From contig CAWKKN010000006.1 in the NCBI GenBank assembly GCA_963850315.1, forward strand, positions 4,843 through 68,842: 64,000 nucleotides of DNA. The letters run 5' to 3'. The translations under genes and the position numbers were made by a program. The notes under the pieces were generated by a model that searched no databases, was not told the DNA's origin, and saw nothing but the letters and a program-made list of their open reading frames with translations. Shown here in pieces: positions 1 through 64,000 of the stretch; within the stretch, counting starts at the first letter, position 1; the number at the start of each line of letters is the position of its first letter. This DNA comes from an uncultured Actinomycetes bacterium. Lineage in GTDB: Bacteria; Actinomycetota; UBA4738; HRBIN12.

Positions 1-841
1 CTCCATCAACCCCCTGAGGTGGCGCACCTCCTCCTGCCCGAGCCTCGGCGGGATCGGCATCTTGACCCTTTCCCGCCGAAGAGAGGCGTGACGAGCCCGA
101 GGATCGGGTTCTGGGACAGCGGACCCAGGTCCGAGGAGATAGATCCCGAGGCTTCAGCAACTGCCTGCATCGCCCGAACGAACTCTTGCCGACCGCGTCC
201 AGGACCAGGTCGTACCGCTGCTCGTCCGCCGTGAAATCCGCGACCGTGTAGTCGATGACCCTGTCGGCGCCCAGGCTCCGCACGAGGTCGACGTTCTCCG
301 TGTCGCAGACAGCGGTCACCACGGCTCCCAGACTCTTTAGGAGCTGGATCGCGGCGAACCGATCGCCCCCGTCGCGCCGTAGACGAGCACAGCCTGCCCG
401 CTGCGGATCTTCGCCTTCCTGATGTTCGAAGGGCGTAATGCGAGCCCTCGGTGCTCGGAGCCGTCTCCTCGTAGGTCAGGTTCGCCGGCATAGCTGTGAC
501 CGACCGTCCTCGGGGATCGACAGGTACTCGGCATGTGCGCCGAACCTCCATTCGTGGAACCCGAACACATCGTCGCCGACGGCGAAGGACGTGACGTCGC
601 TGCCGACCGCCTCGACCGTCCCTGCGAACTCGGTCCCGAGTATGGTCCTCCGTGGCCTGAGGAGCCCGGTGAAGACCCGGATGAAGAACGGATGAGCCGC
701 CCGGAAGCCGCAGTCGGTGCGATTCACCGTCGTAACGTGCACCTTGACGAGCACGTCGTGCTCCCCAACCGCCGGCATGGGGACGCCGACGATCCGAACG
801 ACGTCGGGCGGGCCGTACCTGGTGTGAACCGCGGCCTTCAT
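1..841 (-). CDS. NAD(P)-dependent alcohol dehydrogenase / quinone oxidoreductase (MDR family), frameshifted and running off the window
   Basis: MKAAVHTRYGPPDVV...VLVKVHVTTVNRTD...ILGTEFAGTVEAVG (ORF 476..862); VLVYGATGAIGS and LGADRVIDYT lie in other frames. Confidence 0.8.
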
Positions 842-933
842 GAACGAGATCGGACCGTCCATCTCCCGCGGACTCTAGTGCAGGCGCTCCGACACCGGAT
901 CTGCCCTCCCCTTCAACGTGCATGTCCCGCGGA

Positions 934-1731
934 TCACGCTTGCTCAGGCCGCGCGAGCTGTCCACCGTCGACCGAGACCACGGTTCCCGTTACGAACGCT
1001 GCGTCCTCCGAGCACAGCCATGCGGCCGTCGCGGCCACCTCTTCGGGGCGCCCGATCCGGTGCATCGGGATCGCCTGCACGATCGGCGCGCGCTGTTCCT
1101 CCGGGAGCGCGCCGATGCGGTCCGTCATGATCGAACCCGGGGCGATCGCGTTGATGCGGATCCCGCGACCGGCGTAGTCGAGCGCTCCGCTCTCGGTGAG
1201 CCCGATCACTCCGTGTTTGGCGGCGACGTATGCGCCGATCCCTTGCCAACCTCGAAGGCCAACGGTTGACGACATGTTGACGATCGCCCCGCCTCCGGCC
1301 TCGAGCATCGCCGGGATCTCGTACTTCATGCTGAGGAAGACCCCGCGGAGGTTGACACCGACGATGCGGTCGAACTCCTCAGGGTCCAGAGTCGCGAGCG
1401 GCACGGGCGGGTGACCGCCGCCCGCGTTGTTCACCGCGGCGTCAAGGCGGCCGAACTCCTCCATCGCCCTCCCAACGAGGCGTTCGACCGAGGGAGCATC
1501 GTTGACGTCCGTTGGAACGACGAGCGCTCGACCTCCCTCAGCTTCGATGGCTTCAGCGACGCCAGCGAGCGCCTGCTCGTCGCGCGCCGCGAGGATGACC
1601 GTTGCTCCCCGATCGGCGAACACCTGTGCGGTGGTCGCACCGATCCCGCGACTCGCCCCCGTGACGATCACGACCTTGCCCTCGAGCGAACGACCGTTCC
1701 CACCCGTCCGCTGTGGATCTTCAGCGTTCAC
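934..1731 (-). CDS. short-chain dehydrogenase/reductase (SDR)
   Basis: TGASRGIG Rossmann motif, NNAG, catalytic YVAAK, C-terminal VTGTVVSVDGG. Confidence 0.95.
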   Translation of the reverse strand: MNAEDPQRTGGNGRSLEGKVVIVTGASRGIGATTAQVFADRGATVILAARDEQALAGVAEAIEAEGGRALVVPTDVNDAPSVERLVGRAMEEFGRLDAAVNNAGGGHPPVPLATLDPEEFDRIVGVNLRGVFLSMKYEIPAMLEAGGGAIVNMSSTVGLRGWQGIGAYVAAKHGVIGLTESGALDYAGRGIRINAIAPGSIMTDRIGALPEEQRAPIVQAIPMHRIGRPEEVAATAAWLCSEDAAFVTGTVVSVDGGQLARPEQA

Positions 1732-1790
1732 GTCTTGCTCCTTCCGCTCAGCTCACCCGCCCGACTCACCCATAGCACGAGCGACTCACT

Positions 1791-2300
1791 TCACATCTGG
1801 TCGTTGCCTCTCGACGTTGCTCTGTCCGGATCGCTGACCCGCCATCGCACGATGGCGAACCCGTGCCTGAGAGCCGCGTTGAGCTTGTTCCGATCGATCT
1901 CCGCATCCGGACCGATGAACGGCACGAACGATGTCAGCCGAGGATTCGCCGCGATCATCCTCTGAAGCAGCGACTCGACCTCGTCCGGATCACGAACGAG
2001 CTCGGGTCGAGCCTGCACGTCACGGCCACGCAGACGCACCCGGATGGGCTCGCCATCGTGGAGATTGAGCTTCCATCTCCCTCCGCCGGGGGTGAGCAAG
2101 ACGCCGCCGTCCTCCACGTAGCTGACGGGTTGGCGATAGTTCCGTCCGGTCTTTCGACCCGTGTAGAACAGCAGCATCAACCGTCGACCGATGGGCGTAT
2201 CCACCGGCAGCCAGAGGAGCCATCGCATCGGGACGTTCGCGATGCGCATCAGACGCGCCCGTCGCCGGCCAGTGCGTGCCGATATCTGAGCCTCGCTCAT
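1791..2300 (-). CDS. deazaflavin (F420)-dependent nitroreductase family protein
   Basis: LMLLFYTGRKTGRNYRQPV...WKLNL motif typical of DDN/FDOR split-barrel proteins; ATG at 2300 with upstream GGAGAG. Confidence 0.75.
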   Translation of the reverse strand: MSEAQISARTGRRRARLMRIANVPMRWLLWLPVDTPIGRRLMLLFYTGRKTGRNYRQPVSYVEDGGVLLTPGGGRWKLNLHDGEPIRVRLRGRDVQARPELVRDPDEVESLLQRMIAANPRLTSFVPFIGPDAEIDRNKLNAALRHGFAIVRWRVSDPDRATSRGNDQM

Positions 2301-2342
2301 CGACGCTCTCCCTTCGTGGTCTCTCACCCTTCAACCTAACGA

Positions 2343-2355
2343 TAGAGTGACTCTA
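2343..2355. promoter_or_regulatory. palindromic operator, likely TetR site
   Basis: perfect inverted repeat TAGAGT-G-ACTCTA between divergent tetR and oxidoreductase genes. Confidence 0.65.
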
Positions 2356-2360
2356 AGTTT

Positions 2361-2389
2361 TTGGCAACCCTAAGGAAAGGTGCTATCAT
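2361..2389 (+). promoter_or_regulatory. sigma70-type promoter for leaderless tetR
   Basis: TTGGCA-17 bp-TATCAT with extended TG; ATG 6 nt after the -10 and no SD. Confidence 0.65.
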
Positions 2390-2395
2390 CCAGCC

Positions 2396-3067
2396 ATGAG
2401 CAGGTCGACCGGACTTCGCGAACGGAAGAAGCGTCAGACACGCGAGGCGATCGCCGACGCGGCGTGGCAGCTGTTCCTCGACCGAGGCTTCGATGACGTC
2501 ACCGTTGCAGAAGTAGCTCGCGCGGCAGACGTCTCAGAGGCGACGGTCTTCAACTACTTCCCGACGAAGGAGGACCTCGCCTACCACCGGATGGAGGACT
2601 TCGAAGATGAGTTGCATGAGGCGATCACGAACCGTGGTGCGGGGACGTCGGTCGTCGACGCGTTCGGGAGCTTCGTGCTCGAGCCGCGAGGGTTCTTGAA
2701 GGCCGGCGACGAAGTTCGTCACGACGATCCTGTCGCGGTGACGAAGATCTTCACGGACAGCCCGACGCTGCTCGCCCGCGAGCGACAGATCTACGATCGC
2801 TATGCGGAGCACCTGATCGACCTCATCGCCGAAGAACGGCATGCCCATCGGGACGATCTCGAACCACTGGTGATCGCGCGAGCATTGATCAGCCTCCACC
2901 GGGCCATGATCGATCACGTCCGTCAGCGCGTGCTTACGGGCGCGACCACGGAGGCGATACGGCGTGAGATCCGCAGCCGTGGCCGACAGAGTTTCGCCCT
3001 CCTGAAGGAGGGACTCGATCACGGACTCACATCGGCGGGGTCGAGCGCCGGCGATCCGCGACGGTGA
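2396..3067 (+). CDS. TetR/AcrR family transcriptional regulator
   Basis: GLRERKKRQTREAI...GFDDVTVAEVARAADVSEATVFNYFPTKEDL HTH. Confidence 0.95.
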   Translation: MSRSTGLRERKKRQTREAIADAAWQLFLDRGFDDVTVAEVARAADVSEATVFNYFPTKEDLAYHRMEDFEDELHEAITNRGAGTSVVDAFGSFVLEPRGFLKAGDEVRHDDPVAVTKIFTDSPTLLARERQIYDRYAEHLIDLIAEERHAHRDDLEPLVIARALISLHRAMIDHVRQRVLTGATTEAIRREIRSRGRQSFALLKEGLDHGLTSAGSSAGDPRR

Positions 3068-3464
3068 CGTACCCCGTCGGCGCGTGGCATTTATCGCTTC
3101 GTTGAAGGTGGGGCTCTCAGAGCTCCGTGACTACAGGCCTTTCCGGTGGCACGGATGAGCGCGAGCGACCTTCGCCATCACGCCGAGGAAAGGAGGGCAC
3201 CGAAGCGACGCGATGTCCCTAGGGAAGACCCGAGCGTGGGCCGAACCCTCGACGCTGGAGCCAGCGATCACCGAACGGCCAAGCAGGAAGGCACACCTCG
3301 CCTGATCCACGCATGCGAGCCAGCGCCACGTGGCCAGCCAAGGTTGGACCCGAGCACCTATTTTCACATCCGGTCACGCAGTTGATCCCCTGCACTCCTG
3401 TAGGTGGATCTCAGTGTCGTCAAGCGGCGCTGTCTTCTGGCGACGGCGATTCTCTGGAGATGCA

Positions 3465-3524
3465 ATGAGTCTGATCTGGCACGCGACGATGTCACTCGAT
3501 GGAATGATCGCGGGGCCGCGGTGA
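3465..3524 (+). pseudogene. N-terminal remnant of a dihydrofolate reductase/RibD-C family gene
   Basis: SD GGAG then MSLIWHATMSLDGMIAGP, matching the MSLDGxIAGP start motif, followed by an immediate stop. Confidence 0.5.
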
Positions 3525-3874
3525 GGGCCGAAGGGTGATGCAACCCCTTCCTCGGCCGACGCACCCGACCCGTAGAACGGCGCTGCGCCCGATCTCAGCA
3601 GCCTCAGAAGCCTGGAGCCGCTCCCACGCCGGGCACCGCTCTCGCCCCTTGTTGTTCATCCGACGGCAGCGGTCCGGACGGTAAGAGGGCCTAGGGTACC
3701 TGTTGCAGTCCTCTCGCTTCACCGATCCATGGCCACAGGCCGTCGCCGGCAGGGCGATCTGATCGGCTCCGAGAGCCTGCTGAAGTCGGGACGACCCCCT
3801 CACCCCGGGCCCTCTTCCGGTCCGGTTCCCAAGGGGGTCGTTTCGCGTACGAGGGCACCATCGGATTGAGGAGC

Positions 3875-4075
3875 CTAGGCCGGCACCTTCTGGCGGCTCA
3901 TGGCCCTCAGCTGGTCCCGAGCCATACGCTCTGCGATCATAGGGATGTAGTTCGTGATCCGAGCCTCACGGCTGAGGGTCGATGCCTGTTCTTCGAGGCA
4001 TCGCTGCACGGTCTCTTCTGAGAAGACTCCCGTGAACCGCTTGGTCAGACGTTCCTCCGCAGCCGACAAGTCCAT
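3875..4075 (-). CDS. small three-helix-bundle protein resembling the N-terminal domain of actinobacterial ArsC/LMW-PTP proteins
   Basis: RFTGVFSEETVQRCL...ARITNYIPMIAERMARDQL; SD GAGGAG. Confidence 0.7.
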   Translation of the reverse strand: MDLSAAEERLTKRFTGVFSEETVQRCLEEQASTLSREARITNYIPMIAERMARDQLRAMSRQKVPA

Positions 4076-4591
4076 AGCTCCTCGCTTCCTAGCTCCAACG
4101 CTACGTCGTCAAGGTGTCGGGGGAGTATGTCCACGCCTTCGAGCCTCGCTAGCTGGTCGTGGAACCCTCCTCGCCGGTTAGGTCGCCGGGTTAGCCGATC
4201 ACCTCGCTCCACTCGACCTGCCGATCTGCAGCCCGCCGATCAAGATCGCCCAGGTTCCGATGACGCACGGGAGCGCGAGCGCCGACAGGTCCGGCCAGAG
4301 CCAGACGACCGCCTCCGTACCCTATGACGATGGCCTTCGGGACCAAGCGCGGCATCGGACGATCGTCCCGGCCGTCCTCTTCGCCCGGACGCGCGGCCGC
4401 GCCAGTCGGCGGATGAGCGGTCTCGGCCTCCGCGTTCCGCATGTGCTGGGCACCTCCACAAGTGCGACGCTATGTCTGGGTCTCGATCTCAGCTTCCACC
4501 GCGCGCGACTCACTGGCATCCGTCGATCGACCAGCCGAACACCGGTGGACCAGTAGCTGCAAGGACGACGGCTCGAGCATGCACACGCGGG

Positions 4592-6124
4592 TCAGTGCGC
4601 AGGCTCCGCCCCGGACCGGTCGTCTGATCCCGTCGGCTCCCCCCGTGTGGTCGAGCTCGATGGCGAGGGGACGAGCAGATGGGCGAACGGATCCAAAGGC
4701 GGGTCCATCTCGCTCGCACGTACGATCGACACTGAAGTCGCTCGCCGATCTCCGAACGGGGAGACCACGAGCAACCGCTCGCCCGTGCCCGTGAGTAACG
4801 ACGTGATCGTCGAGCTCGGAAGACCCGAGATTGTCGCCGCGAGGTCCACCAGCGCCTCGCCCGGTCGAGGCTCCGAGATGACCAGTCCCGCATCGGTGCC
4901 GGCGCGCGCCTCGTCCGAGAGCCTCGACGGGTGCGCGACGAGCAGGCAGCAGCCCGAAGCGGGGAGAGCGGCGTCGACGAACCGTGGCTCGCGATCCCGG
5001 TCCTCGGTGAACACCCAGTGCGGCAGTCCTGTCTCCCGACGCTCGCACCGGACCTCCATCCACAGGTCTTCCAGATACCGGCCGCGTGAAGCCTGATCCA
5101 GGTGCGAGAGATCCGCGACGGCGATGCCCGCATGCCGAAGCAACCACAGCACCGCGGTCGGTGCCTGGATCGAGCGATCCGCTCCGACAAGGACGCGTTC
5201 CGGCGTCTCACCGAACGGGAAGTCGCCAGAGCCATCGACGACGAGCACCGAGTAGCCGAGCGTAGTCAACTGCTTCGCGAGGAGGCCGGCAAGGCTCACC
5301 CGCTGCTCGCGCGCACCGCCAGCCACCAGCACGTTCCGAGGCTGCGCCGGGAGCCAGACGGCGTCGCCGCGATCGTCGACGCCGATGACGAGGTGCCGTC
5401 GCTTTGAAGCGAAGCGGGTCGGATCATCCAACAGTCCGCCCGCGAGCAGGTGCGCCACTCCAGCGCCGTCTGGCTCGTCGAGGACCAGATCGGCTCGATC
5501 CCTGAGCGAGCTTACGGCATCGGCCACCGCGACGCCGAACTCCGCCACATCGAAGAGGGAGTGGTCGTTCTCGGCGTCGCCGATCGCGAGCGTGTCGTGC
5601 GGCGACACTCCGAGATGCCGAAGCGCGTTCAGCAGCCCGCTGCCCTTGTTCACGCCGGCCGGGAGGATCATCAGGAGGTTGCGGTTCCGGACGAGCTGGT
5701 ACTCGAACCCCAGTCGACGGATCTCGTCGAGCACGGCGTGCTCGTCCCCAGCGCCGGTGAATCCGATGACTGCACCCCTGCCCATCTCGACTCCGCGATC
5801 AGCGAGTGCCGCGGCCATGGAACCGTCCACCGGGGCGGACAACGCCTGACGGCGATCGGGGGCAAACAGGACGGCGCCGTTCTCGGCGACCACCGCGTCC
5901 ACGTGGTCCAGGACGTCGGAGATGACGTCCCGTACCCCGCCGACGGTTCGACCGGTGACCAAGATGACGCGCCGTCCTTCGTTCCGGGTCCGCCGGAGCG
6001 CCGCGAGCACGTGTGGCGGTAACCACGATCCGTCCGCCAGGGTCCCGTCGATCCCGACGGCGACCGCCCGGAACGAAGGCACGCTCCCCGAACGGGATCC
6101 CTTGAGAACGCCAGCGTTCGTCAT
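4592..6124 (-). CDS. Cof-type HAD hydrolase fused to a degenerate C-terminal ATPase-like region
   Basis: motif II LVTGR, motif III/IV GVNKGSGL...AIGDAENDHSLF; motif I reads VGIDGT. Confidence 0.8.
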   Translation of the reverse strand: MTNAGVLKGSRSGSVPSFRAVAVGIDGTLADGSWLPPHVLAALRRTRNEGRRVILVTGRTVGGVRDVISDVLDHVDAVVAENGAVLFAPDRRQALSAPVDGSMAAALADRGVEMGRGAVIGFTGAGDEHAVLDEIRRLGFEYQLVRNRNLLMILPAGVNKGSGLLNALRHLGVSPHDTLAIGDAENDHSLFDVAEFGVAVADAVSSLRDRADLVLDEPDGAGVAHLLAGGLLDDPTRFASKRRHLVIGVDDRGDAVWLPAQPRNVLVAGGAREQRVSLAGLLAKQLTTLGYSVLVVDGSGDFPFGETPERVLVGADRSIQAPTAVLWLLRHAGIAVADLSHLDQASRGRYLEDLWMEVRCERRETGLPHWVFTEDRDREPRFVDAALPASGCCLLVAHPSRLSDEARAGTDAGLVISEPRPGEALVDLAATISGLPSSTITSLLTGTGERLLVVSPFGDRRATSVSIVRASEMDPPLDPFAHLLVPSPSSSTTRGEPTGSDDRSGAEPAH

Positions 6125-6128
6125 CGCG

Positions 6129-7103
6129 TCACGTCTCCTGCTGGAATCGCATCAGCCCGGAGGGCCGGCGGTGCGCCGCGGGATGCGGAGGCGAGAGACG
6201 TCCGGCGAGCCAGACGCCCTGATGACGCGAGGAGATCCTCACGCGGAGCGCTGCGGGCTGGATCACGAACTCCAGCGGCGGGATCAGATCGACCGCCTCG
6301 CCGTCGATCCCCGCGTGCACCGGGCCGGAGGCGTCGGCCTCGAGACGCGGGGTGGTCCACGCCCGCCCCCGCGGAGGACGGTCGAGGCGCGGCGCGGCGA
6401 GGACGACCACCCCGAGCCGTCCGCTGTCGAGCGTCGGACGCGCGCCCGCCGCCACCGGCCGGTCCAGCTCGTACGGGTTGTTCGACACGATCAGGACGGC
6501 GGGGTGGGTGTGTTCGCGGCCCAGATCGTCGACGAGGTGCAGGTCGGGGAGCGCTGCGCTCGGACCTAGCACCTCCTCGGCAGTCTCCAGCAGTGTCCGC
6601 ACCTTCGCGTCGCGGTACGCCGGTCGCCTGACGGCGTCGGCGTAGATGCCGAGCGAGACGTTGTTCAGGAACGTGCGGCCGTTCACTTCCCCGACGTCGA
6701 TCCGACGCTCGATCCCGTCGGTGAGTGCATCGAGCGCGCCGAGCAGATCGTGTCGGTCGATCCCCAGATCGAGCGCGAAGTGGTTCTTCGTGCCAGCGGG
6801 AACGCACGCGAACGGAAGTCCATCGGCCGCGGCGATCGCCGCGACAGGCCCCAGCGATCCATCGCCGCCCGCTACGGCCAGCGCATCCGCGCCGCTGGCC
6901 ACCGCTTCCCGGACCAGTGCAGCCAGATCCTGATGCGGGGTCAGGACCACCACCCGGATCCCTCGTGCTCGCGCCCGATCGACGAGGCCTGCGCGCGTCG
7001 CTCTACCGCCGCCGGAGGACGGGTTGACGAACAGGAACGGTCGTCGCGGCAACTCGGCCGGCTCACTCTCGCGCCCGACCGCCGCCGCCTGGGGAGGGTT
7101 CAT
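6129..7103 (-). CDS. diacylglycerol/lipid kinase family protein
   Basis: VNPSSGGG, AGGDGS, PAGTKNHFALDLG, FLNNVSLG, GIDGE. Confidence 0.92.
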   Translation of the reverse strand: MNPPQAAAVGRESEPAELPRRPFLFVNPSSGGGRATRAGLVDRARARGIRVVVLTPHQDLAALVREAVASGADALAVAGGDGSLGPVAAIAAADGLPFACVPAGTKNHFALDLGIDRHDLLGALDALTDGIERRIDVGEVNGRTFLNNVSLGIYADAVRRPAYRDAKVRTLLETAEEVLGPSAALPDLHLVDDLGREHTHPAVLIVSNNPYELDRPVAAGARPTLDSGRLGVVVLAAPRLDRPPRGRAWTTPRLEADASGPVHAGIDGEAVDLIPPLEFVIQPAALRVRISSRHQGVWLAGRLSPPHPAAHRRPSGLMRFQQET

Positions 7104-7125
7104 GGCTCGGACCTATCCGTGTCGC

Positions 7126-7719
7126 CTACGCCAACGAGGAGGCGGCGCCTATCTCCTTCCCCGCGTCTCGAACCCCGAACGCGAGCATGATCTGCGTGAT
7201 GCCCTTGAACAGCGCGAAGAAACCGACCCAGAACAAGATCAGATACGTCCGTTGAGCCAGCGTGTATACGCGGTCGGATCCGGACACCCAGAACGCCAGC
7301 AGGAGGAGGAGGACGCCCGTGATCAGACCGACCCACCAGTAGGGATTCGTCGCGCGCGTGCTCACCGCCCGAGCGATCTCGAATACGCCGTAGAAGACCA
7401 AGATCAACCCCAGCACGGATGCGAGCGCGAAGAAGGTCTCGATCGGCGTGATCAAGCCCCACAGCCCGCCGAGGAGGAAGATGAACGCCATCACGTAGTG
7501 CCAGACCTTCCATCCTCCGGGTATCAGGGTGGCCACGGCCACCTCGTTCACGGCGGCGACGATGAACACCGCGCCGATCAACACGCCCACGGTCGCGATC
7601 GAGGTCGCGTTCAAGCGCAGCACGATCCACGCGATCAGCAGCCACGCGATCCCCGACACGAGCAGGATCCACCAGTAGCGGGCTCCTTCTCGAACGATCC
7701 TTCGTTCCTCGGCCATCAT
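7126..7719 (-). CDS. HdeD/DUF308 family membrane protein
   Basis: about six TM helices with WWILLVSGIAWLLIA and NPYWWVGLITGVL repeats; start MMAEERR after SD GAGGAG. Confidence 0.8.
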   Translation of the reverse strand: MMAEERRIVREGARYWWILLVSGIAWLLIAWIVLRLNATSIATVGVLIGAVFIVAAVNEVAVATLIPGGWKVWHYVMAFIFLLGGLWGLITPIETFFALASVLGLILVFYGVFEIARAVSTRATNPYWWVGLITGVLLLLLAFWVSGSDRVYTLAQRTYLILFWVGFFALFKGITQIMLAFGVRDAGKEIGAASSLA

Positions 7720-7924
7720 GACCCCTCCTCTCTCGACCCTTCGTGGATGGACTGGCGATGGCGCCGAGCCGCGGCTCCGACCACGCGCTCCGCCTGATCC
7801 AGCGCCGCCTGCATCTCCTCCAAGCCCTCCTTCGCCTTGGCGATCCGCGGCGAGCGGATGCCAAGCCCTCCTTCGCCTTGGCGATCCGCTCGCCGCGCGA
7901 CCCATCCACCGCCACCTCCTTCAT
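7716..7924 (-). pseudogene. small coiled-coil ORF (~55 aa) interrupted by a 41-bp duplication
   Basis: MKEVAVDGSRGERIAKAKEGL and RIAKAKEGLEEMQAALDQAERVV are in different frames and join if the duplication is removed. Confidence 0.5.
7820..7896. repeat. 29-bp direct repeat with an inverted spacer
   Basis: CCAAGCCCTCCTTCGCCTTGGCGATCCGC at 7820-7848 and 7861-7889; 7847-7859 is the reverse complement of 7884-7896. Confidence 0.9.
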
Positions 7925-7985
7925 CCCCTTTCATCGGGACCTGGCTCCGACGGCGAGCACTACGTCAGCGACTCGAGATCGCCCA

Positions 7986-8408
7986 TCAGCTCGTCGCCAC
8001 GTCGTCGGCGTCCATCTGCGCAAGGATCGCGTCTAGGACTGCGTACTCGGCCTCCTCGACGGCCCCGAACGCGAAGTCGATCGCATCCTCCGCATAGCCG
8101 CTGGCGATGTCCGCATCGAACTGAGCCGACTTAGCATCGGCCTTCGCCTTCTTCGCCTCGACGTGTGCTCTCGCGGTCCCGATGTGCCTGGCCCAATCCG
8201 ATTGGACGCCCGCCCACCAGTCCGAGGCCTTGCCCTCCGCAGCTTCGCCGCGCTGCTGGAGCTCATCTGCCTTCTGCTGTGCGGCCTCCGACGCCTGGTT
8301 GACCTCGGATTGCAACTTCTCCCTGGCAGTGCTCGAGGCGGCGCGAGCACGATCCTCGGCTTCCTTCGCTCGTTGCGCCAGCTCCGCCAAACGATCTGAC
8401 AGTGCCAT
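7986..8408 (-). CDS. hypothetical alanine-rich helical/coiled-coil protein
   Basis: 140 aa with good codon usage and strong SD GAAGGAG; MALSDRLAELAQRAKEAEDRA...YAEDAIDFA. Confidence 0.8.
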   Translation of the reverse strand: MALSDRLAELAQRAKEAEDRARAASSTAREKLQSEVNQASEAAQQKADELQQRGEAAEGKASDWWAGVQSDWARHIGTARAHVEAKKAKADAKSAQFDADIASGYAEDAIDFAFGAVEEAEYAVLDAILAQMDADDVATS

Positions 8409-8533
8409 CGTGGCTACTCCTTCCTCCAGGCATCGGTAGATCGGCTACTCTCGCCTGGTCTCACGCATCCTTAGGCTCACTACCCGGTGACCAAGACGGC
8501 AGGCACGATCGTGCCTTCGTCCGTACGGCGTAC

Positions 8534-9013
8534 TCAGATCTTCGTTCCTCGCGTCTCACCTCCCTTGTCAGTCGTGCCGGGCCCGACCTCCCACTCGGGA
8601 TCGGATCGGGCGGGTGCCCCCCGGCCCCGGCGAAACATGCGTCGCCACCATCTCTTGGCGGCCTCCGCCTCCACCTCATGCAGCTGGATGTCGGCTCGCA
8701 TCTCCTGGCGGGCGTCCCCCCGTTCTTCCGCCGTCGCCGACGCGAGCTCGGCGAACGTCACAGCGATCTGGTCCTCCAAGGAGCCGAGATCCCGCTCGAA
8801 CGTGCGCCGCTCGTGGGTGCCCGCCAGCGGCATCTGTCTCGACCGTTCGTTCAGGTCGACCACGACCTCGTGGAGCGACTCGAGATAGCGCGCTTCGCGG
8901 AACTGCACGACGTTCCCGGACCGGTCGTTGGCCTCCCGGAGCCGGTCGATCTGCTCGCTCGCCCGACCGAGGCGGGCATCGAGCTCACGATCGCGACCGT
9001 CATGGGTGGTCAT
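8534..9013 (-). CDS. hypothetical helical protein, paralogous to the C-terminal domain of the BON protein at 12615
   Basis: shared GNVVQFR-x2-RYLE motif and ungapped alignment. Confidence 0.75.
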   Translation of the reverse strand: MTTHDGRDRELDARLGRASEQIDRLREANDRSGNVVQFREARYLESLHEVVVDLNERSRQMPLAGTHERRTFERDLGSLEDQIAVTFAELASATAEERGDARQEMRADIQLHEVEAEAAKRWWRRMFRRGRGAPARSDPEWEVGPGTTDKGGETRGTKI

Positions 9014-9280
9014 CGCGAGACCCCATCCACATCATCTCGACCACGCAGCGCGGCCCGATGCCGACGCCGCGCACCCCGGTGGACTCGTTCTGCACCGGAT
9101 CCGATCGCTGGGGACTTCGGCCGCCCCGTGCAACGCCGATCCCATCGACCGTCACCTCCCCTCCGACGCCACATCTCCCGCGTGTCCAGCGTGGGACCCA
9201 GCCGGTGCGCTCGCATCCGTGGATCGACCAGGGGACCACCGGTCGGCATGGGGTAGATCCGCCCGCGGAGGTTCGGCCGT

Positions 9281-12097
9281 CTACGCGGCGCTCGGGCCGA
9301 GGTACGGCTCGCCGTCGAGCCGCATGCGAACGAGCTCCGCGCGCGAGGAGATCCCGAGCTTCGTGAAGACCTTCCGCAGGTGGTACTCGATGGTTCGGGG
9401 GCTCAGGAACAGCTCCGCCGCGGCGTCCCGATTGCTCGCCCCTCGGGCGACGATCCGGGCGATCTGCAGCTCCTGCGGCGTCAGCTGCCAGATCGCCGCG
9501 GGGTCACGCCGCCGCACGACCTCCCCGGTCGCACGGAGCTCGTTCCGCGCACGCTCCTCCCACAGGGCGGCGTGGACGCTCGCGAACGTCTCGATGGCAG
9601 CACGCAGGTGCGGGCGGGCGTCGGTGCGCCGGCGGGCTCGGCGGAGGAACTCCCCGTACAGGAGCTGCGTCCGCGCGCGGTCGAACGCCGAGCCCGTGGC
9701 CTGATGCAGGAGGAGCGCCTCCTCGAAACGGCGCTCCGCCTCGGTCCCTTCAGCGAGCAGGGCGTGGCAGCGTTCCACGAGAGGGAGCGACCAGGGCGCG
9801 CGGGTGTGATTCGTCCACCGCTCCAGGTCGTCGAGGCACGACTCTGCCATCTCCCGTCGCTCGGCGTGGAGCGCCGCTTCGACCGCGTCCGCCGCGGAGA
9901 CGAGTCGAGGTTGGGGGATCCCGGCCGGCCGCCACATCGTCTCGAAGCGGTCGCACGCTTCCGGGCGACCGAGGGCCAGCTCGAGATGACCGATTGCCAG
10001 GTTCGCCCAGTCGACCGCGTCCCGGTTGCTGCGCTCGATCGCCCCCAGCAGCGCCGTATCGGCTTCGTCGCGGCACCTCTGCTCCTCGCCGCGAACCGCC
10101 GCCACGACGGCCAGGAGGGCGTGGTGGACGAGCGCGACGTTCTCGTTGCCCGTCTCGACGCCGAGCCTGAGCCCCTCGGCCGCGTGGATCAGCGCCTCGT
10201 CGAAGCGGCGGGCCCAGATGTCCAGTGCCGCGAGCTGCCGAAGGCCGAACGACAGCATCCCGAGGGCGCCGCGTGCCCTCGCGTCACGCACGACGCGCTC
10301 CCCGTTGATCCTCGCGGCGCCGAGATCTCCGAGGTACGCCGCCGTCGGGACCGCGAACGGGGCGAGGACGGGGTCGTCGAGCCGTTCGACGAGCGACGAG
10401 AGGTCATCCGGGATGCGCGGCGGCGGCCGCGTCGCTCCGTCGGCCATCCACTCATTCACCCTGACGACGGAGACGAGCCCGTGGTACTCGCCCGGGAAAG
10501 CGCGGTGAGCCAGCTGCTCGAGGCAGTCCAGTTCCGCGGGGGGCGCGTGCCGGCCGGTGAGCGAGATGACCATCATCGCGCCCAACAGGATCCGCAACGC
10601 CATGTCGGGATCAAGGTCCTCGACGGCGTGGGCAGCATGGAGCAGGATCGGGACGGCGTCGCCCGTCACGCCCCGCTGCGTCTCCCACGCGGCGCGTACG
10701 AAGTCGACCCTCGCCTGGGTCTTGGCGTCGCCGTCGTTCGCCTCGGCTTCGGCTGCGAGCGCCATCGCAGAGTCCGGCTGTCCCCCCAGCCACGCCATCT
10801 CGGCGGCCCGCGCGAGGCGTCCGGCTCGTCCCGGCAGGTCGACACTCAGCTCCGCGGCCCGTTCGAGCGCCGAGGCCGCGGCGGTGCACCCGCTCCGTGC
10901 GGCCGCTCGATCGGCGGAGCGCTCAAGCTCGCCCGCGACATCCTCGTCCGGTCCGAGCGTCGCGAGGGCCCGGTGCCACACCCGCAGATCCTCGTCCCCC
11001 CGGTCGGCGTGGACCGATGCCAGCGCGTCGTGGACGCGCCGCCGGTCGGCCGACGACGCGTTCGCGTACACGGCCAAGCGAACGGCGGGATGCGAGAACC
11101 TCACGCGATCCGCCACGTGGACCAATCCAGCTCGCGCCGCGTCGTCCAATGCGTCCTCCTCGAGACCAAGGACCCGGAGCGCGGCAGCGATCAAGTTGAG
11201 GCTTCCTAGCCGCGTCGCGGCCGCGACGAGCAGGGCCATTTGGGACGCCTCGGGAAGCGCCTGAACGCGGCCGAGGTAGAGCTCCTCGACCGCCGGCGAT
11301 AGCGGCAGCGCGATGGGCAGTGGGATCCGGCCCTCGAGTTGATCAGGTGTCAGGGAGGCGACGAGCTCCGCCAATAGGAGCGGCACGCCGGCGGCAGCGC
11401 CGACGATCCGATAGGCGACCGTCGTCGATACGTTCACCGGCGCGGCGTCGCGCACGAGCGCGAGCGCGTCCTCCTCGCCGAGCGGAGAGAGCCGGATACG
11501 GACCGACTTCGGCACCTCGAACCGCTGTGCCTCCTCGTCGGTGAGCCCGACGAGGAAGGCGATGGGCTCGGCCTCCAGGCGGCGCGCGACGAACGCGAGT
11601 GTGTCGACCGACTCGTGGTCGAGGAACCCGACCTCGTCGATGATGCACGCGAGCGGCATCTCTTCGGCGGCCTCGCTGAGGAGGCTGAGGACGGCGACCG
11701 AGATGAGGAACCGGTCCTCGACGCGATCCTCGGACAGGCCGAACACGCTGCGGATCGCCGCCGCCTGTGGCCCCGGCAAGCGGCTGATCAGGCCGAGTAG
11801 CGGACGCACCATCTGGAGGAGACCGGCGAAGGCCAACGCCGCCTCTGCGGGTGCGCCGACGCACCGCAACACCCGCATGTCGTCTGCGCGTGCGGCAGCG
11901 TGCTCGAGGAGCGCCGACTTGCCGAAGCCGGAGCCGCCGATCACGGCCATGATGCCGGCTCCACGTCCCGCGCGGGCGTCGTCCAACGAACGCTCGATCG
12001 CCGCGATCTCGGCGTCACGACCGAGAAGCCGACGCCGCAGCGCGGCGGAACGGCCTCGATCGTCGGCCGGTCCCCGGTCCATCTTCCCCCGTCCCAC
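9281..12097 (-). CDS. LAL-type regulator (AAA ATPase plus C-terminal LuxR HTH)
   Basis: LLGRDAE, Walker A GGSGFGKS, C-terminal LTPQELQIARIVARGASNRDAAAELFLSPRTIEYHLRKVFTKLGISSR. Confidence 0.95.
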   Translation of the reverse strand: MGRGKMDRGPADDRGRSAALRRRLLGRDAEIAAIERSLDDARAGRGAGIMAVIGGSGFGKSALLEHAAARADDMRVLRCVGAPAEAALAFAGLLQMVRPLLGLISRLPGPQAAAIRSVFGLSEDRVEDRFLISVAVLSLLSEAAEEMPLACIIDEVGFLDHESVDTLAFVARRLEAEPIAFLVGLTDEEAQRFEVPKSVRIRLSPLGEEDALALVRDAAPVNVSTTVAYRIVGAAAGVPLLLAELVASLTPDQLEGRIPLPIALPLSPAVEELYLGRVQALPEASQMALLVAAATRLGSLNLIAAALRVLGLEEDALDDAARAGLVHVADRVRFSHPAVRLAVYANASSADRRRVHDALASVHADRGDEDLRVWHRALATLGPDEDVAGELERSADRAAARSGCTAAASALERAAELSVDLPGRAGRLARAAEMAWLGGQPDSAMALAAEAEANDGDAKTQARVDFVRAAWETQRGVTGDAVPILLHAAHAVEDLDPDMALRILLGAMMVISLTGRHAPPAELDCLEQLAHRAFPGEYHGLVSVVRVNEWMADGATRPPPRIPDDLSSLVERLDDPVLAPFAVPTAAYLGDLGAARINGERVVRDARARGALGMLSFGLRQLAALDIWARRFDEALIHAAEGLRLGVETGNENVALVHHALLAVVAAVRGEEQRCRDEADTALLGAIERSNRDAVDWANLAIGHLELALGRPEACDRFETMWRPAGIPQPRLVSAADAVEAALHAERREMAESCLDDLERWTNHTRAPWSLPLVERCHALLAEGTEAERRFEEALLLHQATGSAFDRARTQLLYGEFLRRARRRTDARPHLRAAIETFASVHAALWEERARNELRATGEVVRRRDPAAIWQLTPQELQIARIVARGASNRDAAAELFLSPRTIEYHLRKVFTKLGISSRAELVRMRLDGEPYLGPSAA

Positions 12098-12614
12098 GGT
12101 CTCGGTACCGGGCAGGTCCCCAGAGGCATGAGCCTACGCCCCCGCCACCCACGAGTCATTCCCGCGCTGGCAGAGACAGCCCTCCTCGATAGCGTGGAGC
12201 GCGACCTCCTCGGCTGGCAATCGGGGCGCCGAAGGATCAAACGGGACGGGCGATGCCCGCGTTGCGCTGGATCACCTGCGACGGATAGCGTCTCCGTATC
12301 CGAGATGCATGCCCGATCCGCTGACCGAAGGTTCGCCCAGTCGTTCCGTCGGCGCGCTGCCGCCGCGGCGGCGACCGCGCTCGTGGTCGCCGTCGTCGGG
12401 AACACGGTGTGGCAGATCGCCGACGACCTCAGACGCCTGCTGGTGCAGCACGACGCCCGGAGTCAACACCTGCTGGGATGCTCTCCGCTCTGGAAGCGAG
12501 GCACGTTGCGACCATCGACCCGGCCACGTAGTGTCAGCCGTGCAGCAGCGGTTCGGGTATCCACTCGAGATCGGCCGCGCCGGGTCGCACCGATCGTAGG
12601 CCTCCCCATCGACG

Positions 12615-13604
12615 ATGCCGCCGAGGAGAGGCACAGAACATGGCGGTAGGGAGACGCGCATTTTGGCGGATGACGACCTTCGACGCTCAGTAAGCGACGA
12701 GTTGTCATCGGATCCGAAGATGACCGTCGACGCGGACATTCGCGTGTGGGTCGCTGACGGCGAAGTCACGCTCCGCGGTACCGTCGCGAGCTACAGTGAC
12801 AAGCGCGAGGCGATGAAGGCCGCCCAACGCGTCCGTGGCGTCAAGTCCGTGAGGGATGAGATCGAGGTAGTGGGTCGCACGGACGCCGATCTGCGAGGCG
12901 ATGTCGTCGATGAGCTCGAACTCGGTCATATCCCCGCGGGGGTCACCGCCGAGGTGCATGAGGGAATGGTCACGCTGACTGGCGCTGTCGAGCGACAGCA
13001 CCACCGTGACGCGGCCGCGTTCATCGCGAAGGTCGTCCCCGGTGTTGTCGGCGTGGAGAACCAGATCGAGGTGAGGGGTCACTCGCGGAACAGCGAGGAT
13101 GTCGAGGTCTCGACGCCCGCTGAGGTCAGCCAGATCGCGGAGCTCGATGCCGGGGGGGGCGTGGCTGCCGGCGAAGACGAGGGACGTCGCGAGCTCGGAG
13201 CTCGACTCGCAGCGGCCGCGCGGAGGATCGAGCAGATTCGTTCAGCATCGGAGGCCGCCGGAAACGTGGTGCAGTTCCGGCTAGAACGCTACCTCGAAGC
13301 GCTGGAGTCGGATGCGATCGATGCCCACAGCCGGCTGGCCGCGATCTCAGCCGTTCGATCGTACGAGGGGAAGGTCTTGCAGCGGGAGATCATCGCCCTG
13401 GAGAGCGGCGTCGCCGTTGCGGAGGCGAAGCTCGACGCAGCACGTGCCGCAGAGCGGGACGACCACCGCGGAGAGGTCGATGCGAAGATCCGAGCGATGG
13501 AGGTGGAGGCTCGTGGGATCCGCGCTCTCTTCGACCGCACGTTCGGGACGAAGGAGCGAGCAAGCGACCCCGCCACCTCTGAGGAACGTCCAGACCCCCA
13601 TTGA
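12615..13604 (+). CDS. tandem BON-domain protein with an extra C-terminal helical domain (true start possibly TTG 12663)
   Basis: two BON repeats (VADGEVTLRGTV...VRGVKSVRDEI; VHEGMVTLTGAV...VPGVVGVENQI). Confidence 0.85.
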   Translation: MPPRRGTEHGGRETRILADDDLRRSVSDELSSDPKMTVDADIRVWVADGEVTLRGTVASYSDKREAMKAAQRVRGVKSVRDEIEVVGRTDADLRGDVVDELELGHIPAGVTAEVHEGMVTLTGAVERQHHRDAAAFIAKVVPGVVGVENQIEVRGHSRNSEDVEVSTPAEVSQIAELDAGGGVAAGEDEGRRELGARLAAAARRIEQIRSASEAAGNVVQFRLERYLEALESDAIDAHSRLAAISAVRSYEGKVLQREIIALESGVAVAEAKLDAARAAERDDHRGEVDAKIRAMEVEARGIRALFDRTFGTKERASDPATSEERPDPH

Positions 13605-13739
13605 AGTCGCGGTCCCACAATGGGGCCAGAAGGCCCAACTACGCACGCGAGGTTCGTCAGGATCGTACCTGGAGGCGCCGTACGAGATGCGCCACGCGAT
13701 CGCGCCGGAGAAGAAGCGCCGCCCATGCTGAAGTTCGCT

Positions 13740-14083
13740 CCGAGCATCGGCACGTGACTCACGATCGGCGCGCGGGCGCGCTTCCGGTCCGGAGCGCCCG
13801 CCGGAACAGGATCTTGAAGGGCACGTTGACCAGCAACGACGTCACGCCGATCGCCCCGATGCCCGCGATCGCCGCCAGGCGGCCACGCCGACCGCCAAGC
13901 AGCGCCATCGCCGCCCCGCGGCGAGCTAGAGCTTCGAGTGGTTCGCGACTTCGGACAGCGATCGCATCGTGTCGCGAGCGCCGGCGACGGCTTGGCGGCG
14001 ACGGCGCGGTAGATCGCGAAATCGATCGCTTCGACGTCCCGCAGCATCCCGCCGTCGGCGCAGGGGCCGAACCGTTCGATCAT
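13740..14083 (-). pseudogene. PAP2-family phosphatase remnant
   Basis: DFAIYRAVAAKPSPAL and, in another frame, VNVPFKILFRRARP (KxxxxRxRP motif 1); frameshifted and lacking the PSGH motif. Confidence 0.6.
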
Positions 14084-14484
14084 GATGTGCTCCTCACCTG
14101 CACAGGGCGCACCGGACGCCCGATCGCCACCCAGACGACGCCGCGCGCGGCGTCGCGAGGCTCCAGCGATTGCGCAACCGGCGATGCGCCGATCGCGTGC
14201 AACGGAAGCCGGACCCGCAGCGCTCGCGGCCGCGTCCTGAATGCCAGCGGAACGCCGAGCGTGACAGACTCCCCGTCGAGACCCGCTGCGACGGGCCTCG
14301 GCGCGTCGACCGCGAAAGTCGGGGCCACCCACGACGCGAACCCCTCGAAGCGCTCCGGATGCCCCGCGGCCGCCGCGGCGATCAGCGACCTCGCGGCCCG
14401 ATCGTCGCGGATCTCGACCGACGTCAGACCGAAGACGCCGGCGTCGAACAAGATGAGGTACGTCCGCTGGGCCAACGCGTACAC
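14080..14484 (-). pseudogene. chimeric remnant: HdeD fragment fused to a DAGK C-terminal half
   Basis: VYALAQRTYLILF (12/13 aa identical to HdeD 7231-7269) then DAGVFG...AGLDGESVTL...FRTRPRALRVR (DAGK C-terminus). Confidence 0.7.
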
Positions 14485-14870
14485 GCCGGCTGTTGCCGAG
14501 GGGCCATCGGCCACCAACCCCTCCTACGCCACGCTCGCGGTCGTGTTCTTGCTCCCCGGTTCGCCTCGTTGTCTGCGGGTCCGGGCAGCTCATCGGCGGC
14601 CTCTTTCAGTTCATGACCGCTTCTCGCTGACGTGGGCGCGATCGTAGGAGCGCAGAAAGTGAAACGCTTGAGCGAAGAGCGCCTCCCACAGGATGCTGGG
14701 TGAGGCTGACGTGCCTGCTCGCCCTCCTTGGCTGCCGCCCAGGCCGATCTGTCTTCGCAGGGTAGCTAGACACTCGTCACATGTGGTACGTAGAGACATC
14801 GATCCTTTGGGCGGTCCTGGTCCCCGGCCTCTGGCGCAAGATCGCCCCCCCCGCGCGCGGGAGGCGTTCC

Positions 14871-16355
14871 ATGGGCGTGGATGATGCAGGAGCCAACACC
14901 CTTCGTTCCGATCCGGCCGTCTCCGACCAGACCCCGAGGCGTGAGCAAGGACGCGACTCCCCTGCCTCGACCGTTGAACACCCCAGCCGGAAGGAGCGGC
15001 AAGCACGGGGGAAGGCTGCCCGGAAGGTCGTGCCGCGCGAGAGCCATGCCGAGTTCGCTCCCGAAGTGCGCCTCGACCCGATCGATCTCCTGCAGGAGCA
15101 CGCGAGGGTCCCCGAACTCGGGCCGATCCGTTACGGGCGCATGGAGGTCTCGGCGTTCACGTTCTACCGCGGCGCTGCGTTGATCATGGCGGCAGACCTC
15201 TCGACCACGCCCACCTCCGGGCTGATGGTCCAGCTCTGCGGTGATGCCCACCTGTCGAACTTCGGGACGTTCGGCTCGCCGGAGCGTCACCTCGTCTTCG
15301 ACATCAACGACTTCGATGAGACTTCGATCGGGCCCTGGGAGTGGGACGTGAAGCGTCTCGCGGCCAGCTTGGAGATCGCGGGACGCGACGACGGCTTCTC
15401 CGACAAGCAGCGCCGGAGAGCGGTGTTGGCGGGCGTGAAGGAGTATCGGAAGGCGATGTGTTCGTTCGCCGACATGACCAACCTCGACGTTTGGTATGCC
15501 CACATCGACGTCGACCAGGTGCTGCCGGAAATCAAGGCGCAGATCCATCCCAAGCGCGCGAAGGAACTCGACGAAGCGCTGTCGAAGTCGCGGACGCGCG
15601 ACAGCATGCAGGCGTTCACCAAGCTCACCGAGGAGGTCGACGGTGAGCCCCGGATCGTGAGCCGGCCGCCCCTCATCGTCCCCCTCAACGAGCTGCTCAC
15701 AGGGCCTGAGCGAGACGCGGTTGAACAGGGTCTCATTGCGATCGTGGGTTCCTACCCCAAGACCCTCGAGACCGATCGCCGACACCTGTTGGGCGGGTTC
15801 CGGTTCGTCGAGGTCGCTCGCAAGGTGGTCGGTGTGGGTAGCGTCGGCGCGCAGGCATGGATCGTGCTGATGCTCGGCATCGACGATCACGATCCGTTGA
15901 TCCTGCAGGCCAAGGAGGCCGATGAGTCTGTCGTGGAGCGGTTCGCGGGAAAGAGCGGGTACGCGAACCACGGCCAGCGAGTGGTGGCGGGCCAACGCCT
16001 CATGCAGGCCACCAGCGACATCTTCCTGGGCTGGGATCGGATCATCGACATCGACGGAACGCACCATGACTACTACCTCCGTCAGTTCCGCGATTGGAAG
16101 GGCTCGGTAGAGATCGACTCGTTGCGACCGGCGGCGCTTGCGATCTATGCACGCCTGTGCGGCGGGACCCTGGCCCGGGCGCACGCTCGTTCGGGCGACA
16201 GGGTCGCTCTCGCTTCCTACCTAGGGAAGTCCGAGGCCTTCGACCACGCGATCGCTGAGTTCTCCATGACCTACGCCGACCAGAACCAACGCGACTACGA
16301 GGCGCTGCAGGCAGCGATCAAGCAGGGCACGATCAAGGCCGAGACCGGGATCTAG
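14871..16355 (+). CDS. DUF2252 domain protein
   Basis: IRYGRMEVSAFTFYRGAA, CGDAHLSNFG, FDINDFDE, KVVGVGSVG, LARAHARSGD; SD GGGAGG before ATG 14871. Confidence 0.9.
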   Translation: MGVDDAGANTLRSDPAVSDQTPRREQGRDSPASTVEHPSRKERQARGKAARKVVPRESHAEFAPEVRLDPIDLLQEHARVPELGPIRYGRMEVSAFTFYRGAALIMAADLSTTPTSGLMVQLCGDAHLSNFGTFGSPERHLVFDINDFDETSIGPWEWDVKRLAASLEIAGRDDGFSDKQRRRAVLAGVKEYRKAMCSFADMTNLDVWYAHIDVDQVLPEIKAQIHPKRAKELDEALSKSRTRDSMQAFTKLTEEVDGEPRIVSRPPLIVPLNELLTGPERDAVEQGLIAIVGSYPKTLETDRRHLLGGFRFVEVARKVVGVGSVGAQAWIVLMLGIDDHDPLILQAKEADESVVERFAGKSGYANHGQRVVAGQRLMQATSDIFLGWDRIIDIDGTHHDYYLRQFRDWKGSVEIDSLRPAALAIYARLCGGTLARAHARSGDRVALASYLGKSEAFDHAIAEFSMTYADQNQRDYEALQAAIKQGTIKAETGI

Positions 16356-16443
16356 AGGCCCTGGCGCGACGTCTCCTCGGAGACCAGATACCCGGCTACG
16401 GTCCCTCCAACGGAGGCCTGAAGGGGTCCGAACTCGCGACCCA

Positions 16444-17505
16444 TCAAGCGACCACCGTTCGGTACTCATTGATGAGTCCGTCGACTACGGGCATCCGTCG
16501 GATGTCCTCGATCGGAACGACCACCTTCGCGATGCTGGCCGGCTCCGGCGCCTCGAGATCAAGCCCTCGATGCGGCCGGTGGGAGTTGTAATGCGTCTCG
16601 TAGTCCGCAAGCAGCTTATGCAGATGACTTCGCCCTACGACGAGCGTGCGGTCGAGCAGCTCGACGCGGATGGTGCGGACGAACCGTTCCGCAAACGCGT
16701 TCGCCTTCGGGGCCCGGACAGGAGCCAGGATTACGTTGGCACCTTCAGACCTCGATCACCTCGTCGAACGAGGCGGTGAACTTCGAGTCGCGATCGCTGA
16801 GCAAGAAGCGCGCTCCTTCCAGGTCGCCCGCCATCGCGAGGTTCCGCGCCTGCTGGGTCACCCATCGGCCGTCTGGGTTCCGTGTTGTCCCGACGATCCG
16901 TACGCGGCGAGTCCCGACCTCGATGAAGAACAGCACGCAGAGCGTCCGCAGGAACACGGTTTCGACCGTGAAGACGTCACACGCAACGATGCCGCGGGCC
17001 TGGGCTCGAAGGAACTCGGCCCAGGTCGGCCCGCCTCGCCTTGGGGCAGGAAGGATGCCAGTCTCGCCGGAGGATCGTTCGGATCGTGGTCGCGCCGACC
17101 CGGTATCCGAGTCCTTGCAGCTCACCTTTTATCCTCATCACTCCCCAACTCGGGTTGTCCCTCGCCATGCGCACGATCAGGCGCACGAGTTCGGGATCAA
17201 GCGGCGGCCGACCTCCCTTGCGGTTGTGGAAGGTCCATTTCCGACGCACCAGCTTTCGGTGCCAGCGAAGGATTCGTCGACGGGGATACGACGAACACTG
17301 ACCATCGATCGCGTCCGATCACCCCCGCTAACGCAGCGATGACCATCCGGTCGCGACGACGTAGGCGCGGGCGTGGGTTCGTCCGTTTCAACACTGCCAG
17401 TTGGTGACGAAGGACGAGGATCTCGGCCTGGCGCTCACGCACGTCGTGATCGGGAGCGATCCGAAGCACAGCTCGAAGGATGAAATAGCAGACGGAGAAG
17501 AGCAC
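16444..17505 (-). pseudogene. integrase-core (rve) DDE transposase of a decayed IS, several frameshifts
   Basis: EILVLRHQLAVL; MARDNPSWGVMRIKGEL; IVACDVFTV; SDRDSKF; ANAFAERFVRT...HYNSHRPHRGL...GLINEY. Confidence 0.85.
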
Positions 17506-17575
17506 CGCCGGAGGATACAGAAGTCCTGCTCAACAGCCGGAACGTTGGTTTCCGCCGACCGCTGAGCGCGCCGCC

Positions 17576-20500
17576 TTAGGCCTCGAGGATGACAGACGCG
17601 TAGAGGCCGAGCAGGCGTGCGCGCTCGCGTCGAGCCCGTTCGGATCGGAGATGTCATCGCTCTGCGGGATGACCGTCGTGTCGGTCGGCCCGGCCCAGAC
17701 GGGTGAGCAGTGCCCCTGCCCACCCTCGGCAAGCAGCTCGACCAGCGCGGCGAAGATAGACTCCGGTCGAGCCAGGCGTGTCCATAGGGCCGTCGTCGCA
17801 GCCGGCCCCGAGGGCACGTCCATCCCGAGCTTGCGCGCGACCAAGGCTTGCCGGAACGCAGCAAGCGACGATGGACACCCCCCAGCCGTCGAGTTGCCGG
17901 TCCAGGCTCGCGACCGACGACGCCGCCGTCGAACGTCATCCCGCGCCGCCGCAGGTGGCTCGTCCCGACCAGCGCGTAAACGTCGTCGATGAGCACCACC
18001 GTCGAGCGGATCGCGGACCACCGCCCTGGGAACCCCACCGGCGAGAACGCCACCACCCGTCCCGGCGAGTCCTGCGCTAGCTTCTTGACAGCCGCCGCGC
18101 GCTGCGCGAACGCCGCACGCACCCAGTTCGCCTTCGTCGGGCGTGAAGTCGGGCAGCCGCGGCACGCACATGATCACCTTCAGCCGAGGCACGTGGGATA
18201 GCCGCTGGCCGATCAGCGCCACGAGATCCAGCCCGCCGTCGTCGCCGAACGACGTGGCCGAGAACGCCGGCCCCTCGACATAGACGTAGTCCTCGGCCTG
18301 CGAGATGGCGCGCGCGAGCGAGAGCAGCGCATCGTGCTGCCCGGCGCATCGCGGTCTGACTTTCGCGCTCCAGCTCGCGCAGCAGCTGCGCCTCGTTCGC
18401 GACGCTCACCTGCGGCGGCGGCATCCCGATCTTCGCCGCAATCGCGTTCACCGCGTTCTGGACAGTATCGCCGGGCGTCGGTGCGGGCAGCAGCGACAAC
18501 TCGGGGCTGTCGACGAACGGCGCGATCGTCTCGAGCATGACGCCGGCGACCGTCCCGGTGGTGTCGGGGGCAGGCGGTGACCAGTTGTCGCCGTCGGTCA
18601 CCGCGAGCCAGCCCAGCGCCGCCGCTCCGACGGGCAGGATCGGCTCGGCGCGGTTGAGAGCATGCAGCGCGAGGTCGTAGCCGAGCTGCCCGCCGACCTG
18701 CACGCCGCTCGCGAACACGTCCGGCCCCGCCGGGTTGCCCGGATCGGCAAGCTCGGCACGGGCGCTGCGCGTCTCCCACGTCCACCGCCCGCCGGTGAGC
18801 ACGCCCTGCCAGACGTAGCGCGGGTCGCCGGTGCCGGCGGTGCCCAGGGCGAGGATCGTCTCGAACCGGCGCCTGCGTCGGCAGGTGCGGGCCGGTTCGC
18901 GGCGCGGGACGACTCGTTCGCGAGCCTGCGCACCGCGTCGAGGATGTCGGTCGGCGCCGGGCCTGGCGGAGGCGGCGGGGCCGGGATGCCGAAGACCGAC
19001 CGGGGCGACCGCGGTGACACCTAGAGCGCCCGTCGCCGCCTGCACCACAGGCGTGGTGAGGAACGCCGTGCCACCGAATTGCGCGAGCGTTCCCGTCCAC
19101 GACTCCGCGGCACTGCTCTGCGGAGCCAGCACCACCGAGCCTCGCATCCGACGGCTGCCGTCGCGACCGGTCGCGACGATGTCGACCGTCAGGGGCAGAC
19201 TCGACAGCGGGTCGTTCGGAGCGAGGTTGTACGGGTTGACGAGCAGCAGCTTCGTCGGCCCGCTGCCGACAATCGCGGCGCCACCGTCGCCGCGCACGAA
19301 CGACGGCTGCTCCGACGTGATCGCGGTGATCGTCTGGAAGCTGCGCGGGAAGGCGCGCAGGTGCGTGCCGGCCGACAAGCCGGAGTCGGCGGCGAACGTG
19401 ACGATCACGTCGCGGTTGGCGCCGGCGCCGTCGGTCGGGTTGCGCCAGGCCGCGGTCGCAAGCTTGGCGAGGTCGAAGCCGGTGGCCACTCCGGTGACCG
19501 GGGTCGGTGACGGCGGCGGGAACGCGGGCCAGTGTCCGGCCTGCCCGGGCGCGGGCGGCAGCGCCAGAGTCGGATCGATAGCCGGCGAGCAGAGCAGCGG
19601 CAGCACGTCCCGGTTCGGCGTCGGGAAGTTCGCCGAGATCTGTCCCATCGCGCCGACCACGTCCATGCCATCGGGGAGGTAGGCGAAACCGGGCACCCGC
19701 GGACGGACCACGGGCAACGTGTAGGACGGCGGCGGGGCCACCGGGTCACCAGGCACACCGCGGGTGGCGGTCGCGGCGCGATTCCCCACGAGGTGCCAGT
19801 TCAGGTCCACGACCACCACGCGGAAGAACTGCCGGGACAGGGTCACCCCGGCGGGCAGCGAGGGAGGCGCGAGCGGCTGCTGGTCGAGGAAGCCACCCGG
19901 CGCGAAGCCCCAGTACAGGGAGCCGGCCGACCCACCAGCGGCCGGGCCGAGGCTCTGCCCGGCGGCGAGCGAGACCGTGCCGGTGCTCGGGTCGACCGTG
20001 TCTGGGTTCGCGCCGCCGCTCACGGCGAGATCCATGTCGGCGGTCGGGGTGCAGAGCACTCCGTGCGGCGACACGAGGTGGTAGCGCACCGCAGCCGCGG
20101 ACAGCGCGATGACCTTGCTCAACCCGCCGGCGCCACCGACCTGGCCCACACCGAGACCCGGTAGCCAGCTGATCAGCTCGGCGAACATCGCTGCGACCGC
20201 GACCGGGTCGACGGGCAGCCCGCGCGCGTCGTGGAACGTGATGACGAGCTGGTTGACTCCGGGCAGCGGCGCGAAGACGTCACCGGCCCGCACGGACTGC
20301 ACCGGTGGCTTGGCACCGGGCGGTGAGTTCGGCGGGGCCTGCCACGTCAGACCGTGGACGAGCATCGCCACGGGCACCGGGCGGATAAGCGGAGCACCGA
20401 GCCGGCTGGTGACGAGCGACACGAGCCGGCGCGCCGCTTCGGGGAGCATCTCGATCGCGTACACGGCGTCGGTGATGGGCTGCCCGGTCACATCGCGCCA

Positions 20501-20728
20501 CCGCTCGCCCGAGTCGAGGTAGCGGGCGGCACCGTGAAACGGTGCCTTGAGCCAGCCGCCGAGTTCCAGCGAGAGGTGGTCCTCGTCGAGCGCGCCCGGC
20601 TGGGTGTCCGACCACTCCGCGCTGAGGACGGGCATGACGAGCCCGAACGCGTCGAGCTTATCCGCCGTCATCTGGTTCGCCGCGGACGCCGGCGTCAGCA
20701 CGCTGACCGGAGGGATGAGCTCTACCAC
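17576..20728 (-). CDS. large hypothetical protein with a C-terminal degenerate phospholipase D-like domain (third gene of giant operon; frameshifted)
   Basis: 883-aa ORF continues across frames into LARAISQAEDYVYVEGPAF and RSTVVLIDDVYALVGTSH; TAA at 17576. Confidence 0.7.
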
Positions 20729-20729
20729 T

Positions 20730-23700
20730 TCACATCACCGCCCGGGTGATCGTCGCCTGGGCGCCATCCGGCGCGATGACATCGACGCGCACCCACCCCG
20801 TGCCCCGCAGCACTGCCCCGATCGTCCGCCCACCGCTCGTTGCCGGGACCTGGCGCAGCGGGATCGGTGCCGGGTCGGCGAAGACGTCGTCGCCGGGTTG
20901 GAAGACGCGGATCGTCCCGATATCGTCGGTGACCTCCAGTAGGTGGGGCGGAAGCGGTAACGGCGGGAACTCCGACAGCCCGATGTGCACACGGTATGGA
21001 CCCATGCCCGCCACGTCGTCGGGCACCGACGTCTCGAAGCTGAGCACCCGTCCGCGGCCGACGATGTTCACGATGTTCACGTTGGTGATGTCCGGCGGAC
21101 TCACCGGGTCGGTCGGCGGCACCGTCACCACCTGCTCGGTGAGCCGTCCGAGCGGGTCGGTGACACGGAGTCGCACCGCGAGCTGATCGGTGAACGCGGC
21201 CCGTGCGATCTGCAAGTGCAGGTCGGTGCTCGTTCCCGTCGACGGGTCGCGCCATAACCCGGATGCGTTCGCTGCCGGGGCGATCTGTGGGCAGTGGTCG
21301 AAGTCGGTGTCCGGTGCGGAGCCTGGCACAGGCGGGGCCGGGTAGCGGAACAGCAGCTCGCTCGTCCCGTCGTCCTGAGTGACGATGACCTCGGCCTCGA
21401 CCCGGTGCGGGCCGAGCGGCGTCGGCGCCACCGGTGCGCCCGTGACGGTGTCGATACGTACGTGCGGCGTGCCGCCCATCGGCGTCGTGACGACGAGCGG
21501 CGCGAGATCGGGATTGCCGGCCGGCGGCACGACCACCTGGCGGATCGTGCTCGGCTGCGACCGCCCGCCGTACTGCCCGCGCGTCGGGTCGTCGGCGGCC
21601 CAGGCGACGGCGCGGTAGTAGACCGGCTGCCACGATCCGGGCACGGGGTCGATGCCGTCGACGCGGCCGAGTGGCTGGTTCTCGCCAGGGTTTCCGGACA
21701 CCGTCGGCGTCACGGTGACCGTCGAGCTGCTGCCCGAGACGGAGGCGACCGGCGGACCCATCGTGTCGAGATCGATCGCCGCCTCGGCGACGCGGGTGCG
21801 GTAGAGGTCGATCCGGCCGACCGTCACCCCGGGCCGAGCGCTGAGCCGGAACGCCGCCTCGGTACGCCGCCGGGGTGACCGCCGTGTCGGGGCGCCCGAC
21901 TACCTCGATGGTCGGCGGGTTCGGCGCAACGACGTGCGGCGCGGCATACGCGATCGGCCGCTTGCGGCGATCAGGGTCGCTCAGGTCGGGCCAGGCCGAC
22001 TCGATCTGGCCGGCGCTGAGCCCGAGGACCGCGAAGAGGTGGATGTCCTTCGTGCCGCGGGGCAACGTGACGGCGAGGCTCGTTCCGGTGACCGGTGTGG
22101 CGTTCACGCGGGTGAAGACACGCCGCGTCGGGTTGTCGCGGAACGCGTCGCGGAGGGTTGTCAGCCGGTCGCTGAGCGTGTCGGCGAACGACGGGTCGCC
22201 CCGCCCGCACGCGTCGAGGAGGTCCGTCTCGCTGCAGGCGTAGGCGAAGTAGCCGACGGCACCGGGCGCGGCCGGCCACTGCAGGAGCGCGTGGTACTCG
22301 CCGGCGGCGTCCGCCATGCTCGTCAGCAGCACGTCCTCGTGCTCGATCGTCAGCACCGGCGGACGCGGGTCCGCCGCCGAGGCGATGAGCGGGCTGGTGC
22401 TCCACGAGCCGACCCGACCCGGTGCGCGTGCCTCGGTGCCGCGAGCCCACAGCGCCATTCCGATCGCGCCGGCGGCCGAGTAGTCCAGTCCGAAGCCGGT
22501 GATCGTCAGTCGATACCGCCGTGGTCCCGCGATCGCGCCCTGCAGCCCGGACGAGAGCGTATGCGCCTGCTCGTCGAAGTACTGGATCGACGCGCTCGAG
22601 GCCACCGCCCGCGACGACGGTGGCGACGCCTGTGCTGTCGAATTCGATCGCGACGGGCACGCCGCTGCCTCCGGCCAGGGACGGGGCCAGGCCGGCGGGG
22701 ACGGAGAGGTCGCCGGGCGGGTCGTCCAGGCGGGCCTCGGTGTACATGCGCCCGACGAGGTCGATACGGCACGGGCTCCGGCTCGCCCAGTTCCACGCGA
22801 TGTCGACGCTGAGCGCGCCCGGGCAGACCGCCGCGGCGGCGGTGACGTCCCAGCTCGCGGCGATCAGCGACGCGACCCCCACCGGCGGCTCGCCGAGGGC
22901 GGTGCTCGCCGAGGCCCAGTCGCTCCACTGCCCGAACAGGTCCTGGTGCGCGACGCCGTAGCTCAGCTGGTTCGGGTTCGGCGCCGAAGCCAGGTGATAC
23001 CTGTCGTCGAGCGCGCTCAGCCGACCCGAGCCCGCGAGCGCCTCGCTGGTGGACGCGCCGATCGGCTGCACCGCGGTGTCGTGGGGTCGTGGGTCCATGA
23101 TCGCCTCGACGCCGCCGGCAGGCGCCTGTTGAGTGCGAACCAGGGCGTAGCTGCCGACGCGGAGCGGCAGATCGTCGGCGAGGCGGTCCCAGCCGGGGCG
23201 GATGACGCCGATCCAGTCGAGATCGATGTCGTCCGGCGCCGCGAGGCCGTCGACGGTCGCCGCGACACCGGTCGGCGTGGGCGGCATGAGCGCCATACCC
23301 GGTGCGAACACGATCGCGGCGTACTCGAGCGGGCCCGGCTCGTTGTTCGTCCCGTTCTCGTAGTGCGCGGTGACCATGTAGTCGTAGCGGGTCGACGCCT
23401 CGTACAGCACGGAACCCTGGTCACCGACCGGCTCCTCGAAGGCCGTGCCGAAGCCGGCGATCAGCGACGCGAGCGGGTCGGTCGCGGCGCCGTACACGAG
23501 CGTTCTGAGCGGGCTGATCGTCGCCGTCGGGTCGTTGAGGTTCGGCGAGGCGAGGCTCTGCGTCGTGGTGAACGCGGCCTGCTGCTCGGCGGGCACGTTC
23601 ACCATCTGCCGCAGCAGGGGCAGCAAGCTCTCGTCGACCACCTTCAACATTGCCTTCGGGTCGGCGAGCTCGCCACGCCGGGGCGAGTGAACCCGTGTCG

Positions 23701-24383
23701 AGCAGCGGGCGCCACCCGTAGAAGGGCGCGCCGCGGCGGAACCGGTCGAGCGCTGCGTCGGGCGGGTCCTGCGGCGCCCCGACGAGCCCCTGCTGCTCGT
23801 CGAGGTTCAGCACGTTGTTGAAGGTCTGGTCGACGGGCAGCCCGACGATCTCGATCTTCTGCCAGTCGAGGTCCTGGGCAGCGTCGCCGTCGAGGCCGCT
23901 GAGACCTGTGAGCACGACGCCGGGCGAGATCAGCAGGCACTGGATCGCCGGCGCCGAGAAGGCGTACTGCGTCTGTGCGGTGCTTAGCGTCTGCGGTGAG
24001 ATCATCGGCGAGGCGTAGGGCGCGCCGGCGAAGGCGATCACGTAGCCGGCAGGGCCCTGCAACCCGGCGCGGACGAACACGCGAGGCCGGTCGAACACGA
24101 TCAGGGTGGCGCCCATGAAGTCCGCGGTGCCGTAGGGGATCGGCGCCTCGTTCTGAGCGGGCGCGGACCCTCGGCGCCACACGGTGAACGGCTCGGTCGG
24201 GTACCCGAGCGCCGGATCGGTCACCCACCGCAGCTGGACGAGCCGGCTGCCCTTCAGGCCGCGATCGGCGGCGACCTTCTGCGGTGGGGGGACGTGTTCG
24301 ATGTCGCGCCGGTAGGCGAGCGTCCAGTCGACGACCGATGCGAGCAGCAGGAACCTCGTCGGATCGACGACGCGCGGTGCCAT
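20730..24383 (-). CDS. large (~1200 aa) beta-rich hypothetical protein with Fn3/Ig-like modules (second gene; frameshifted)
   Basis: ORF pieces 23421..24641, 21971..23650, 20722..22605 and 20730..21827 join into one gene; motifs YGVAHQDLFGQWSDW, YYRAVAW, LRVTDPLGR; TGATG overlap with the upstream gene. Confidence 0.7.
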
Positions 24384-27300
24384 CAGCCCTCCTCCCATGG
24401 CGCGCTCGCGAACGTCATGTCGAAGACCGTGACGCTGCGCTCGGCGGGGTCGAGGAACGGCAGATCGGCGAACGCAGCTGCGACGAGGTCGAGGCCGAGC
24501 TGCTTGCCCCGTTGGGTCGGGGCGAGCACGACGAGCGCCCGCTGCCCACCCGGCGCGACGACGATGCCGTTGGGCGCGACCGTCGCGGCCGTCGCGGCGC
24601 TGGGCCGCAGCAGCAGCCACTCCCGCGCGGCGAGGATCCACCGCTCCGCAGGAGCCGGGCCGGTCGAGTCGGTGACCTTCGACGGGTAGCTGCGGGTCCG
24701 CAAGAGCGGTTCGGTCGCGTCCACCAGGACGGCCGCCGGCTGCGGGTCGGACGAGCCGCTCTGCTCCCAGAAGACGACGACGCGGGCCCGGGTCGGTGTC
24801 TCGAGCGGCTCGATGCCATGCGCGCGCAGTTGGTCGTCGAGCTCCGAGCCGGCCGGCCGTCGTCCGGCGAAGAAGCCCGCGATCGCACCGAACGCGCCCG
24901 CCGGTGCCGAGCGCGCCGTCGGCGTCGGGGAGATGATCGATGCGGCAAACTGCTCGAACGTCCCGTACAGGCCGGTGCTGAAGTGACGGCGGAAGATGCT
25001 CGGGCCGGCAGTACCGTCGGGTGCACCGGCGTCGACGAGCTCGACGTCGAGGAGATAGTCGGTGCAGCTGTTCAGCGGGATCTTGATGTCGACCTGGCTG
25101 TGCCGGGAGCGGGCACCGTCGACCGGCACGCAGGTGCCCTCATCACCGAGCTGGGCGACCGCCTGGGCAATCGCGTCCTCGAACGGCGACAGCAGGGTCG
25201 CCGGCACCGTCACGACCGTCGACGGGTCTACGGGGTAGGGGTGCGGCACCGCCGGGGTTGACTGCGGTTGCTGCGCCGACGCCGCCTGGAAGCGGACCTG
25301 CATCTTCTTGCCGTAGCGGGTCAGCAACCGGTCGAGGTCCTGCGTGTTGAAGACGAGCTTCACGTCCTCCTGACCGAAATACCCCTTCTCCGCCTCGTCC
25401 GGGACGGTCATCAGCAGCCAGGAGTCCAGGCGCACCGGAACCGGCGGTGTGGAGGCGAACTGCAGCTTGGCTGCGTCCTGCGGGTCGGCGACGATGCGGT
25501 CGGTGCGGAACCAGAAATGTTGCGTGAACGTCGGCGCGTCGGAGTCGTCGAGCCGCTTGCCGGTCGAATCCACCGTGATGCGGTAGAGCGAGTCGGCGTA
25601 CAGGAACGCGTTGGTGTCGCTCGCCGACCCGAGCAGCTGGGTCAGCACCTGCTGGTCGCTGTTGAGCTGCGTGGTGTCCCAGTCGACGCGCAGCTTCTCC
25701 GACCAGCGCGTCTCGGCCGCGGCGGCGACGTAGTACGGCGGGGCGATCTGCGGGCGTTGCTCGGCGAACTCGGCGATGACGATCGGCGTGCCCAGCCCGT
25801 GGGTGCCCAGCTCGACACGGTCGGCGAACTCGTCCGGATCGAGTGCTACGTACACGGGGACGGTCTTGCTGCTCTGCTGCCAGCGCAGCAGGTCGTCGAT
25901 GTCATCGGCCCAGGGGCCGGCCGGGTCGGTCCAGCGCGGGGGCAGCGGGTTCGACCAGATGAGGTTCGCGGTGGTGACGACGGCCCGCTGGTGCTCCGCG
26001 CCGTCGGAACCGAGGGCGCGCACGACGATGTGGCCGCCCTCGAGCATCGCGCGTGGGATGAACAGCAGCACGCCGAAGGTGGCGAAGGCTCCTGTGGAGA
26101 TCACGACGACGTCGTCGAGCTCGCCGTGCGTGACACCACGTTGGTCGAGCTCGACCGCGACCTCGTCGGACCTCGACTGGTCGCCGATCGCGATCGGGCG
26201 GCCGTCGTCGAGCATCGGCGCCTGCAGCAGGTGGACGGCGCAACGGGTACGGATCGGCACGAGGGAGGTGAGGTCCGGGGCCAGCACCGCGGTCGAGGCG
26301 GCGAGCTGGGCCGGCGACAGTGCGGCCTTCAGCTCGGCCACGCCGATGCCGGCTCCGGCGTGCAGCGCGCGCAGCGCGTCACCGACGGACATCGCGGGCG
26401 CCTCGCGCTCCCCCCGCGGGAGTGCGGTGCTGACCTTGCGGTGCAGATCCGCGGAGATGCGCAGCGGCTGCTGCCCCGGGCTGCGGACGAGCGCAGCGTG
26501 CACCGGGTCGTCGGGCGCGACCGCCGCACCTGTTGTTGGCACCTCGGTGACCGGCCCGTGCCCGCCGACGACGAGCCGGGGCGGCAGCGGGCCGGGCGAA
26601 GCGGCGGCTGCGTGTTCGGCATCGAGCAGGTGCAACCACGGGTTGACGTCTAGTCCGCGTTCGCACGGAACGGTGCCACCGAGGACGAAGGCGGGGAAGA
26701 TCCCGCGCTGAGCGTCCAAGACCGGGTCGCCGCTGCGCCAGCGCTCGCCGACGTGCAGCGCGCTTGGCGGGGCCGAGCTGCGCACCGACCCGAGCGGGTC
26801 CGGCCACGCTATGCCCTCCAGGTCCCACCCCGTCGCCGAGAAGCCGAGCGGCTCGAACCGGAAGGTCCACAGCTGCTCGGCGGCCGGAGCGGCCGGAGCG
26901 CAGATCGTTCCGTAGCGCTCGGTCAACGAGTCGGTGAGACGGTCGGTCTTCTCGATCGCCTTGGTGGCAGGCGACGGTGCCCAGGTGAGAAGGGCCAGCT
27001 GCGCGACCGGGCTGGGGTCGGTGGGCCCCGCGAGTGTCCACCACACGGCCGGCCCGCTCGGTTGGTCGATGGCGTCCCCGGCAGGCTGCCCCGTGGCCGG
27101 GTCGATCCGCTCGAGGGTGACCACCGAGACGACGTACTGGTACCGGTCGCCACCGTGCTCGCAGTAGGCGGCCTTCGGATCGGGCGACGCCGGGTTGGGC
27201 GCCCCAGGCGACGAGCCGATCCCGGTGTTCAGTCCACCGATGGTCAGGTTGTCCGTCACGGCAGGGGGCACGGCCATCGCGATGATCGGGATGGCGTCCA

Positions 27301-30300
27301 CGGGTACCACCGGCAGCGCGTCTCCGGCGCCGGGCACGGCATCCGACACGAGGGCGTCGCCGAGGCTGACGTCGATGCCGCGGTCGACGCCGGTGCCCTG
27401 CGCCAGGGCCGGCGAGCGGCTCTGCAGCGACACCTTGGTCACCAGCGGTGGGATCGGTGTGGAGGTGTCGCCACCGGTGCTCAGCGAGATCTCGACGCAG
27501 CCGGAGACCTCGAAGAAGAGGAAGCTGACGTGCCCGCACGCCTTGCCGTCGACCGACATCCCGAAGCTGCTGTCGTCGTGCTCGGCCACCACGACGTTCA
27601 GCTCGGCGTCCGCTCCGATGGAGACGATGAACAGCCGCAGCTCACCCGAGACGTAGATGACGCCGGCCAGCGTGAACGGCTGGAAGCCGAGCTCGGCGTC
27701 CATGCCGCCGCCGATGCGCAGGTAGAGCCCGACGTCGGTGTCGCCCCACGTGAACGACGCGGCCACCCCCAGGCCGAGCGAGAACCCGGTCAGCGCCGGC
27801 AGCGTGAATCCGTGCACCGGGTAGGCGGGCAGGCCGTCGCCCTTCGCCATCAGGTAGCCGGTGCCCTTGACGATGCCCGAGCACGTCGACCTCGACCGGC
27901 TGGCCGAGGTCCTTGCGCGCGCCGAGGTAGACGTGCCATTTGGACGCGTCGGAGCCGAACGGGAACATCGCCTCGACCGGGATCTTGATCGTGATGAGAT
28001 CGGGGATCTCCCAGGAGATCAGCACGCCGATGAGGAAGTGATCCGGCGTGATCTCGATGACGGCGAGGATGCCGCCCGACCCGCCGATCTCGTCCATGTC
28101 CGGCGGCAGCGAGATGATCCGCGCATTCATCATGATCACGATGCGCGGGCCGGGCAGCTGGATCAGCAGCGTCCCGTCCAGGTTGAGGATGAAGCCGCCC
28201 TCCATCGTCCCGATCAGGATGCCGGCACCGAAGGCCCAGTGGTCGAGGTACGGGGACCCAGAGCTTCTCGCCTTGCTTGTTGGCGAGCTTGTTGGGTTCG
28301 CCGTCGGCGTGCTCGAGCCAGGTGAGCGCGGACGAGGGCGAGCCAGGGCTGTCCCACTGCGTGCTGCGGTCGTAGTGCATGCCGAAGATGCCGCGGAAGC
28401 CGAAGATCCCGAGTCCGGACGTGCCGAGCGGGATGCCCACGGGAAGCACGATGTCGAGTCCGACGTAGACGCCTGTCGCGGTGCCGCCGCTCGGCAGTGT
28501 GATGGTGGCGATCTCGACCGCCGCGGCGACGCGCAAGTCGATCGGCCGCAGCGTCAGGTCGAGCTGGCCGCCGATCGTCGCGACGGGGTGGCCCTGCGGG
28601 TCGGTGCTGTGCGCCATCTGGACGAAGCCGGAACCCACCAGCGCGCCAGCGATGTCGACACTCACGCCGAGCGCGGTGAGCTCGGGCGGCCGCGTCGGGT
28701 CGTCGAGGTAGACGCGCACCCCGGCGCGGTCGACACTGACCACACCGAGGTCGACGCTCATCCCGATGTCGATCTCGAGGGTGAGCGGGTTCGTCCGCGA
28801 CAGGCGTGCCGCGAGGATGCGCAGGATCTTGCCGAGCGGATCTGCGACGACGAGCGACCCGCTGCCCTGAACGTCGATCGTGTAACCGCGTGAGGAGTCG
28901 AAGATCGGGTGGAGCTGGAAGGCGGCCGCGCCCATCGCGTCGCGGTTGGCCGTGTGCACGCCGATCGCCTTGTAGCGGACGGTGAGGGGCTTGTCGGGAT
29001 TGATGGAGAGGACGTCGACGATCGGTTCGGTGGTCGCCCAGGCGACGGCGATGTCGACGAGGATGTCGGTCTCAACCTCGTCGGTGCCGCGTCGGAGTCC
29101 GACGTGCACCTCGCCCCCGTACCAGACGACGCGCTCGACCTCGAGGAATGGCAGCGCCCCGATGACGGCAGGAATCGCCATCGCCGCGGCCGAGAGTCCG
29201 ACGTCGACGATCGCGGCGCCCGGGCTCTCGCTCGACGCCTGCTGTGCGGCCGCGTCGAGTGGCAGATCGGCGAGCAGCGGCCAGAACGTGAGGTAGCTGC
29301 CCATCAGGTTGCGCACGACGTCGCGCGGCGCTCGCTGCTCGCCCGGGAGCCAGCCCCACACCATGAGGCCGGACGTGTCGGCGGGATCAGCACCGATCGA
29401 GCCGACGATCTGCTCGCGGCCTGTGCTCGGATCGGTCTGCACCAGGAGGCGGAAGTTGGTGATGCCGTCGGTGGGGTTGTCGGGCCCGACCGGGACGCCC
29501 TGCTGCAGGCTGCGTCCCTTCGGCGAGTTGTCGGTGTTCACCGCGGTCGGCGCGAGCGACTCCTCGACGAACGCCTGCAGGTAGAGCTGCAGGTCGAACT
29601 CGGCGGCGATGAGATCACCCTTGACGTACCGGACTATCAGCTTCGCCGAACGGAACGTCGCGGGCGGGTCGGGCTCGGTCGGGGTGGGGTCGACCGGGAC
29701 GATGTTCTGCGGCGGTGGCGGAGCGGCGGGTCGGCTGATCGTCACGCTCGAGGAGTGCTCCGGCGTGCTGACCGCTGGCAGACTCACGATCGCGCGCCAG
29801 TAGTCGCGGTCGTTCGGCACCTCGTGCGACGGGTCGTTCCAGTCGGCGTCGCTCACCCACTGGTCGATCTCGGCCTTTGTGGGCGCCGTCTTGTCGGGCG
29901 TGATCGTGGACTTCAGGTGCGGCTCCGGGTACGCCGCCGCGATGAGGTCGCGCGCGGTCTGGGCTCGGCGGCCGGCGAGCAAGTAGTTGTGCTGCCGGTG
30001 CCAGTCGTCGTCGATGCCCTCGAAGCTGGCCCGTCCCTCGATCGTGATGGTGATGTCCTGGGCGGTGTCGTGAGCGGTCCTCGCGACGGCGTCGAAATGG
30101 TCCTTGTACTGAGTCAGCGGGTCGACGTCGGGCGGCTCGAAAACGTTGACCGTCTTGCTGATGGCCTTGGACGAGGAGTAGGAGCGCGGGTAGGAGTCCT
30201 CCGGCTTCGACGGCGGACGGTCGAAGAAGAAGTAGACGGTGTCGGCGCGGGCGGCCGCCGCGGTGCCCGGCTTGCGCGCGGTGACGGTGTGCTGCTCGCC

Positions 30301-31809
30301 GGCAGCCAGGGGAACCTGCACCGACGCCGACGGCCCCGTCTCGGCGCCATTGTCGACCTTCCACATCAACATCGGGTCGGGCGGCACGCTGGTGAGCACC
30401 ACGTCGGCGTCGGTCTGTGTCTGCAGCGAGATCGTGGGCGTACCGGTCGGCGGGGTCATGGTCGCCGGTCGGGTCGGCGGCTGCGTAGGCGCGGGCGACG
30501 GCAGCAGCGCCGGCGCCACGACTAGTTGCGCTGTGATCGTCAACGTCACCGTTTTCGGGACCGGACCGGAGTCGGTGACGCTGATCGCGATCTCGGCCGT
30601 GTTGTCGGGCGCGTTCGACAGGTCGACCACGAAGATCGTGCCCTGCTCTGGCGCGCCGCCCGCGATGGTGACCTTCCGCGTGTAAGGCATTCGTCCGCCG
30701 GAGACGTCGACGATCATGCGGGTGTGCGCGGGCACCCGGGCGGTGGCGGTCGTCGCGCCGGTCGACTCAATGCCGTACGTCTTGTTGTTCGCGTCGACGA
30801 ACCGGGCGCTGACCTGGATCGTGGGATCGCCCTGCTCGATGATCGCGATCTCGAAGTCGCCCCAGACCCCCGCGCTGTCGTGCCCGATTCCGAAGAGGAA
30901 CTCGTGCGCGCCGGCCTCGAACGCCATGTTGCGCACCCCGTTGGGCGAGAAGAACACCCGGGCCTCGGGCAGGTAGAGACCGGTCCAGTCGTCACCCACC
31001 CCCGCCTTGTCCTTCAGCGCCGGCGGGGTGTTGTCAGCCGACAGGTCCAGCGTGGCCGAGCGGAACCCGATGCCGACCGTGTTCGAGCCGGATCCGCCGA
31101 CGTAGGCGTACGACGGCGACATCGAGACCAGTTCGGCGACACCGAGGTCACCCGGGTCGTCGAGCCCGGTTGCACCGAGGGAGACGAGCTCGAAGCGCAG
31201 CTGGCTCGGATCGGCGTCGCCGTGGGTGAGCCGGAAACGCAGCTTCGGCAGGCTGAGCGTGACCTCGTTCACCGAGTCGTCCGGCACGAGGGTGCCGGTG
31301 TCGGCGAGTCTTGCGGGGTGGAGGAAGGGGGGGCGCAGGCTCGGCGCGTCCAGGATCAGGTCGAGGACGAACCCGGTGGAGGGGTAGTCGGTCGTCGGGC
31401 CGTTCGCCGGGCCCGCGAGCGCGTCGAGCACGGCCTTGGTTTGCTGGAAGGCCGTGCTGGTGGCAATCGAGCCCTCGCCGGCGAAGACGATGTCGCTGCG
31501 GATGCGAGGGACCAGCAGCTCGAACTCGATCGCGGTTTCGGCGAGGTCGATGATGGGCTGGCGGTTCGCCGGGTCATACACGGGGGCCGCCTCGTCCACG
31601 CCGCCCGTGACCGAGAACGCGCCGTTGGGGAACAGCTGCGCCCAGCCGTTGAACTCGCCGCGCCCGCGAATGGTGACGCCTAGATCGTCGCCTGCCTGCT
31701 CGTAGGTCGTGACGCGTAGGGCGGAGGCGAGGGCGTGGAAGCTACCGAGGGTCTCGCCGCGAAGGACATAGGGGAGCACTAGGTCCAGCAGGGCGAGGTT
31801 CGCCATCAT
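24383..31809 (-). CDS. giant (~2470 aa) hypothetical protein with an internal OmpA-like domain and long amphipathic beta-strand regions (first gene; frameshifts near 28260 and 27875)
   Basis: ORFs 27850..31809, 27642..28205 and 24383..27850 are contiguous; IEGRASFEG...HNYLLAGRRAQTA; GIPLGTSGLGIFGFRGIFGMHY. Confidence 0.75.
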
Positions 31810-32504
31810 TCATCGCACCCCGACCTGTAGGTCGTCCTAGGTACTGACCCTGGTTGCGAGGGCCTCCGCATTGCCGAGGCTCTCTGGGGGGTTCCAGCTC
31901 GTAGTGCTGCATATGAGTTTGGGGTAGACGATCCGCGAATTCGAATGGGCGTCCGCCGACAACCCCTCGGGCACGATGTAGAAACAGACCGCGAGCGACG
32001 AGCGCCACTTCGGCTGAATACCTGGTCGCTGAAGTTCGTATCGATCATGTCGCGTGCGAACGCCATACGGGTCCAGCTGACGTCCTGTGGCGGCATGAGA
32101 GACATAACGGTTGACATTGCTTTCCCTCTCTCGAACGGAAAGGTCGAGCGTCAATTGCGTACCTGCGTCTCTCACACATGGCACTCACCCCAGATCGCCC
32201 AGGCGGGCCGGGCACCTTTCCCCGGGGCCGCCTCCGATACCACTGGCAACGGCGGGGATATGCGGATCACCGTTACGCCATCTGCCCTGGGGCGCAATCA
32301 GGATTTTGGGCGTCACCTGTCTGGCCTACACCCAGTCGATATGCCTCGATGCAGCGCGACCCTCTCGGTGAACGTCGAGGGCGACCAACCGCCAACCCTT
32401 GTGGAGTCCGTGCGCGACATTGGGAGGGTGGCGCGCAGCTACGGGCAGGACCCAGACGAGCTGTTCGCCTACCTCGCCGACTTCGCGGCGGGCGCGCTCG
32501 GGTA

Positions 32505-32814
32505 GAGAGCGCAAGTTCGCGGCGATGTTGTTGGGGTCATCGAGCAGCCGGGTGAAGGTCAGCGGCGAGATGTTGTAGAACTGCTCGCCCGCCACCGAGC
32601 GCAGGACCGGCTCGACATTCTCGACCTTGCCCTTGAGCGTCTTGGCCCGCTTGAGGACCGCGTCCTTGGTGGGCTCCAGGACGCAGTCGAGCCGGCGGAT
32701 GACGGCCAGAGGCAGGATGACTTTGCCGTAGTCAGACTGCTTGTAGGTGCCCCGAAGCAACTCGGCGATGGACTTGATGAACGCCGCGTGGTTCCTGATA
32801 TCCCCGTTGCTCAC
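32505..32814 (-). pseudogene. hsdM: type I restriction-modification M subunit, N-terminal fragment only
   Basis: NHAAFIKSIAELLRGTYKQSDYGKVILPLAVIRRLDCVLEPTK...LLDDPNNIAANL; similarity stops at ~32505 with no methyltransferase domain, hsdS or hsdR. Confidence 0.85.
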
Positions 32815-32826
32815 GCCTGGTCTCCC

Positions 32827-33036
32827 CTACTTGATCCGTCCGGTCTTGCGCGCCCACGCCACGATCTCGGTCCGCAGCCACAGCAGCGTTCGTCCGCGGC
32901 CGAGGGTCACCACCGGTCGGGGGAAGTCCTCGTATCGCTTCGAGTACGTGGACACGCTGTTCGCGTGCTTCAGCCCGAGCACCTCCGCCACAGCTCTCGC
33001 GTCCACCAGATCATCGATGTTCACCCGCCTTCCCAT
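32827..33036 (-). CDS. AlpA/excisionase-like winged-HTH DNA-binding protein
   Basis: LVDARAVAEVLGL...DFPRPV...LLWLRTEIVAWA. Confidence 0.8.
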   Translation of the reverse strand: MGRRVNIDDLVDARAVAEVLGLKHANSVSTYSKRYEDFPRPVVTLGRGRTLLWLRTEIVAWARKTGRIK

Positions 33037-33042
33037 AGGGGC

Positions 33043-33102
33043 AGTCTAAGGATATTGACAGACACGGTCAAAGACGCTAGCCTGTGTCTAAGGTTATAGA
33101 CA
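33043..33102. promoter_or_regulatory. overlapping divergent promoters with two 17-bp operators
   Basis: plus strand TTGACA(33055)-17-TAGCCT(33078); minus strand TTGACC(33071)-17-TAGACT(33048), 6 nt before the HTH ATG; repeats at 33044-33060 and 33086-33102. Confidence 0.75.
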
Positions 33103-33169
33103 TCCCAGCAACCAGGAGGCCACGAGGACCACCGAGAACACCGCGGATCGCGGCACAAGACAGACAGAT

Positions 33170-33225
33170 GGCCCCGGCGGCGCGTGAACGCCCCGGGGCC
33201 CGGACGGACCTACATAGGAGGCCCG
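33170..33225 (+). promoter_or_regulatory. structured 5' leader: GC hairpin plus a small hairpin overlapping the SD
   Basis: GGCCCCGG(33170-33177)/CCGGGGCC(33193-33200); CCTA-CA-TAGG overlapping AGGAGG before ATG 33228. Confidence 0.5.
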
Positions 33226-33227
33226 AC

Positions 33228-33692
33228 ATGGAAAGCGTACGTCACCACCAGGGCGCCAGCATGACGCGCCCCGCAGAACTCGCACCCGGCGAACTCGTCT
33301 GGGCGAGCATCGTGAACGGCATCGAGAACCCGCTCGCGCGCGGGAAGGCGAGGCCGGTCGTCCTGGTCGAGCCCAGCGGCTGGGCGTGGAAGACGATCGG
33401 GCTCACGACCCGCCCGCGCCACTACGACGGGACCCCGAGGGTTGCGATCCCGAACCCGCACGCGGTCGGTCTCAAGTTCCCCGGATGGCTGTGGAGCGGC
33501 AAGCTGTGCTTCACGTCCGGCATCGACATCCAGGACCACATCGGGTGGGTCGACATGCCGTTGGCGTTCGAGGTCACCAAGCTCGCGGGTCTCGGGGGGC
33601 CGACCATCCACGAGCTGCTCGCCGCAGCCCGTGAGCACCACGATGCGCCGGTTCGCACCGACCTCTCCGTGATCGAAAGGGGGTCGGCATGA
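33228..33692 (+). CDS. PemK/MazF-like endoribonuclease-fold protein
   Basis: PGELVWA...GKARPVVLV...IGLTT resembles the MazF GDIxW...KxRPxLV...PxTS pattern. Confidence 0.55.
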   Translation: MESVRHHQGASMTRPAELAPGELVWASIVNGIENPLARGKARPVVLVEPSGWAWKTIGLTTRPRHYDGTPRVAIPNPHAVGLKFPGWLWSGKLCFTSGIDIQDHIGWVDMPLAFEVTKLAGLGGPTIHELLAAAREHHDAPVRTDLSVIERGSA

Positions 33693-34402
33693 GCGGCAGG
33701 AACGGATCCACCAACGTGGTGAAGCTCGCGCCGAGCAGCCTGACCTTCCTGTGGGATGAGTGCCAGAGGTGCTTCTGGCTCTCCGCGCGCGGCGTGTTGA
33801 AGCGTCCGGCGGGGATCTTCCCCAAGGTCTTCACCATGCTCGACAACCAGACGAAGGACTTCTTCTACAACAAGCGCTCGGAGGTGATGGCCGAAGGGCT
33901 GCGCCCAGGTCGCGTCGCCTTCGGCGACCGTTGGGTCCGTTCGAGGCCGCTGCCCGTCCCGGGACACGACACCAAGGTCACACTCCAGGGGAAGATCGAC
34001 ACGGCGCTCGCGTATGACGACGGCTCGTTCGGGATCGTCGACTTCAAGACGTCGGAGCCGAAGGCCAGCCACGTCGACTTCTACGGACGCCAGTTGGCCA
34101 GCTACGCCCTGGCAGCGGAGAACCCGGTCGAGGGTGCCCTCGATCTGGCCCCGGTGAGCCAGTTGGGTCTGCTGTGCGTGGAGCCGGTCGCCATGATCGG
34201 TGTCGGGGACGACGTCGCCTACAAGGGAATGACGCACTTCCTCGAGATCGAGCGTGACGACGACGCCTTCATGGCATTCCTCTCCCAGGTCCTCTACGTC
34301 CTGGAGAAGCCCGAACCACCGCCAGCAGGTGCGAAGTGCGGGTACTGCGCGTACCTCGCGAACGGATCGCTCGTGCTCCTGACGGGGAGTTTCGGCCCCT
34401 GA
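33689..34402 (+). CDS. PD-(D/E)XK nuclease (RecB/AddB/Cas4-like) with four cysteines
   Basis: APSSL...ECQRCFW, GKID...IVDFKT, QLASY, CGYC; ATGA overlap with the upstream gene. Confidence 0.88.
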   Translation: MSGRNGSTNVVKLAPSSLTFLWDECQRCFWLSARGVLKRPAGIFPKVFTMLDNQTKDFFYNKRSEVMAEGLRPGRVAFGDRWVRSRPLPVPGHDTKVTLQGKIDTALAYDDGSFGIVDFKTSEPKASHVDFYGRQLASYALAAENPVEGALDLAPVSQLGLLCVEPVAMIGVGDDVAYKGMTHFLEIERDDDAFMAFLSQVLYVLEKPEPPPAGAKCGYCAYLANGSLVLLTGSFGP

Positions 34403-34564
34403 CCGGTCTTGCTGTTAGCCACGCGCAGGGTCGCCATACCTAGTAGAGGCCAACGCCTGGGCCTCGACCGACCTGAAGAAAGTTTCCAGGCCGTAGTGCA
34501 GAACCCCGCCCGTAGCCGCGGGAAGGGGTGAGGGGCGACGTGCGCCCCACATGTGAGGTTCACC

Positions 34565-35485
34565 ATGAGCAGCAACAACAAGAAGGACATCGAGCGCCGC
34601 ATCGAGGGGTACATCCCCCGCGACATCCCCGCGCCGGTGTGGGAGGAGAAGCTCCGCCCGTTCGTCATACCGGCCCTCCACGCCGCAGCCCCCGCTGGCC
34701 TGCCGGCGATGGAGCGCGATGCGAGGGTCCTCACCCTGATCGCCGCGTGGTGCGTGAAGGAGGGGATGCCGCTCGAGATCGAGCTCGTGCTCGACCCCGA
34801 CACGGTAGAGCGTTTCTGCTCGAAGGGGCTCAAGAAGACGGCGTCCCGTCCCTCCTACCGGGCGACGCTCCGCAAGCTCGGCCGCGAGCTGACCACGACG
34901 GCGCCGTGGGAGCCGCGCCCGGAGCCCATGCCGGCCCGTCTCCCCGCGCCGCCGTACTCCAAGGCCGAGCTGGTGGCCCTCATCGAGGACGCCGCCCGCC
35001 AGTCGACGCCGGGAAGGAAGCGCAAGGCCCAGACGCTCATCGCCCTCGGCGTCGGCGCCGGCCTTGACGGCCGCTGGGCGAGGAACGTGCGCGGCACCGA
35101 TGTGATCAGGATCGGCTGGGGTGTGGGCGCCAAGGTCGGCGCTCCCAGCCCGCGTGTGGTGCCGGTCCTCGCCGCCTACGAGGAAGAGATCGTCCGCCTG
35201 GCCGAGGAGGCCGGCGACGAGTACCTCGTGGGCGGCAGCACGACCCACAGGAACCGCACGAACGAGATCGCGGCACGCTTCGAGGACGGCCACAACCACC
35301 CGAAGCTGTCGTCTGCTCGCCTGCGCTCCACGTGGATCGTCACGCACCTCACCATGGGAACCCGTCTGCCGGAACTTCTCGCCGCGGCCGGGACGAAGCG
35401 CATCGAGACCTTCGACGCTCTCCTCAAGTACGTGCCGGAGATGGACGCGGCGAAGGCCCTGGACATGCTGCGGGGGTCGGAGTGA
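34565..35485 (+). CDS. tyrosine-recombinase-fold protein with a degenerate active site
   Basis: PYSKAEL...IALGVGAGLDGRW...VRGTDV...RVVPV...SSARLRSTWIVTHL...AAGTK...KY follows the phage-integrase box I/II layout. Confidence 0.65.
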   Translation: MSSNNKKDIERRIEGYIPRDIPAPVWEEKLRPFVIPALHAAAPAGLPAMERDARVLTLIAAWCVKEGMPLEIELVLDPDTVERFCSKGLKKTASRPSYRATLRKLGRELTTTAPWEPRPEPMPARLPAPPYSKAELVALIEDAARQSTPGRKRKAQTLIALGVGAGLDGRWARNVRGTDVIRIGWGVGAKVGAPSPRVVPVLAAYEEEIVRLAEEAGDEYLVGGSTTHRNRTNEIAARFEDGHNHPKLSSARLRSTWIVTHLTMGTRLPELLAAAGTKRIETFDALLKYVPEMDAAKALDMLRGSE

Positions 35486-37218
35486 GCGACACGACCCGCC
35501 GCTCGAGGGCGCCGATCGACACCTCTGGGAGTCGCCCACCGACGCCGGCCGAGTTCACCACTGCGAGGCGCATCATCGCGAGGTCCGGCGTCCTGCCCGT
35601 GCTGCAAGACCGCCTCGATCATGCCGATGGTCGCCCGCGCTCGCTGAGCGTTGAGGGCCTGCTCGTAGCGATGCAGATCAACGGCCTCGTTCGCCACCAC
35701 CAGGGGATCCTCGCTGGGTTCGCCCGCGTGTTGAACTCCCTCACCGATCGCCAGCGCACCACCCTCGGGATCAGGAACTGGAACCCGGCCCAGGCGTACG
35801 ACCGCGTCGACCAACTCTTCAACCTGCTCGCCAAGGCGACCGAACAGGGCTGGGATGCGGTGATCGATGGACAACCTGTTCGCATCGATGACGACTGGGT
35901 TCCGGACAGGCTCGTGGCCGCGAGCCTCCAAGACCTTCCAGCCTGGAGTAGCAGCATCGCTGTGGACGGGACCGACATCGACACGTGGGCGAAGAGGCCC
36001 GCGTGGGTCGATGACGTGGATCTTGAGTTCGATGGGGATCACGATCACCAGATCCCAGCGGTCCTTGCTCCCAGTAGGAAGAAGGGGGAGAAGAAGCCAA
36101 TCCCCGCGTACGGATACGACGAGCAAGGAGAGCCGATCTTCACCAGGGATCGCGACGCTCGCTGGGGACACCGCTCAGCGACGAGCAGCCGCAGCAGCGG
36201 CAGCTACATCGGTTACGAGCTGCACACGGCCGTGCTCGCCCGTGACACAGCGTGGTCCGACGGGATCCGCAAGCTCAAGCTGGGCCCCGACGTCCCGCCG
36301 GTGATCACCATGATCTCGCTGGTGCCCGCGGGCTCGAAGCGCGACGCCGCGGTGGTGCCCAAGCTCATCGCGGCGAAGGAGACTGGCTTCGATGTCGACG
36401 ACCTCATCTGGGACCGCGGGTACTCGCAGCTCCTCCCGGAGAACACCTCACACCCTCTGCACCGCGCGGGGATCGGGCAGACCTTCCGCCCGAAGGACCA
36501 CCAGCGGGGCCGCAAGCCGTTCCGTGACGATGCACTCTTGATCGAGGGGCAACTCGTGAACGCCCATGTCCCCGAGGAGCTCCAGGGTCTGTTGCCGATG
36601 CCGTCGATGAAGGCCACCGCCGAGGAGAGCGCGAAGTACGAGGAGCCGTTCAACCGCCTGGCCCGGTACCGCCTCGAGCGCCACGCCGGCCCTGACGACG
36701 AAGGGGCGACCAGGTGGAGGTGCCCGTTCTGCGCCGGCCGCTTGCGCTCACGCCAGATCCCAGCATCCATGCGGAGGTCACGCACCACCCCGCTCGTGGA
36801 CCTTCCACCCGGCGCGACATGCTGTAACGGCATCGTCACCGCTTCGGCGGAGGAGCTCCCCCATCGGCAGAACTTCTTCCCGGGGACGACCGCGTGGCGC
36901 AACTCGTACAACCGCCGTCAGGTCGTCGAGGGCGTGAACGGAATGCTGAAGGGCGGTTTCGTCAACATCCAGCACAAGTTCTTCCGCGTGTTCGGTCTCA
37001 CCAAGACGAAGCTCCTGCTCGCGTTCACCGTGGTCGGGTACAACCTCGAGGCCATCCGCTCGTTCCTCGCGAAGAAGGCCGCCAAGGCGGTCACCTTCGC
37101 GAAGAGCCAGGTGAACAGGAAGAAACGCCGCAAGGGAACGTGGACTCAGATCCTCGGATCACCTGATCAGTCGGTATCCGACCTGACGGAATCCGGGCGC
37201 GCACCTCCGACGACCTGA
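35482..37218 (+). CDS. DDE transposase of the IS4 superfamily (IS1182/IS5-like), ~578 aa
   Basis: AVDGTD, DARWGHR...YIGYELH, IWDRGYS, and Y-x2-R-x3-E-x6-K (YNRRQVVEGVNGMLK); CPFC/CC insertion; GTGA overlap with the upstream gene. Confidence 0.85.
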   Translation: MSDTTRRSRAPIDTSGSRPPTPAEFTTARRIIARSGVLPVLQDRLDHADGRPRSLSVEGLLVAMQINGLVRHHQGILAGFARVLNSLTDRQRTTLGIRNWNPAQAYDRVDQLFNLLAKATEQGWDAVIDGQPVRIDDDWVPDRLVAASLQDLPAWSSSIAVDGTDIDTWAKRPAWVDDVDLEFDGDHDHQIPAVLAPSRKKGEKKPIPAYGYDEQGEPIFTRDRDARWGHRSATSSRSSGSYIGYELHTAVLARDTAWSDGIRKLKLGPDVPPVITMISLVPAGSKRDAAVVPKLIAAKETGFDVDDLIWDRGYSQLLPENTSHPLHRAGIGQTFRPKDHQRGRKPFRDDALLIEGQLVNAHVPEELQGLLPMPSMKATAEESAKYEEPFNRLARYRLERHAGPDDEGATRWRCPFCAGRLRSRQIPASMRRSRTTPLVDLPPGATCCNGIVTASAEELPHRQNFFPGTTAWRNSYNRRQVVEGVNGMLKGGFVNIQHKFFRVFGLTKTKLLLAFTVVGYNLEAIRSFLAKKAAKAVTFAKSQVNRKKRRKGTWTQILGSPDQSVSDLTESGRAPPTT

Positions 37219-37250
37219 TCCGCACCGGTCCACACCACTCGTTCTTGATC

Positions 37251-37284
37251 AAGGACGTCATCGGCATGTTTCGACGACGTCCTT
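37251..37284 (+). terminator. hairpin downstream of the transposase, possible intrinsic terminator
   Basis: AAGGACGTC...GACGTCCTT stem with a weak pyrimidine tail. Confidence 0.5.
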
Positions 37285-37403
37285 CGTGCTTTCAAGCGGC
37301 TGACACCGACCGAATGGACGACGCCGGCGCCCGGCTCGGTGCTGTTCGTGCCTCCAAAGGACCCGCGATCGCGCTGGACGCTGATCCAGTGCTTCTTCAG
37401 CGG

Positions 37404-37436
37404 AGTTCTGAGATGTCAGGGGCTCCAGTTATGAGA
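37404..37436. repeat. two 10-bp direct repeats 23 bp apart, candidate transposase-binding sites of an element end
   Basis: AGTTCTGAGA (37404-37413) and AGTTATGAGA (37427-37436). Confidence 0.5.
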
Positions 37437-37443
37437 ACACCCC

Positions 37444-37459
37444 TGAGTGGGAGGAGGAG
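37444..37459. repeat. 16-bp direct repeat of the tRNA-Tyr 3' end (target site duplication)
   Basis: TGAGTGGGAGGAGGAG identical at 37444-37459 and 38735-38750. Confidence 0.9.
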
Positions 37460-38734
37460 TGTTTGGTTTCACGACATAGTTGACAGATGTCTCGTGACAT
37501 CGTTGACACCCCTGGTGAGGGGGTGGAGCGATGTCGGAGTCGTTGGCTCGGGTGGTGGTCACCGCTGTGCTGGTGGAGGGCCGGTCCAAGGCGGAGGTGG
37601 CCCGGGACTACGGGTTGTCGCGGCAGTGGGTCCACGAGTTGGTGCGACGATACGAGGCCGAACGGGACGAGGGTCTGGTTCCCCGCAGCCGGCGGCCGAG
37701 GTCGAACCCGAGGAGCACACCCGAGGCGCTCGAAGACCGGATCGTCGCGCTGCGGAAGGAGCTGGACGACCAGGGGCTCGATGCAGGCGCCCACACCATC
37801 GCCTACCACCTGGAACATCGCGGGATCACACCACCGTCGGTTGCGACGATCTGGCGGATCCTTTCGCGTCGTGGCTTCATCACCCCCCAGCCCCAGAAGC
37901 GTCCGAAGAGTGCCTCGATCCGGTTCTGCGCCGAGATGCCCAACGAGCGTTGGCAAGAAGACACGACGCACTGGGCCCTGGCCAACGGCACCGACGTCGA
38001 GATCTTGAACGCGATCGATGACCATTCGCGGTTCCTCGTCGGATCGGATGCCCGGGTGGTGTTCAAGGCTGCCGACGTGGTGGCGTGCTTCCATCTGGCC
38101 GCTGCGGCCCACGGCTTCCCGGCGGAGCTGCTCACCGACAACGGGGCGGTGTTCACGGCTGCTCCCCGGGGTGGGCGCTGCGCGATCGAGCTCGAGTGCG
38201 ACCGGTTGGGGATCCGCGACATCAACTCCCGTCCCTACCACCCCCAGACCTGCGGCAAGGTGGAGCGGTTCCACCAGACGTTGAAGAAGTGGCTCGCCAA
38301 GCAGGACGCACCCGCGACGATCTCCGAGCTCCAGGGGCTGCTCGACCGCTTCCGCACCTACTACAACGACGTGCGTCCCCACCGGGGCATCGGACGGCGC
38401 CCACCGGCGGCGGCATACGCAGCCAGGCCGAAGGACTGCCCGCGGGGACCGGTGATCGAGGGGACCTACCGGGTGCGGAGGGACCGGATCGACGGCGGTG
38501 GGGCGGTCACCCTTCGATACGACTCGAAGCTGTTGCACATCAAGGTGGGCAGGCGCTACGCCGGGGTGCGAGTGCTCCTGCTCGTGGCCGGGCTCGACGT
38601 GCGGATCGTGACCGAAGACGGTGCGCTCCTGCGCGCGCTCACGATCGATCCCGCGCGGAGCTACCAGGGACTCGGGAAGCGATGACGTGCAAGGATGTCG
38701 TGAGACAGGTGTCGTCGATGTCGCGAGACATCAA
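37460..38734 (+). mobile_element. IS481-family insertion sequence
   Basis: starts TGT; iterated imperfect inverted ends (GTTTCACGACATAGTTGACA and GTCTCGTGACATCGTTGACA versus ATGTCGTGAGACA and ATGTCGCGAGACA); single transposase. Confidence 0.9.
37531..38685 (+). CDS. IS481-family transposase
   Basis: N-terminal HTH, PNERWQED, IDDHSR, LTDNG, QTCGKVERFHQTLK, YNDVRPHRGI. Confidence 0.95.
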   Translation: MSESLARVVVTAVLVEGRSKAEVARDYGLSRQWVHELVRRYEAERDEGLVPRSRRPRSNPRSTPEALEDRIVALRKELDDQGLDAGAHTIAYHLEHRGITPPSVATIWRILSRRGFITPQPQKRPKSASIRFCAEMPNERWQEDTTHWALANGTDVEILNAIDDHSRFLVGSDARVVFKAADVVACFHLAAAAHGFPAELLTDNGAVFTAAPRGGRCAIELECDRLGIRDINSRPYHPQTCGKVERFHQTLKKWLAKQDAPATISELQGLLDRFRTYYNDVRPHRGIGRRPPAAAYAARPKDCPRGPVIEGTYRVRRDRIDGGGAVTLRYDSKLLHIKVGRRYAGVRVLLLVAGLDVRIVTEDGALLRALTIDPARSYQGLGKR

Positions 38735-38738
38735 TGAG

Positions 38739-38820
38739 TGGGAGGAGGAGGATTCGAACCTCCGTAGGCTACGCCGGCGATTTTACAGACCGCTCCCTTT
38801 GGCCGCTCGGGCATCCTCCC
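38739..38820 (-). tRNA. tRNA-Tyr(GTA), CCA not encoded
   Basis: GGGAGGATGCCCGAGCGGCCAAAGGGAGCGGTCTGTAAAATCGCCGGCGTAGCCTACGGAGGTTCGAATCCTCCTCCTCCCA: cloverleaf, long variable arm, GTTCGAAT T-loop. Confidence 0.97.
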
Positions 38821-38833
38821 GTCGTACGCACCA

Positions 38834-38863
38834 AGGATAGCGAACGCCGCCCTGGGCTATCCT
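38834..38863. promoter_or_regulatory. back-to-back -10 elements for tRNA-Tyr and leaderless yajQ
   Basis: AGGATAGC...GCTATCCT gives TATCCT on both strands; the plus copy is 6 nt before ATG 38870. Confidence 0.5.
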
Positions 38864-38869
38864 GCCGCT

Positions 38870-39367
38870 ATGGCCAAGGATCAGTTCAGCTTCGACATCG
38901 TCTCCGAGGTGGACCTGCAGGAAGTGCGCAACGCCGTGGACCAGGCCTCCCGCGAGATCTCGCAGCGCTTCGATTTCAAGGGCACCGAGACCACCGTCAC
39001 GCTTGCTGAGGACAAGATCGAGCTTCACTCTAGCACCGAGGACCGCCTCAAGGCCGCTTGGCAGGTCCTGCAGGAACGCGTGGTGAAACGCGGCGTCCCC
39101 CTGAAGGCGCTCCAGCCCGGCACCGTCCAGGATGCCGCGAAGGGCACGGCCCGACAGACGATCTCGATCCTCACGGGCATCAGCGATGAGAAGACCAAGG
39201 AGCTGTCCAAGTTCGTACGGCAGGCCGTGCCGAAGGTGCAGACCCAGATCCAGGGTGCCCAGGTGCGCGTCCTTGGCAAGAACAAGGACGACCTGCAGGC
39301 CGCGATCCGTGCCGTGAAGGAACACGACTTCGGGATCGCCCTGCAGTTCACGAACTACCGGCCCTGA
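38870..39367 (+). CDS. yajQ: YajQ family nucleotide/c-di-GMP-binding protein
   Basis: SFDIVSEVDLQEVRNAVDQA...RFDFKGT...QIQG...KDDLQ...LQFTNYR. Confidence 0.97.
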   Translation: MAKDQFSFDIVSEVDLQEVRNAVDQASREISQRFDFKGTETTVTLAEDKIELHSSTEDRLKAAWQVLQERVVKRGVPLKALQPGTVQDAAKGTARQTISILTGISDEKTKELSKFVRQAVPKVQTQIQGAQVRVLGKNKDDLQAAIRAVKEHDFGIALQFTNYRP

Positions 39368-39421
39368 TCGACCTCGTTGCCCAGCACTGGACGCGAAGGG
39401 TAGGCTTCTGCAACTCAGGGG

Positions 39422-40813
39422 GTGATACGCGTGGACCTCGACCGGTTGAAGGCGCGCGCGGCGGAGATCGCCGAGAAGGAAAGCAAGCAATGGCTCGTCA
39501 AGACGCAGGCGTCCGAGCGCCTATTCCAACGAGCGATCAAGAGCCTGCCCAGCGGCGTGGTATCCAACTTCCAGGCGGGAGACCCCTACCCCGTCTACCT
39601 CGCCCACGGCAAGGGCTCAACCGTCACCGACGTCGACGGCAATATCTATCGCGACTTCCACGGTGGCTTCGGCGTCAACGTCGTCGGCCACGCGCATCCC
39701 AAGATCGTCGAAGCGATCAAGGCTGCGGCCGAGGACGCGATCCACTTCGCCGTCACCACCGAGAAGACCGTCGCCCTCGCGGAGGCGATCTGCGAGCGCT
39801 TCCGGTGCGAGCAGATGCGTTTCGTGAACTCCGGCACCGAGGCCACGATGGACGCCATCCGCGTCGCGCGCGCCGCCACCGGCCGGGACAAGCTCGTGAA
39901 GATGGAGGGCTCCTACCACGGCCACCACGACTCGGTCTTGTTCTCCGTTGTCCCGGAGGCCGACGTCCTGGATCTGCGTCACAACGTCAACGAAACGGGG
40001 AAGCCCTGGTACACCACACGGCCCACCTCGAAGGGGGTGCCGAAGGCCCTTTGGGACACGACGATCATCGTGCCGTTCAACGACGCCTCGGCCGTGGAGC
40101 AGGCCTTCGTCGACAACCCGGGTGAGATCGCCGCGGTGATCCTGGAGCCCGTGATGATGAACATCGGGATCGTCGTCCCGAAGGACGGGTACCTCCAGGC
40201 GTTGAAGGACGCCTGTGAACGTCACGGCGCGATCCTCATCTTCGACGAGGTGAAGTGCGGCGGCACGATCGCCTACGGTGGCGCCGCCGAGCGCTTCGGC
40301 GTGCAGCCGCACCTAGCCGCGTGGGCGAAGGCGATCGGTGGTGGCTCCACGATCGGCGCCTTCGGCGGCGACGCGGGCATCATGGACTTCGTCACGAAGG
40401 GTGCCGCGCAGCAGGGCACCTTCAACGGCAACCCGCTGTCGGCCTCTGTCGGCCTCGTGGCGCTCACCCAGGTGCTCACGCGCGACGCCTACGACCACCT
40501 CGGGAAGCTCGGCACGCTGCTCGCCGAGGGCTGCGACCGTGCGATCGAGGAGGCGGGCATCCCGGCCCACACGGTGGACCTCGGCGCGAAGGGCTGCGTG
40601 TCCTATCGCGCCGAGCCGCTCACGAACTACCGGGACTTCCTGGAGACGATCCCCGAGATCTACTGGGGCTCCTACCCGTGGATGGTGAACCGGGGCATCT
40701 TCATGACGCCGGGCGACGAAGAGCAGTGGACGGTCTCCGTGCAACACACGGAGGAGGACGTCCAGGTCTATGTCGACGCGTTCGGGGAGTTCTGCCAGGA
40801 GCTCACGAGATAG
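39422..40813 (+). CDS. class III aminotransferase (HemL/GSA-aminomutase-like)
   Basis: FVNSGTEATMDAIR, GSYHGH, ILIFDEVK, AKAIGGG, GTFNGNP. Confidence 0.9.
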   Translation: MIRVDLDRLKARAAEIAEKESKQWLVKTQASERLFQRAIKSLPSGVVSNFQAGDPYPVYLAHGKGSTVTDVDGNIYRDFHGGFGVNVVGHAHPKIVEAIKAAAEDAIHFAVTTEKTVALAEAICERFRCEQMRFVNSGTEATMDAIRVARAATGRDKLVKMEGSYHGHHDSVLFSVVPEADVLDLRHNVNETGKPWYTTRPTSKGVPKALWDTTIIVPFNDASAVEQAFVDNPGEIAAVILEPVMMNIGIVVPKDGYLQALKDACERHGAILIFDEVKCGGTIAYGGAAERFGVQPHLAAWAKAIGGGSTIGAFGGDAGIMDFVTKGAAQQGTFNGNPLSASVGLVALTQVLTRDAYDHLGKLGTLLAEGCDRAIEEAGIPAHTVDLGAKGCVSYRAEPLTNYRDFLETIPEIYWGSYPWMVNRGIFMTPGDEEQWTVSVQHTEEDVQVYVDAFGEFCQELTR

Positions 40814-40827
40814 CCGTAGCGGGTTCC

Positions 40828-42186
40828 ATGAGCCCGATGCATCGGTACACGGAGGAGACCGACGCGCTCGCGCGCGCCATCGAGGCGTACGCGCGCGAGC
40901 GGATCGCCGAACCACAACCCCTGGACCGAACGGTCCCGGCCGATGAGCTCGACCGGTTGGCGGGTGCGACGATCACGCCGGAAGGACTCGGCGGACACGA
41001 GGCGCTGCGCCTGTGGGCCGAGGTCCTGGCGCCCGCCACGATCTCCACCGACCACCCTGCCGCGCTGTCGTTCGTCCCCGGAGCGCCGACGAAGGCATCG
41101 GTCCTGTTCGACCTCGTCGTGGGGGCCTCGTCGACGATCGCGGCCGGATGGATCGACGGCGCGGGCGCCATCTGGGCGGAGAACCAGGCTTTGCGATGGA
41201 TCGCCGACCTCGCCGGCTTCCCACCGCACGCGGGCGGCGTGTTCGTGTCGGGCGGATCGGCGGGGAACCTTTCGGCCCTCGTGACTGCCCGGCACACGGC
41301 TTTCATCGCCCGAGGCCACAATCGTCCCGCGCGCTGGCGGATCGCCGCCTGCGACGCCGTGCATTCGAGCGTCGTGGCGGCGGCGCGGGTGATGGATGTC
41401 GACGTGTTGCCGGTGTCCCACGACGAACGAGGACGACTCACCGGCGACGGGCTGGCAGGTGCCCTGGAAGCCGACGCGGGCGAGGACGTGTTCGCGGTCG
41501 TTGCCAGCGCGGGCGCCACCAACGCCGGCACGATCGACGATCTGGCGGGGGTCGCCGATGTCTGCGCGGACCGCGCACTGTGGTTCCATGTGGACGGGGC
41601 CTACGGGGGCGCCGGCTTGGTGGCTCCCTCGGTGCGCGAACATTACCTCGGCGTGGAGCGCGCCGACTCGTTCATCGTGGACCCCCACAAATGGCTGTTC
41701 GCGCCGTACGACGCCTGCGCCCTGCTCTACCGGGATCCCACGCTCGCGCGCGCGGCCCACCGCCAGAACGCGTCCTACCTCGACACCGTGAACGAGAGGG
41801 AGGAATGGAATCCGGCCGACTTCGCCTTCCACCTGTCCCGGCGCGCGCGCGGCCTCCCGTTCTGGTTCTCCCTCGCCACCTACGGTACCGACGCCTACCG
41901 CGACAGCGTCGAGCAGGTCCTGACGCTGACGCGAGACACGGCTCAACTCATCGGGGAGACCCCCGGGCTCGAGCTCATCATGGAACCCGAGCTCTCGGTC
42001 GTGCTGTTCCGCCGCACCGGCTGGAAGGCTGAGGACTACGATCGATGGTGGCGCCGGCTGCTGGATCTGCAGATCGCGTTCGTCCAGCCGACGTCGTGGA
42101 ACGGCGAGAAGGTGGCGCGGTTGTGCTTCGTGAATCCTCGTACGACGCTCCAACACGTCCGCGCCGTACTCGATGCCATGAGGTGA
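40828..42186 (+). CDS. group II PLP-dependent amino acid decarboxylase
   Basis: GVFVSGGSAGNL, HSSV, WFHVDGAYGG, ADSFIVDPHKWLF. Confidence 0.92.
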   Translation: MSPMHRYTEETDALARAIEAYARERIAEPQPLDRTVPADELDRLAGATITPEGLGGHEALRLWAEVLAPATISTDHPAALSFVPGAPTKASVLFDLVVGASSTIAAGWIDGAGAIWAENQALRWIADLAGFPPHAGGVFVSGGSAGNLSALVTARHTAFIARGHNRPARWRIAACDAVHSSVVAAARVMDVDVLPVSHDERGRLTGDGLAGALEADAGEDVFAVVASAGATNAGTIDDLAGVADVCADRALWFHVDGAYGGAGLVAPSVREHYLGVERADSFIVDPHKWLFAPYDACALLYRDPTLARAAHRQNASYLDTVNEREEWNPADFAFHLSRRARGLPFWFSLATYGTDAYRDSVEQVLTLTRDTAQLIGETPGLELIMEPELSVVLFRRTGWKAEDYDRWWRRLLDLQIAFVQPTSWNGEKVARLCFVNPRTTLQHVRAVLDAMR

Positions 42187-42281
42187 GGCAGGCAGGGCGG
42201 CTCAACCGGGCGACCCTTCACGCCGAGCAGTACGGTCAGATGCGCGAGCACCAGGTGGGTGTGGCGGCTCGCCATAGCCTC

Positions 42282-42647
42282 TTAAGGAAGCGTGGAGTGC
42301 TGCGTTTCCTCGATCCGCGTCATCACGATCTTCTTCACGAGTGCGGCGGGGATGGGTTCGTCTGCGTCGAAACGGATCGTCCCTTTCCCGGAGAAGTAGG
42401 GCTTCAGCTCTTCCCCGTGTGCCTCGAGGACCTTCCCGCTCGCGGGGAAGAGGCTGCAGTGGTGCTTGAACGCCGCATAGGACACGAGGAACCGACCACG
42501 CAGCTTGAAGGCCGGCATCTGGTAGCTGATCGTCTCGGTCGCTTCGGGGGCGGCTGCCTGGATCGTCTCGCGAAGCCTCTCCAGAGCGGCGCGCGGCACC
42601 TCTGGAAGGCCGGCCAGGTAGTCCTCGACGCTGGTCGGCGCGGCCAT
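42282..42647 (-). CDS. DUF1801 (YdhG-like) protein
   Basis: SVEDYLA...IQAAAPEATETISYQMPAF...AAFKHHCSLFP...GKGTIRF. Confidence 0.88.
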   Translation of the reverse strand: MAAPTSVEDYLAGLPEVPRAALERLRETIQAAAPEATETISYQMPAFKLRGRFLVSYAAFKHHCSLFPASGKVLEAHGEELKPYFSGKGTIRFDADEPIPAALVKKIVMTRIEETQHSTLP

Positions 42648-42783
42648 GCCGGTCTCCTTTCCGTAAGAGGGACAACCCGTCAAGGATCCTCCCACGTCGG
42701 ACGTGTTCGGCTGAGCTTCAGCGCTCAAGAGGTCTTGTCACGCGCCAGAGCCGGTCGCACGATGGCCGAGAGGAGGTGCTGAC

Positions 42784-42984
42784 GTGGGATCCCGTCGTGT
42801 GAACCCTAGGAGCGTGCTCGTTGTCGGCATCGTGTTCACCCTCCTGAGCGGGGCCACAGCCGTCTGGCGGTGGTCGAAAGGAGAGTCCGCACAGGAGCTC
42901 CTCGGTCTGTTTACGGGCGGCTTGATCGTCCTGGAGTTCGGTCTCTATCTCGAGCTGCGACGGGATCGGCCGTCGAGACGATGA
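42784..42984 (+). CDS. small two-TM membrane protein
   Basis: SD GGAGG, two hydrophobic segments, ATGA overlap with the GNAT gene. Confidence 0.55.
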   Translation: MGSRRVNPRSVLVVGIVFTLLSGATAVWRWSKGESAQELLGLFTGGLIVLEFGLYLELRRDRPSRR

Positions 42985-43496
42985 ACCCTGCGGACGCCGA
43001 TCGTCCCATCCCTTCGAGAACCTCGGGTCGTGCGAGGTCCTCGATGACCCTTCATCATGCAGTCGTGACGGACGACCCCATCACGGTGAGTGACGTCGAC
43101 GACGGACTGGCCGACACGCTCTCGGAGCTCATCAACGAGTTCAACATCGATGCGACTGGGTTCGACCCCGGACGGGTCCTGAGCGCTGCCCAGCGAGGGG
43201 GTGACGGAAGCCTCGAAGCGGGTCTGGCGGGCTGGACATGGGGGGGATGCGGCTACATCGACTACCTCTGGGTGAGCGTTGACCTGCGGGGTGCGGGCCT
43301 GGGGAGTCGACTGCTTGCGGCAGCCGAGGCTGAGGCGAGGGCTCGTGGCTGTACGCAGATGATCGTTTCCTCGCACACCTTCCAGGCTCCCGACTTCTAT
43401 CGGCGGCACGGCTACGTCGAGTACGCCAGGACCGAGGACTCCCCGCGCGGCCACGCCGACCTTCATTTCGTCAAGAATCTGCTGTCCCACGAATGA
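42981..43496 (+). CDS. GNAT family N-acetyltransferase
   Basis: YIDYLWV...RGAGLGSRLL...SHTFQAPDFYRRHGY. Confidence 0.9.
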   Translation: MNPADADRPIPSRTSGRARSSMTLHHAVVTDDPITVSDVDDGLADTLSELINEFNIDATGFDPGRVLSAAQRGGDGSLEAGLAGWTWGGCGYIDYLWVSVDLRGAGLGSRLLAAAEAEARARGCTQMIVSSHTFQAPDFYRRHGYVEYARTEDSPRGHADLHFVKNLLSHE

Positions 43497-43561
43497 CGGA
43501 ACCGCGGCGTCATCGTGGAGCGCGTTCGCCGCCTTGTGACCGCTCGTGCCGGCCTGACCCG

Positions 43562-44464
43562 TCAGAGCTCGCGGAACTGCTGCTCGTCCGGCCGGGCAGG
43601 CGGAGCCCCGCTGATCCGCGCGTTGATCGCCTCGAGGCGAGCGATCCGTTGGGCCGTCGGCGGGTGGGTGGAGAAGAGGTTGCCGAACCCGCCATTGCCG
43701 CGGAGGCCGGCCATCGGATTCATGATGAACATGTGCGCCTCGGCCGGTGACACCGACTTCGGCGGGGCCACCTGTCGCGTGGTCTGGTCGAGCTTTCGGA
43801 GCGCGCTCGCGAGGGCCTGGGGGTCCTTCGAGAGGTAGGCGCCCGACTCGTCGGCCTGGTACTCGCGGCTGCGCGAAACTGCCATCTGGATGATCGCTGC
43901 CGCGATCGGCGCGAGGATCCAGGCCACCAGGACGCCCATGCCTCCCCCCTCGCGGTCGTTGCCGAAGAACAGCCCGAAGCGGGCGAGGAACGTGATGCTC
44001 ATCCCGATGCCGGCGGCGATCGAGGAGATCAAGATGTCGCGGTTCACCACGTGGGAGAGCTCGTGGGCCAGGACCCCGCGGAGCTCCCGGTCGTCGAGGA
44101 TCTGCAGGATGCCCTTCGTCACGGCCACCGAGGCGTGCGCGGGGTTGCGACCGGTGGCGAATGCGTTGGGCTGCGCCATGTCCGCGACGTAGATCTTCGG
44201 CATGGGCATGTCGTGCTGGGTCGCCAGCTCGCGCACGATCGCATAGAGCGCCGGATACTCCTGCTCCGTCACCGGCTTCGAGTGCGTGGTGGCGATCGCG
44301 ATCTTGTCCGAGAACCAGTACATCGAGAAGTTGAATACCAGGCCGATCGCCAGCGCGATCAGGGCGCCGCTGCTGCCGCCGATCCAGGCCCCGACCAGGA
44401 CGAACAGCCCGCCCATCGCGGCGATCAGGATCCAGGTCTTCATGCGGTTGATCCCGGGTGTCAC
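43562..44464 (-). CDS. htpX: zinc metalloprotease HtpX
   Basis: PNAFATGRNP, AHELSH, SRSREY, FSTHPP. Confidence 0.96.
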   Translation of the reverse strand: MTPGINRMKTWILIAAMGGLFVLVGAWIGGSSGALIALAIGLVFNFSMYWFSDKIAIATTHSKPVTEQEYPALYAIVRELATQHDMPMPKIYVADMAQPNAFATGRNPAHASVAVTKGILQILDDRELRGVLAHELSHVVNRDILISSIAAGIGMSITFLARFGLFFGNDREGGGMGVLVAWILAPIAAAIIQMAVSRSREYQADESGAYLSKDPQALASALRKLDQTTRQVAPPKSVSPAEAHMFIMNPMAGLRGNGGFGNLFSTHPPTAQRIARLEAINARISGAPPARPDEQQFREL

Positions 44465-44625
44465 GTCACATCACTCCTTCGATCACAGCGTGCCACAACC
44501 GGTTCGATACGTCCCTCCCCCCGGTTCGACTCACAGCATCTTCACAGCCCCGTCGTTCCTAGCAGGTGCTCCTGGATCGAGCGGGCTGAGACCTTGTCCC
44601 GGACCTCTGGTCTCGGGACCTGGGG

Positions 44626-46091
44626 TCAATGTGGCAGGAGGGTGGAGAGGTCGGCCATGCGCGCGAAGGGGTTGGGCAGGATGAAGAGGGCGAGCAGGGC
44701 GAGCGCGGCGAGTCCGACGACGGCGGAGACGAGGCGAGAGGCTCCCAGAGGGGATTGGTCGGCGGCGGGCTTGAAGAGCATCTGCCGGGGCACGGCGAAG
44801 TAGTAGAAGATGCTGATCACGGTGTTCACGAGCATCGTGACGGCGAGGAAGACGCCCAGACTGCCGCCGCGGTCGATCGCGGCGCGGAAGATCAGGATCT
44901 TGGCCCAGAAGCCTCCGGTCGGCGGGATCCCTGCGAGCGAGATCATGAACACGGTCATGCCGACGGCGAGCAGCGCCGAGCGCCGAGCCAGGCCCGCGAA
45001 GTCCGTGATGAGAAGCCGCGGCGACGAGCGACTGACCCCCACCGCCACCGCGTAGGCGCCGACGTTCATGATGCCGTAGATCAAGATGTAGGCGACCGCG
45101 GCCGAGAACGCCGAATGGTTCGACGACGGGTTGTTCGTCACCAGCGCGAAGGTGAGCAGGATGTAGCCGCTCTGTGCGATGCCCGAATAGGCGAGCAGCC
45201 GCACCACCTGCGTCTGCCTCAGCGCGATGAGGTTCCCGATGAACATCGTCGCCACGGACAGGAACGCGAAGATCGGCACCCAGAAGTGATACTGGTGGAT
45301 GAAGGCCACGAACATCAGCTGCAGGAGCCCGGCGAAGCCTGCCGCCGCCGACGCCACTGCCAAGAAGGCCGCCACCGGGACCGGAGAGCCCTCGTAGGTG
45401 TCGGGAGCCCAGAACTGGAAGGGGAACGCGCTCACCTTGAACGCGAAGCCCACCACCACGAACAGGATCCCGGCGAACGCCACGGTCTCCGGCCCGCCGG
45501 AGATGTGCGCGAGCTTCGTCGCGATCCCTTCCAGGCGCGTCGTGCCGGTGAGCCCGTAGATAAGGCTCATCCCGTAGAGCATCACCGCCGTGGACAGCAC
45601 GCCGATGAGGAAGAACTTGAGGCCCGCCTCGTTCGACCGGAGGTCGTTCTTGCGGAAGGCCGACATCAAGAACCCGGGCGCCGACACCAGCTCCAGCGAG
45701 ATGAACAGCATCAGCAGGTCGCGGGAGGCCGGCATCAGCAGGCAGCCCAGGAACGACGTCAGCAGCAGGAAGTAGTACTCGCCCTGATAGAAGCCACCCT
45801 CTCGGAAGTAGCGCAGGGAGATCGCCAGGATCACCACGGCCACCGTGAGGAAGAAGATCTGGAACAGCAGCGCGAAGTTGTCCTCCACGAACATCCCGCC
45901 GAAGACCGCGCGCGGAAGGTCGCCGATCAGCGTGAGCGCCGCGACGAGCGACGCCAGCACGCCGAGCAGGGCCACCGGCATCCCCAGCCACTTGTGGCGC
46001 GGTGACAGGAACACGTCGACCACCAGCACGAGCAGGACGGTCCCTCCAGGATCAGCTCCGGGAGGACGGCGTGGTAGTCGATGGCGCTCAT
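44626..46091 (-). CDS. nuoN: NADH-quinone oxidoreductase subunit N, second copy (1-bp frameshift near 46045)
   Basis: EAGLKFF, FKVSAFPFQFWAPDTYEG, LLAYSGIAQSGY, SLAGIPPT. Confidence 0.92.
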
Positions 46092-46101
46092 CAGGTGCGC
46101 A

Positions 46102-47628
46102 TCACCCCCGGAAGAGGAACCCGAGCGCGTTGACCCCTTGCTGGGTCACGCTGAAGATCAGTTTCGGGAACAGCCCCAGCGCCAGGATGCCGACCAGGAG
46201 CGGGATCCAGGACACCCACTCGACGGCCAGGATGTCGCGCAGCCCCTTCTCGCGCCATCGGTCGGGCATGACCCCCATGTTCACGCGCTGGAGCATCCAC
46301 AAGAAGTAGCCCGCGGTGAGCACGGTGCCCACGCCGCCCGCGATCATGAAGGTGCGGAACAGCGCCGTCGACATCCCGGCCGCGGGGTTGAACGACGACA
46401 GCAGCGCCATCACCTCGCCCCAGAAACCTGCGAGGCCCGGAAGGCCGAGCGAGGCGATCGCGACGAACGCGAAGACCCCGCCCATCCTGGGCAGGCCCTG
46501 CATGAGCCCGCCGCCGAAGTCGGCGATCTGGCGCGTGTGGTAGCGGTCGTAGATCGATCCGACGCAGAAGAACAGCATCCCGGTGATGAGCCCGTGGGCC
46601 ACCATCCCGAAGATCGCCGCCTGGATCCCGATCGTCGTGAGGGTGGCGATGCCGAGCATCACGAATCCCATGTGGCCCACCGAGGAGAACGCGATGAGCC
46701 GCTTCAGATCCTTCTGCGCGAGGCACGCGAGAGCCGCGTACACGATGGCGATGGCGGCCAACAGGCCGATCCAAGGCGCGTAGGCACGGGCGCCCTGCGG
46801 GAGCATCGGCAGGGCGATGCGGATGAACCCGTAGGCCCCCATCTTCAGCATGACCCCGGCCAACAAGACCGAACCGATCGTGGGCGCCTCGGTGTGCGCG
46901 TCCGGCAGCCACGTGTGGAAGGGCCACATCGGCACCTTCACGGCGAACCCCAGTGCGACCGCCCCGAACACGACGAGCTGGAACGTGTGGCTGAACCCAC
47001 CGGCCGCACCGAACGCCTGCAACGCCACCATGTCGAAGGTGTGAGGAGCCGGGGACTTGAAGTACATGGCGAGGAACCCCAGGAGCATGAACACCGACCC
47101 GAACAGCGTGTACAGGAAGAACTTGATCGATGCGTACTCCTTGTTCGCCGAACCCCAGATCCCGATGAGGAAGTACATGGGGACCAGCACCATCTCCCAG
47201 AACACGAAGAACAGGATCAGGTCGAACGCGATGAACGTTCCGGCCATCCCGGTCTCCAGCAGCAGGGTCATCGCCAGGAACGCCTTCGTGCGTCCGGGAT
47301 CGGGCACGTAGCGGAGCGTGTAGATCGCGCACAGGAACGACAACAGGAAGGTGAGGAGATACAGAGGCAGCGAGATGCCGTCGATCCCGACGTGGTAGTT
47401 GACGCCGATCGAGGTGATCCAGGGAACGTTCAGCTGGTACTGGAGCCCCGGCCTGCCGTAGTCGAAGCCGATCGCGATGGCGATGGAAAGCGCCAGGGCG
47501 ATCCCGGTGAACAGCACCCCGAGCCAGCGGACCGTGCGGTCCTTGTCCTTCGGCATCATCGCGATGACGACGAGGCCCAGGATCGGCATGAACGTGGTGA
47601 TCGTGATGGCCGAGTTCTGCCAGGTCAT
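46102..47628 (-). CDS. nuoM: NADH-quinone oxidoreductase subunit M, second copy
   Basis: FVFWEMVLVPMY, VKVPMWPFHTWLPDAHTEAP, LKRLIAFSSVGHMG. Confidence 0.95.
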   Translation of the reverse strand: MTWQNSAITITTFMPILGLVVIAMMPKDKDRTVRWLGVLFTGIALALSIAIAIGFDYGRPGLQYQLNVPWITSIGVNYHVGIDGISLPLYLLTFLLSFLCAIYTLRYVPDPGRTKAFLAMTLLLETGMAGTFIAFDLILFFVFWEMVLVPMYFLIGIWGSANKEYASIKFFLYTLFGSVFMLLGFLAMYFKSPAPHTFDMVALQAFGAAGGFSHTFQLVVFGAVALGFAVKVPMWPFHTWLPDAHTEAPTIGSVLLAGVMLKMGAYGFIRIALPMLPQGARAYAPWIGLLAAIAIVYAALACLAQKDLKRLIAFSSVGHMGFVMLGIATLTTIGIQAAIFGMVAHGLITGMLFFCVGSIYDRYHTRQIADFGGGLMQGLPRMGGVFAFVAIASLGLPGLAGFWGEVMALLSSFNPAAGMSTALFRTFMIAGGVGTVLTAGYFLWMLQRVNMGVMPDRWREKGLRDILAVEWVSWIPLLVGILALGLFPKLIFSVTQQGVNALGFLFRG

Positions 47629-47641
47629 GTGTCGCTCCCTC

Positions 47642-49591
47642 TCACGCGATCTTGATGAAGACGATGGCCATCGCGACGACGCCCATGAACAGGCCGGCCG
47701 CGTACCACTGCACGTTCCCCGATTGGATGAACTTCAACAGGCCTCCGGCCTCGCCGATCGCGTCGCCGATCCCGTTGATGACGCCGTCGATGACGGTGCG
47801 GTCGAACCAGCTCACGGACCTCGACACGCCGCGGGCGAGCCCCGCCGCGCCGTTCACGACAGCGTCCAGGACGTTCTGGTTGAACCAGTAGACGCCCGCC
47901 GACAGGTTGTCGCGCACGGGCAGCACGATCGCCCGCATGTAGAAGGCGTCGATGTAGTAGCGGTTCTGCAGGACGGTCCAAACCGGCCCCAGGTTGGACT
48001 CGAGCGGGTCACGCACCTGGTACCGACGGTAGAGCGCGTAGCCGCCCGCGATGCCGCCGAGCGCCGCAACGGTGCCGAGCACCGCGATCCAGGCCACGAA
48101 ATGCTCCGCCTCGACGTGTCCGAAGTACACCCACTTCCCGAACGCGAACTTGAAGATCGGCGAACCGAGGAACCCGACGAAGAAGGTCGCGAGCGCCAGC
48201 GCCACGAGCGGACCCGTCATCGACGGCGGCGACTCGTGCGGATGCTCGGCCCCGCGGTAGTCCCCGTAGAAGGTGAGCAGGATCATCCTGGTCGTATAGA
48301 AGGCGGTGATGAGCGCCGTGAGGGCGAACACGACGAAGAGCCACATGTGGTGCGTGTCGTAAGCCGCGACCAGCAACCCGTCCTTCGACCAGAACCCCGC
48401 CAGCGGGAAGATGCCGGCCAGCGCGAGCGCGCCGATCAGCATGGTCCAGAAGGTGACGGGCATCCTGTTCCTGAGTCCGCCCATGTCGCTCATGTTGTTC
48501 GAGTGGACCCCATGGATGATCGAGCCCGCGCACAGGAACAGCAGGGCCTTGAAGAACGCGTGGGTGAAGAGGTGGAAGAACCCTGCGGTGACGCCCGCCG
48601 GGCCCATCGAGAGCGCCGCGATCATGTATGAGAGCTGCGAGAGCGTCGAATACGCCAGCACGCGCTTGATGTCGTTCTGCACGATGGCCAACAAGGCGGC
48701 GCCGAGCGCGGTGATGGCGGCGATGATGCTCACCGTCGTCAGCACCCACGGCGACGCCTGGACGAAGACCTCGAACAGGCGGCCCACCAGGTAGACGCCG
48801 GCCGCCACCATCGTGGCGGCGTGGATGAGTGCGGAGACCGGCGTGGGGCCGGCCATGGCATCGGGCAACCAGACATGCAGCGGGAACTGTGCCGACTTGC
48901 CCACCGTGCCGCCGAACAGCAGGATCGCCGCTACCGAGACATACAGCTGGGAGATCCCGGGTCGGCCGATCGCCACGCCGATCGCCTGGATGTTGGTGGT
49001 CGTGAAGCCCGTCGCCGCGATGAGGGCGAAGATCCCGAACATGAAGGGCACGTCGCCGATGCGCGTGGTGATGAACGCCTTGATCGCGGCGTCGGAGTTC
49101 TCCTTCTCCTCCCACCAGTGACCGATCAGCAGATAGGAGCAGACCCCCATGATCTCCCAGCCGATCAGCAGCTGGATCAGGTTGTTGGAGATGACCACGG
49201 TGAGCATCGCCGCGGTGAACAGGGAGAGCGCCACGTAGAACCAGGTGTAGCGCCGGTCCCCTTGCATGTAGCCGATCGAGTAGATCTGCACCATCAGGGA
49301 GATCGACGTGACGACCACGAGCATCGCGGCGGTAAGTCCATCCACGAAGACGCCGAGCTCCAGGTGCAGCGGCCCCACCTGGAACCAGGGGATGGACGCG
49401 CTGTATGACCCGTGACCCTGCACGAAGTTCCAGAGCACGCCGATGGCCATGACGAACGCCACACCCACGGCCGCGATGCCGTAGACCGACCCCTTGCCCG
49501 GAGTCCGCTTCCCGAAGAACAGCGTCACCCAGGCCGCGATGAAGGGCAGCAGCGGGATCAGCCACACGTAGCGGACGAAGGTGCTCACCAC
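47642..49591 (-). CDS. nuoL: NADH-quinone oxidoreductase subunit L, second copy
   Basis: [42 protein letters not shown]. Confidence 0.95.
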
Positions 49592-49887
49592 TTGAGGAGG
49601 TTCACCTCGTCGACGTTGATCGACTCGCGGTTGCGGAAGAGCAGGATCACGATGGCGAGCCCGATCCCGACCTCCGCCGCGGCCACCGCGATCACGAACA
49701 GCGCGAACACCTGCCCCGTGACGTTCTTCAGCGTGGCGGAGAAGCCCACGAGGTTCACGTTCACGGCGTTCAACATCAGCTCGATCGCCATCAGGACCAT
49801 GACCGCGTTGCGTCGCGCGAGCACGCCGTAGACGCCGGCCGAGAACAGCAGGGCCGAGAAGAACAGGATCAGCGGGAGCCGGATCAC
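49585..49887 (-). CDS. nuoK: NADH-quinone oxidoreductase subunit K, second copy
   Basis: [19 protein letters not shown]...[12 protein letters not shown]. Confidence 0.93.
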
Positions 49888-50387
49888 GCGTCGTCCTTGC
49901 GCGCCAGCACGATCGCGCCGATCAGGGCCGCCAGCAGCAGGAACGAGATGGCCTCGAACGGCAGGACGTAGTCTCGGAACAGGGCGACGCCGATGGTGCC
50001 GGTGTTGCCGGAGAACCCCCCGAGCGCGTTCGACGCGTGCTGGAGCGGCCAGGCCTGCTGGATCAGGAACACGAGGCCCGCGAAGATCAACACACCCACC
50101 ACGGCGGCGATCCACCGCTGATGGTTGTCGAGCGAGTCGCGTCCGATCGGCGCCTTCGTGAGCATGAGCCCGAACAGGAACAGGATCACGATCGCGCCGA
50201 CGTAGATCAGGATCTGCACCCAAGCCACGAACTCGGCGCCCAGGATCAGGTAGACGCCCCCCACGCTCAGCAAGGTGACGACCAGGTAGAGCGCGGCGTG
50301 CACGACGTTGCGTGCGGTCACCACCGCGATGGCGCTCACGCTGCCAACCACGGCGAGCACCAGGAACGCATACTCCTGCGAGGTCAC
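49884..50387 (-). CDS. nuoJ: NADH-quinone oxidoreductase subunit J, second copy
   Basis: [10 protein letters not shown]...[16 protein letters not shown]...YVLPFEAIS. Confidence 0.93.
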
Positions 50388-50911
50388 GAGGCCTCCTGGC
50401 TGCTCGGCTCTTCCAACGGCGCCTGCGCGCCATCCTCCAAAGCGGGCGGGGGAAGCACCGTGTACGTCCACTCCTCCAGGCGTTCCTTCTCGTGCGTCAG
50501 CTCCGCGAGCCCGTACTCCGCGTATTCGAACTCCGGGCTCCAAAAGAGCGCGTCGAACGGGCATACCTCCACACAGATGCCGCAGTACATGCACAACGCG
50601 TAGTCGATCGCGAACCGGTCCAGGATCTTCGCCGAACGGGCGCGACCCCCGCCGGCGGGGTCGTGCGACTCCTTGTGAGCGTCGATGTAGATGCACCAGT
50701 CGGGGCACTCGCGCGAGCACTTGTAGCAGACCGTGCAGTTCTCCTGCATCAGCGCGATGACGCCCCGCGAGCGAGGCGGCAGGTCCGGCTTCACGTGCGG
50801 GTAGGCCTGCGTCATGGCCGGACGCAGCATCGCCTTGAGGGTGACCGCCAGGCCCTTCACGAGGCCCACGCCGATCCCCGACTCCGGCTGATCCAGCTCC
50901 TCCGTCACCAT
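50384..50911 (-). CDS. nuoI: NADH-quinone oxidoreductase subunit I, second copy
   Basis: two 4Fe-4S motifs [12 protein letters not shown] and [12 protein letters not shown]. Confidence 0.93.
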
Positions 50912-50933
50912 GTGCCTTCCCTTGCGTCGGTGC

Positions 50934-51944
50934 CTACCGCGTCGCGACCTTCACGACGGCGGTCACCATGATCATCACGAGCGCGAGCGGGATCAGCAGC
51001 AACCACGAGAACCGCTGTAGCTGATCCTCACGCAGGCGCGGGTAGGTGGCCCGCAGCCAGATGACCACGAACGATAGCGCGATGATCTTGCCCATCATCC
51101 AGATCGGACCCGGGATCGGGATCCCCGCGACGCCCAGGTAGCCGCCCAGGTACAGCGTGGCCGCGACCCCCGACAGGGCCACGATCCCCCCGTACTCGGC
51201 CAGCAGGAAGAAGGCGAACTTCAGCCCCGTGTACTCGGTGTAGGCGCCGAAGATGATCTCCGAGTCGGCGATGGGCATGTCGAACGGCGGCCGCGTGAGC
51301 TCCGCCAGCGAGGCCATCATGAAGATCAGGAAGCCCACCAGCTGCCAGGCGCAGGATGTTCCACAGCCCCGCTGCGACTCCACGATACCCACCAGCGACA
51401 GCGTGCCCGCCTGCATCACGACGGCGGCGGCCGCCAGCACCAGCGGCAGCTCGTAGGCGATCAGCTGCGCGGCCGCGCGCAGCGCGCCGATCAGCGAGAA
51501 CTTGTTCGCGGAGGACCATCCCGCCATCAGCACGCCGATCACCGAGACCGAGGCCATCGCCATCACGAAGAAGATGCCGATGTCGAGGTTCAGCGCGAAC
51601 ACGTGGGGCTGAACGGCAGCACCACCAGGATCGCGATGTAGGGGATCATCGCGACTGCCGGCGCCAGGGAGAACACGTTGCGGTCGGCCGCCTCGGGGAC
51701 GATGTCCTCTTTCTGGATGAACTTCACGCCGTCGGCGACGAGCTGCGCCCACCCGTGGAACGAGCCGGCCTCCATCGGCCCCACGCGCGACTGCATGTGC
51801 GCCAGCACCTTGTGCTCGATGTAGCCCACCACGAGCGGCACGACCAGGAAGAACATCAGGACCACGACGGTCTTCAGGATCAGGACGATCCAGAAGTTGT
51901 GAGACCAGCCGTCGAAGATGGAGGTCCGTCGGGGTGGCGATCAC
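50934..51944 (-). CDS. nuoH: NADH-quinone oxidoreductase subunit H, second copy (frameshifted)
   Basis: [15 protein letters not shown]...[10 protein letters not shown]; [15 protein letters not shown]; AELTRPPFD; [12 protein letters not shown]. Confidence 0.88.
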
Positions 51945-52472
51945 TCGTCTTCGTCCTCCTCGCCCTCGACGGCGCCCGGCCACGGCTTGGCCTCGCGCGT
52001 CATGAGGGGGAAGTCCTTGCGGAGCGGATGGCCCTCGAAGGGCTCGGGGAGCAGCAGCTTCACCGGCTTGGGATGGCCTTCGAACGCGGATGCCGAACAT
52101 CTCGTGCGTCTCGCGCTCGTGCCAGTTCGCACGTGGGAACAGGTCCGAGACGGTGGGACAGCGCGGATCCTCGTGCGGCAGGCGCACCTTCAGCCGAACG
52201 TTGTGGTGGTGCGTGGTGGAGAACAGGTGCGTGACCACCTCGAAGCCGCCCTCCGGGGCCCCAGTCCACCCCGCCGTGAAGTCGCAGTAGTCGCAGGCGA
52301 ACTCGGGCTCGTCGCGGAGGAACCGCACGACGTCGCGGTAGCGGTCCGGCGGTGACGGTGGCGACGGCGTGCCCGTACTGATCGGCGAGTCTCGATGACG
52401 TCCTGACCGAACTGCGCGCGCAGCCGGGAGCCGACCTCCTCAGGAGGAGAGCGGGCTGGGTGAGCTTGCCAC
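51941..52472 (-). CDS. nuoC: NADH-quinone oxidoreductase subunit C, second copy (frameshifted)
   Basis: [23 protein letters not shown] / FEGHP...[10 protein letters not shown]. Confidence 0.88.
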
Positions 52473-52951
52473 TGAACTTCTCCTGGATGTCCTCGTCCTT
52501 GATCTTCTCCTGCAGCTTGATGATGCCGTGCAGGAGCGCCTCGGGGCGCGGTGGGCAGCCCGGCACGTAGACGTCGATCGGCACGATCTGGTCCACGCCC
52601 TTCGTGACCGAGTAGGAGTCCCAGTACGGACCGCCGCAGTTGGAGCACGAGCCGAACGAGATCACGTACTTCGGCTCGGGCATCTGGTCGTAGACGCGCT
52701 TGAGGGCGGGCGCCATCTTGTCCGTGAGCGTGCCGGCGACGACCAGCAGGTCGGCCTGGCGCGGGCCGTGCGCGAACGGGATGACCCCCAGGCGGATGAA
52801 GTCGTTCTTCGAGGTGGAGGCCGCGATGAACTCGATGGCGCAGCACGCGAGGCCGAAGTTCATGACCCACAGCGAGTAGCGACGGCCCCAGTTCAGGATG
52901 AACTTGACGGGCTGGATTCGGCGACGGCGTCTTCTCGGTGATCACGCCCAT
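52439..52951 (-). CDS. nuoB: NADH-quinone oxidoreductase subunit B, second copy (frameshifted at the ends)
   Basis: [44 protein letters not shown]. Confidence 0.92.
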
Positions 52952-53311
52952 CGCAGCACCCCCTTGCGCCAGGCGTAGAGGAGGCCCAACGGCCAGGATC
53001 GCGATGAAGATGCCCATCTCGACGACCGCCGTGTAGCCCGAGGCCCTGGAACACGCGGGCCCACGGGAACAGGAACACGCTCTCCACGTCGAAGATCACG
53101 AACAGGAACCCGTAGACGTAGTAGCGGACCTGGCTCTGGGACCAGCCCTCGCCCACCGGGTCGATCCCGCATTCGTAGGTGGTCATCTTGCTGTACGTGG
53201 GGTGCTGGGGGCCACGAGGCGCGCGGCGGTGAACGCCACCGCCACGAGCAGGGCCCCCGCCACCAAGACCGCCAGGACGCACGCTGTAGGACTCGATAGT
53301 AGTCTAGGCAT
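52942..53311 (-). CDS. nuoA: NADH-quinone oxidoreductase subunit A, second copy (frameshifted)
   Basis: TTYECGIDP...YYVYGFLFVIFDVESVFLFPWA...[12 protein letters not shown]. Confidence 0.88.
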
Positions 53312-53368
53312 GACCCCTCTCTCGCGCGCGGATTCTAGCAGATCCCACGTCGCCGCCAGCTACGGCGC

Positions 53369-54387
53369 TCATGCCGGCTGCTCCGCGCCGCAGCGCGCCG
53401 CGAGGAACCGCGCGAGCTGGATCAGGGCGTGGCTCGCCGGGCCCTCGGGGAGGCGTCCGGCGAGCGGCCGTCGCGCGCGGCCGACCTCCTGCGTCACCGC
53501 CGCCCGCGCGTGATCGATCGAGCCGCCCTCGCCGGATGATCTGCAGCGCGCGATCGAGCAGCTGGCCGTCGGGCGCGCCGTGGCTGAGGATCCGCGCCAG
53601 CTCCTCGCGGCCGCTCGTCGTGAGCCAGAGCGTGCAGCACGGGAAGCGTGTAGACGCCCTCCCTCAGATCCACTCCGGGTTCCTTGCCGAGCTCGATCTG
53701 GGTCGCCGTGATGTCCATGATGTCGTCAGAGAGCTGGTAGGCCATGCCCGAGCGCGCCCCCGAACTCCTCCAGGATGTCGGTGTGCTCGGCCGGAGCGTC
53801 GGAGAACATGCCGCCCAGCCGGCACGAGGTGCCGATGAGCGATGCGGTCTTGCGCCGGATGATCTCGAGGTAGTTCGCGACCTCCTGCTCGACCTTCGCC
53901 GAGCTGTCGACCTCGCGGATCTGCCCGTCGCACAAGATGGCGATCGTCCGGGCCAGCAGCCGGCATACATCCGTGCCCAGGTCGGTGGAGATCTCCGAGG
54001 CCCGCGCGAACAAGAAGTCGCCCGTGAGGATGGCCACGGTATTGCTCCACCGCGTGTTCGCACTGGGGGCGCCGCGGCGCGAATCGGCCTCGTCGATCAC
54101 GTCGTCGTGGTAGAGCGTGGCGAGGTGCACGAGCTCGATCGAGACCGAACCGGGGATCAACCGGGGATCGCTCGGGTCCCCGAAGTAGCCCGAGAGCAGC
54201 ACCAACATCGCGCGGAACCGCTTGCCGCCCGCCGCGATGAGGTAGGAGGAGGTCTCCGAGAGCAGGCCGGAGGCCTCCACGTTGACCGACTTCTCCAAGG
54301 CCTGCTCGACGTGGTCGAGTCCGGTGCGCACGTCGGACTCCAAGACCGCGTCCGGCGGCTCGAGCCCGGGGATACGCGACGACTCAT
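53369..54387 (-). CDS. polyprenyl diphosphate synthase (frameshifted)
   Basis: AGGKRFR, ELVHLATLYHDDVIDE...RRG, KTASL, AYQLSDDIMD, GKEPGVDLREG. Confidence 0.92.
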
Positions 54388-54421
54388 ATCCTTCGTCCCT
54401 CCCAGTTCCTCTGCCCGGTGC

Positions 54422-55951
54422 TCACCATCGCAGCACCGAAGCCTTGTCGATGACGCCGACGACGATCCCGGGGAAGACCCCCAGCGCCAGGGTCAGGACC
54501 GCGGGGATCACGAGCGCCACGCGAGGCATGATCGACGCGTCCTCGTCCTGTTCGCCGGCGGGTTCGCGCATATACATGTATACGATCACCCGCAGGTAGA
54601 AGAAGGCGGCCGCGACGCTCATCACGACCCCGAGCAGCACCAGCGGCCAGTTGCCCGCCTGGATCGCCGCCGTGAAGACGCTCACCTTCGCGATGAAGCC
54701 CGCCGTGGGAGGGATCCCCGCCAGCGAGAGCAGGAACAACGTCATCAGGACGGCGAGTGACGGGCTCCTCCGGTACAGCCCCGCGTAGGACGACAACGAC
54801 GTCTGCTCCTCTCCCTTGGCCGAGACGAGCATCACGACCCCGAACGCTCCGAGGGTCATCGACGCGTACGCGATGAGATAGAACATCGCGGCGCGGATGC
54901 CCACGCTGTTCGCGGAGGTCAGCCCCGTGAGGATGAACCCCGCGTGCGCGATGCTCGAGTAGGCGAGCATGCGCTTGATGTCGGACTGCGCGATCGCGAG
55001 CACCGATCCCACCACGACGGAGATCGCGGCCAGAACCCAGATGACCGGCGTCCAGGTCCACGAGAGCGGCTGGAAGGCGACGTCGAGCACCCGGATGAAC
55101 GCCATGAACGCCGCCACCTTCGTCGCCGCAGACATGAACGCCGTCACCGGTGTGGGCGCTCCCTGGTACACGTCGGGCGTCCACATATGGAACGGCGCCG
55201 CCGAGACCTTGAACCCGAACCCGACGGCAAGCAGGGCGAAGGACAGCAGGGCGAGGGCCTGGTTGCCCGTCTGCCCGGACAGCGCGTGAGCCAGAACGGT
55301 GATCGACGTGGAGTTCGTTGCGCCGTACGCCATCGCCACGCCATAGAGGAAGAACGCCGAAGACGCGGCGCCCAGGAGGAAGTACTTCATCGAAGCCTCG
55401 TTCGAGCCGCGGATCCCGGTGATCCCCGTGAGCACGTACAGCGCCAGGGAGAAGATCTCGAGGGCGAGGAACACCACGATGAGATCCGCGGCGGCCACGA
55501 TCAGCAGCATCCCTGTCGTCGCGAACAGCACGAGGGGCGTGAACTCCCCTTTGGGCTCGACCCCCGTCCGCCGGCCGCGGGGCTCGACCGCCTCCGCGCC
55601 CTCGACCGTCCCCTCGCCGTCGGTTCGCGTCCCGGCGAAGTAGTGCGTTCCCAGGAGCAGCGCCATCGCCGCGATCGCGAGCAAGACGACGTAGCCCACC
55701 ACCGCGAAACGGTCCGTGTACACCATGCCGCCCATCACGGTGGCGTCCTTCGTCCAGTTCCACAGGACGAGCGACGCCGCGGCGGACGCGGTGAGGCCGG
55801 CGAGCCCGATCGCGAGGTGCACGGCGCGATCGGAGCGGCGCACGAGCGCTTCGTAGAGGAGGCCGATCATCGCGGTACCCGCCAGGATCAGTTCGGGCAT
55901 GATCGGCTGGAAGACGAGCTTCGGCGTCGGCAACGTTGCGGCGGCGATCAC
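54422..55951 (-). CDS. nuoN: NADH-quinone oxidoreductase subunit N
   Basis: EASMKYFLLG, FKVSAAPFHMWTPDVYQGAP, KRMLAYSSIAHAG. Confidence 0.95.
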   Translation of the reverse strand: MIAAATLPTPKLVFQPIMPELILAGTAMIGLLYEALVRRSDRAVHLAIGLAGLTASAAASLVLWNWTKDATVMGGMVYTDRFAVVGYVVLLAIAAMALLLGTHYFAGTRTDGEGTVEGAEAVEPRGRRTGVEPKGEFTPLVLFATTGMLLIVAAADLIVVFLALEIFSLALYVLTGITGIRGSNEASMKYFLLGAASSAFFLYGVAMAYGATNSTSITVLAHALSGQTGNQALALLSFALLAVGFGFKVSAAPFHMWTPDVYQGAPTPVTAFMSAATKVAAFMAFIRVLDVAFQPLSWTWTPVIWVLAAISVVVGSVLAIAQSDIKRMLAYSSIAHAGFILTGLTSANSVGIRAAMFYLIAYASMTLGAFGVVMLVSAKGEEQTSLSSYAGLYRRSPSLAVLMTLFLLSLAGIPPTAGFIAKVSVFTAAIQAGNWPLVLLGVVMSVAAAFFYLRVIVYMYMREPAGEQDEDASIMPRVALVIPAVLTLALGVFPGIVVGVIDKASVLRW

Positions 55952-57489
55952 GGGGCCGCCGTTCCCTGCGCCCGGGCCGGAACGCCGACGTCGGTGGGCT
56001 GGCCCTGTGGCTGAACGTGCGCGATGGCGGCCTTCGCGGACGGATCGATGCGATCCGTGAGGAGCTTCGGATACACGCCGAACACGAGCAGCAGCGCGAG
56101 GACCGGCGCCAGCACGGCGACCTCGCGCAGGCTCACGTCGGGCAGGTGCCGGTGCTCCTCATGCACCGGGCCGTACGCCATGCGCTGATAGGACCAGAGC
56201 AGGTAGATGGCGGCCAGGATCACCGCGAGGGCGGCGAGCGAGCCGAACCAATGGCTCACGGCGAACGTCCCCACGATCACGAGGAACTCCCCGATGAAGC
56301 TGTTGAGACCCGGCAGGCCGACGGAGGCGAACACCGCGAACAGGAAGGCGCCGGTGAGCCACGGCATCACGCTCGCGAGCCCCCCCATCTTCGCGAGCTC
56401 GCGCGTATGCGTGCGTTCGTAGACCATCCCCACCAGCAGGAACAACGCGCCTGTCGCGAGGCCGTGGTTCACCATCTGCAGCACGCCCCCGGTCAGGGCC
56501 TGCTGCGTGAACGCGAAGATGCCCAGCACGACGAAACCCAGGTGCGACACCGACGAGTACGCCACCAGGCGCTTGATGTCCGTCTGGATCAACGCGCAGA
56601 CCGCCCCGTAGATGATCCCGATCACCGCCAGGATCGACACGAACGTCGCGAAGTACTTGGAGGGGTCGGGAAACAGCGCCAGGTTGAACCGGATCAACCC
56701 GTACGTGCCCACCTTCAACAGGACCCCGGCCAGCAGGACCGATCCCGCCGTGGGCGCCTCGGTGTGAGCGTCTGGAAGCCACGTGTGCAGCGGGAACAGC
56801 GGCACCTTCACGGCGAACGCCACGAAGAACGCCAGGAAGAGCCATCGAGCGGCCCCGGTGGACAGCGTGCTCGCCACCACCTGGAGCTGACGCAGGTCGA
56901 AGGTCCCGTGGCCGAGCACGCGGCTCGACGCCGCGTAGAGGAACAGCGTCGCCACGAGGAGGAACGCCGAGCCGCCCATCGTGTAGAGGAAGAACTTCAC
57001 GGCCGCGTAGACGCGGCGCTCGCCGCCCCAGCCGCCGATCAGCAGATACATCGGCACCAGGATCGCCTCGAAGAACAGGAAGAACAGCAGGAGGTCCAGC
57101 GAGAGGAACGAGCCCAGAACCGCGGTTTCCAGCGCCAGCATCGCGCTCATGTACAGGCGCACGTTCTTCTCGATCTTCCACGAGGCTAGGATCGCGATCG
57201 GGAACAGGAACGTGCTCAGCAGCACCATCCACAGGCTGATCCCGTCCACGCCCACGAGGTACTGGAGCCCTATCTCCTTGACCCACGTGGCGGATTGCAC
57301 CATCTGGAAGCCCGCCACGGAGCCGTCGAAGCGCCCCAGCACGACGAGCGATTCGATGAACGTGGCGAGCCCGGTGAGCAGCGCGATCCAGCGCACCGCG
57401 TCGTCGGGCACGCGCCGCCCCGCCACGCCGATCGCCACGACGCCCACCAGCGGCAGGAAGATCGTGACGGTGAGCAGCGCGCCGCTCAC
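55948..57489 (-). CDS. nuoM: NADH-quinone oxidoreductase subunit M
   Basis: VKVPLFPLHTWLPDAHTEAP, KRLVAYSSVSHLG. Confidence 0.95.
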   Translation of the reverse strand: MSGALLTVTIFLPLVGVVAIGVAGRRVPDDAVRWIALLTGLATFIESLVVLGRFDGSVAGFQMVQSATWVKEIGLQYLVGVDGISLWMVLLSTFLFPIAILASWKIEKNVRLYMSAMLALETAVLGSFLSLDLLLFFLFFEAILVPMYLLIGGWGGERRVYAAVKFFLYTMGGSAFLLVATLFLYAASSRVLGHGTFDLRQLQVVASTLSTGAARWLFLAFFVAFAVKVPLFPLHTWLPDAHTEAPTAGSVLLAGVLLKVGTYGLIRFNLALFPDPSKYFATFVSILAVIGIIYGAVCALIQTDIKRLVAYSSVSHLGFVVLGIFAFTQQALTGGVLQMVNHGLATGALFLLVGMVYERTHTRELAKMGGLASVMPWLTGAFLFAVFASVGLPGLNSFIGEFLVIVGTFAVSHWFGSLAALAVILAAIYLLWSYQRMAYGPVHEEHRHLPDVSLREVAVLAPVLALLLVFGVYPKLLTDRIDPSAKAAIAHVQPQGQPTDVGVPARAQGTAAP

Positions 57490-59387
57490 AGCCGGAACCC
57501 CACATACACGAGGAGGCCCACGGCCCCCGCGAACAGGGCGAGTGCGTAGGTCCGCACGAACCCGGTCTGCACCTTGCGGCCCGCGTCGGCGAGGCGGCGC
57601 ACCCCACCGCCGACACCGTTCACGATCCCGTCGATGAAACCCATGTCGAACGGGTAGGCCGTGAAGGCCGCGACGGCCTTGCCGGGGGCCACCAGCACCG
57701 TGGAGTAGTACTCGTCCACGTACCAGCCGTTAGCGAACAGGCGGTGCAACGGGTCGAGACGGACGCGCAGGGCCATCCAGTCGACGCGCCCGGATCCGTA
57801 GATCAGCCAGGCGATGACGAGCGTGGCGACCGAGATCACGGCAGCGATCACTGTCAGGACCCCCGGCTGCAGACCCACGTGCAGGTCGGGGACGTGGCCC
57901 AGGATCGGATCGACCCACTCGGTGAACACGCCTTCGGGGGTGCGCTGGACCGCCAGTCCCAGGAACGCCGCCCCGATCGACAGCAGCACCAGCGGGATCG
58001 TCATGATGGCGGGCGACTCGTGGGCGTGCTCCGCCGCTTCGGTCCGTGCCGTGCCGAAGAACGTCAGGAAGATCAACCGCCCGATGTAGAGCGCGGAGAT
58101 CAGCGCGCCCACGGAGCCCAGCACGTAGACCCACTGATGGCCGGTGTGGTTGGCCACCTCGAGGATCTGGTCCTTCGCGAAGAACCCCGCCAACGGCGGG
58201 ATGCCCGCGAGCGCGAGGGCCCCGATCACGAACGTCCACCCGGTCACGGGCATCCGCTTGATGAGGCCGCCCATCTTCTTCATGTCCGTCTCGTCGTGCA
58301 TCCCGTGCATCACCGAGCCGGCTCCCAGGAACATCAGAGCCTTGTAGAAGGCGTGCGCGACCAACAGGAAGAGCGCCAGCGTGTACGCGCGGAGTCCCGC
58401 GGCGACGAACATGTACCCGAGCTGGCTGACCGTGGAGTACGCCAGGACGCGCTTGATGTCGTCTTGGCCGAGCGCGCAGGTGCCCGCGAACAAGAGCGTG
58501 ACGAGGCCGACGACGGTGACCACGACCAGCGCGACGCCGCTCAGCTCGAACAGGACATGCGTGCGCAGCACCAGGTAGACGCCGGCCGTCACCATCGTCG
58601 CGGCGTGGATCAGGGCGGAGACCGGTGTGGGACCCGCCATCGCGTCGGGGAGCCAAACGTGAAGGGGAACCTGCGCCGACTTGCCCACCGCCCCAGCGAA
58701 CAGGAGCAGCGCGATCGCGGTCGCCGCATCCTTCGTGAGGACGTTTCCGGCCGTGCCGAACACGACCTGGAAGTCGAGCGTGCCGAACTTCGCGACGATG
58801 AGCGCGAGGCCGATGAGCATGGCCGTGTCGCCGATGCGTGTGGTGATGAACGCCTTCTTCGCGGCGTTCGCGTTGTCGGTCTTGTCGAACCAGAAGCCGA
58901 TCAACAGGTAGGAGCAGAGGCCGACCCCTTCCCAGCCCAGATACATGACCAGGAAGTTCTCCCCGAGGACGAGCATCAGCATGAAGAACACGAACAGGTT
59001 CATGTAGGCGAAGAACCGGCCGTAGCGTGGGTCGCCGTGCATGTACCCGATGGCGTAGACGTGGATCAGCAGCCCGATGCCGGTGACCACCAGGATCATC
59101 GTCGCGGACAGGGCGTCCAGGCGTAGATCCACGGTCACGTTGAACCGTCCCACCGCGATCCAGTCGTAGAGGTGCCGCAGGTAGAGCCGCGACCCGGGCG
59201 GCGAGGTGCGCAGCCCCATCACCGCGGACAGCGCCAGCGCGAACGCCACGGCGACGGAACCGACGGCGAGCCACCCCGCCGCACGGCCCAGCCGCTTGCC
59301 CACGAACAGATTGGTCGCGGCCGCCGCGAGCGGCACCGCAGGCACCAGCCAGATCAGGTGCATCGCCGGGGTCACGTGCGTCACCAC
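57486..59387 (-). CDS. nuoL: NADH-quinone oxidoreductase subunit L
   Basis: [32 protein letters not shown]. Confidence 0.95.
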
Positions 59388-59686
59388 CGGAGCGACCTCG
59401 CGTCGTCGACGTTCACGCTGTGGACCCGGCGATAGACGGACACGATGATCGCGAGGCCGACGACGACCTCCGCCGCCGCCACCACCATCGAGAAGAACGC
59501 GATCACCTGCCCGTTGAGGTTGCCGTGCAGCCGGGAGAACGCGACCAGCGACAGGTTCACGGCGTTCAGCTGGAGTTCCACCGACATGAAGATCAACAGG
59601 GCGTTCTTGCGGATCAGCACGCCGGCCGTCCCCATCGCGAACAGGATCCCCGAGAGCAGTAGGAAGTAGGCGATCGGGGTCCTCAC
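59381..59686 (-). CDS. nuoK: NADH-quinone oxidoreductase subunit K
   Basis: [12 protein letters not shown]...[12 protein letters not shown]. Confidence 0.95.
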
Positions 59687-60285
59687 GGCGTCAGCGCCTC
59701 TTCCTGCGGCGCGTGCTCCGCCCTCGCGACCTCCGCCGCGGCGTCGATCTCGGCCTGGGTGACGGCGCGCGCCTTGCGGTTCGCCAGCACCATCGCGGCG
59801 ATCGCGGCGACGATGAGCAACAGGGAGGTGACTTCGAAGGGGAAGAAGTACCGCGTGAAGAGCACCTTCGCGATGGCCAGCGGGTTGCCGCCGGCGTTCG
59901 CGGTGGTTTCGAACGTCGCGGACGCGGTTGTCGCGAACCCGATGCTCGCGCGCAGCGCGAAGAAGACCTCGAGCGCGAAGCCCACGGCGAGGACGACCGC
60001 CATCGTCCGCTGCCCGAAGAGCCGCTCGCCGGTGCGCTCGGTGCGGTCGACGCCCAAGAGCATGATGACGAACAGGAACAGCACCATGATGGCGCCGGCG
60101 TAGACGATGATCTGGACTGCGAACAGGAACGGCGCGTCCAACAGCAGGAACATCACCGCGATCGTGAAGAAGTTGACGATCAGGAACAGCGCCGCGTGCA
60201 CGGCGTTACGGCGCGTGAGCATCAACACCGCCGACGCCACCGAGATCGGAGCGAAGACCCAGAACACGACGTTGTCGAGCGGCAT
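59683..60285 (-). CDS. nuoJ: NADH-quinone oxidoreductase subunit J
   Basis: [10 protein letters not shown]...[21 protein letters not shown]...YFFPFE. Confidence 0.94.
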
Positions 60286-60800
60286 CAGCCCTCCCGCGTG
60301 ATCGGGTCCGAGCCGATCGGGGGTGGCGGCTCCAAGAGCTGCTCCTTCGTCCAGATCGCGTCCTCGCGTGTTGTGAACGACAGCTCGAAGTAGCTGGTCA
60401 TCGTGAGCGCCCGCGTCGGGCACGCCTCCACGCAGAGGCCACACATGATGCAGCGGAGGTAGTTGATCTGGTAGTCCTTCGCGTAGCGCTCACCGGGGCT
60501 CGTGGGGTTCTCGGGATCGTTGTCGGCGCCCTCCACCCAGATCGCGTCGGCGGGACACGCGAACGCGCAGAGCTCGCATCCGATGCATTTCTCCAAGCCG
60601 TTGTCGTGCTTGTTCAGGCGATGGCGTCCCGTGTGCGCGCGCTCCGGGATCGGCGCGATCTCCTTCGGGTACTGCTCGGTGTTGTCGTGGCGGAAGGTCT
60701 GCTTGAAGACCGTCCCCATCCCCTTCGCGATGGCGACGGCGGCGTCGATGAAGCCGCCCTCAGCCTGCTGGGGTCCTCGCTCCTCGGGCTCGTCGCTCAC
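60285..60800 (-). CDS. nuoI: NADH-quinone oxidoreductase subunit I
   Basis: [13 protein letters not shown] and [13 protein letters not shown]. Confidence 0.95.
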
Positions 60801-61930
60801 GCGTCCACCTCCTCGACGGGGGTCGTCTTCAGCTGTTGGACGAACGCGGGCAACAGGAGCGACAGCAGCGCCAGGACCCCGAGGATCGCGGCGCCGCCGA
60901 CGAGGATCGACCGACGGCTGAAGTGATCGGGCAGCACTACCACGGCCCCCGTGACGAGCACCCACACCAGCCCGAAGGGGATGAGCACCTTCCAGCCGAA
61001 GTTCATCAGGCGGTCGTAGCGCATGCGCGGCAGCGTCGCCCGGATCAGGATCAACAGGTAGATGACGGCGGTCAGTTTGAGCAGGAACCACAGGAATGGC
61101 CCCAGCCACGGCACGAAGCTGTGGAACCAGGGTCCGCGCCATCCGCCGAGGAACAACGTCACGGCCACCGCCGACACGGTCACCGTGTTCACGTACTCGC
61201 CGATATAGAAGAGCGCGAACTGGAAGCCCGAGTACTCCGTGTGGAAGCCCGCCACCAGCTCCGTCTCCGCCTCCGCGAGGTCGAATGGAGGGCGGTTCGT
61301 CTCGGCGAGCGCCCCGATGAGGAACACGACGAACGCCGGGAACTGCGGGATGACGTTCCAGTAGTGGCTCTGCGCCGCGACGATCTCGGACATCCGCAGG
61401 TGCCCGCTGTACATGATCACAGCGACGAGCGCCAGACCCATGCCCACCTCGTACGACACCATCTGCGCGCTGGAACGCACCGCGCCCAGGAGGGGGTAGT
61501 TCGAGCCGCTCGACCAGCCGGCGAGGACCACGCCGTACACGCCGATCGACGTCATCGCCAAGATCCACAGGATCCCGATGTTGAGGTCGGCGAGCTGGAA
61601 CGGGATCGTGCGGCCGAAGAGGTTCACGCTGGTGCCGAACGGGATCACCGCGAACGCCAGGAACCCCGGGATCATCGCCAACACCGGCGCGATCAGGTAG
61701 ACCCACCGGTCCGCGTTCGTGGGGTCGATCCCCTCCTTGAAGAACAGCTTGATGCCGTCGGCGAGCGTGATGAGGATGCCGCGGGGACCCGCGCGCATGG
61801 GGCCCTTACGCGTCTGCATGTCCGCGATGACCTTGCGTTCCATCCAGATGTAGATCATCACGGCGATCAACATGCCGAAGAACACGATGACGACACGCGC
61901 AACGAGGATGACCCAGTCGACCCAGTTCAC
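60797..61930 (-). CDS. nuoH: NADH-quinone oxidoreductase subunit H
   Basis: [15 protein letters not shown]...ADGIKL...[14 protein letters not shown]...[10 protein letters not shown]. Confidence 0.95.
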
Positions 61931-64000
61931 CCCGCCGGCACCCCCTCGGGGACGGCCTCTCGTGCGACCGACTCGAGGGACGTGGTCGTCGTGAACGAGC
62001 CCGAAAGAAGGGTGTTCGCTGCGAACCCCGGCTGATTGAAGGGCACGAACGCGGAGCCCTGGGCGATGTGGGGGCTGACGCGGACGGGCAGCTCCGCCTC
62101 GCCCGCCTCGGTGCGGACCGTCGCGCGGCCCCCGTGAGTGAGGCCGAACGCCGCGGCATCCTGAGGGTGAACCTCCACGAAGGCCTCGTCCAGCAACACA
62201 GCCTTCAGCTCCTCGGCGCGTTCGGACAACCGACCCTCATCCACGAGGAGCGGGTAGGAGAACAGGATCAGGTTCCCCTCGGGGACCACCGGAACTGACG
62301 ACCCCGGCAGCGCGAACCCGGAACCCCCGAGCTCACGGGGGGCCAGCAGCCTCCCCATCTCGTCGCGGAGCTCGTCCAACGTCTCGAACCCGAGGTCTCC
62401 ACCGGCCGCGAGCCCCAGACTCGCGAAGATCTCCCAGTCCGGCAGCGCGATGCCTTCGGGCCCGCGCACGGGCCGCAGGCGTTGGCTGCGACCCTCCCAC
62501 GTGGTGACGTGCCCGTCCTTCTCCAGGAACGGGGCGGCGGGCAGGAAGGCGTCGGCGAACGGCTCCAGGGATCCCAGCTCCAGGGACTGCACCACCTTGG
62601 TGGGGACGTTCTGCAACGCCCGCAGTGCGAGCGCCGCGTCCGGGTAGTCGCGGAGCGGGTCCACACCGATCAGGAACAGGACGTCGATCTCGCGGTTCGC
62701 GCACGCCTGAAGGATCCCCCGCCAGTCGCGTCCCTCCTCGGCGGCCATGATGGGTCCCCACAGCGCCTCCACCTCCCCGCGCTCCTGCGGGTTCGCGAAG
62801 GCTCGGCCCCCCGGCAGCAGTTGGGGCACGACGCCAGCCACGAGCGCACCTCGATCGTTGGCGCGGCGCGAGACGTAGGCGAACCTCGCCGCGGGCGAGA
62901 CCATCCACGCGGAGAAGACGCCGGCCGGCATCTGCGCCAGCCGCGGCCCGGCGATCACGACGCCCTCCTCGCCGGCTTCGCGGAGCGCCACAAGCGCCTC
63001 GGCAACCTCCGGTCGGTCCCGGCCCTCCTCGGGTTCCAGCAGCTGGACCTCGTGGCCGGGCCGGCACAGGATGTGTTCAGCGACGTCCCAAAGACGCGTG
63101 CGTCGTGGATGCAGGACGAAGATCTTCGCGCCGCGCCGCGCCGCCTTGCGCAGGCGCAGGTGAAGGATCGGGACCTCCTGCTCGGCGTCGAGTCCGGCGA
63201 TCAGGATGACCTTCGCGCGCTCGACGTCCTTGTAGGTGGCACCGCGACCGCCCGCCAGCACGTGCTCGGCGGCCGGACCGGGTCCGAAGTCCCGCCGATG
63301 GTCGAGGTCGTTCGTGCCGAACACCGTGCGGGCCAACTTCGACAGCGCGTAGTAGTCCTCGTCCATCAGCCGGCCACCGGTGAGGAACGCCACGCGCTTG
63401 CCGCGAGCCCATCCTGCGACGGTGGTGAGGACCTCGCCGAACGACGCCGGCTCCAGCCCGCGGTCGCGGATCAGCGGCGTCCTGAGGCGCTCGGGCGCGT
63501 CGGGGAACCGGAACGCGAACCGCCCCTTGTCACACATCCACGCGTCGTTGACGTCGTAGTTGTCGCGCGCGAGCTGGCGCACGACCTCGCCCCTGCGGAC
63601 GTCCACCTTGATGTTGCACCCCGCGCTGCAGTGCGGACAGACGGAGTCCACCGTCGACAGGTCGAACGGCCGCGCGACGAACCGGTAGGGTTCGGCGGTG
63701 AGCGCACCCACCGGGCAGATCTGGACGGTGTTGCCGCTGAACGGGCTCCTGAAGTCTTCTCCCGCCGCGATCGAGACGCGCTCACCCGCACCGCGGGCGA
63801 ACAGCTCGATGAAGCGGTCACCCGAGATCTCGTCGCAGAACCGGGTGCAGCGCGCACACAGCACGCAACGCTCGCGGTCGAGGTTCACGAGCGGCGAGAG
63901 CGGGATCGGCTTGCGGAATGTCCGTTTCGCCTCCCGGAAGCGGCTGTCGCCGGGGCCATAGGCGAGCGCCTGATCCTGGAGCGGGCATTCCCCGCCGCGG
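61927..64000 (-). CDS. nuoG: NADH-quinone oxidoreductase subunit G (5' part outside the window)
   Basis: GECPLQD, RCVLCARCTRFC, NTVQICPVGAL, CPHCSAGC, CDKGRF. Confidence 0.95.
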   Translation of the reverse strand, partial: RGGECPLQDQALAYGPGDSRFREAKRTFRKPIPLSPLVNLDRERCVLCARCTRFCDEISGDRFIELFARGAGERVSIAAGEDFRSPFSGNTVQICPVGALTAEPYRFVARPFDLSTVDSVCPHCSAGCNIKVDVRRGEVVRQLARDNYDVNDAWMCDKGRFAFRFPDAPERLRTPLIRDRGLEPASFGEVLTTVAGWARGKRVAFLTGGRLMDEDYYALSKLARTVFGTNDLDHRRDFGPGPAAEHVLAGGRGATYKDVERAKVILIAGLDAEQEVPILHLRLRKAARRGAKIFVLHPRRTRLWDVAEHILCRPGHEVQLLEPEEGRDRPEVAEALVALREAGEEGVVIAGPRLAQMPAGVFSAWMVSPAARFAYVSRRANDRGALVAGVVPQLLPGGRAFANPQERGEVEALWGPIMAAEEGRDWRGILQACANREIDVLFLIGVDPLRDYPDAALALRALQNVPTKVVQSLELGSLEPFADAFLPAAPFLEKDGHVTTWEGRSQRLRPVRGPEGIALPDWEIFASLGLAAGGDLGFETLDELRDEMGRLLAPRELGGSGFALPGSSVPVVPEGNLILFSYPLLVDEGRLSERAEELKAVLLDEAFVEVHPQDAAAFGLTHGGRATVRTEAGEAELPVRVSPHIAQGSAFVPFNQPGFAANTLLSGSFTTTTSLESVAREAVPEGVPAG

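Follow-up and report, generated by a model that had tools for sequence, protein, structure and literature searches.

A conserved and mobile trio of very large bacterial genes, encoding an OmpA-like domain, an amphipathic beta-sheet and a phospholipase D fold, as a possible cell-envelope machine

ABC (Tc-type) toxins are encoded by three adjacent genes for a very large, a medium and a smaller protein; these proteins lack signal peptides, the largest carries Ig-like modules, and the distribution of the genes is patchy and mobile. Vaccinia virus F13 is a small, lipid-anchored, membrane-associated viral envelope protein of the phospholipase D (PLD) fold, with an incomplete HKD motif and a structural or lipid-related role instead of classical hydrolysis. 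A peptidoglycan-binding module and a huge amphipathic up-and-down sheet are represented by OmpA, Deinococcus SlpA and LptD. Pfam DUF6603 (PF20248) is an entry without a functional description, and no paper naming it was found in our literature search. Features of each are found in a trio of adjacent genes in the window, i.e., the whole stretch of 64,000 nucleotides analysed here. The trio matched no characterised system in Pfam, PADLOC or NCBIfam, and the literature search yielded no papers and no described function for it, as expected from the original prediction of uncharacterised proteins.

All three genes lie on the minus strand: gene 1 at 24383..31806 (ca. 2470 codons; start at 31806 or 31809), gene 2 at 20730..24383 (ca. 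1216 codons) and gene 3 at 17576..20728 (ca. 1050 codons; stop codon at 17578–17576). The overlap and the 1-nt gap reported earlier were both read directly in the sequence. At the gene 1/gene 2 junction, TGATG joins the stop (24385–24383) to the ATG (24383–24381), which is preceded by GGAGGAGGG; at the gene 2/gene 3 junction, TGA-A-GTG leaves the gap at 20729. The three same-strand genes were present at the predicted coordinates, and their sizes agreed with those of uninterrupted relatives. Relative P0001 comprises exactly 2470 aa and is 82% identical to gene 1 over the C-terminal 1163 residues, and the open frames of relative L060 encode 2457, 1298 and 1044 aa, the 1298-aa frame being counted from the first possible start, which precedes the true start.

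The trio is a conserved, self-contained and horizontally mobile module. Among 72 related loci in total (of which L012 and L064 seem to derive from one contig), gene 2 was present and colinear at all 54 with enough downstream DNA and gene 3 at 45 of 47, and the stops and starts of the genes overlapped or nearly abutted. This neighbourhood survey bore out the view of the trio as one conserved unit, and no other conserved neighbour, including an immunity-like gene, was found across the related loci. Carriers are scattered over about ten bacterial phyla and include one-membrane and two-membrane bacteria, and the trio occurred in none of 40 relatives and in only four of 400 further genomes from the phylum, among them the unpublished G155. 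The gene tree mixes phyla, with at least four changes each for Actinomycetota and Pseudomonadota. IS elements or transposases adjoin the trio both in the window and on the R. tropici megaplasmid that carries it. In the window, a truncated hsdM with only its N-terminal domain (32446..32814, minus strand; Pfam HsdM_N, E 3.1e-17) lies directly upstream of gene 1. Directly downstream of gene 3 is an IS integrase core remnant (16450..17032, minus strand), in which 16450–16743 matched rve_3 (E 1.1e-13) and the coding segment 16748–17032 matched no family. This setting between a broken hsdM and an IS was as originally described, and so was the lack of secretion or phage-tail genes next to the cassette. 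A PD-(D/E)XK nuclease gene and IS elements are also found nearby. At other loci, the neighbours are mostly metabolic or regulatory genes.

The copy in the window contains at least 13 frame changes of one base each within 14.2 kb: two in gene 1 (near 28250 and 27872), three in gene 2 (near 23660, 22592 and 21861) and at least eight in gene 3, whose frames were tracked against L060 and L058. Such a number could indicate a decaying pseudogene remnant, with real shifts and a cassette that no longer works in this genome. This explanation is favoured by the IS remnants and broken hsdM around the cassette, by the uninterrupted rpoB, rpoC, dnaE and ileS genes of the same assembly, and by the shift sites themselves, of which only two of six inspected lay inside a three- or four-base homopolymer run. 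However, the in-frame pieces of all three genes contained no stop codons, and the trio showed 66%–90% identity over full lengths, without deletions, to uninterrupted relatives, which are known from isolates and metagenomes. The stop-free pieces of gene 1 (28252–31806, 27876–28247 and 24407–27874) aligned end to end with P0001 at 82%–84% identity, the four stop-free pieces of gene 2 were colinear with the intact gene 2 of L058 and L060 (66%–86% identity), and dN/dS against these two relatives was 0.15–0.38 in all pieces. Across the 2.49 Mb of coding DNA in the assembly, ca. 1381 putative shifts were counted, and the shift density of the locus equalled this genome average (ca. 0.55 per kb). Genome-wide, 1026 of these shifts (74%) ran the same way, and all 12 shifts of the locus that were trackable by homology ran in this majority direction. 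Even the essential gene secA was split into five pieces by at least four shifts, and a second dnaE-like gene into six. The assembly reached a completeness of 73% in only seven contigs; equally low values were seen for other genomes of the genus that consist of few contigs. In all likelihood, the frame changes were introduced by a long-contig, error-prone assembly, and the trio is almost certainly uninterrupted in the living cell. Decay is highly improbable, and we are confident that this is a real, conserved module that has not decayed. The original treatment of the frame changes as correctable single-base shifts is supported by the lack of stops, the splitting of secA and the intact relatives.

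In the gene 1 product, an N-terminal domain is followed by Ig-like modules, then by an OmpA-like domain and, past a proline-rich linker, by a hydrophobic segment; a sheet of ca. 26 strands, a variable linker and a C-terminal block complete the protein in this order. Its N-terminus is conserved in sequence, and neither a signal peptide nor an N-terminal anchor was seen in gene 1. An Ig-like module is weakly indicated at 30484..30738 (minus strand) by family profile matches to phage decoration proteins (positions 357–431, E about 1e-3) and to an IgA Fc receptor (positions 369–441, E 0.07), and is probably followed by a second one. The OmpA-like domain, of the peptidoglycan-binding type (29839..30174, minus strand), contains the motif NxxLAxRRA (29941–29988, minus strand) and had already been noticed as an insert. 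Pfam OmpA remained below cut-off on gene 1; in profile A5, which takes in the window's own row (the N-terminal 690 aa), 30 of the 31 matches were OmpA/Pal/YfiB/MotB-type chains, aligned at positions 545–656 (best E 3.1e-5). A proline-rich stretch read from the translation (29662..29721, minus strand) and kept in the family consensus links this domain to the core. A hydropathy scan further identified a conserved hydrophobic segment (aa 866–887; 29146..29211, minus strand), and the earlier statement that no TM anchor was seen is not confirmed by this result. The mean hydropathy of aa 864–887 (2.01) was the highest 19-residue value of the window's N-terminal piece, and all 36 full-length homologues scanned possessed such a segment of ca. 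19 residues, with values up to 2.47. In the core model, the segment is predicted to lie within a helical pair (helices 115–159).

The gene 1 core (26693..29655, minus strand) is a long up-and-down antiparallel beta-meander that includes the DUF6603-matching region and a Gly-rich hairpin, GIPLGxSGLGIFGFRGIFG (28381–28437, minus strand). The models of this core and of gene 3 are those of a Leptothrix homologue (L008) ca. 49%–62% identical to the window's proteins. The AF2 model of the core (pLDDT 73.9, pTM 0.45) contained ca. 26 strands of 8–19 residues, in agreement with the alternating hydrophobic and polar strands noted from the sequence: one face had a mean hydropathy of +2.06 and 11 charged residues of 171, the other −0.58 and 46 of 168. 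Its fold matches were membrane beta-barrels or lipid-binding sheets, namely LptD (Foldseek E 5.4e-5), SlpA (3.5e-4), ApoB100 (4e-4), ushers and porins (Z 10–12), at TM-scores of ≤ 0.22. The rmsd of the core matches was 6.5–25 Å; therefore, they support only a generic up-and-down sheet and not its closure into a barrel. The arrangement appears to be shared with OmpA, SlpA and LptD, whereas gene 1 differs from these in having no signal peptide, in being carried also by single-membrane bacteria and in placing the sheet in the middle of a 2470-aa protein. The earlier hunch of a DUF6603 relationship gained support, as the core shows full-length homology to proteins that passed the Pfam cut-off of 27 at the aligned region. 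Three of ten homologues did so (P0018, 37 bits; P0024, 48 bits; P0046, 27.7 bits), whereas the window's own pieces and the other seven scored lower, and only model positions 20–260 of 502 were matched. When occupancy and conservation were profiled over 36 homologues, a low-occupancy linker was followed by a conserved C-terminal block of ca. 570–600 aa ending in APWEE (24383..26100, approximate boundary, minus strand), for which the Atlas gave only leads scoring < 0.8.

The gene 3 product begins with an alpha/beta domain of ca. 215–310 aa bearing an invariant FHD motif, and its last ca. 700 residues (ca. 19800 down to 17576, minus strand) are predicted to form a two-lobed PLD-superfamily fold. 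The AF2 model of the L008 homologue (pLDDT 84.2, pTM 0.88) superposed, over ca. 315–1036, on the whole catalytic domain of the two-lobed “eukaryote-type” PLDs. The matches included human PLD1/PLD2 (Z 24.0–24.8, rmsd 3.1–3.4 Å, 419–429 residues), plant PLD alpha (Z 22.3), PldA of P. aeruginosa (Z 21.0, 3.6 Å, 438 residues) and phosphatidylserine synthase (Z 18.3). The PLD-like region recognised originally at the end of gene 3 is thus larger than had been thought. Its C-terminal lobe also aligned by profile with the canonical PLDc_2 protein of variant locus L015 (probability 95.7%, E 1e-8). Unlike in these PLDs, paired HxK(x)4D catalytic motifs are missing from the gene 3 family. The canonical catalytic His position was occupied by Arg in 25 of 28 homologues and the Lys position by Thr or Ser in 21 and by Lys in none. 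No Lys column reached 80% across the alignment, in which many Arg and Asp were invariant. Gene 3 also differs from PLDs in scoring below the Pfam PLDc/PLDc_2 cut-off (best 15.2 bits against 27), in its additional N-terminal domain and in always being encoded behind two giant partner genes. A candidate half-site, His457-x-Arg459 (His in 22 and Arg in all 28), together with the invariant His903 and with His158, which like Asp159 was invariant in 28 of 28, may leave room for non-classical catalysis. The model also came close to F13 with its degenerate motif (Z 20.2, rmsd 3.8 Å, 308 residues). This likeness concerns the fold alone, without sequence kinship, and gene 3, at three times the size of F13, belongs to a bacterial trio.

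The gene 2 product (ca. 1216 aa) belongs to no known family. Searches of Pfam, PADLOC, NCBIfam and, by profile, of solved structures returned nothing consistent. The Fn3/Ig modules previously read in this protein were not recovered: a consistent Pfam match was found in none of 31 alignment rows, the single structure match had an E of 0.95, and Atlas scores were < 0.8.

The OmpA-like and Ig-like modules, hydrophobic segment and amphipathic meander of gene 1 and the lipid-acting PLDs matched by gene 3 point to a common envelope theme. Two other loci fit this theme: in L015, gene 2 ends in a PASTA domain, and in L023, the trio is followed by a PG_binding_1 gene. The reading that we tentatively prefer, at a probability of roughly 35%, is a self-contained machine acting on the cell envelope or membrane. 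The three products would cooperate at the envelope, where gene 1 might anchor to peptidoglycan or its precursors and present its amphipathic sheet at, or insert it into, the lipid bilayer as a pore or lipid-binding surface. Gene 3 might use its arginine-rich former active site to bind anionic phosphate-bearing ligands, e.g., phospholipid head groups, ligand binding having taken the place of classical hydrolysis, and gene 2 could serve as a bridge or scaffold between the two. A distribution this rare, patchy and transferable suggests less a housekeeping function than a conflict or niche role, namely perturbing the membrane of a competitor or of the infected cell itself. Against this reading, no signal peptide, N-terminal anchor or secretion genes were seen that would take the wall-binding modules to the wall. 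Furthermore, carriers have either one membrane or two, and the sheet is therefore not an ordinary outer-membrane barrel of the producer. The absence of a conserved immunity-like gene speaks against a self-toxic pore or lipase, and an amphipathic sheet would be just as compatible with the interior of a soluble multilayer fold.

An abortive-infection type of anti-phage defence would share the membrane as its target: the giant proteins, occupying a former restriction-modification slot, would sense infection, perhaps as wall damage or a build-up of wall precursors via OmpA-like or PASTA modules, and then kill the cell by permeabilising its membrane. The truncated hsdM, nuclease gene and IS elements adjoining the cassette are consistent with this idea, as are a type I restriction subunit next to L041, LmuA-like metallo-beta-lactamase genes next to L008 and L010 and the rare, patchy, horizontally transferred distribution, and a self-directed effector, if kept inactive, could do without an immunity gene. 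Nevertheless, we consider defence unlikely. None of ten window pieces matched any of 5027 PADLOC models, and searches of the three proteins revealed none of the usual sensor or effector domains, such as those of NTPases, nucleases or proteases. On the short flanks surveyed, credible defence genes lay within ca. 2.6 kb at only three of 35 other loci, two of the three being close kin. Alternatively, the products could be a released three-component toxin complex following ABC (Tc-type) or large-bacteriocin logic, with gene 1 as the target-envelope binder and translocation pore, genes 2 and 3 as the delivered or membrane-attacking part, and release by lysis or another route that requires no signal peptide. 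The gene order, lack of signal peptides, Ig-like modules and distribution of the trio resemble those of ABC toxins, and its large–medium–small sizes (ca. 2470, 1216 and 1050 aa) recall the A, B and C subunits. Moreover, proline-rich linkers, like Ig-like and wall-binding modules, are typically extracellular features, PldA, near gene 3 in fold, is a secreted effector, and the sister locus L015 encodes a canonical HKD-bearing PLD in third position. This toxin complex is nonetheless improbable: the Tc, RHS, SpvB, VRP1 and neuraminidase-like families were unmatched in the window pieces and in 10 gene 1, 12 gene 2 and 12 gene 3 homologues, and neither a TcA/TcB-binding domain nor RHS/YD repeats were detected in the trio. 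In addition, the third protein of the trio shows a PLD fold where ABC toxins have an RHS cocoon with a variable toxic tip, the loci share no lysis cassette, secretion genes or immunity gene beside the trio, and the catalytic residues of a lipase toxin are missing in 25–28 of 28 homologues.

An apparatus with which the producer handles lipids or builds its envelope, in which the gene 1 sheet would form a phospholipid groove or belt loaded by gene 3, in the manner of AsmA/TamB/Vps13-type conduits or apolipoprotein belts, appears quite improbable. The strongly hydrophobic face of the strands and the Foldseek matches to ApoB100 and LptD would suit it, and so would the fold that gene 3 has in common with lipid-acting PLDs and phosphatidylserine synthase; the wall-binding domain would fix one end of the conduit. 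On the other hand, these core matches are generic, the AsmA, TamB and DUF490 families were unmatched in the window pieces and ten gene 1 homologues, and no N-terminal membrane anchor was found. The rarity and dispensability of the trio and its transfer across phyla also fit housekeeping poorly.

On the minus strand of the window, the coding signal was continuous from 31806 to 17576, and the codon-usage Viterbi path divided it into ten segments in changing frames, each free of stop codons. Both junctions of the predicted operon were borne out. The TGA of gene 1 (24385-24383) overlaps the ATG of gene 2 (24383-24381), just upstream of which lies GGAGGAGGG, and the stop codon of gene 2 (20732-20730) is separated by a single base from the GTG of gene 3 at 20728; gene 3 itself ends at 17578-17576. 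The start of gene 1 is most likely at 31806, because its homologues begin with MANLALL. A division of gene 1 into two genes meeting at 27850 was rejected: the open frames there are out-of-frame read-through, and P0001, an uninterrupted homologue of 2470 aa, spans the site as one protein. A promoter and terminator scan returned no promoter-like sites and no more terminator-like sites than expected by chance, and the 636-nt gap upstream of the cassette had no match in Rfam.

The G+C content of the cassette was 0.69-0.73, compared with approximately 0.65 in its flanks. A fragment of a broken hsdM (HsdM_N, 32446-32814) flanks it upstream and an rve_3 fragment (16450-16743) on the other side. Genes for a PD-(D/E)XK nuclease (33677-34393), a DDE transposase (35587-37113) and an IS transposase that looks complete and has rve and HTH domains (37552-38676) lie upstream of the broken hsdM, which places the cassette in an island rich in IS elements. 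Among the downstream neighbours of this island (9296-12013 and 15024-16352) are a gene for a 906-aa regulator of the LuxR type that contains an AAA_16 ATPase domain and a DUF2252 gene, for which no link to the cassette was seen.

The changing frames were tracked against uninterrupted relatives. Gene 1 aligned with P0001 in three frames (two shifts), gene 2 aligned with its counterparts in the related loci L058 and L060 in four frames (three shifts), and gene 3 aligned in eight successive stretches with its last 12 residues in another frame (at least eight shifts). All 12 shifts that could be followed in the locus share one direction; of the six sites inspected, two fall within homopolymer runs of three or four bases and the other four lie outside any such run. 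Under the same Viterbi model, the source assembly (2.86 Mb in 7 contigs, estimated completeness 73.5%) contained approximately 1381 putative shifts across its 2.49 Mb of coding sequence, or 0.55 per kb. These were strongly clustered, with patches reaching 48 per 20 kb, and 1026 of them (74%) run in the same direction as those of the locus, where 7 Viterbi calls in 14 kb equal the genome average. The genes rpoB, rpoC, ileS and one dnaE are uninterrupted in this assembly, the essential secA is in five pieces and a second dnaE-like gene is in six (G000:C2:349316-351698 and G000:C5:100277-103254 for the secA and dnaE-like pair). Low completeness was also found in other few-contig genomes of the genus. 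The locus itself has no nonsense codons and no deletions, and its dN/dS against L060 and L058 was 0.15-0.38. Among reads, four identical 151-base contigs from one soil run matched the locus, none of them on a shift site. We conclude that the shifts are assembly errors, because of their genome-wide density and direction, the split secA, the low completeness of other few-contig genomes of the genus, the absence of nonsense codons and deletions and the low dN/dS; it is very improbable that the locus has truly decayed and is dead in this genome. Gene calls and pseudogene counts of this genome are not trustworthy without polishing, and the practical lesson is that broken reading frames in this assembly are not evidence of gene decay. 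Elsewhere in the window, approximately ten frame transitions fall within 2 kb on the minus strand (51609-53746) in an otherwise regular row of minus-strand genes; this dense cluster, too, probably consists of errors.

A full-library HMMER search whose query was the C-terminal half of gene 1 (E <= 0.001) retrieved 407 cluster representatives, named 'hypothetical protein' in their source records; most of the long ones measured 2200-2500 aa. The genome scan contributed 51 loci and the metagenome scan 20, and one more came from a plasmid search, on the megaplasmid pRtrCIAT899c of Rhizobium tropici CIAT 899, giving a total of 72 loci that match the end of gene 1, two of which (L012 and L064) are apparently one contig. 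Wherever enough downstream DNA was available, the trio was almost invariably intact, in agreement with the proposed three-gene unit: gene 2 was present in all 54 loci whose downstream sequence reached 3.8 kb and gene 3 in 45 of the 47 where it reached 7.3 kb, colinear and on the same strand. Intergenic gaps are short in many loci, or the genes overlap by 1-4 nt. Clustering of open reading frames in the 51 genome loci placed gene 1 in 50, gene 2 in 44 and gene 3 in 37, and no flanking cluster occurred in more than five. The neighbours of the cassette loci were varied and chiefly metabolic or regulatory.

The two exceptions, L015 (7631-19044) and L023 (6462-18062), are both from Chloroflexota. 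In these variant cassettes, gene 3 is absent and gene 1 has no N-terminal ~700 residues. L015 has a gene 2 with a PASTA domain at its end, and the product of the third gene of this locus measures 583 aa and has a canonical PLDc_2 domain as well as one HxK(x)4D motif; L023 continues with a PG_binding_1 gene and also has an unassigned 401-aa gene. That both N-terminal parts, the one of gene 1 and the one of gene 3, are lost jointly in these variants hints that the two parts may touch. A distant relative on plasmid pAMI4 of Paracoccus aminophilus (L080, record positions 426687-437697) consists of a 2554-aa gene annotated 'outer membrane protein', a 1-nt gap, a 1114-aa hypothetical gene and approximately 2 kb without a long open frame, and may be a two-gene form of the system. 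In two Massilia loci (L019:469-5223 and L021:464-5221), the gene directly upstream of the cassette, in the same orientation, encodes 1585 aa with an F5/8 type C (discoidin) domain.

A search of 40 relatives, including 24 of the same genus, did not find the cassette. Across the same phylum, matches to the gene 1 core (E <= 1e-10) were limited to 4 of 400 other genomes; the unpublished genome G155 contributed one of the matches, and only one of the four is long. Carriers span at least seven phyla on the core tree and approximately ten by record titles. In this tree, a quick maximum-likelihood reconstruction of 36 cores in which long branches meet according to a warning of the tool, phyla are mixed: Williamsia groups with Chitinophagaceae, Paenibacillus with Bryobacteraceae and Reyranella with Chloroflexota, and Actinomycetota and Pseudomonadota require at least four changes each. 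Carriers include Actinomycetota, Bacillota and Chloroflexota, phyla with a single membrane.

An alignment of 36 full-length gene 1 homologues, numbered after the Leptothrix homologue L008, resolved an N-terminal domain conserved in sequence (1 to ~340), a less conserved part (~340-545), a block at ~545-700, a proline-rich linker, a well conserved core (~730-1700) and, after a low-occupancy linker, a conserved C-terminal block of approximately 600 aa. The gene 1 profile matched phage decoration (Ig-like) proteins at 357-431 (E ~1e-3). The OmpA-like insert anticipated from the sequence was recovered at 545-656, where the family profile that includes the N-terminal 690 aa of the window's own gene 1 resembles solved domains of the OmpA_C/Pal/MotB type; 30 of its 31 matches were OmpA-like chains (best E 3.1e-5), and the OmpA-type motif NxxLSxxRA reads NYLLAGRRA in the window. 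The Pfam OmpA scores were below the cut-off (17.2-18.8 vs 27.2 bits). A hydrophobic segment of approximately 19 residues at positions ~850-915 (window aa 864-887) was strong in all 36 homologues; before residue ~800, no such segment was found in 34 of them, and the other two have one near 361-397. In Atlas searches, the C-terminal block gave scores of at most 0.79 and Ig-like leads only.

The AlphaFold2 model of the core (L008 residues 731-1700, built from 39 sequences; pLDDT 73.9, pTM 0.45) placed two to three helices over the hydrophobic segment, followed by ~26 long antiparallel strands whose two faces differ in hydropathy (+2.06 and -0.58). The Gly-rich motif highlighted in the original prediction is one hairpin of this model. 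Foldseek returned LptD (E 5.4e-5), SlpA (3.5e-4) and ApoB100 (4e-4) with TM-scores of at most 0.22, and a wide structural search returned porins, VDAC and Tom40 at Z 10-12 with an rmsd of 6.5-13 Å; a BFVD fold search gave nothing usable (TM-scores at most 0.13). The matches were of low quality and comprised membrane barrels and lipid-binding sheets only. The core thus shares an arrangement, not kinship, with these proteins. Its modelled up-and-down antiparallel sheet with amphipathic strands resembles outer-membrane beta-barrels. No cleavable signal peptide was found in gene 1, and its carriers include single-membrane phyla; at this pTM and rmsd to barrels, a closed barrel would be one possible arrangement of the sheet. 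The suspected resemblance to DUF6603 (PF20248) held in part: 3 of 10 full-length homologues scored above the Pfam gathering threshold in a region aligning with window aa ~1000-1240, but the window's own pieces had no match.

Our searches yielded nothing on gene 2 except that it is conserved. No Pfam family occurred in more than one of 31 alignment rows, the profile had one match among solved structures (E 0.95), a profile comparison with the N-terminal part of gene 1 gave a probability of 0.3%, and Atlas scores of at most 0.79 provided leads only.

The phospholipase-D-like nature of gene 3 was established through an AlphaFold2 model of its homologue in L008 (1057 aa, sharing ~49% identity with the protein of the window; built from 31 sequences; pLDDT 84.2, pTM 0.88), in which a complete two-lobed PLD fold extends over residues ~315-1036. 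Among 98 Foldseek matches at E <= 0.001 and wider comparisons, human PLD1/PLD2 were closest (Z 24.0-24.8, rmsd 3.1-3.4 Å over 419-429 residues), the best match in the Protein Data Bank being PLD2 (Z 24.8, 3.3 Å over 419 residues). Plant PLD alpha (Z 22.3), PldA (Z 21.0) and vaccinia F13 (Z 20.2) followed, with PLD3/4, Streptomyces PLD and phosphatidylserine synthase at about Z 17-19. The predicted fold is certainly that of PLD. Pfam PLDc/PLDc_2 matched no window piece and none of 12 homologues above the gathering score (best 15.2 vs 27 bits), and paired HxK(x)4D motifs were not found in 28 homologues; the only H.K....D string, in one of them, is located elsewhere. A profile alignment with the canonical PLD of L015 placed Arg915 and Ser917 at the C-lobe catalytic His and Lys. 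At the His position, 25 of 28 homologues carry Arg and one carries His; at the Lys position, 21 carry Thr or Ser and none carries Lys; the catalytic Asp is kept in all 28. No Lys column reaches 80% anywhere in gene 3, and many Arg are invariant. The N-lobe has at most His-x-Arg, the candidate remnant of the first motif being His457-x-Arg459 (His in 22 of 28, Arg in 28 of 28), placed by spacing and not by superposition. His158-Asp159 is invariant in the N-terminal domain. From these residues, classical PLD catalysis appears unlikely, and gene 3 may instead perform another chemistry or serve in binding alone.

Among the possible readings of the trio, a three-part machine acting on the envelope or membrane is tentatively favoured, with a probability of roughly 35%. 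The envelope and its membrane would be the place of action, because modules of the wall-binding kind appear repeatedly (the OmpA-like domain of gene 1, the PASTA domain of one gene 2 and the PG_binding_1 gene next to another locus) together with Ig-like modules, proline-rich linkers, the hydrophobic segment, the giant amphipathic sheet and the fold of a lipid enzyme. The trio is also rare, mobile and self-sufficient, and might therefore serve in conflict or in a particular niche. Together, these two arguments favour an envelope- or membrane-acting machine, although all envelope readings are faced with the lack of a signal peptide, secretion gene or immunity gene. In a bolder and rather unlikely reading, the cassette would encode a new type of three-part membrane machine, whose giant amphipathic beta-sheet would insert into or wrap the bilayer without Sec and Bam, in both one- and two-membrane bacteria, positioned by the wall-binding domain and served by a PLD fold turned into a phospholipid-binding subunit.

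An abortive-infection defence system is an unlikely alternative. PADLOC reported credible defence neighbours in 3 of 35 loci (113 flanking open reading frames within ~2.6 kb, flanks too short for a proper enrichment score), to which the window adds the hsdM fragment; none of the ten window pieces matched a PADLOC-DB 2.0 family (E <= 0.01), and no component of the cassette matches a model of the known anti-phage systems there. A toxin complex released from the cell seems rather doubtful: unlike ABC (Tc-type) complexes, the cassette has no TcA/TcB/TcC signature families, and VRP1, TcA_TcB_BD, RHS repeats and SpvB were absent from Pfam searches of the ten window pieces and of 10 gene 1, 12 gene 2 and 12 gene 3 homologues. 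The lipid-binding sheets among the core's fold matches would suit a lipid conduit, but this reading is quite improbable, as the cassette differs from AsmA/TamB-type conduits in having no AsmA/DUF490 match in Pfam or NCBIfam and no N-terminal hydrophobic anchor; absence from the fold lists was not counted.

Scans of the window's pieces against Pfam, PADLOC and NCBIfam returned nothing, and the literature searched contained no paper on DUF6603/PF20248 or on such a PLD-like three-gene giant-protein defence system. As far as these searches reach, the folds of the parts are known, and their combination and the whole system are undescribed. If the trio is one machine, it would represent an undescribed type of bacterial system of 14 kb and ~4700 residues that spreads between at least seven phyla, a further case of a PLD fold used without the classical catalytic residues, a porin-like giant sheet made by bacteria without an outer membrane, and the first functional handle on DUF6603. 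Cultured carriers, which make the system directly testable, include Leptothrix discophora CCM 2812, Sphaerotilus mobilis DSM 10617, Brachymonas denitrificans DSM 15123, Paenibacillus montanisoli RA17 and the well studied, genetically tractable R. tropici CIAT 899. On pRtrCIAT899c (L078, record positions 18939-45848), the cassette is complete, with open frames of 2480, 1225 and 1087 aa, and an ISL3 transposase gene lies directly upstream of it.

Follow-up and report, generated by a model that had tools for sequence, protein, structure and literature searches.

Islands at tRNA and tmRNA genes are usually ascribed to tyrosine integrases. In Tn7, TnsB is the transposase and TnsD/TniQ the target selector, with attTn7 lying downstream of glmS, and some Tn7-like relatives and type V-K CASTs home beside tRNA genes. 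Tn3-family transposons of the Tn4430/Tn5401 type combine a DDE transposase (TnpA) with a catalytically active tyrosine recombinase (TnpI) that resolves cointegrates. Islander-type tDNA islands are tyrosine-integrase genomic islands at tRNA/tmRNA genes (PMC4383910), and casposons are Cas1-type transposons that target the 3′ ends of tRNA genes (PMC6977970, PMC6614799).

Here, we describe a pair of overlapping genes, ORF1 and ORF2, found in a 64,000-nucleotide stretch of DNA from an uncultured Actinomycetes bacterium, hereafter the window. Databases label both proteins "hypothetical protein", and full-text literature searches found no description of an ORF1–ORF2 transposon family. The transposon family is previously unannotated, and the two overlapping genes are its conserved engine. 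Jointly with the mechanism proposed below, we consider it fairly probable that the pair forms the right-end transposition module of a large DDE transposon of the cut-and-paste type in Actinomycetota. The features of the module, its right end and its target are as follows:

1–37443, + strand: transposon body within the window (right terminus 37443; left end outside the window)
34565–35485, + strand: ORF1, 306 aa (ATG 34565, TGA 35483–35485), Xer/Cre fold with degenerate active site
35482–37218, + strand: ORF2, 578 aa (GTG 35482, stop 37218), putative IS4/Tn5-type DDE transposase
37404–37443, + strand: right end, with inner repeat AGTTCTGAGA (37404–37413) and terminal inverted repeat GTTATGAGAACACCCC (37428–37443)
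37444–37448, + strand: right copy of the target duplication, TGAGT (4 bp of tRNA trailer and the discriminator's complement)
37460–38734, + strand: IS481-family IS, transposase gene 37531–38685 (NF033577, E 3.4e-72)
38738–38820, − strand: target tRNA-Tyr (GTA), intact (ARAGORN)

The family shares with Tn7-like elements the organisation of a DDE transposon with large cargo whose insertions keep a single orientation and a fixed distance downstream of an intact conserved essential gene (4-bp spacer in 13 of 13 readable genome junctions). Further common traits are a 5-bp target duplication (the 5-bp flanks match in each of the 5 complete elements) and several putative transposase-binding repeats, laid out asymmetrically at the two ends. 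Tn7-like elements also use a separate non-catalytic target reader, a role that we propose by analogy for ORF1. In contrast to Tn7, the transposase would be Tn5/IS4-like, a dead tyrosine recombinase would be the selector, and there are two proteins instead of four or five. Pfam finds no rve domain in ORF2, which therefore is not a TnsB-type transposase. We noticed no TnsA, TnsC or TniQ homologues in the module, and ORF1 is not TniQ-like; an AAA+ gene is likewise absent from the conserved module, the rest of the element having been Pfam-screened for large ORFs only.

With tDNA integrase islands and prophages, the family has in common targets in the 3′ part of tRNA/tmRNA genes, cargo of island size and accretion in tandem, and it likewise encodes an integrase-fold protein and has a small AlpA-like HTH gene close to the module. 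However, the integrase homologue has lost its catalytic residues, inverted repeats and a 5-bp duplication replace the att core and the displaced tDNA fragment, and the family inserts downstream of the discriminator, whereas tDNA integrase islands insert within the gene. Like members of the IS4 superfamily (Tn5/IS50, IS1182), ORF2 has a D-D-E triad, the Y-R-E-K spacing and an insertion domain that separates the second Asp from the Glu, but it falls below curated cut-offs and belongs to a two-gene, site-specific module with 12–55 kb of cargo. The target duplication of Tn5 is 9 bp, as against about 5 bp in this family. A DDE transposase together with a tyrosine-recombinase-fold protein in one transposon is also found in Tn4430/Tn5401; since the catalytic residues of ORF1 are lost family-wide, resolution by the canonical mechanism, as by TnpI, is excluded. 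Casposons share terminal inverted repeats, a target duplication and insertion at tRNA 3′ ends, but they use an unrelated Cas1 casposase, make a longer duplication and have no known recombinase-fold partner.

The ORF1–ORF2 gene pair

The two genes overlap by the GTGA at 35482–35485 to which the earlier note had drawn attention, and seven other loci have the same 4-bp start/stop overlap. In line with the coupling that had been suggested, ORF2 lies directly after ORF1 in 14/14 genome loci, in 45 of the 46 metagenome loci whose sequence runs on for 200 bp or more beyond the ORF1 match, and in both plasmid matches examined (of four found).

The tyrosine-recombinase fold that had been proposed for ORF1 was borne out by structure prediction. 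The AF2 model (pLDDT 95.8, pTM 0.88) gave Cre, XerH, XerA, Tn1549 Int, IntI and lambda Int as top Foldseek matches, with 56 PDB matches at E <= 0.001, all of them tyrosine recombinases among the matches listed, and with alignments that cover both domains. In agreement with the model, a profile of 74 ORF1 family sequences matched XerA (E 3.2e-11) and XerD (E 1.3e-4) in the PDB, and PF00589 was matched by 12 of the 74 members (best E 5.5e-8); the window ORF1 itself had no Pfam match. The motifs GAGLDGRW, VGAPSPR, RLRS and AAGT are present, and profile alignment to the solved XerA and XerD placed them in the register proposed earlier. Across the 74 members, the Arg I column reads D44/N5/A4/S3/K3, with R not among the seven commonest residues, the Lys turn never contains K, and the His I and His II columns hold G/S/R/A and L/V/I, respectively. 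The second Arg is retained as claimed (R in 73/74). The "candidate Tyr" (Y289) did not hold up, as its column is mixed (Y27/F21/H11) and the column aligned with the Xer catalytic Tyr is Leu in 62/74. Homologues with the full R-K-H-R-H-Y set were not seen in these counts. Because the catalytic R-K-H-R-H/W-Y residues are lost except for Arg II, ORF1 is a homologue within the superfamily and not an active member. Judged from its residues, the ORF1 family is catalytically dead, having lost Arg I, Lys, both His and the Tyr nucleophile. Its profile matches 2,934 cluster representatives at 50% identity.

ORF1 might instead still be catalytic through a non-canonical site, either cleaving the second strand at the ends in a TnsA-like manner or excising or resolving the element. 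Besides Arg II, R197 is present in 74/74 members (G164 and G166 are also invariant), R170 (49/74) lies near the lost Arg I, and a few relatives retain Arg I, such as both halves of P0163. However, such an enzyme would have to work without a conserved nucleophile and with Lys and both His absent throughout the family, and the inverted repeats and sequence-variable 5-bp duplication described below are not products of tyrosine recombination. We therefore regard a catalytic ORF1 as very unlikely, and go on with ORF1 as a non-catalytic protein.

In ORF2, the D-D-E triad that had been called intact (D162, D311 and E483) is invariant in all 11 aligned homologues, and a CxxC...CC insertion lies between the second Asp and the Glu. 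The YREK signature stood for the window protein, in which Y476-R479-E483-K490 are spaced as Y-(2)-R-(3)-E-(6)-K, but not across the family: among the same 11 homologues, R479 is invariant and K490 is found in 9, whereas Y476 is replaced mostly by M. No curated cut-off of any Pfam or NCBIfam transposase model was exceeded by ORF2. Its sub-threshold matches were to DDE_Tnp_1_6 (PF13751; 24.6 bits with the cut-off at 25.1, confined to the C-terminal 55 aa) and IS1182 (NF033551; 32 bits against 270), and none of the 120 homologues listed had a precomputed Pfam domain. Tn5 transposase chains accounted for five of the six best Foldseek rows (E 0.007–0.036, TM 0.29–0.39), with no match at E <= 0.001 and a model pLDDT of 77. 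As part of the joint reading given above, sequence and model point to ORF2 as a probable divergent DDE transposase of the Tn5/IS4 type, Tn5 apparently being closest, and we infer that it is the catalyst.

Ends, target duplication and extent of the element

The junction between the element and tRNA-Tyr is interrupted in the window by the IS481-family IS. An exact direct repeat of 16 bp, TGAGTGGGAGGAGGAG, borders this IS at 37444–37459 and 38735–38750 (two matches, 0.08 expected by chance). A second IS481 copy is located in tRNA-Gly. This IS481 is itself a tRNA-targeting element and a later insertion, and it is no part of the 38.5-kb element. With IS481 and one repeat copy removed in silico, TGAG intervenes between 37443 and the tRNA-Tyr discriminator, reproducing the 4-bp distance first given.

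The right end consists of two subterminal repeats, the inner one at 37404 and a second, AGTTATGAGA, at 37427–37436, with last bases ...GAACACCCC and the terminus ...GAGAACACCCC at 37443, all as previously described, and all related loci that were read have this architecture of two repeats plus terminus. The terminal inverted repeat GGGGTGTTCnnnAA is present in one copy at the left end and in two direct copies at the right end, and left ends bear additional conserved repeats of the AGTnTCCACAGGTTAAG type. For the window element, the left inverted repeat GGGGTGTTCTCAGAA lies at G000:C6:3762 (contig C6 of the genome), 1,081 bp before window base 1, next to the left copy of TGAGT at G000:C6:3757–3761. 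The inverted 15-mer occurs only five times genome-wide, always within the tRNA-Tyr-adjacent array of the window element. The earlier note had placed its candidate transposon at 34565–37443; these coordinates delimit the right-end module only, and the mobile unit is not 2.9 kb and IS-like but 38.5 kb long. Complete copies elsewhere are 12, 46.6 and 54.6 kb long, and the family also includes non-autonomous copies. Judging from the ends and the duplication, the whole 38.5 kb would have moved as one unit.

Inverted repeats and identical 5-bp flanks were found in all five complete elements (TGAGT, GGAGT, TTGGT, CCCTT and TCCTT), and the make-up of the window flank, trailer bases plus discriminator complement, recurs in the other four. 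The four variable flank bases differ even between near-identical ends, so that the flanks represent a target duplication and not a recombination core; its size can be read as 5 to 8 bp, since the left repeat begins GGG(G) and targets begin (T)GG(G). In G045, only the 5-mer lies between an older right end and a new left end, and elements accrete in tandem at one tDNA. As to mobility, 10 of 25 relatives carry the right-end motif no farther than 150 bp from tRNA-Tyr and the other 15 lack it there, a presence/absence polymorphism. An empty site with the same flanks as the window element was not found. The ends lack an att-type repeat and a displaced tDNA fragment, having inverted repeats and a duplication of about 5 bp instead. 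The element does not qualify as an integrase-type tDNA island, as the bounding direct repeat of a tDNA 3′ fragment that an active integrase makes is absent and the 16-bp tDNA repeat of the window belongs to IS481.

Insertion at tRNA and tmRNA genes

Elements of the family adjoin tRNA-Tyr, -Lys, -Leu and -Ala genes and tmRNA genes, with the right end 4 bp from the discriminator. Twelve genome loci were readable past the right end, and in 11 of them ARAGORN called a tRNA or tmRNA with its 3′ end toward the element (tmRNA in 7, Tyr in 3, Lys in 1). The distance from the terminus to the T that complements the discriminator was 4 bp in 12/12 of these loci and in the window. A tRNA or tmRNA was also called in 14 of the 24 metagenome loci that reach beyond ORF2 (tmRNA 8, Ala 3, Tyr 2, Leu 1), and three further metagenome loci have a tmRNA 3′ end cut by the contig end; many loci come from related MAGs and may be non-independent, and L020 and G015 are apparently the same junction. 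The same junction, at tmRNA, was found in another family with an ORF1 only 25% identical (G137). The target of L017 resembles a tRNA 3′ end that neither ARAGORN nor Rfam called, the loci L127 and L166 adjoin non-tRNA sequence, and L129, L141, L154 and L155 have no recognisable element end. In other actinobacterial families, 3 of 6 informative genomes had no tRNA in the stretch examined, and the two-repeat right end also occurs in two distant plasmid-borne pairs that lack a nearby tRNA.

Insertion is at an exact, orientation-specific position at tDNA 3′ ends. The tRNA targeting that the earlier note had claimed was found at the same 4-bp position in homologous elements, but its range had been drawn too narrowly, tmRNA being the commonest target. 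Its observations were otherwise confirmed and its interpretation was partly supported; none of the four outcomes it had named as contrary (no recombinase fold, homologues with mostly complete catalytic residues, rare co-occurrence, random insertion relative to tRNAs) was seen.

The adjacency to tRNA genes could be passive, with an ordinary integrase island at tRNA-Tyr in which ORF1–ORF2 is an IS-like passenger or a decayed integrase beside a transposase. Tandem elements and another IS mark the tRNA-Tyr gene as a hot spot, and the cargo resembles that of a generic island. Nevertheless, the same terminus lies exactly 4 bp from the discriminator at five tDNA species and down to 25% ORF1 identity, its bounds are inverted repeats and a 5-bp duplication and not a tDNA fragment or att-type repeat, and none of the six PF00589 matches in the genome (contigs C1, C4 and C5) lies in the window. 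ORF1 is also conserved throughout its family, in the invariant residues and the breadth of clusters given above, which argues against decay. We consider passive adjacency extremely improbable and retain active targeting by the ORF1–ORF2 system.

Target choice, significance and cargo

In the mechanism that we propose, ORF2 would recognise the terminal inverted repeats GGGGTGTTCnnnAA and cut the target with a stagger of 5 bp or more, within which the discriminator position lies. For its part, ORF1 would bind the acceptor and T-arm DNA of particular tRNA/tmRNA genes, much as tDNA-specific tyrosine integrases bind the attB core, and would then recruit or license ORF2, so that the right end comes to lie, always in the same orientation, 4 bp downstream of the discriminator. 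Taken as a whole, a DDE transposon with ORF2 as catalyst and ORF1 as target reader, this seems to us the probable mechanism; that the reader is ORF1 and not ORF2, and that the two proteins make contact, is what we infer.

Target choice could also be intrinsic to ORF2, residing for example in its N-terminal helical domain or the CxxC...CC insertion, with ORF1 acting as an end-binding architectural subunit, an assembly factor, or a regulator or inhibitor. The plasmid copies away from tRNAs keep both the pairing and the two-repeat right end, which suggests a role for ORF1 that does not need tDNA, and the extra left-end repeats could be ORF1 sites. Target-label changes number 6 on the ORF1 tree and 7 on the ORF2 tree (8–10 among the shuffles listed), and with such similar counts the phylogeny cannot attribute target choice to either protein. 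Where close relatives differ in target, the sequences concerned are similar, T+GGAGGTG being common to tmRNA and tRNA-Ala. On the other hand, ORF1 descends from proteins with sequence-specific recognition of tDNA core sites and is predicted with high model confidence to keep both DNA-binding domains, and we know of no Tn5-type transposase that reads a distant specific target. The tandem or internally duplicated ORF1 paralogues (G110, P0163) fit a dimer on dyad-symmetric DNA, which could be that of the target or another. We therefore hold ORF2-intrinsic targeting to be rather unlikely, and prefer ORF1 as the target reader.

Whether the family forms a distinct class of mobile element, in which an ex-integrase has lost catalysis and is retained purely as the address reader of a Tn5-like transposase, is evenly balanced in our judgement. 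If so, a two-protein system may put 12–55 kb of cargo at a defined base beside a tDNA, its specificity may have changed several times in nature, among Tyr, Lys, Leu, Ala and tmRNA targets, and tDNA-associated islands in some Actinomycetota may have been built by ORF1–ORF2 and not by integrases. The tRNA-proximal tetranucleotide arrays might be footprints of the same system. The tRNA/tmRNA address familiar from integrases would here be reached through DDE transposition, its obligate partner being a dead integrase homologue. Should ORF1 have the proposed role, it would be a clear case of recombinase exaptation to a non-catalytic function, and the family would offer a second, independent route to safe-site transposition beside Tn7/TnsD. 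Since current annotation does not see the family, finders keyed on integrases or known transposases will miss it. Genome engineering might also draw, as a scaffold, on such a compact two-gene system, which would put tens of kilobases at a single defined base and comes in naturally different specificities.

The cargo of the 38.5-kb element includes, by Pfam, SDR, TetR, HAD, DAG kinase, LuxR-AAA, BON and DUF2252 genes, as well as an HsdM_N fragment and five large ORFs without a Pfam match. Three genes lie next to the module:

32827–33036, − strand: AlpA-like small HTH gene, 69 aa (weak Phage_AlpA match in Pfam, E 0.041)
33084–33692, + strand: 202-aa ORF upstream of the module, family unassigned
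33689–34402, + strand: PD-(D/E)XK (Cas4/RecB-like) nuclease gene (PF12705, E 1.7e-8)

The AlpA-like gene has a promoter-like site beside it (33071–33043), and in L010, L011, L014, L016 and L017 its homologues occupy a divergent position immediately upstream of ORF1; it is possibly a regulator or directionality factor of the module. The 202-aa ORF gave no match in Pfam and NCBIfam searches, and a homologue occupies the same position in L013 and L020. A homologue of the nuclease was undetected in 11 of the 14 genome loci and lies directly upstream of ORF1 in the other three (L013, L020 and L021); the nuclease is an accessory gene carried by some elements only.

Fold and active site of ORF1

The earlier note placed a candidate tRNA-targeting transposon at 34565-37443 of the window, made of a dead tyrosine-recombinase gene (here ORF1) coupled to an IS4-type transposase gene (ORF2). 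When we rechecked the coordinates, the GTGA overlap of the two genes (35482-35485), the downstream IS481-family insertion sequence and the repeat-restored spacing to tRNA-Tyr were all as described. The window spans bases 4843-68842 of contig C6 in G000, a high-GC Actinomycetota MAG.

Features of the window locus
34565-35485, plus strand: ORF1, ATG to TGA, 306 aa
35482-37218, plus strand: ORF2, GTG start, 578 aa
37531-38685: IS481-family transposase gene (NF033577, E 3.4e-72), downstream of ORF2
38738-38820, minus strand: tRNA-Tyr(GTA), downstream of ORF2

An exact 16-bp direct repeat, TGAGTGGGAGGAGGAG, lies on both sides of the IS481-family element (37444-37459 and 38735-38750). After in silico removal of the insertion sequence and one repeat copy, ...GTTATGAGAACACCCC, which ends at 37443, sits 4 bp (TGAG) from the tRNA-Tyr discriminator base.

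The window ORF1 had no match in Pfam or NCBIfam. Its family comprised 461 proteins at E <= 0.001 among 7,999 candidates scored, and the family profile recovered 2,934 cluster representatives (50% identity) from 1.84 billion proteins. PF00589 matched 12 of 74 diverse members (best E 5.5e-8) and a SAM-like N-terminal domain matched two. A PDB profile search with a small early alignment found nothing; the 74-sequence profile, searched against solved recombinases, matched XerA (4a8e, E 3.2e-11) and, over both domains, XerD (1a0p, E 1.3e-4). AlphaFold2 with the same alignment gave a model of pLDDT 95.8 and pTM 0.88, for which Foldseek returned 56 PDB matches at E <= 0.001. The rows listed were tyrosine recombinases throughout (Cre, XerH and XerA at the top, with Tre, Tn1549 Int, IntI, lambda Int and Brujita Int), aligned over about 270-360 columns with TM 0.35-0.60. 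Comparison by hhalign of the family with a single XerC-like protein of G000 put the motifs in the right register, at a probability of just 4% when 28 sequences were used and 37% when 74 were; these values are superseded by the PDB profile and Foldseek matches. By profile and predicted structure, ORF1 is thus a tyrosine-recombinase homologue, as had been proposed, with a putatively dead active site.

The motif register was fixed by profile alignments to Xer proteins, and it confirmed the degenerate motifs first read from the window copy.

Active-site motifs of the window ORF1 and their Xer counterparts
GAGLDGRW for Xer GAGLRVSE: Arg I replaced by Asp
VGAPSPR for Xer GKGxKxR: Lys lost
ARLRSTW for Xer HxLRHxF: His I lost, Arg II kept
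AAGT for Xer LGH: His II lost

Residue counts over the 74 members extend the catalytic loss from the window copy to the family. The Arg I column reads D44, N5, A4, S3 and K3, and R does not figure among its commonest residues; the Lys turn holds no K, the His I column G/S/R/A and the His II column L/V/I. Arg II, R in 73 of 74 members, is the sole catalytic residue kept, so homologues that mostly retain the R-K-H-R-H-Y set were not seen. The tyrosine suggested as a remnant (Y289) did not hold up, since its column reads Y27/F21/H11 and the column matching the Xer Tyr is Leu in 62 of 74. G164, G166 and R197 are invariant. Judged from alignment and model, ORF1 is probably best described as retaining both DNA-binding domains of a Xer-type recombinase without its chemistry.

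A few deep relatives are internal duplications (protein P0163, 623 aa; one in genome G110, 621 aa). Their halves still have Arg I, but Lys and both His are missing. We also observed that, in other actinobacterial families, the DDE gene is preceded by two or three tandem paralogues of the dead-recombinase gene or by an internally duplicated ORF1-type protein of about 620-700 aa (G110, locus L105:810-2675 and 2860-3705; G190, L104; G096; G137; P0158, P0163, P0240 and P0249). On a Rhodococcus plasmid an additional 265-aa gene overlaps the ORF1 start.

The transposase and its obligate partner

The D-D-E triad of ORF2 (D162, D311, E483) is invariant across 11 homologues, as is R479, and K490 is present in nine of them. 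The transposase call of the earlier note therefore stood as to the triad; of its YREK signature, complete in spacing in the window protein, the Tyr is not conserved in homologues. The stretch from the second Asp to the Glu contains a CxxC...CC segment. Curated cut-offs were missed, with PF13751 scoring 24.6 bits against 25.1 and NF033551 (IS1182) 32 against the 270 required. All 120 homologues listed, and likewise those on RefSeq plasmids, are named "hypothetical protein", the 120 having no Pfam domain. In the AlphaFold2 model (pLDDT 77), Tn5 transposase took five of the first six structural rows at E 0.007-0.036; the structure search returned nothing at E <= 0.001, and a PDB profile search with the ORF2 alignment found nothing. 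ORF2 is best read as a divergent Tn5/IS4-type DDE transposase, for which "IS4 superfamily" would not be a clean membership, given the scores below cut-off and the weak Tn5 match.

The two genes form an obligate pair, bearing out the expected co-occurrence. An ORF2 homologue directly follows the ORF1 homologue in 14/14 loci from species-representative genomes and in 45/46 metagenome loci with at least 200 bp beyond the ORF1 match (exception L174), and the 4-bp stop/start overlap recurs in seven loci. Both plasmid hits inspected, of four found, carry the pair (Streptomyces clavuligerus pSCL3 and a Rhodococcus opacus plasmid, with hhalign probabilities of 100% and 99.9% against the ORF1 family). 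Locus L019 looked like a natural ORF1-ORF2 fusion. The in-frame join is explained by a 1-nt frame change, which may be a sequencing error, with the usual GTGA overlap intact in the other frame, and hence gives no evidence of fusion.

The family occurs in 13 of 301 Actinomycetota genomes sampled, or 10 of 298 without three genomes flagged unpublished. Both proteins are unannotated in RefSeq and metagenome sources. Public sequencing runs shared at most 0.15 of the sampled words, and no RNA run was among the matches listed.

Target sites and element ends

Twelve of the 14 genome loci were readable past the right end, and in 11 of these ARAGORN placed a tRNA or tmRNA 3' end facing the element: tRNA-Tyr in L009, L013 and L020, tRNA-Lys in L021, and tmRNA in L010, L011, L012, L014, L015, L018 and L019. 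The remaining one, L017, adjoins a tRNA-3'-end-like sequence in which neither ARAGORN nor Rfam called a tRNA. All 12, and the window, share a pair of direct subterminal repeats spaced by about 23 bp, a terminus ...GAACAYSCC and exactly four variable bases between that terminus and the T complementing the discriminator, so that the distance seen at tRNA-Tyr in the window recurs throughout.

Among the 24 metagenome loci reaching past ORF2, 14 have a called tDNA in position (tmRNA 8, Tyr 2, Leu(CAG) 1, Ala(CGC) 3), three end within a tmRNA 3' end, one faces a tRNA-like T arm, two face non-tRNA sequence and four showed no recognisable element end. The 4-bp spacer fits all of these junctions except that of L172, the most distant, which is ambiguous. 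Among the published carriers fetched from the 301-genome sample, G137, which belongs to another actinobacterial family and has an ORF1 25% identical, shows a canonical tmRNA junction (...TTCAACGAACACCCC, then GCGG, then T...), and the elements of G331 and G229 face tRNA-Leu genes; no tDNA lay within the stretch fetched for G096, G110 and G190, and the G253 contig was too short for a target reading. Both plasmid copies have a right end with its two repeats, but no tRNA adjoins it.

The inverted right terminus, GGGGTGTTCTCAGAA, is confined in G000 to one array on contig C6 (C6:2641 and C6:3762), where right-end copies end at C6:2617, C6:3744 and C6:42285, the last being window 37443. Thus the proposed transposon stands, but inverted repeats and 5-bp flanks extend it to 38.5 kb, with the ORF1-ORF2 module at its right end. 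Identical 5-bp flanks were likewise found in four other complete elements.

Element units and their identical 5-bp flanks
C6:3762-42285: 38.5-kb unit, TGAGT
C6:2641-3744: 1.1-kb gene-poor derivative
ending at C6:2617: further right end
G007: 5.3 kb, without ORF1 or ORF2, GGAGT
G045: 12.0 kb, TTGGT
G044: 54.6 kb, CCCTT
G041: 46.6 kb, TCCTT

The 5-mer always closes with the base at the discriminator position, and its first four bases vary among elements, which argues for a target duplication and not a recombination core. Since GGG(G) opens the left repeat and (T)GG(G) the targets, the length of the duplication is ambiguous and could reach 7-8 bp. In G045 an older right end and a new left end are separated by the 5-mer alone, as expected if elements insert repeatedly at one position. 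Movement of the full 38.5 kb as a single unit is suggested by its ends together with the duplication. Among relatives with 150 readable bases beside tRNA-Tyr, the right-end motif was present in 10/25 and missing in 15/25, indicating that occupancy is polymorphic. A search by flank synteny gave no matching empty site: in none of 30 relatives' loci (1.5-kb flanks) did the genes left of the array (G000:C6:769-2514) lie beside tRNA-Tyr. A 15-mer-like site at window 4016-4030 (two mismatches) was rejected as an element end, as it lies inside a coding region with no end architecture.

Left ends (G000:C6:3762-3860 and 2641-2735; G044, G041 and G045) carry, some 50-95 bp in from the terminus, a pair of direct repeats of the type (A)GTnTCCACAGGTTAAG ... 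GTnTCCACA. The pair is conserved across Tyr- and tmRNA-targeting elements, and right ends lack it. Units of 0.9-5.3 kb with inverted repeats and without ORF1 or ORF2 occur in G000 (C6:2641-3744, L008) and G007 (L053:1959-2861 and 2901-8221), and many right ends beside tRNA-Tyr (L027-L049) have no ORF2 within 1.5 kb, suggesting that such units are mobilised in trans or decayed. Within 150 bp of tRNA-Tyr, many relatives carry tetranucleotide arrays, at empty and occupied sites alike (L024, L026, L028-L030, L032-L034, L036, L045-L047). One example reads GGTT GGTT GGTT GGGT GGGT; on the tRNA strand, the CCCA/CCAA repeats echo the terminal 4 nt of the tRNA. Similar-looking spacers separate the tandem G000 elements (C6:2618-2640 and 3745-3761). 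These arrays could be insertion/excision footprints or simple slippage, and a period of 4 bp is at odds with a duplication of 5 bp.

We also considered that elements carry a copy of the site they target. Only 3/7 tmRNA-type genome loci have, 57 bp in from the right end, an 11-nt stretch (CGCCACCTCCA) matching the tmRNA 3' end, and just 1/4 Tyr-type loci have a 10-nt match, so this is no general feature. In one tmRNA-targeting clade (L011, L018, L019) the 11-nt match forms the 3' arm of a hairpin about 57-83 bp inside the right end, whose 5' arm, GGTGGCGG, matches the target strand. The hairpin was also noted in G045 and in the left flanks of G044 and G041, other tmRNA-type loci being without it; Tyr-type ends have a related GCCTCCAAC motif. 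It could be a binding site or an attP relic.

Target selection, known systems and cargo

The best-supported reading makes ORF2 the catalyst and ORF1 the target binder, a selector role that we infer. ORF2 would bind the terminal repeats and carry out DDE transposition, cutting with a stagger of about 5 bp, while ORF1 would bind the DNA encoding the acceptor and T arm and so position the transpososome. The main rival has ORF2 reading the target, with ORF1 as an end-binding or regulatory subunit, and it draws support from the trees: target labels follow both proteins about equally, changing six times on the ORF1 tree and seven on the ORF2 tree, against 8-10 in the shuffles printed. Target clustering was alike for both proteins in trees of 25 and 26 rows, and the 11-row trees gave no resolution. 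We favour ORF1 as target reader because it descends from enzymes recognising exactly such sites, is obligately paired with ORF2, and because elements have switched in nature between targets of similar sequence. In the trees, tRNA-Ala(CGC) targeters are nested inside a tmRNA-targeting clade, T+GGAGGTG being common to the tRNA-Ala and tmRNA targets, and the targeters of tRNA-Tyr and of tmRNA are sisters.

Like Tn7 at attTn7, the element enters a safe site that lies immediately downstream of a conserved gene. Its orientation there is fixed, its ends are asymmetric and 5 bp are duplicated, and it would share with Tn7 a separate non-catalytic specificity protein if ORF1 has the proposed role; our searches found no Tn7 protein in its module. 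It resembles tDNA-integrating integrase islands in address and protein fold, but differs from them in chemistry and junctions. Full-text literature searches, judged by titles and abstract openings, gave no description of the ORF1-ORF2 pair or of a tRNA-targeting IS481. We class the element among site-specific DDE transposons that have a partner of their own, and there is a fair chance that it deserves the name of a new mobile-element class.

The interrupting IS481-family element itself appears, from its insertion sites, to target tRNA 3' ends. Both G000 copies (window 37444-38750; G000:C6:192231-193504, L006/L078) are inserted 12 nt into a tRNA gene (Tyr; Gly-CCC), which 16-17-bp direct repeats restore. 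In 6/8 published relatives' loci (L069, L070, L073, L074, L076, L079), homologues of 66-82% identity adjoin a tRNA 3' end (Leu, Ser or Arg), the Arg cases being four different genes; a tRNA was looked for at L071 and L075 and none was found. The tRNA is always faced by the end downstream of the transposase gene, and in G024 an IS481-like end lies beside tRNA-Tyr (L025).

The cargo of the 38.5-kb element is a generic island set (SDR, TetR, HAD, DAG kinase, LuxR-AAA, BON and DUF2252 genes). Its biggest block is a run of five consecutive large ORFs (window 18077-31809, minus strand; 883, 365, 559, 1155 and 1319 aa). Their GC3 is of the coding type, and none of the five has a Pfam match at E <= 0.001. 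Adjoining the module, a 162-aa ORF (32326-32814, minus strand) matches the HsdM N-terminal domain only (E 6.8e-17) and is apparently a truncated type I methylase gene.
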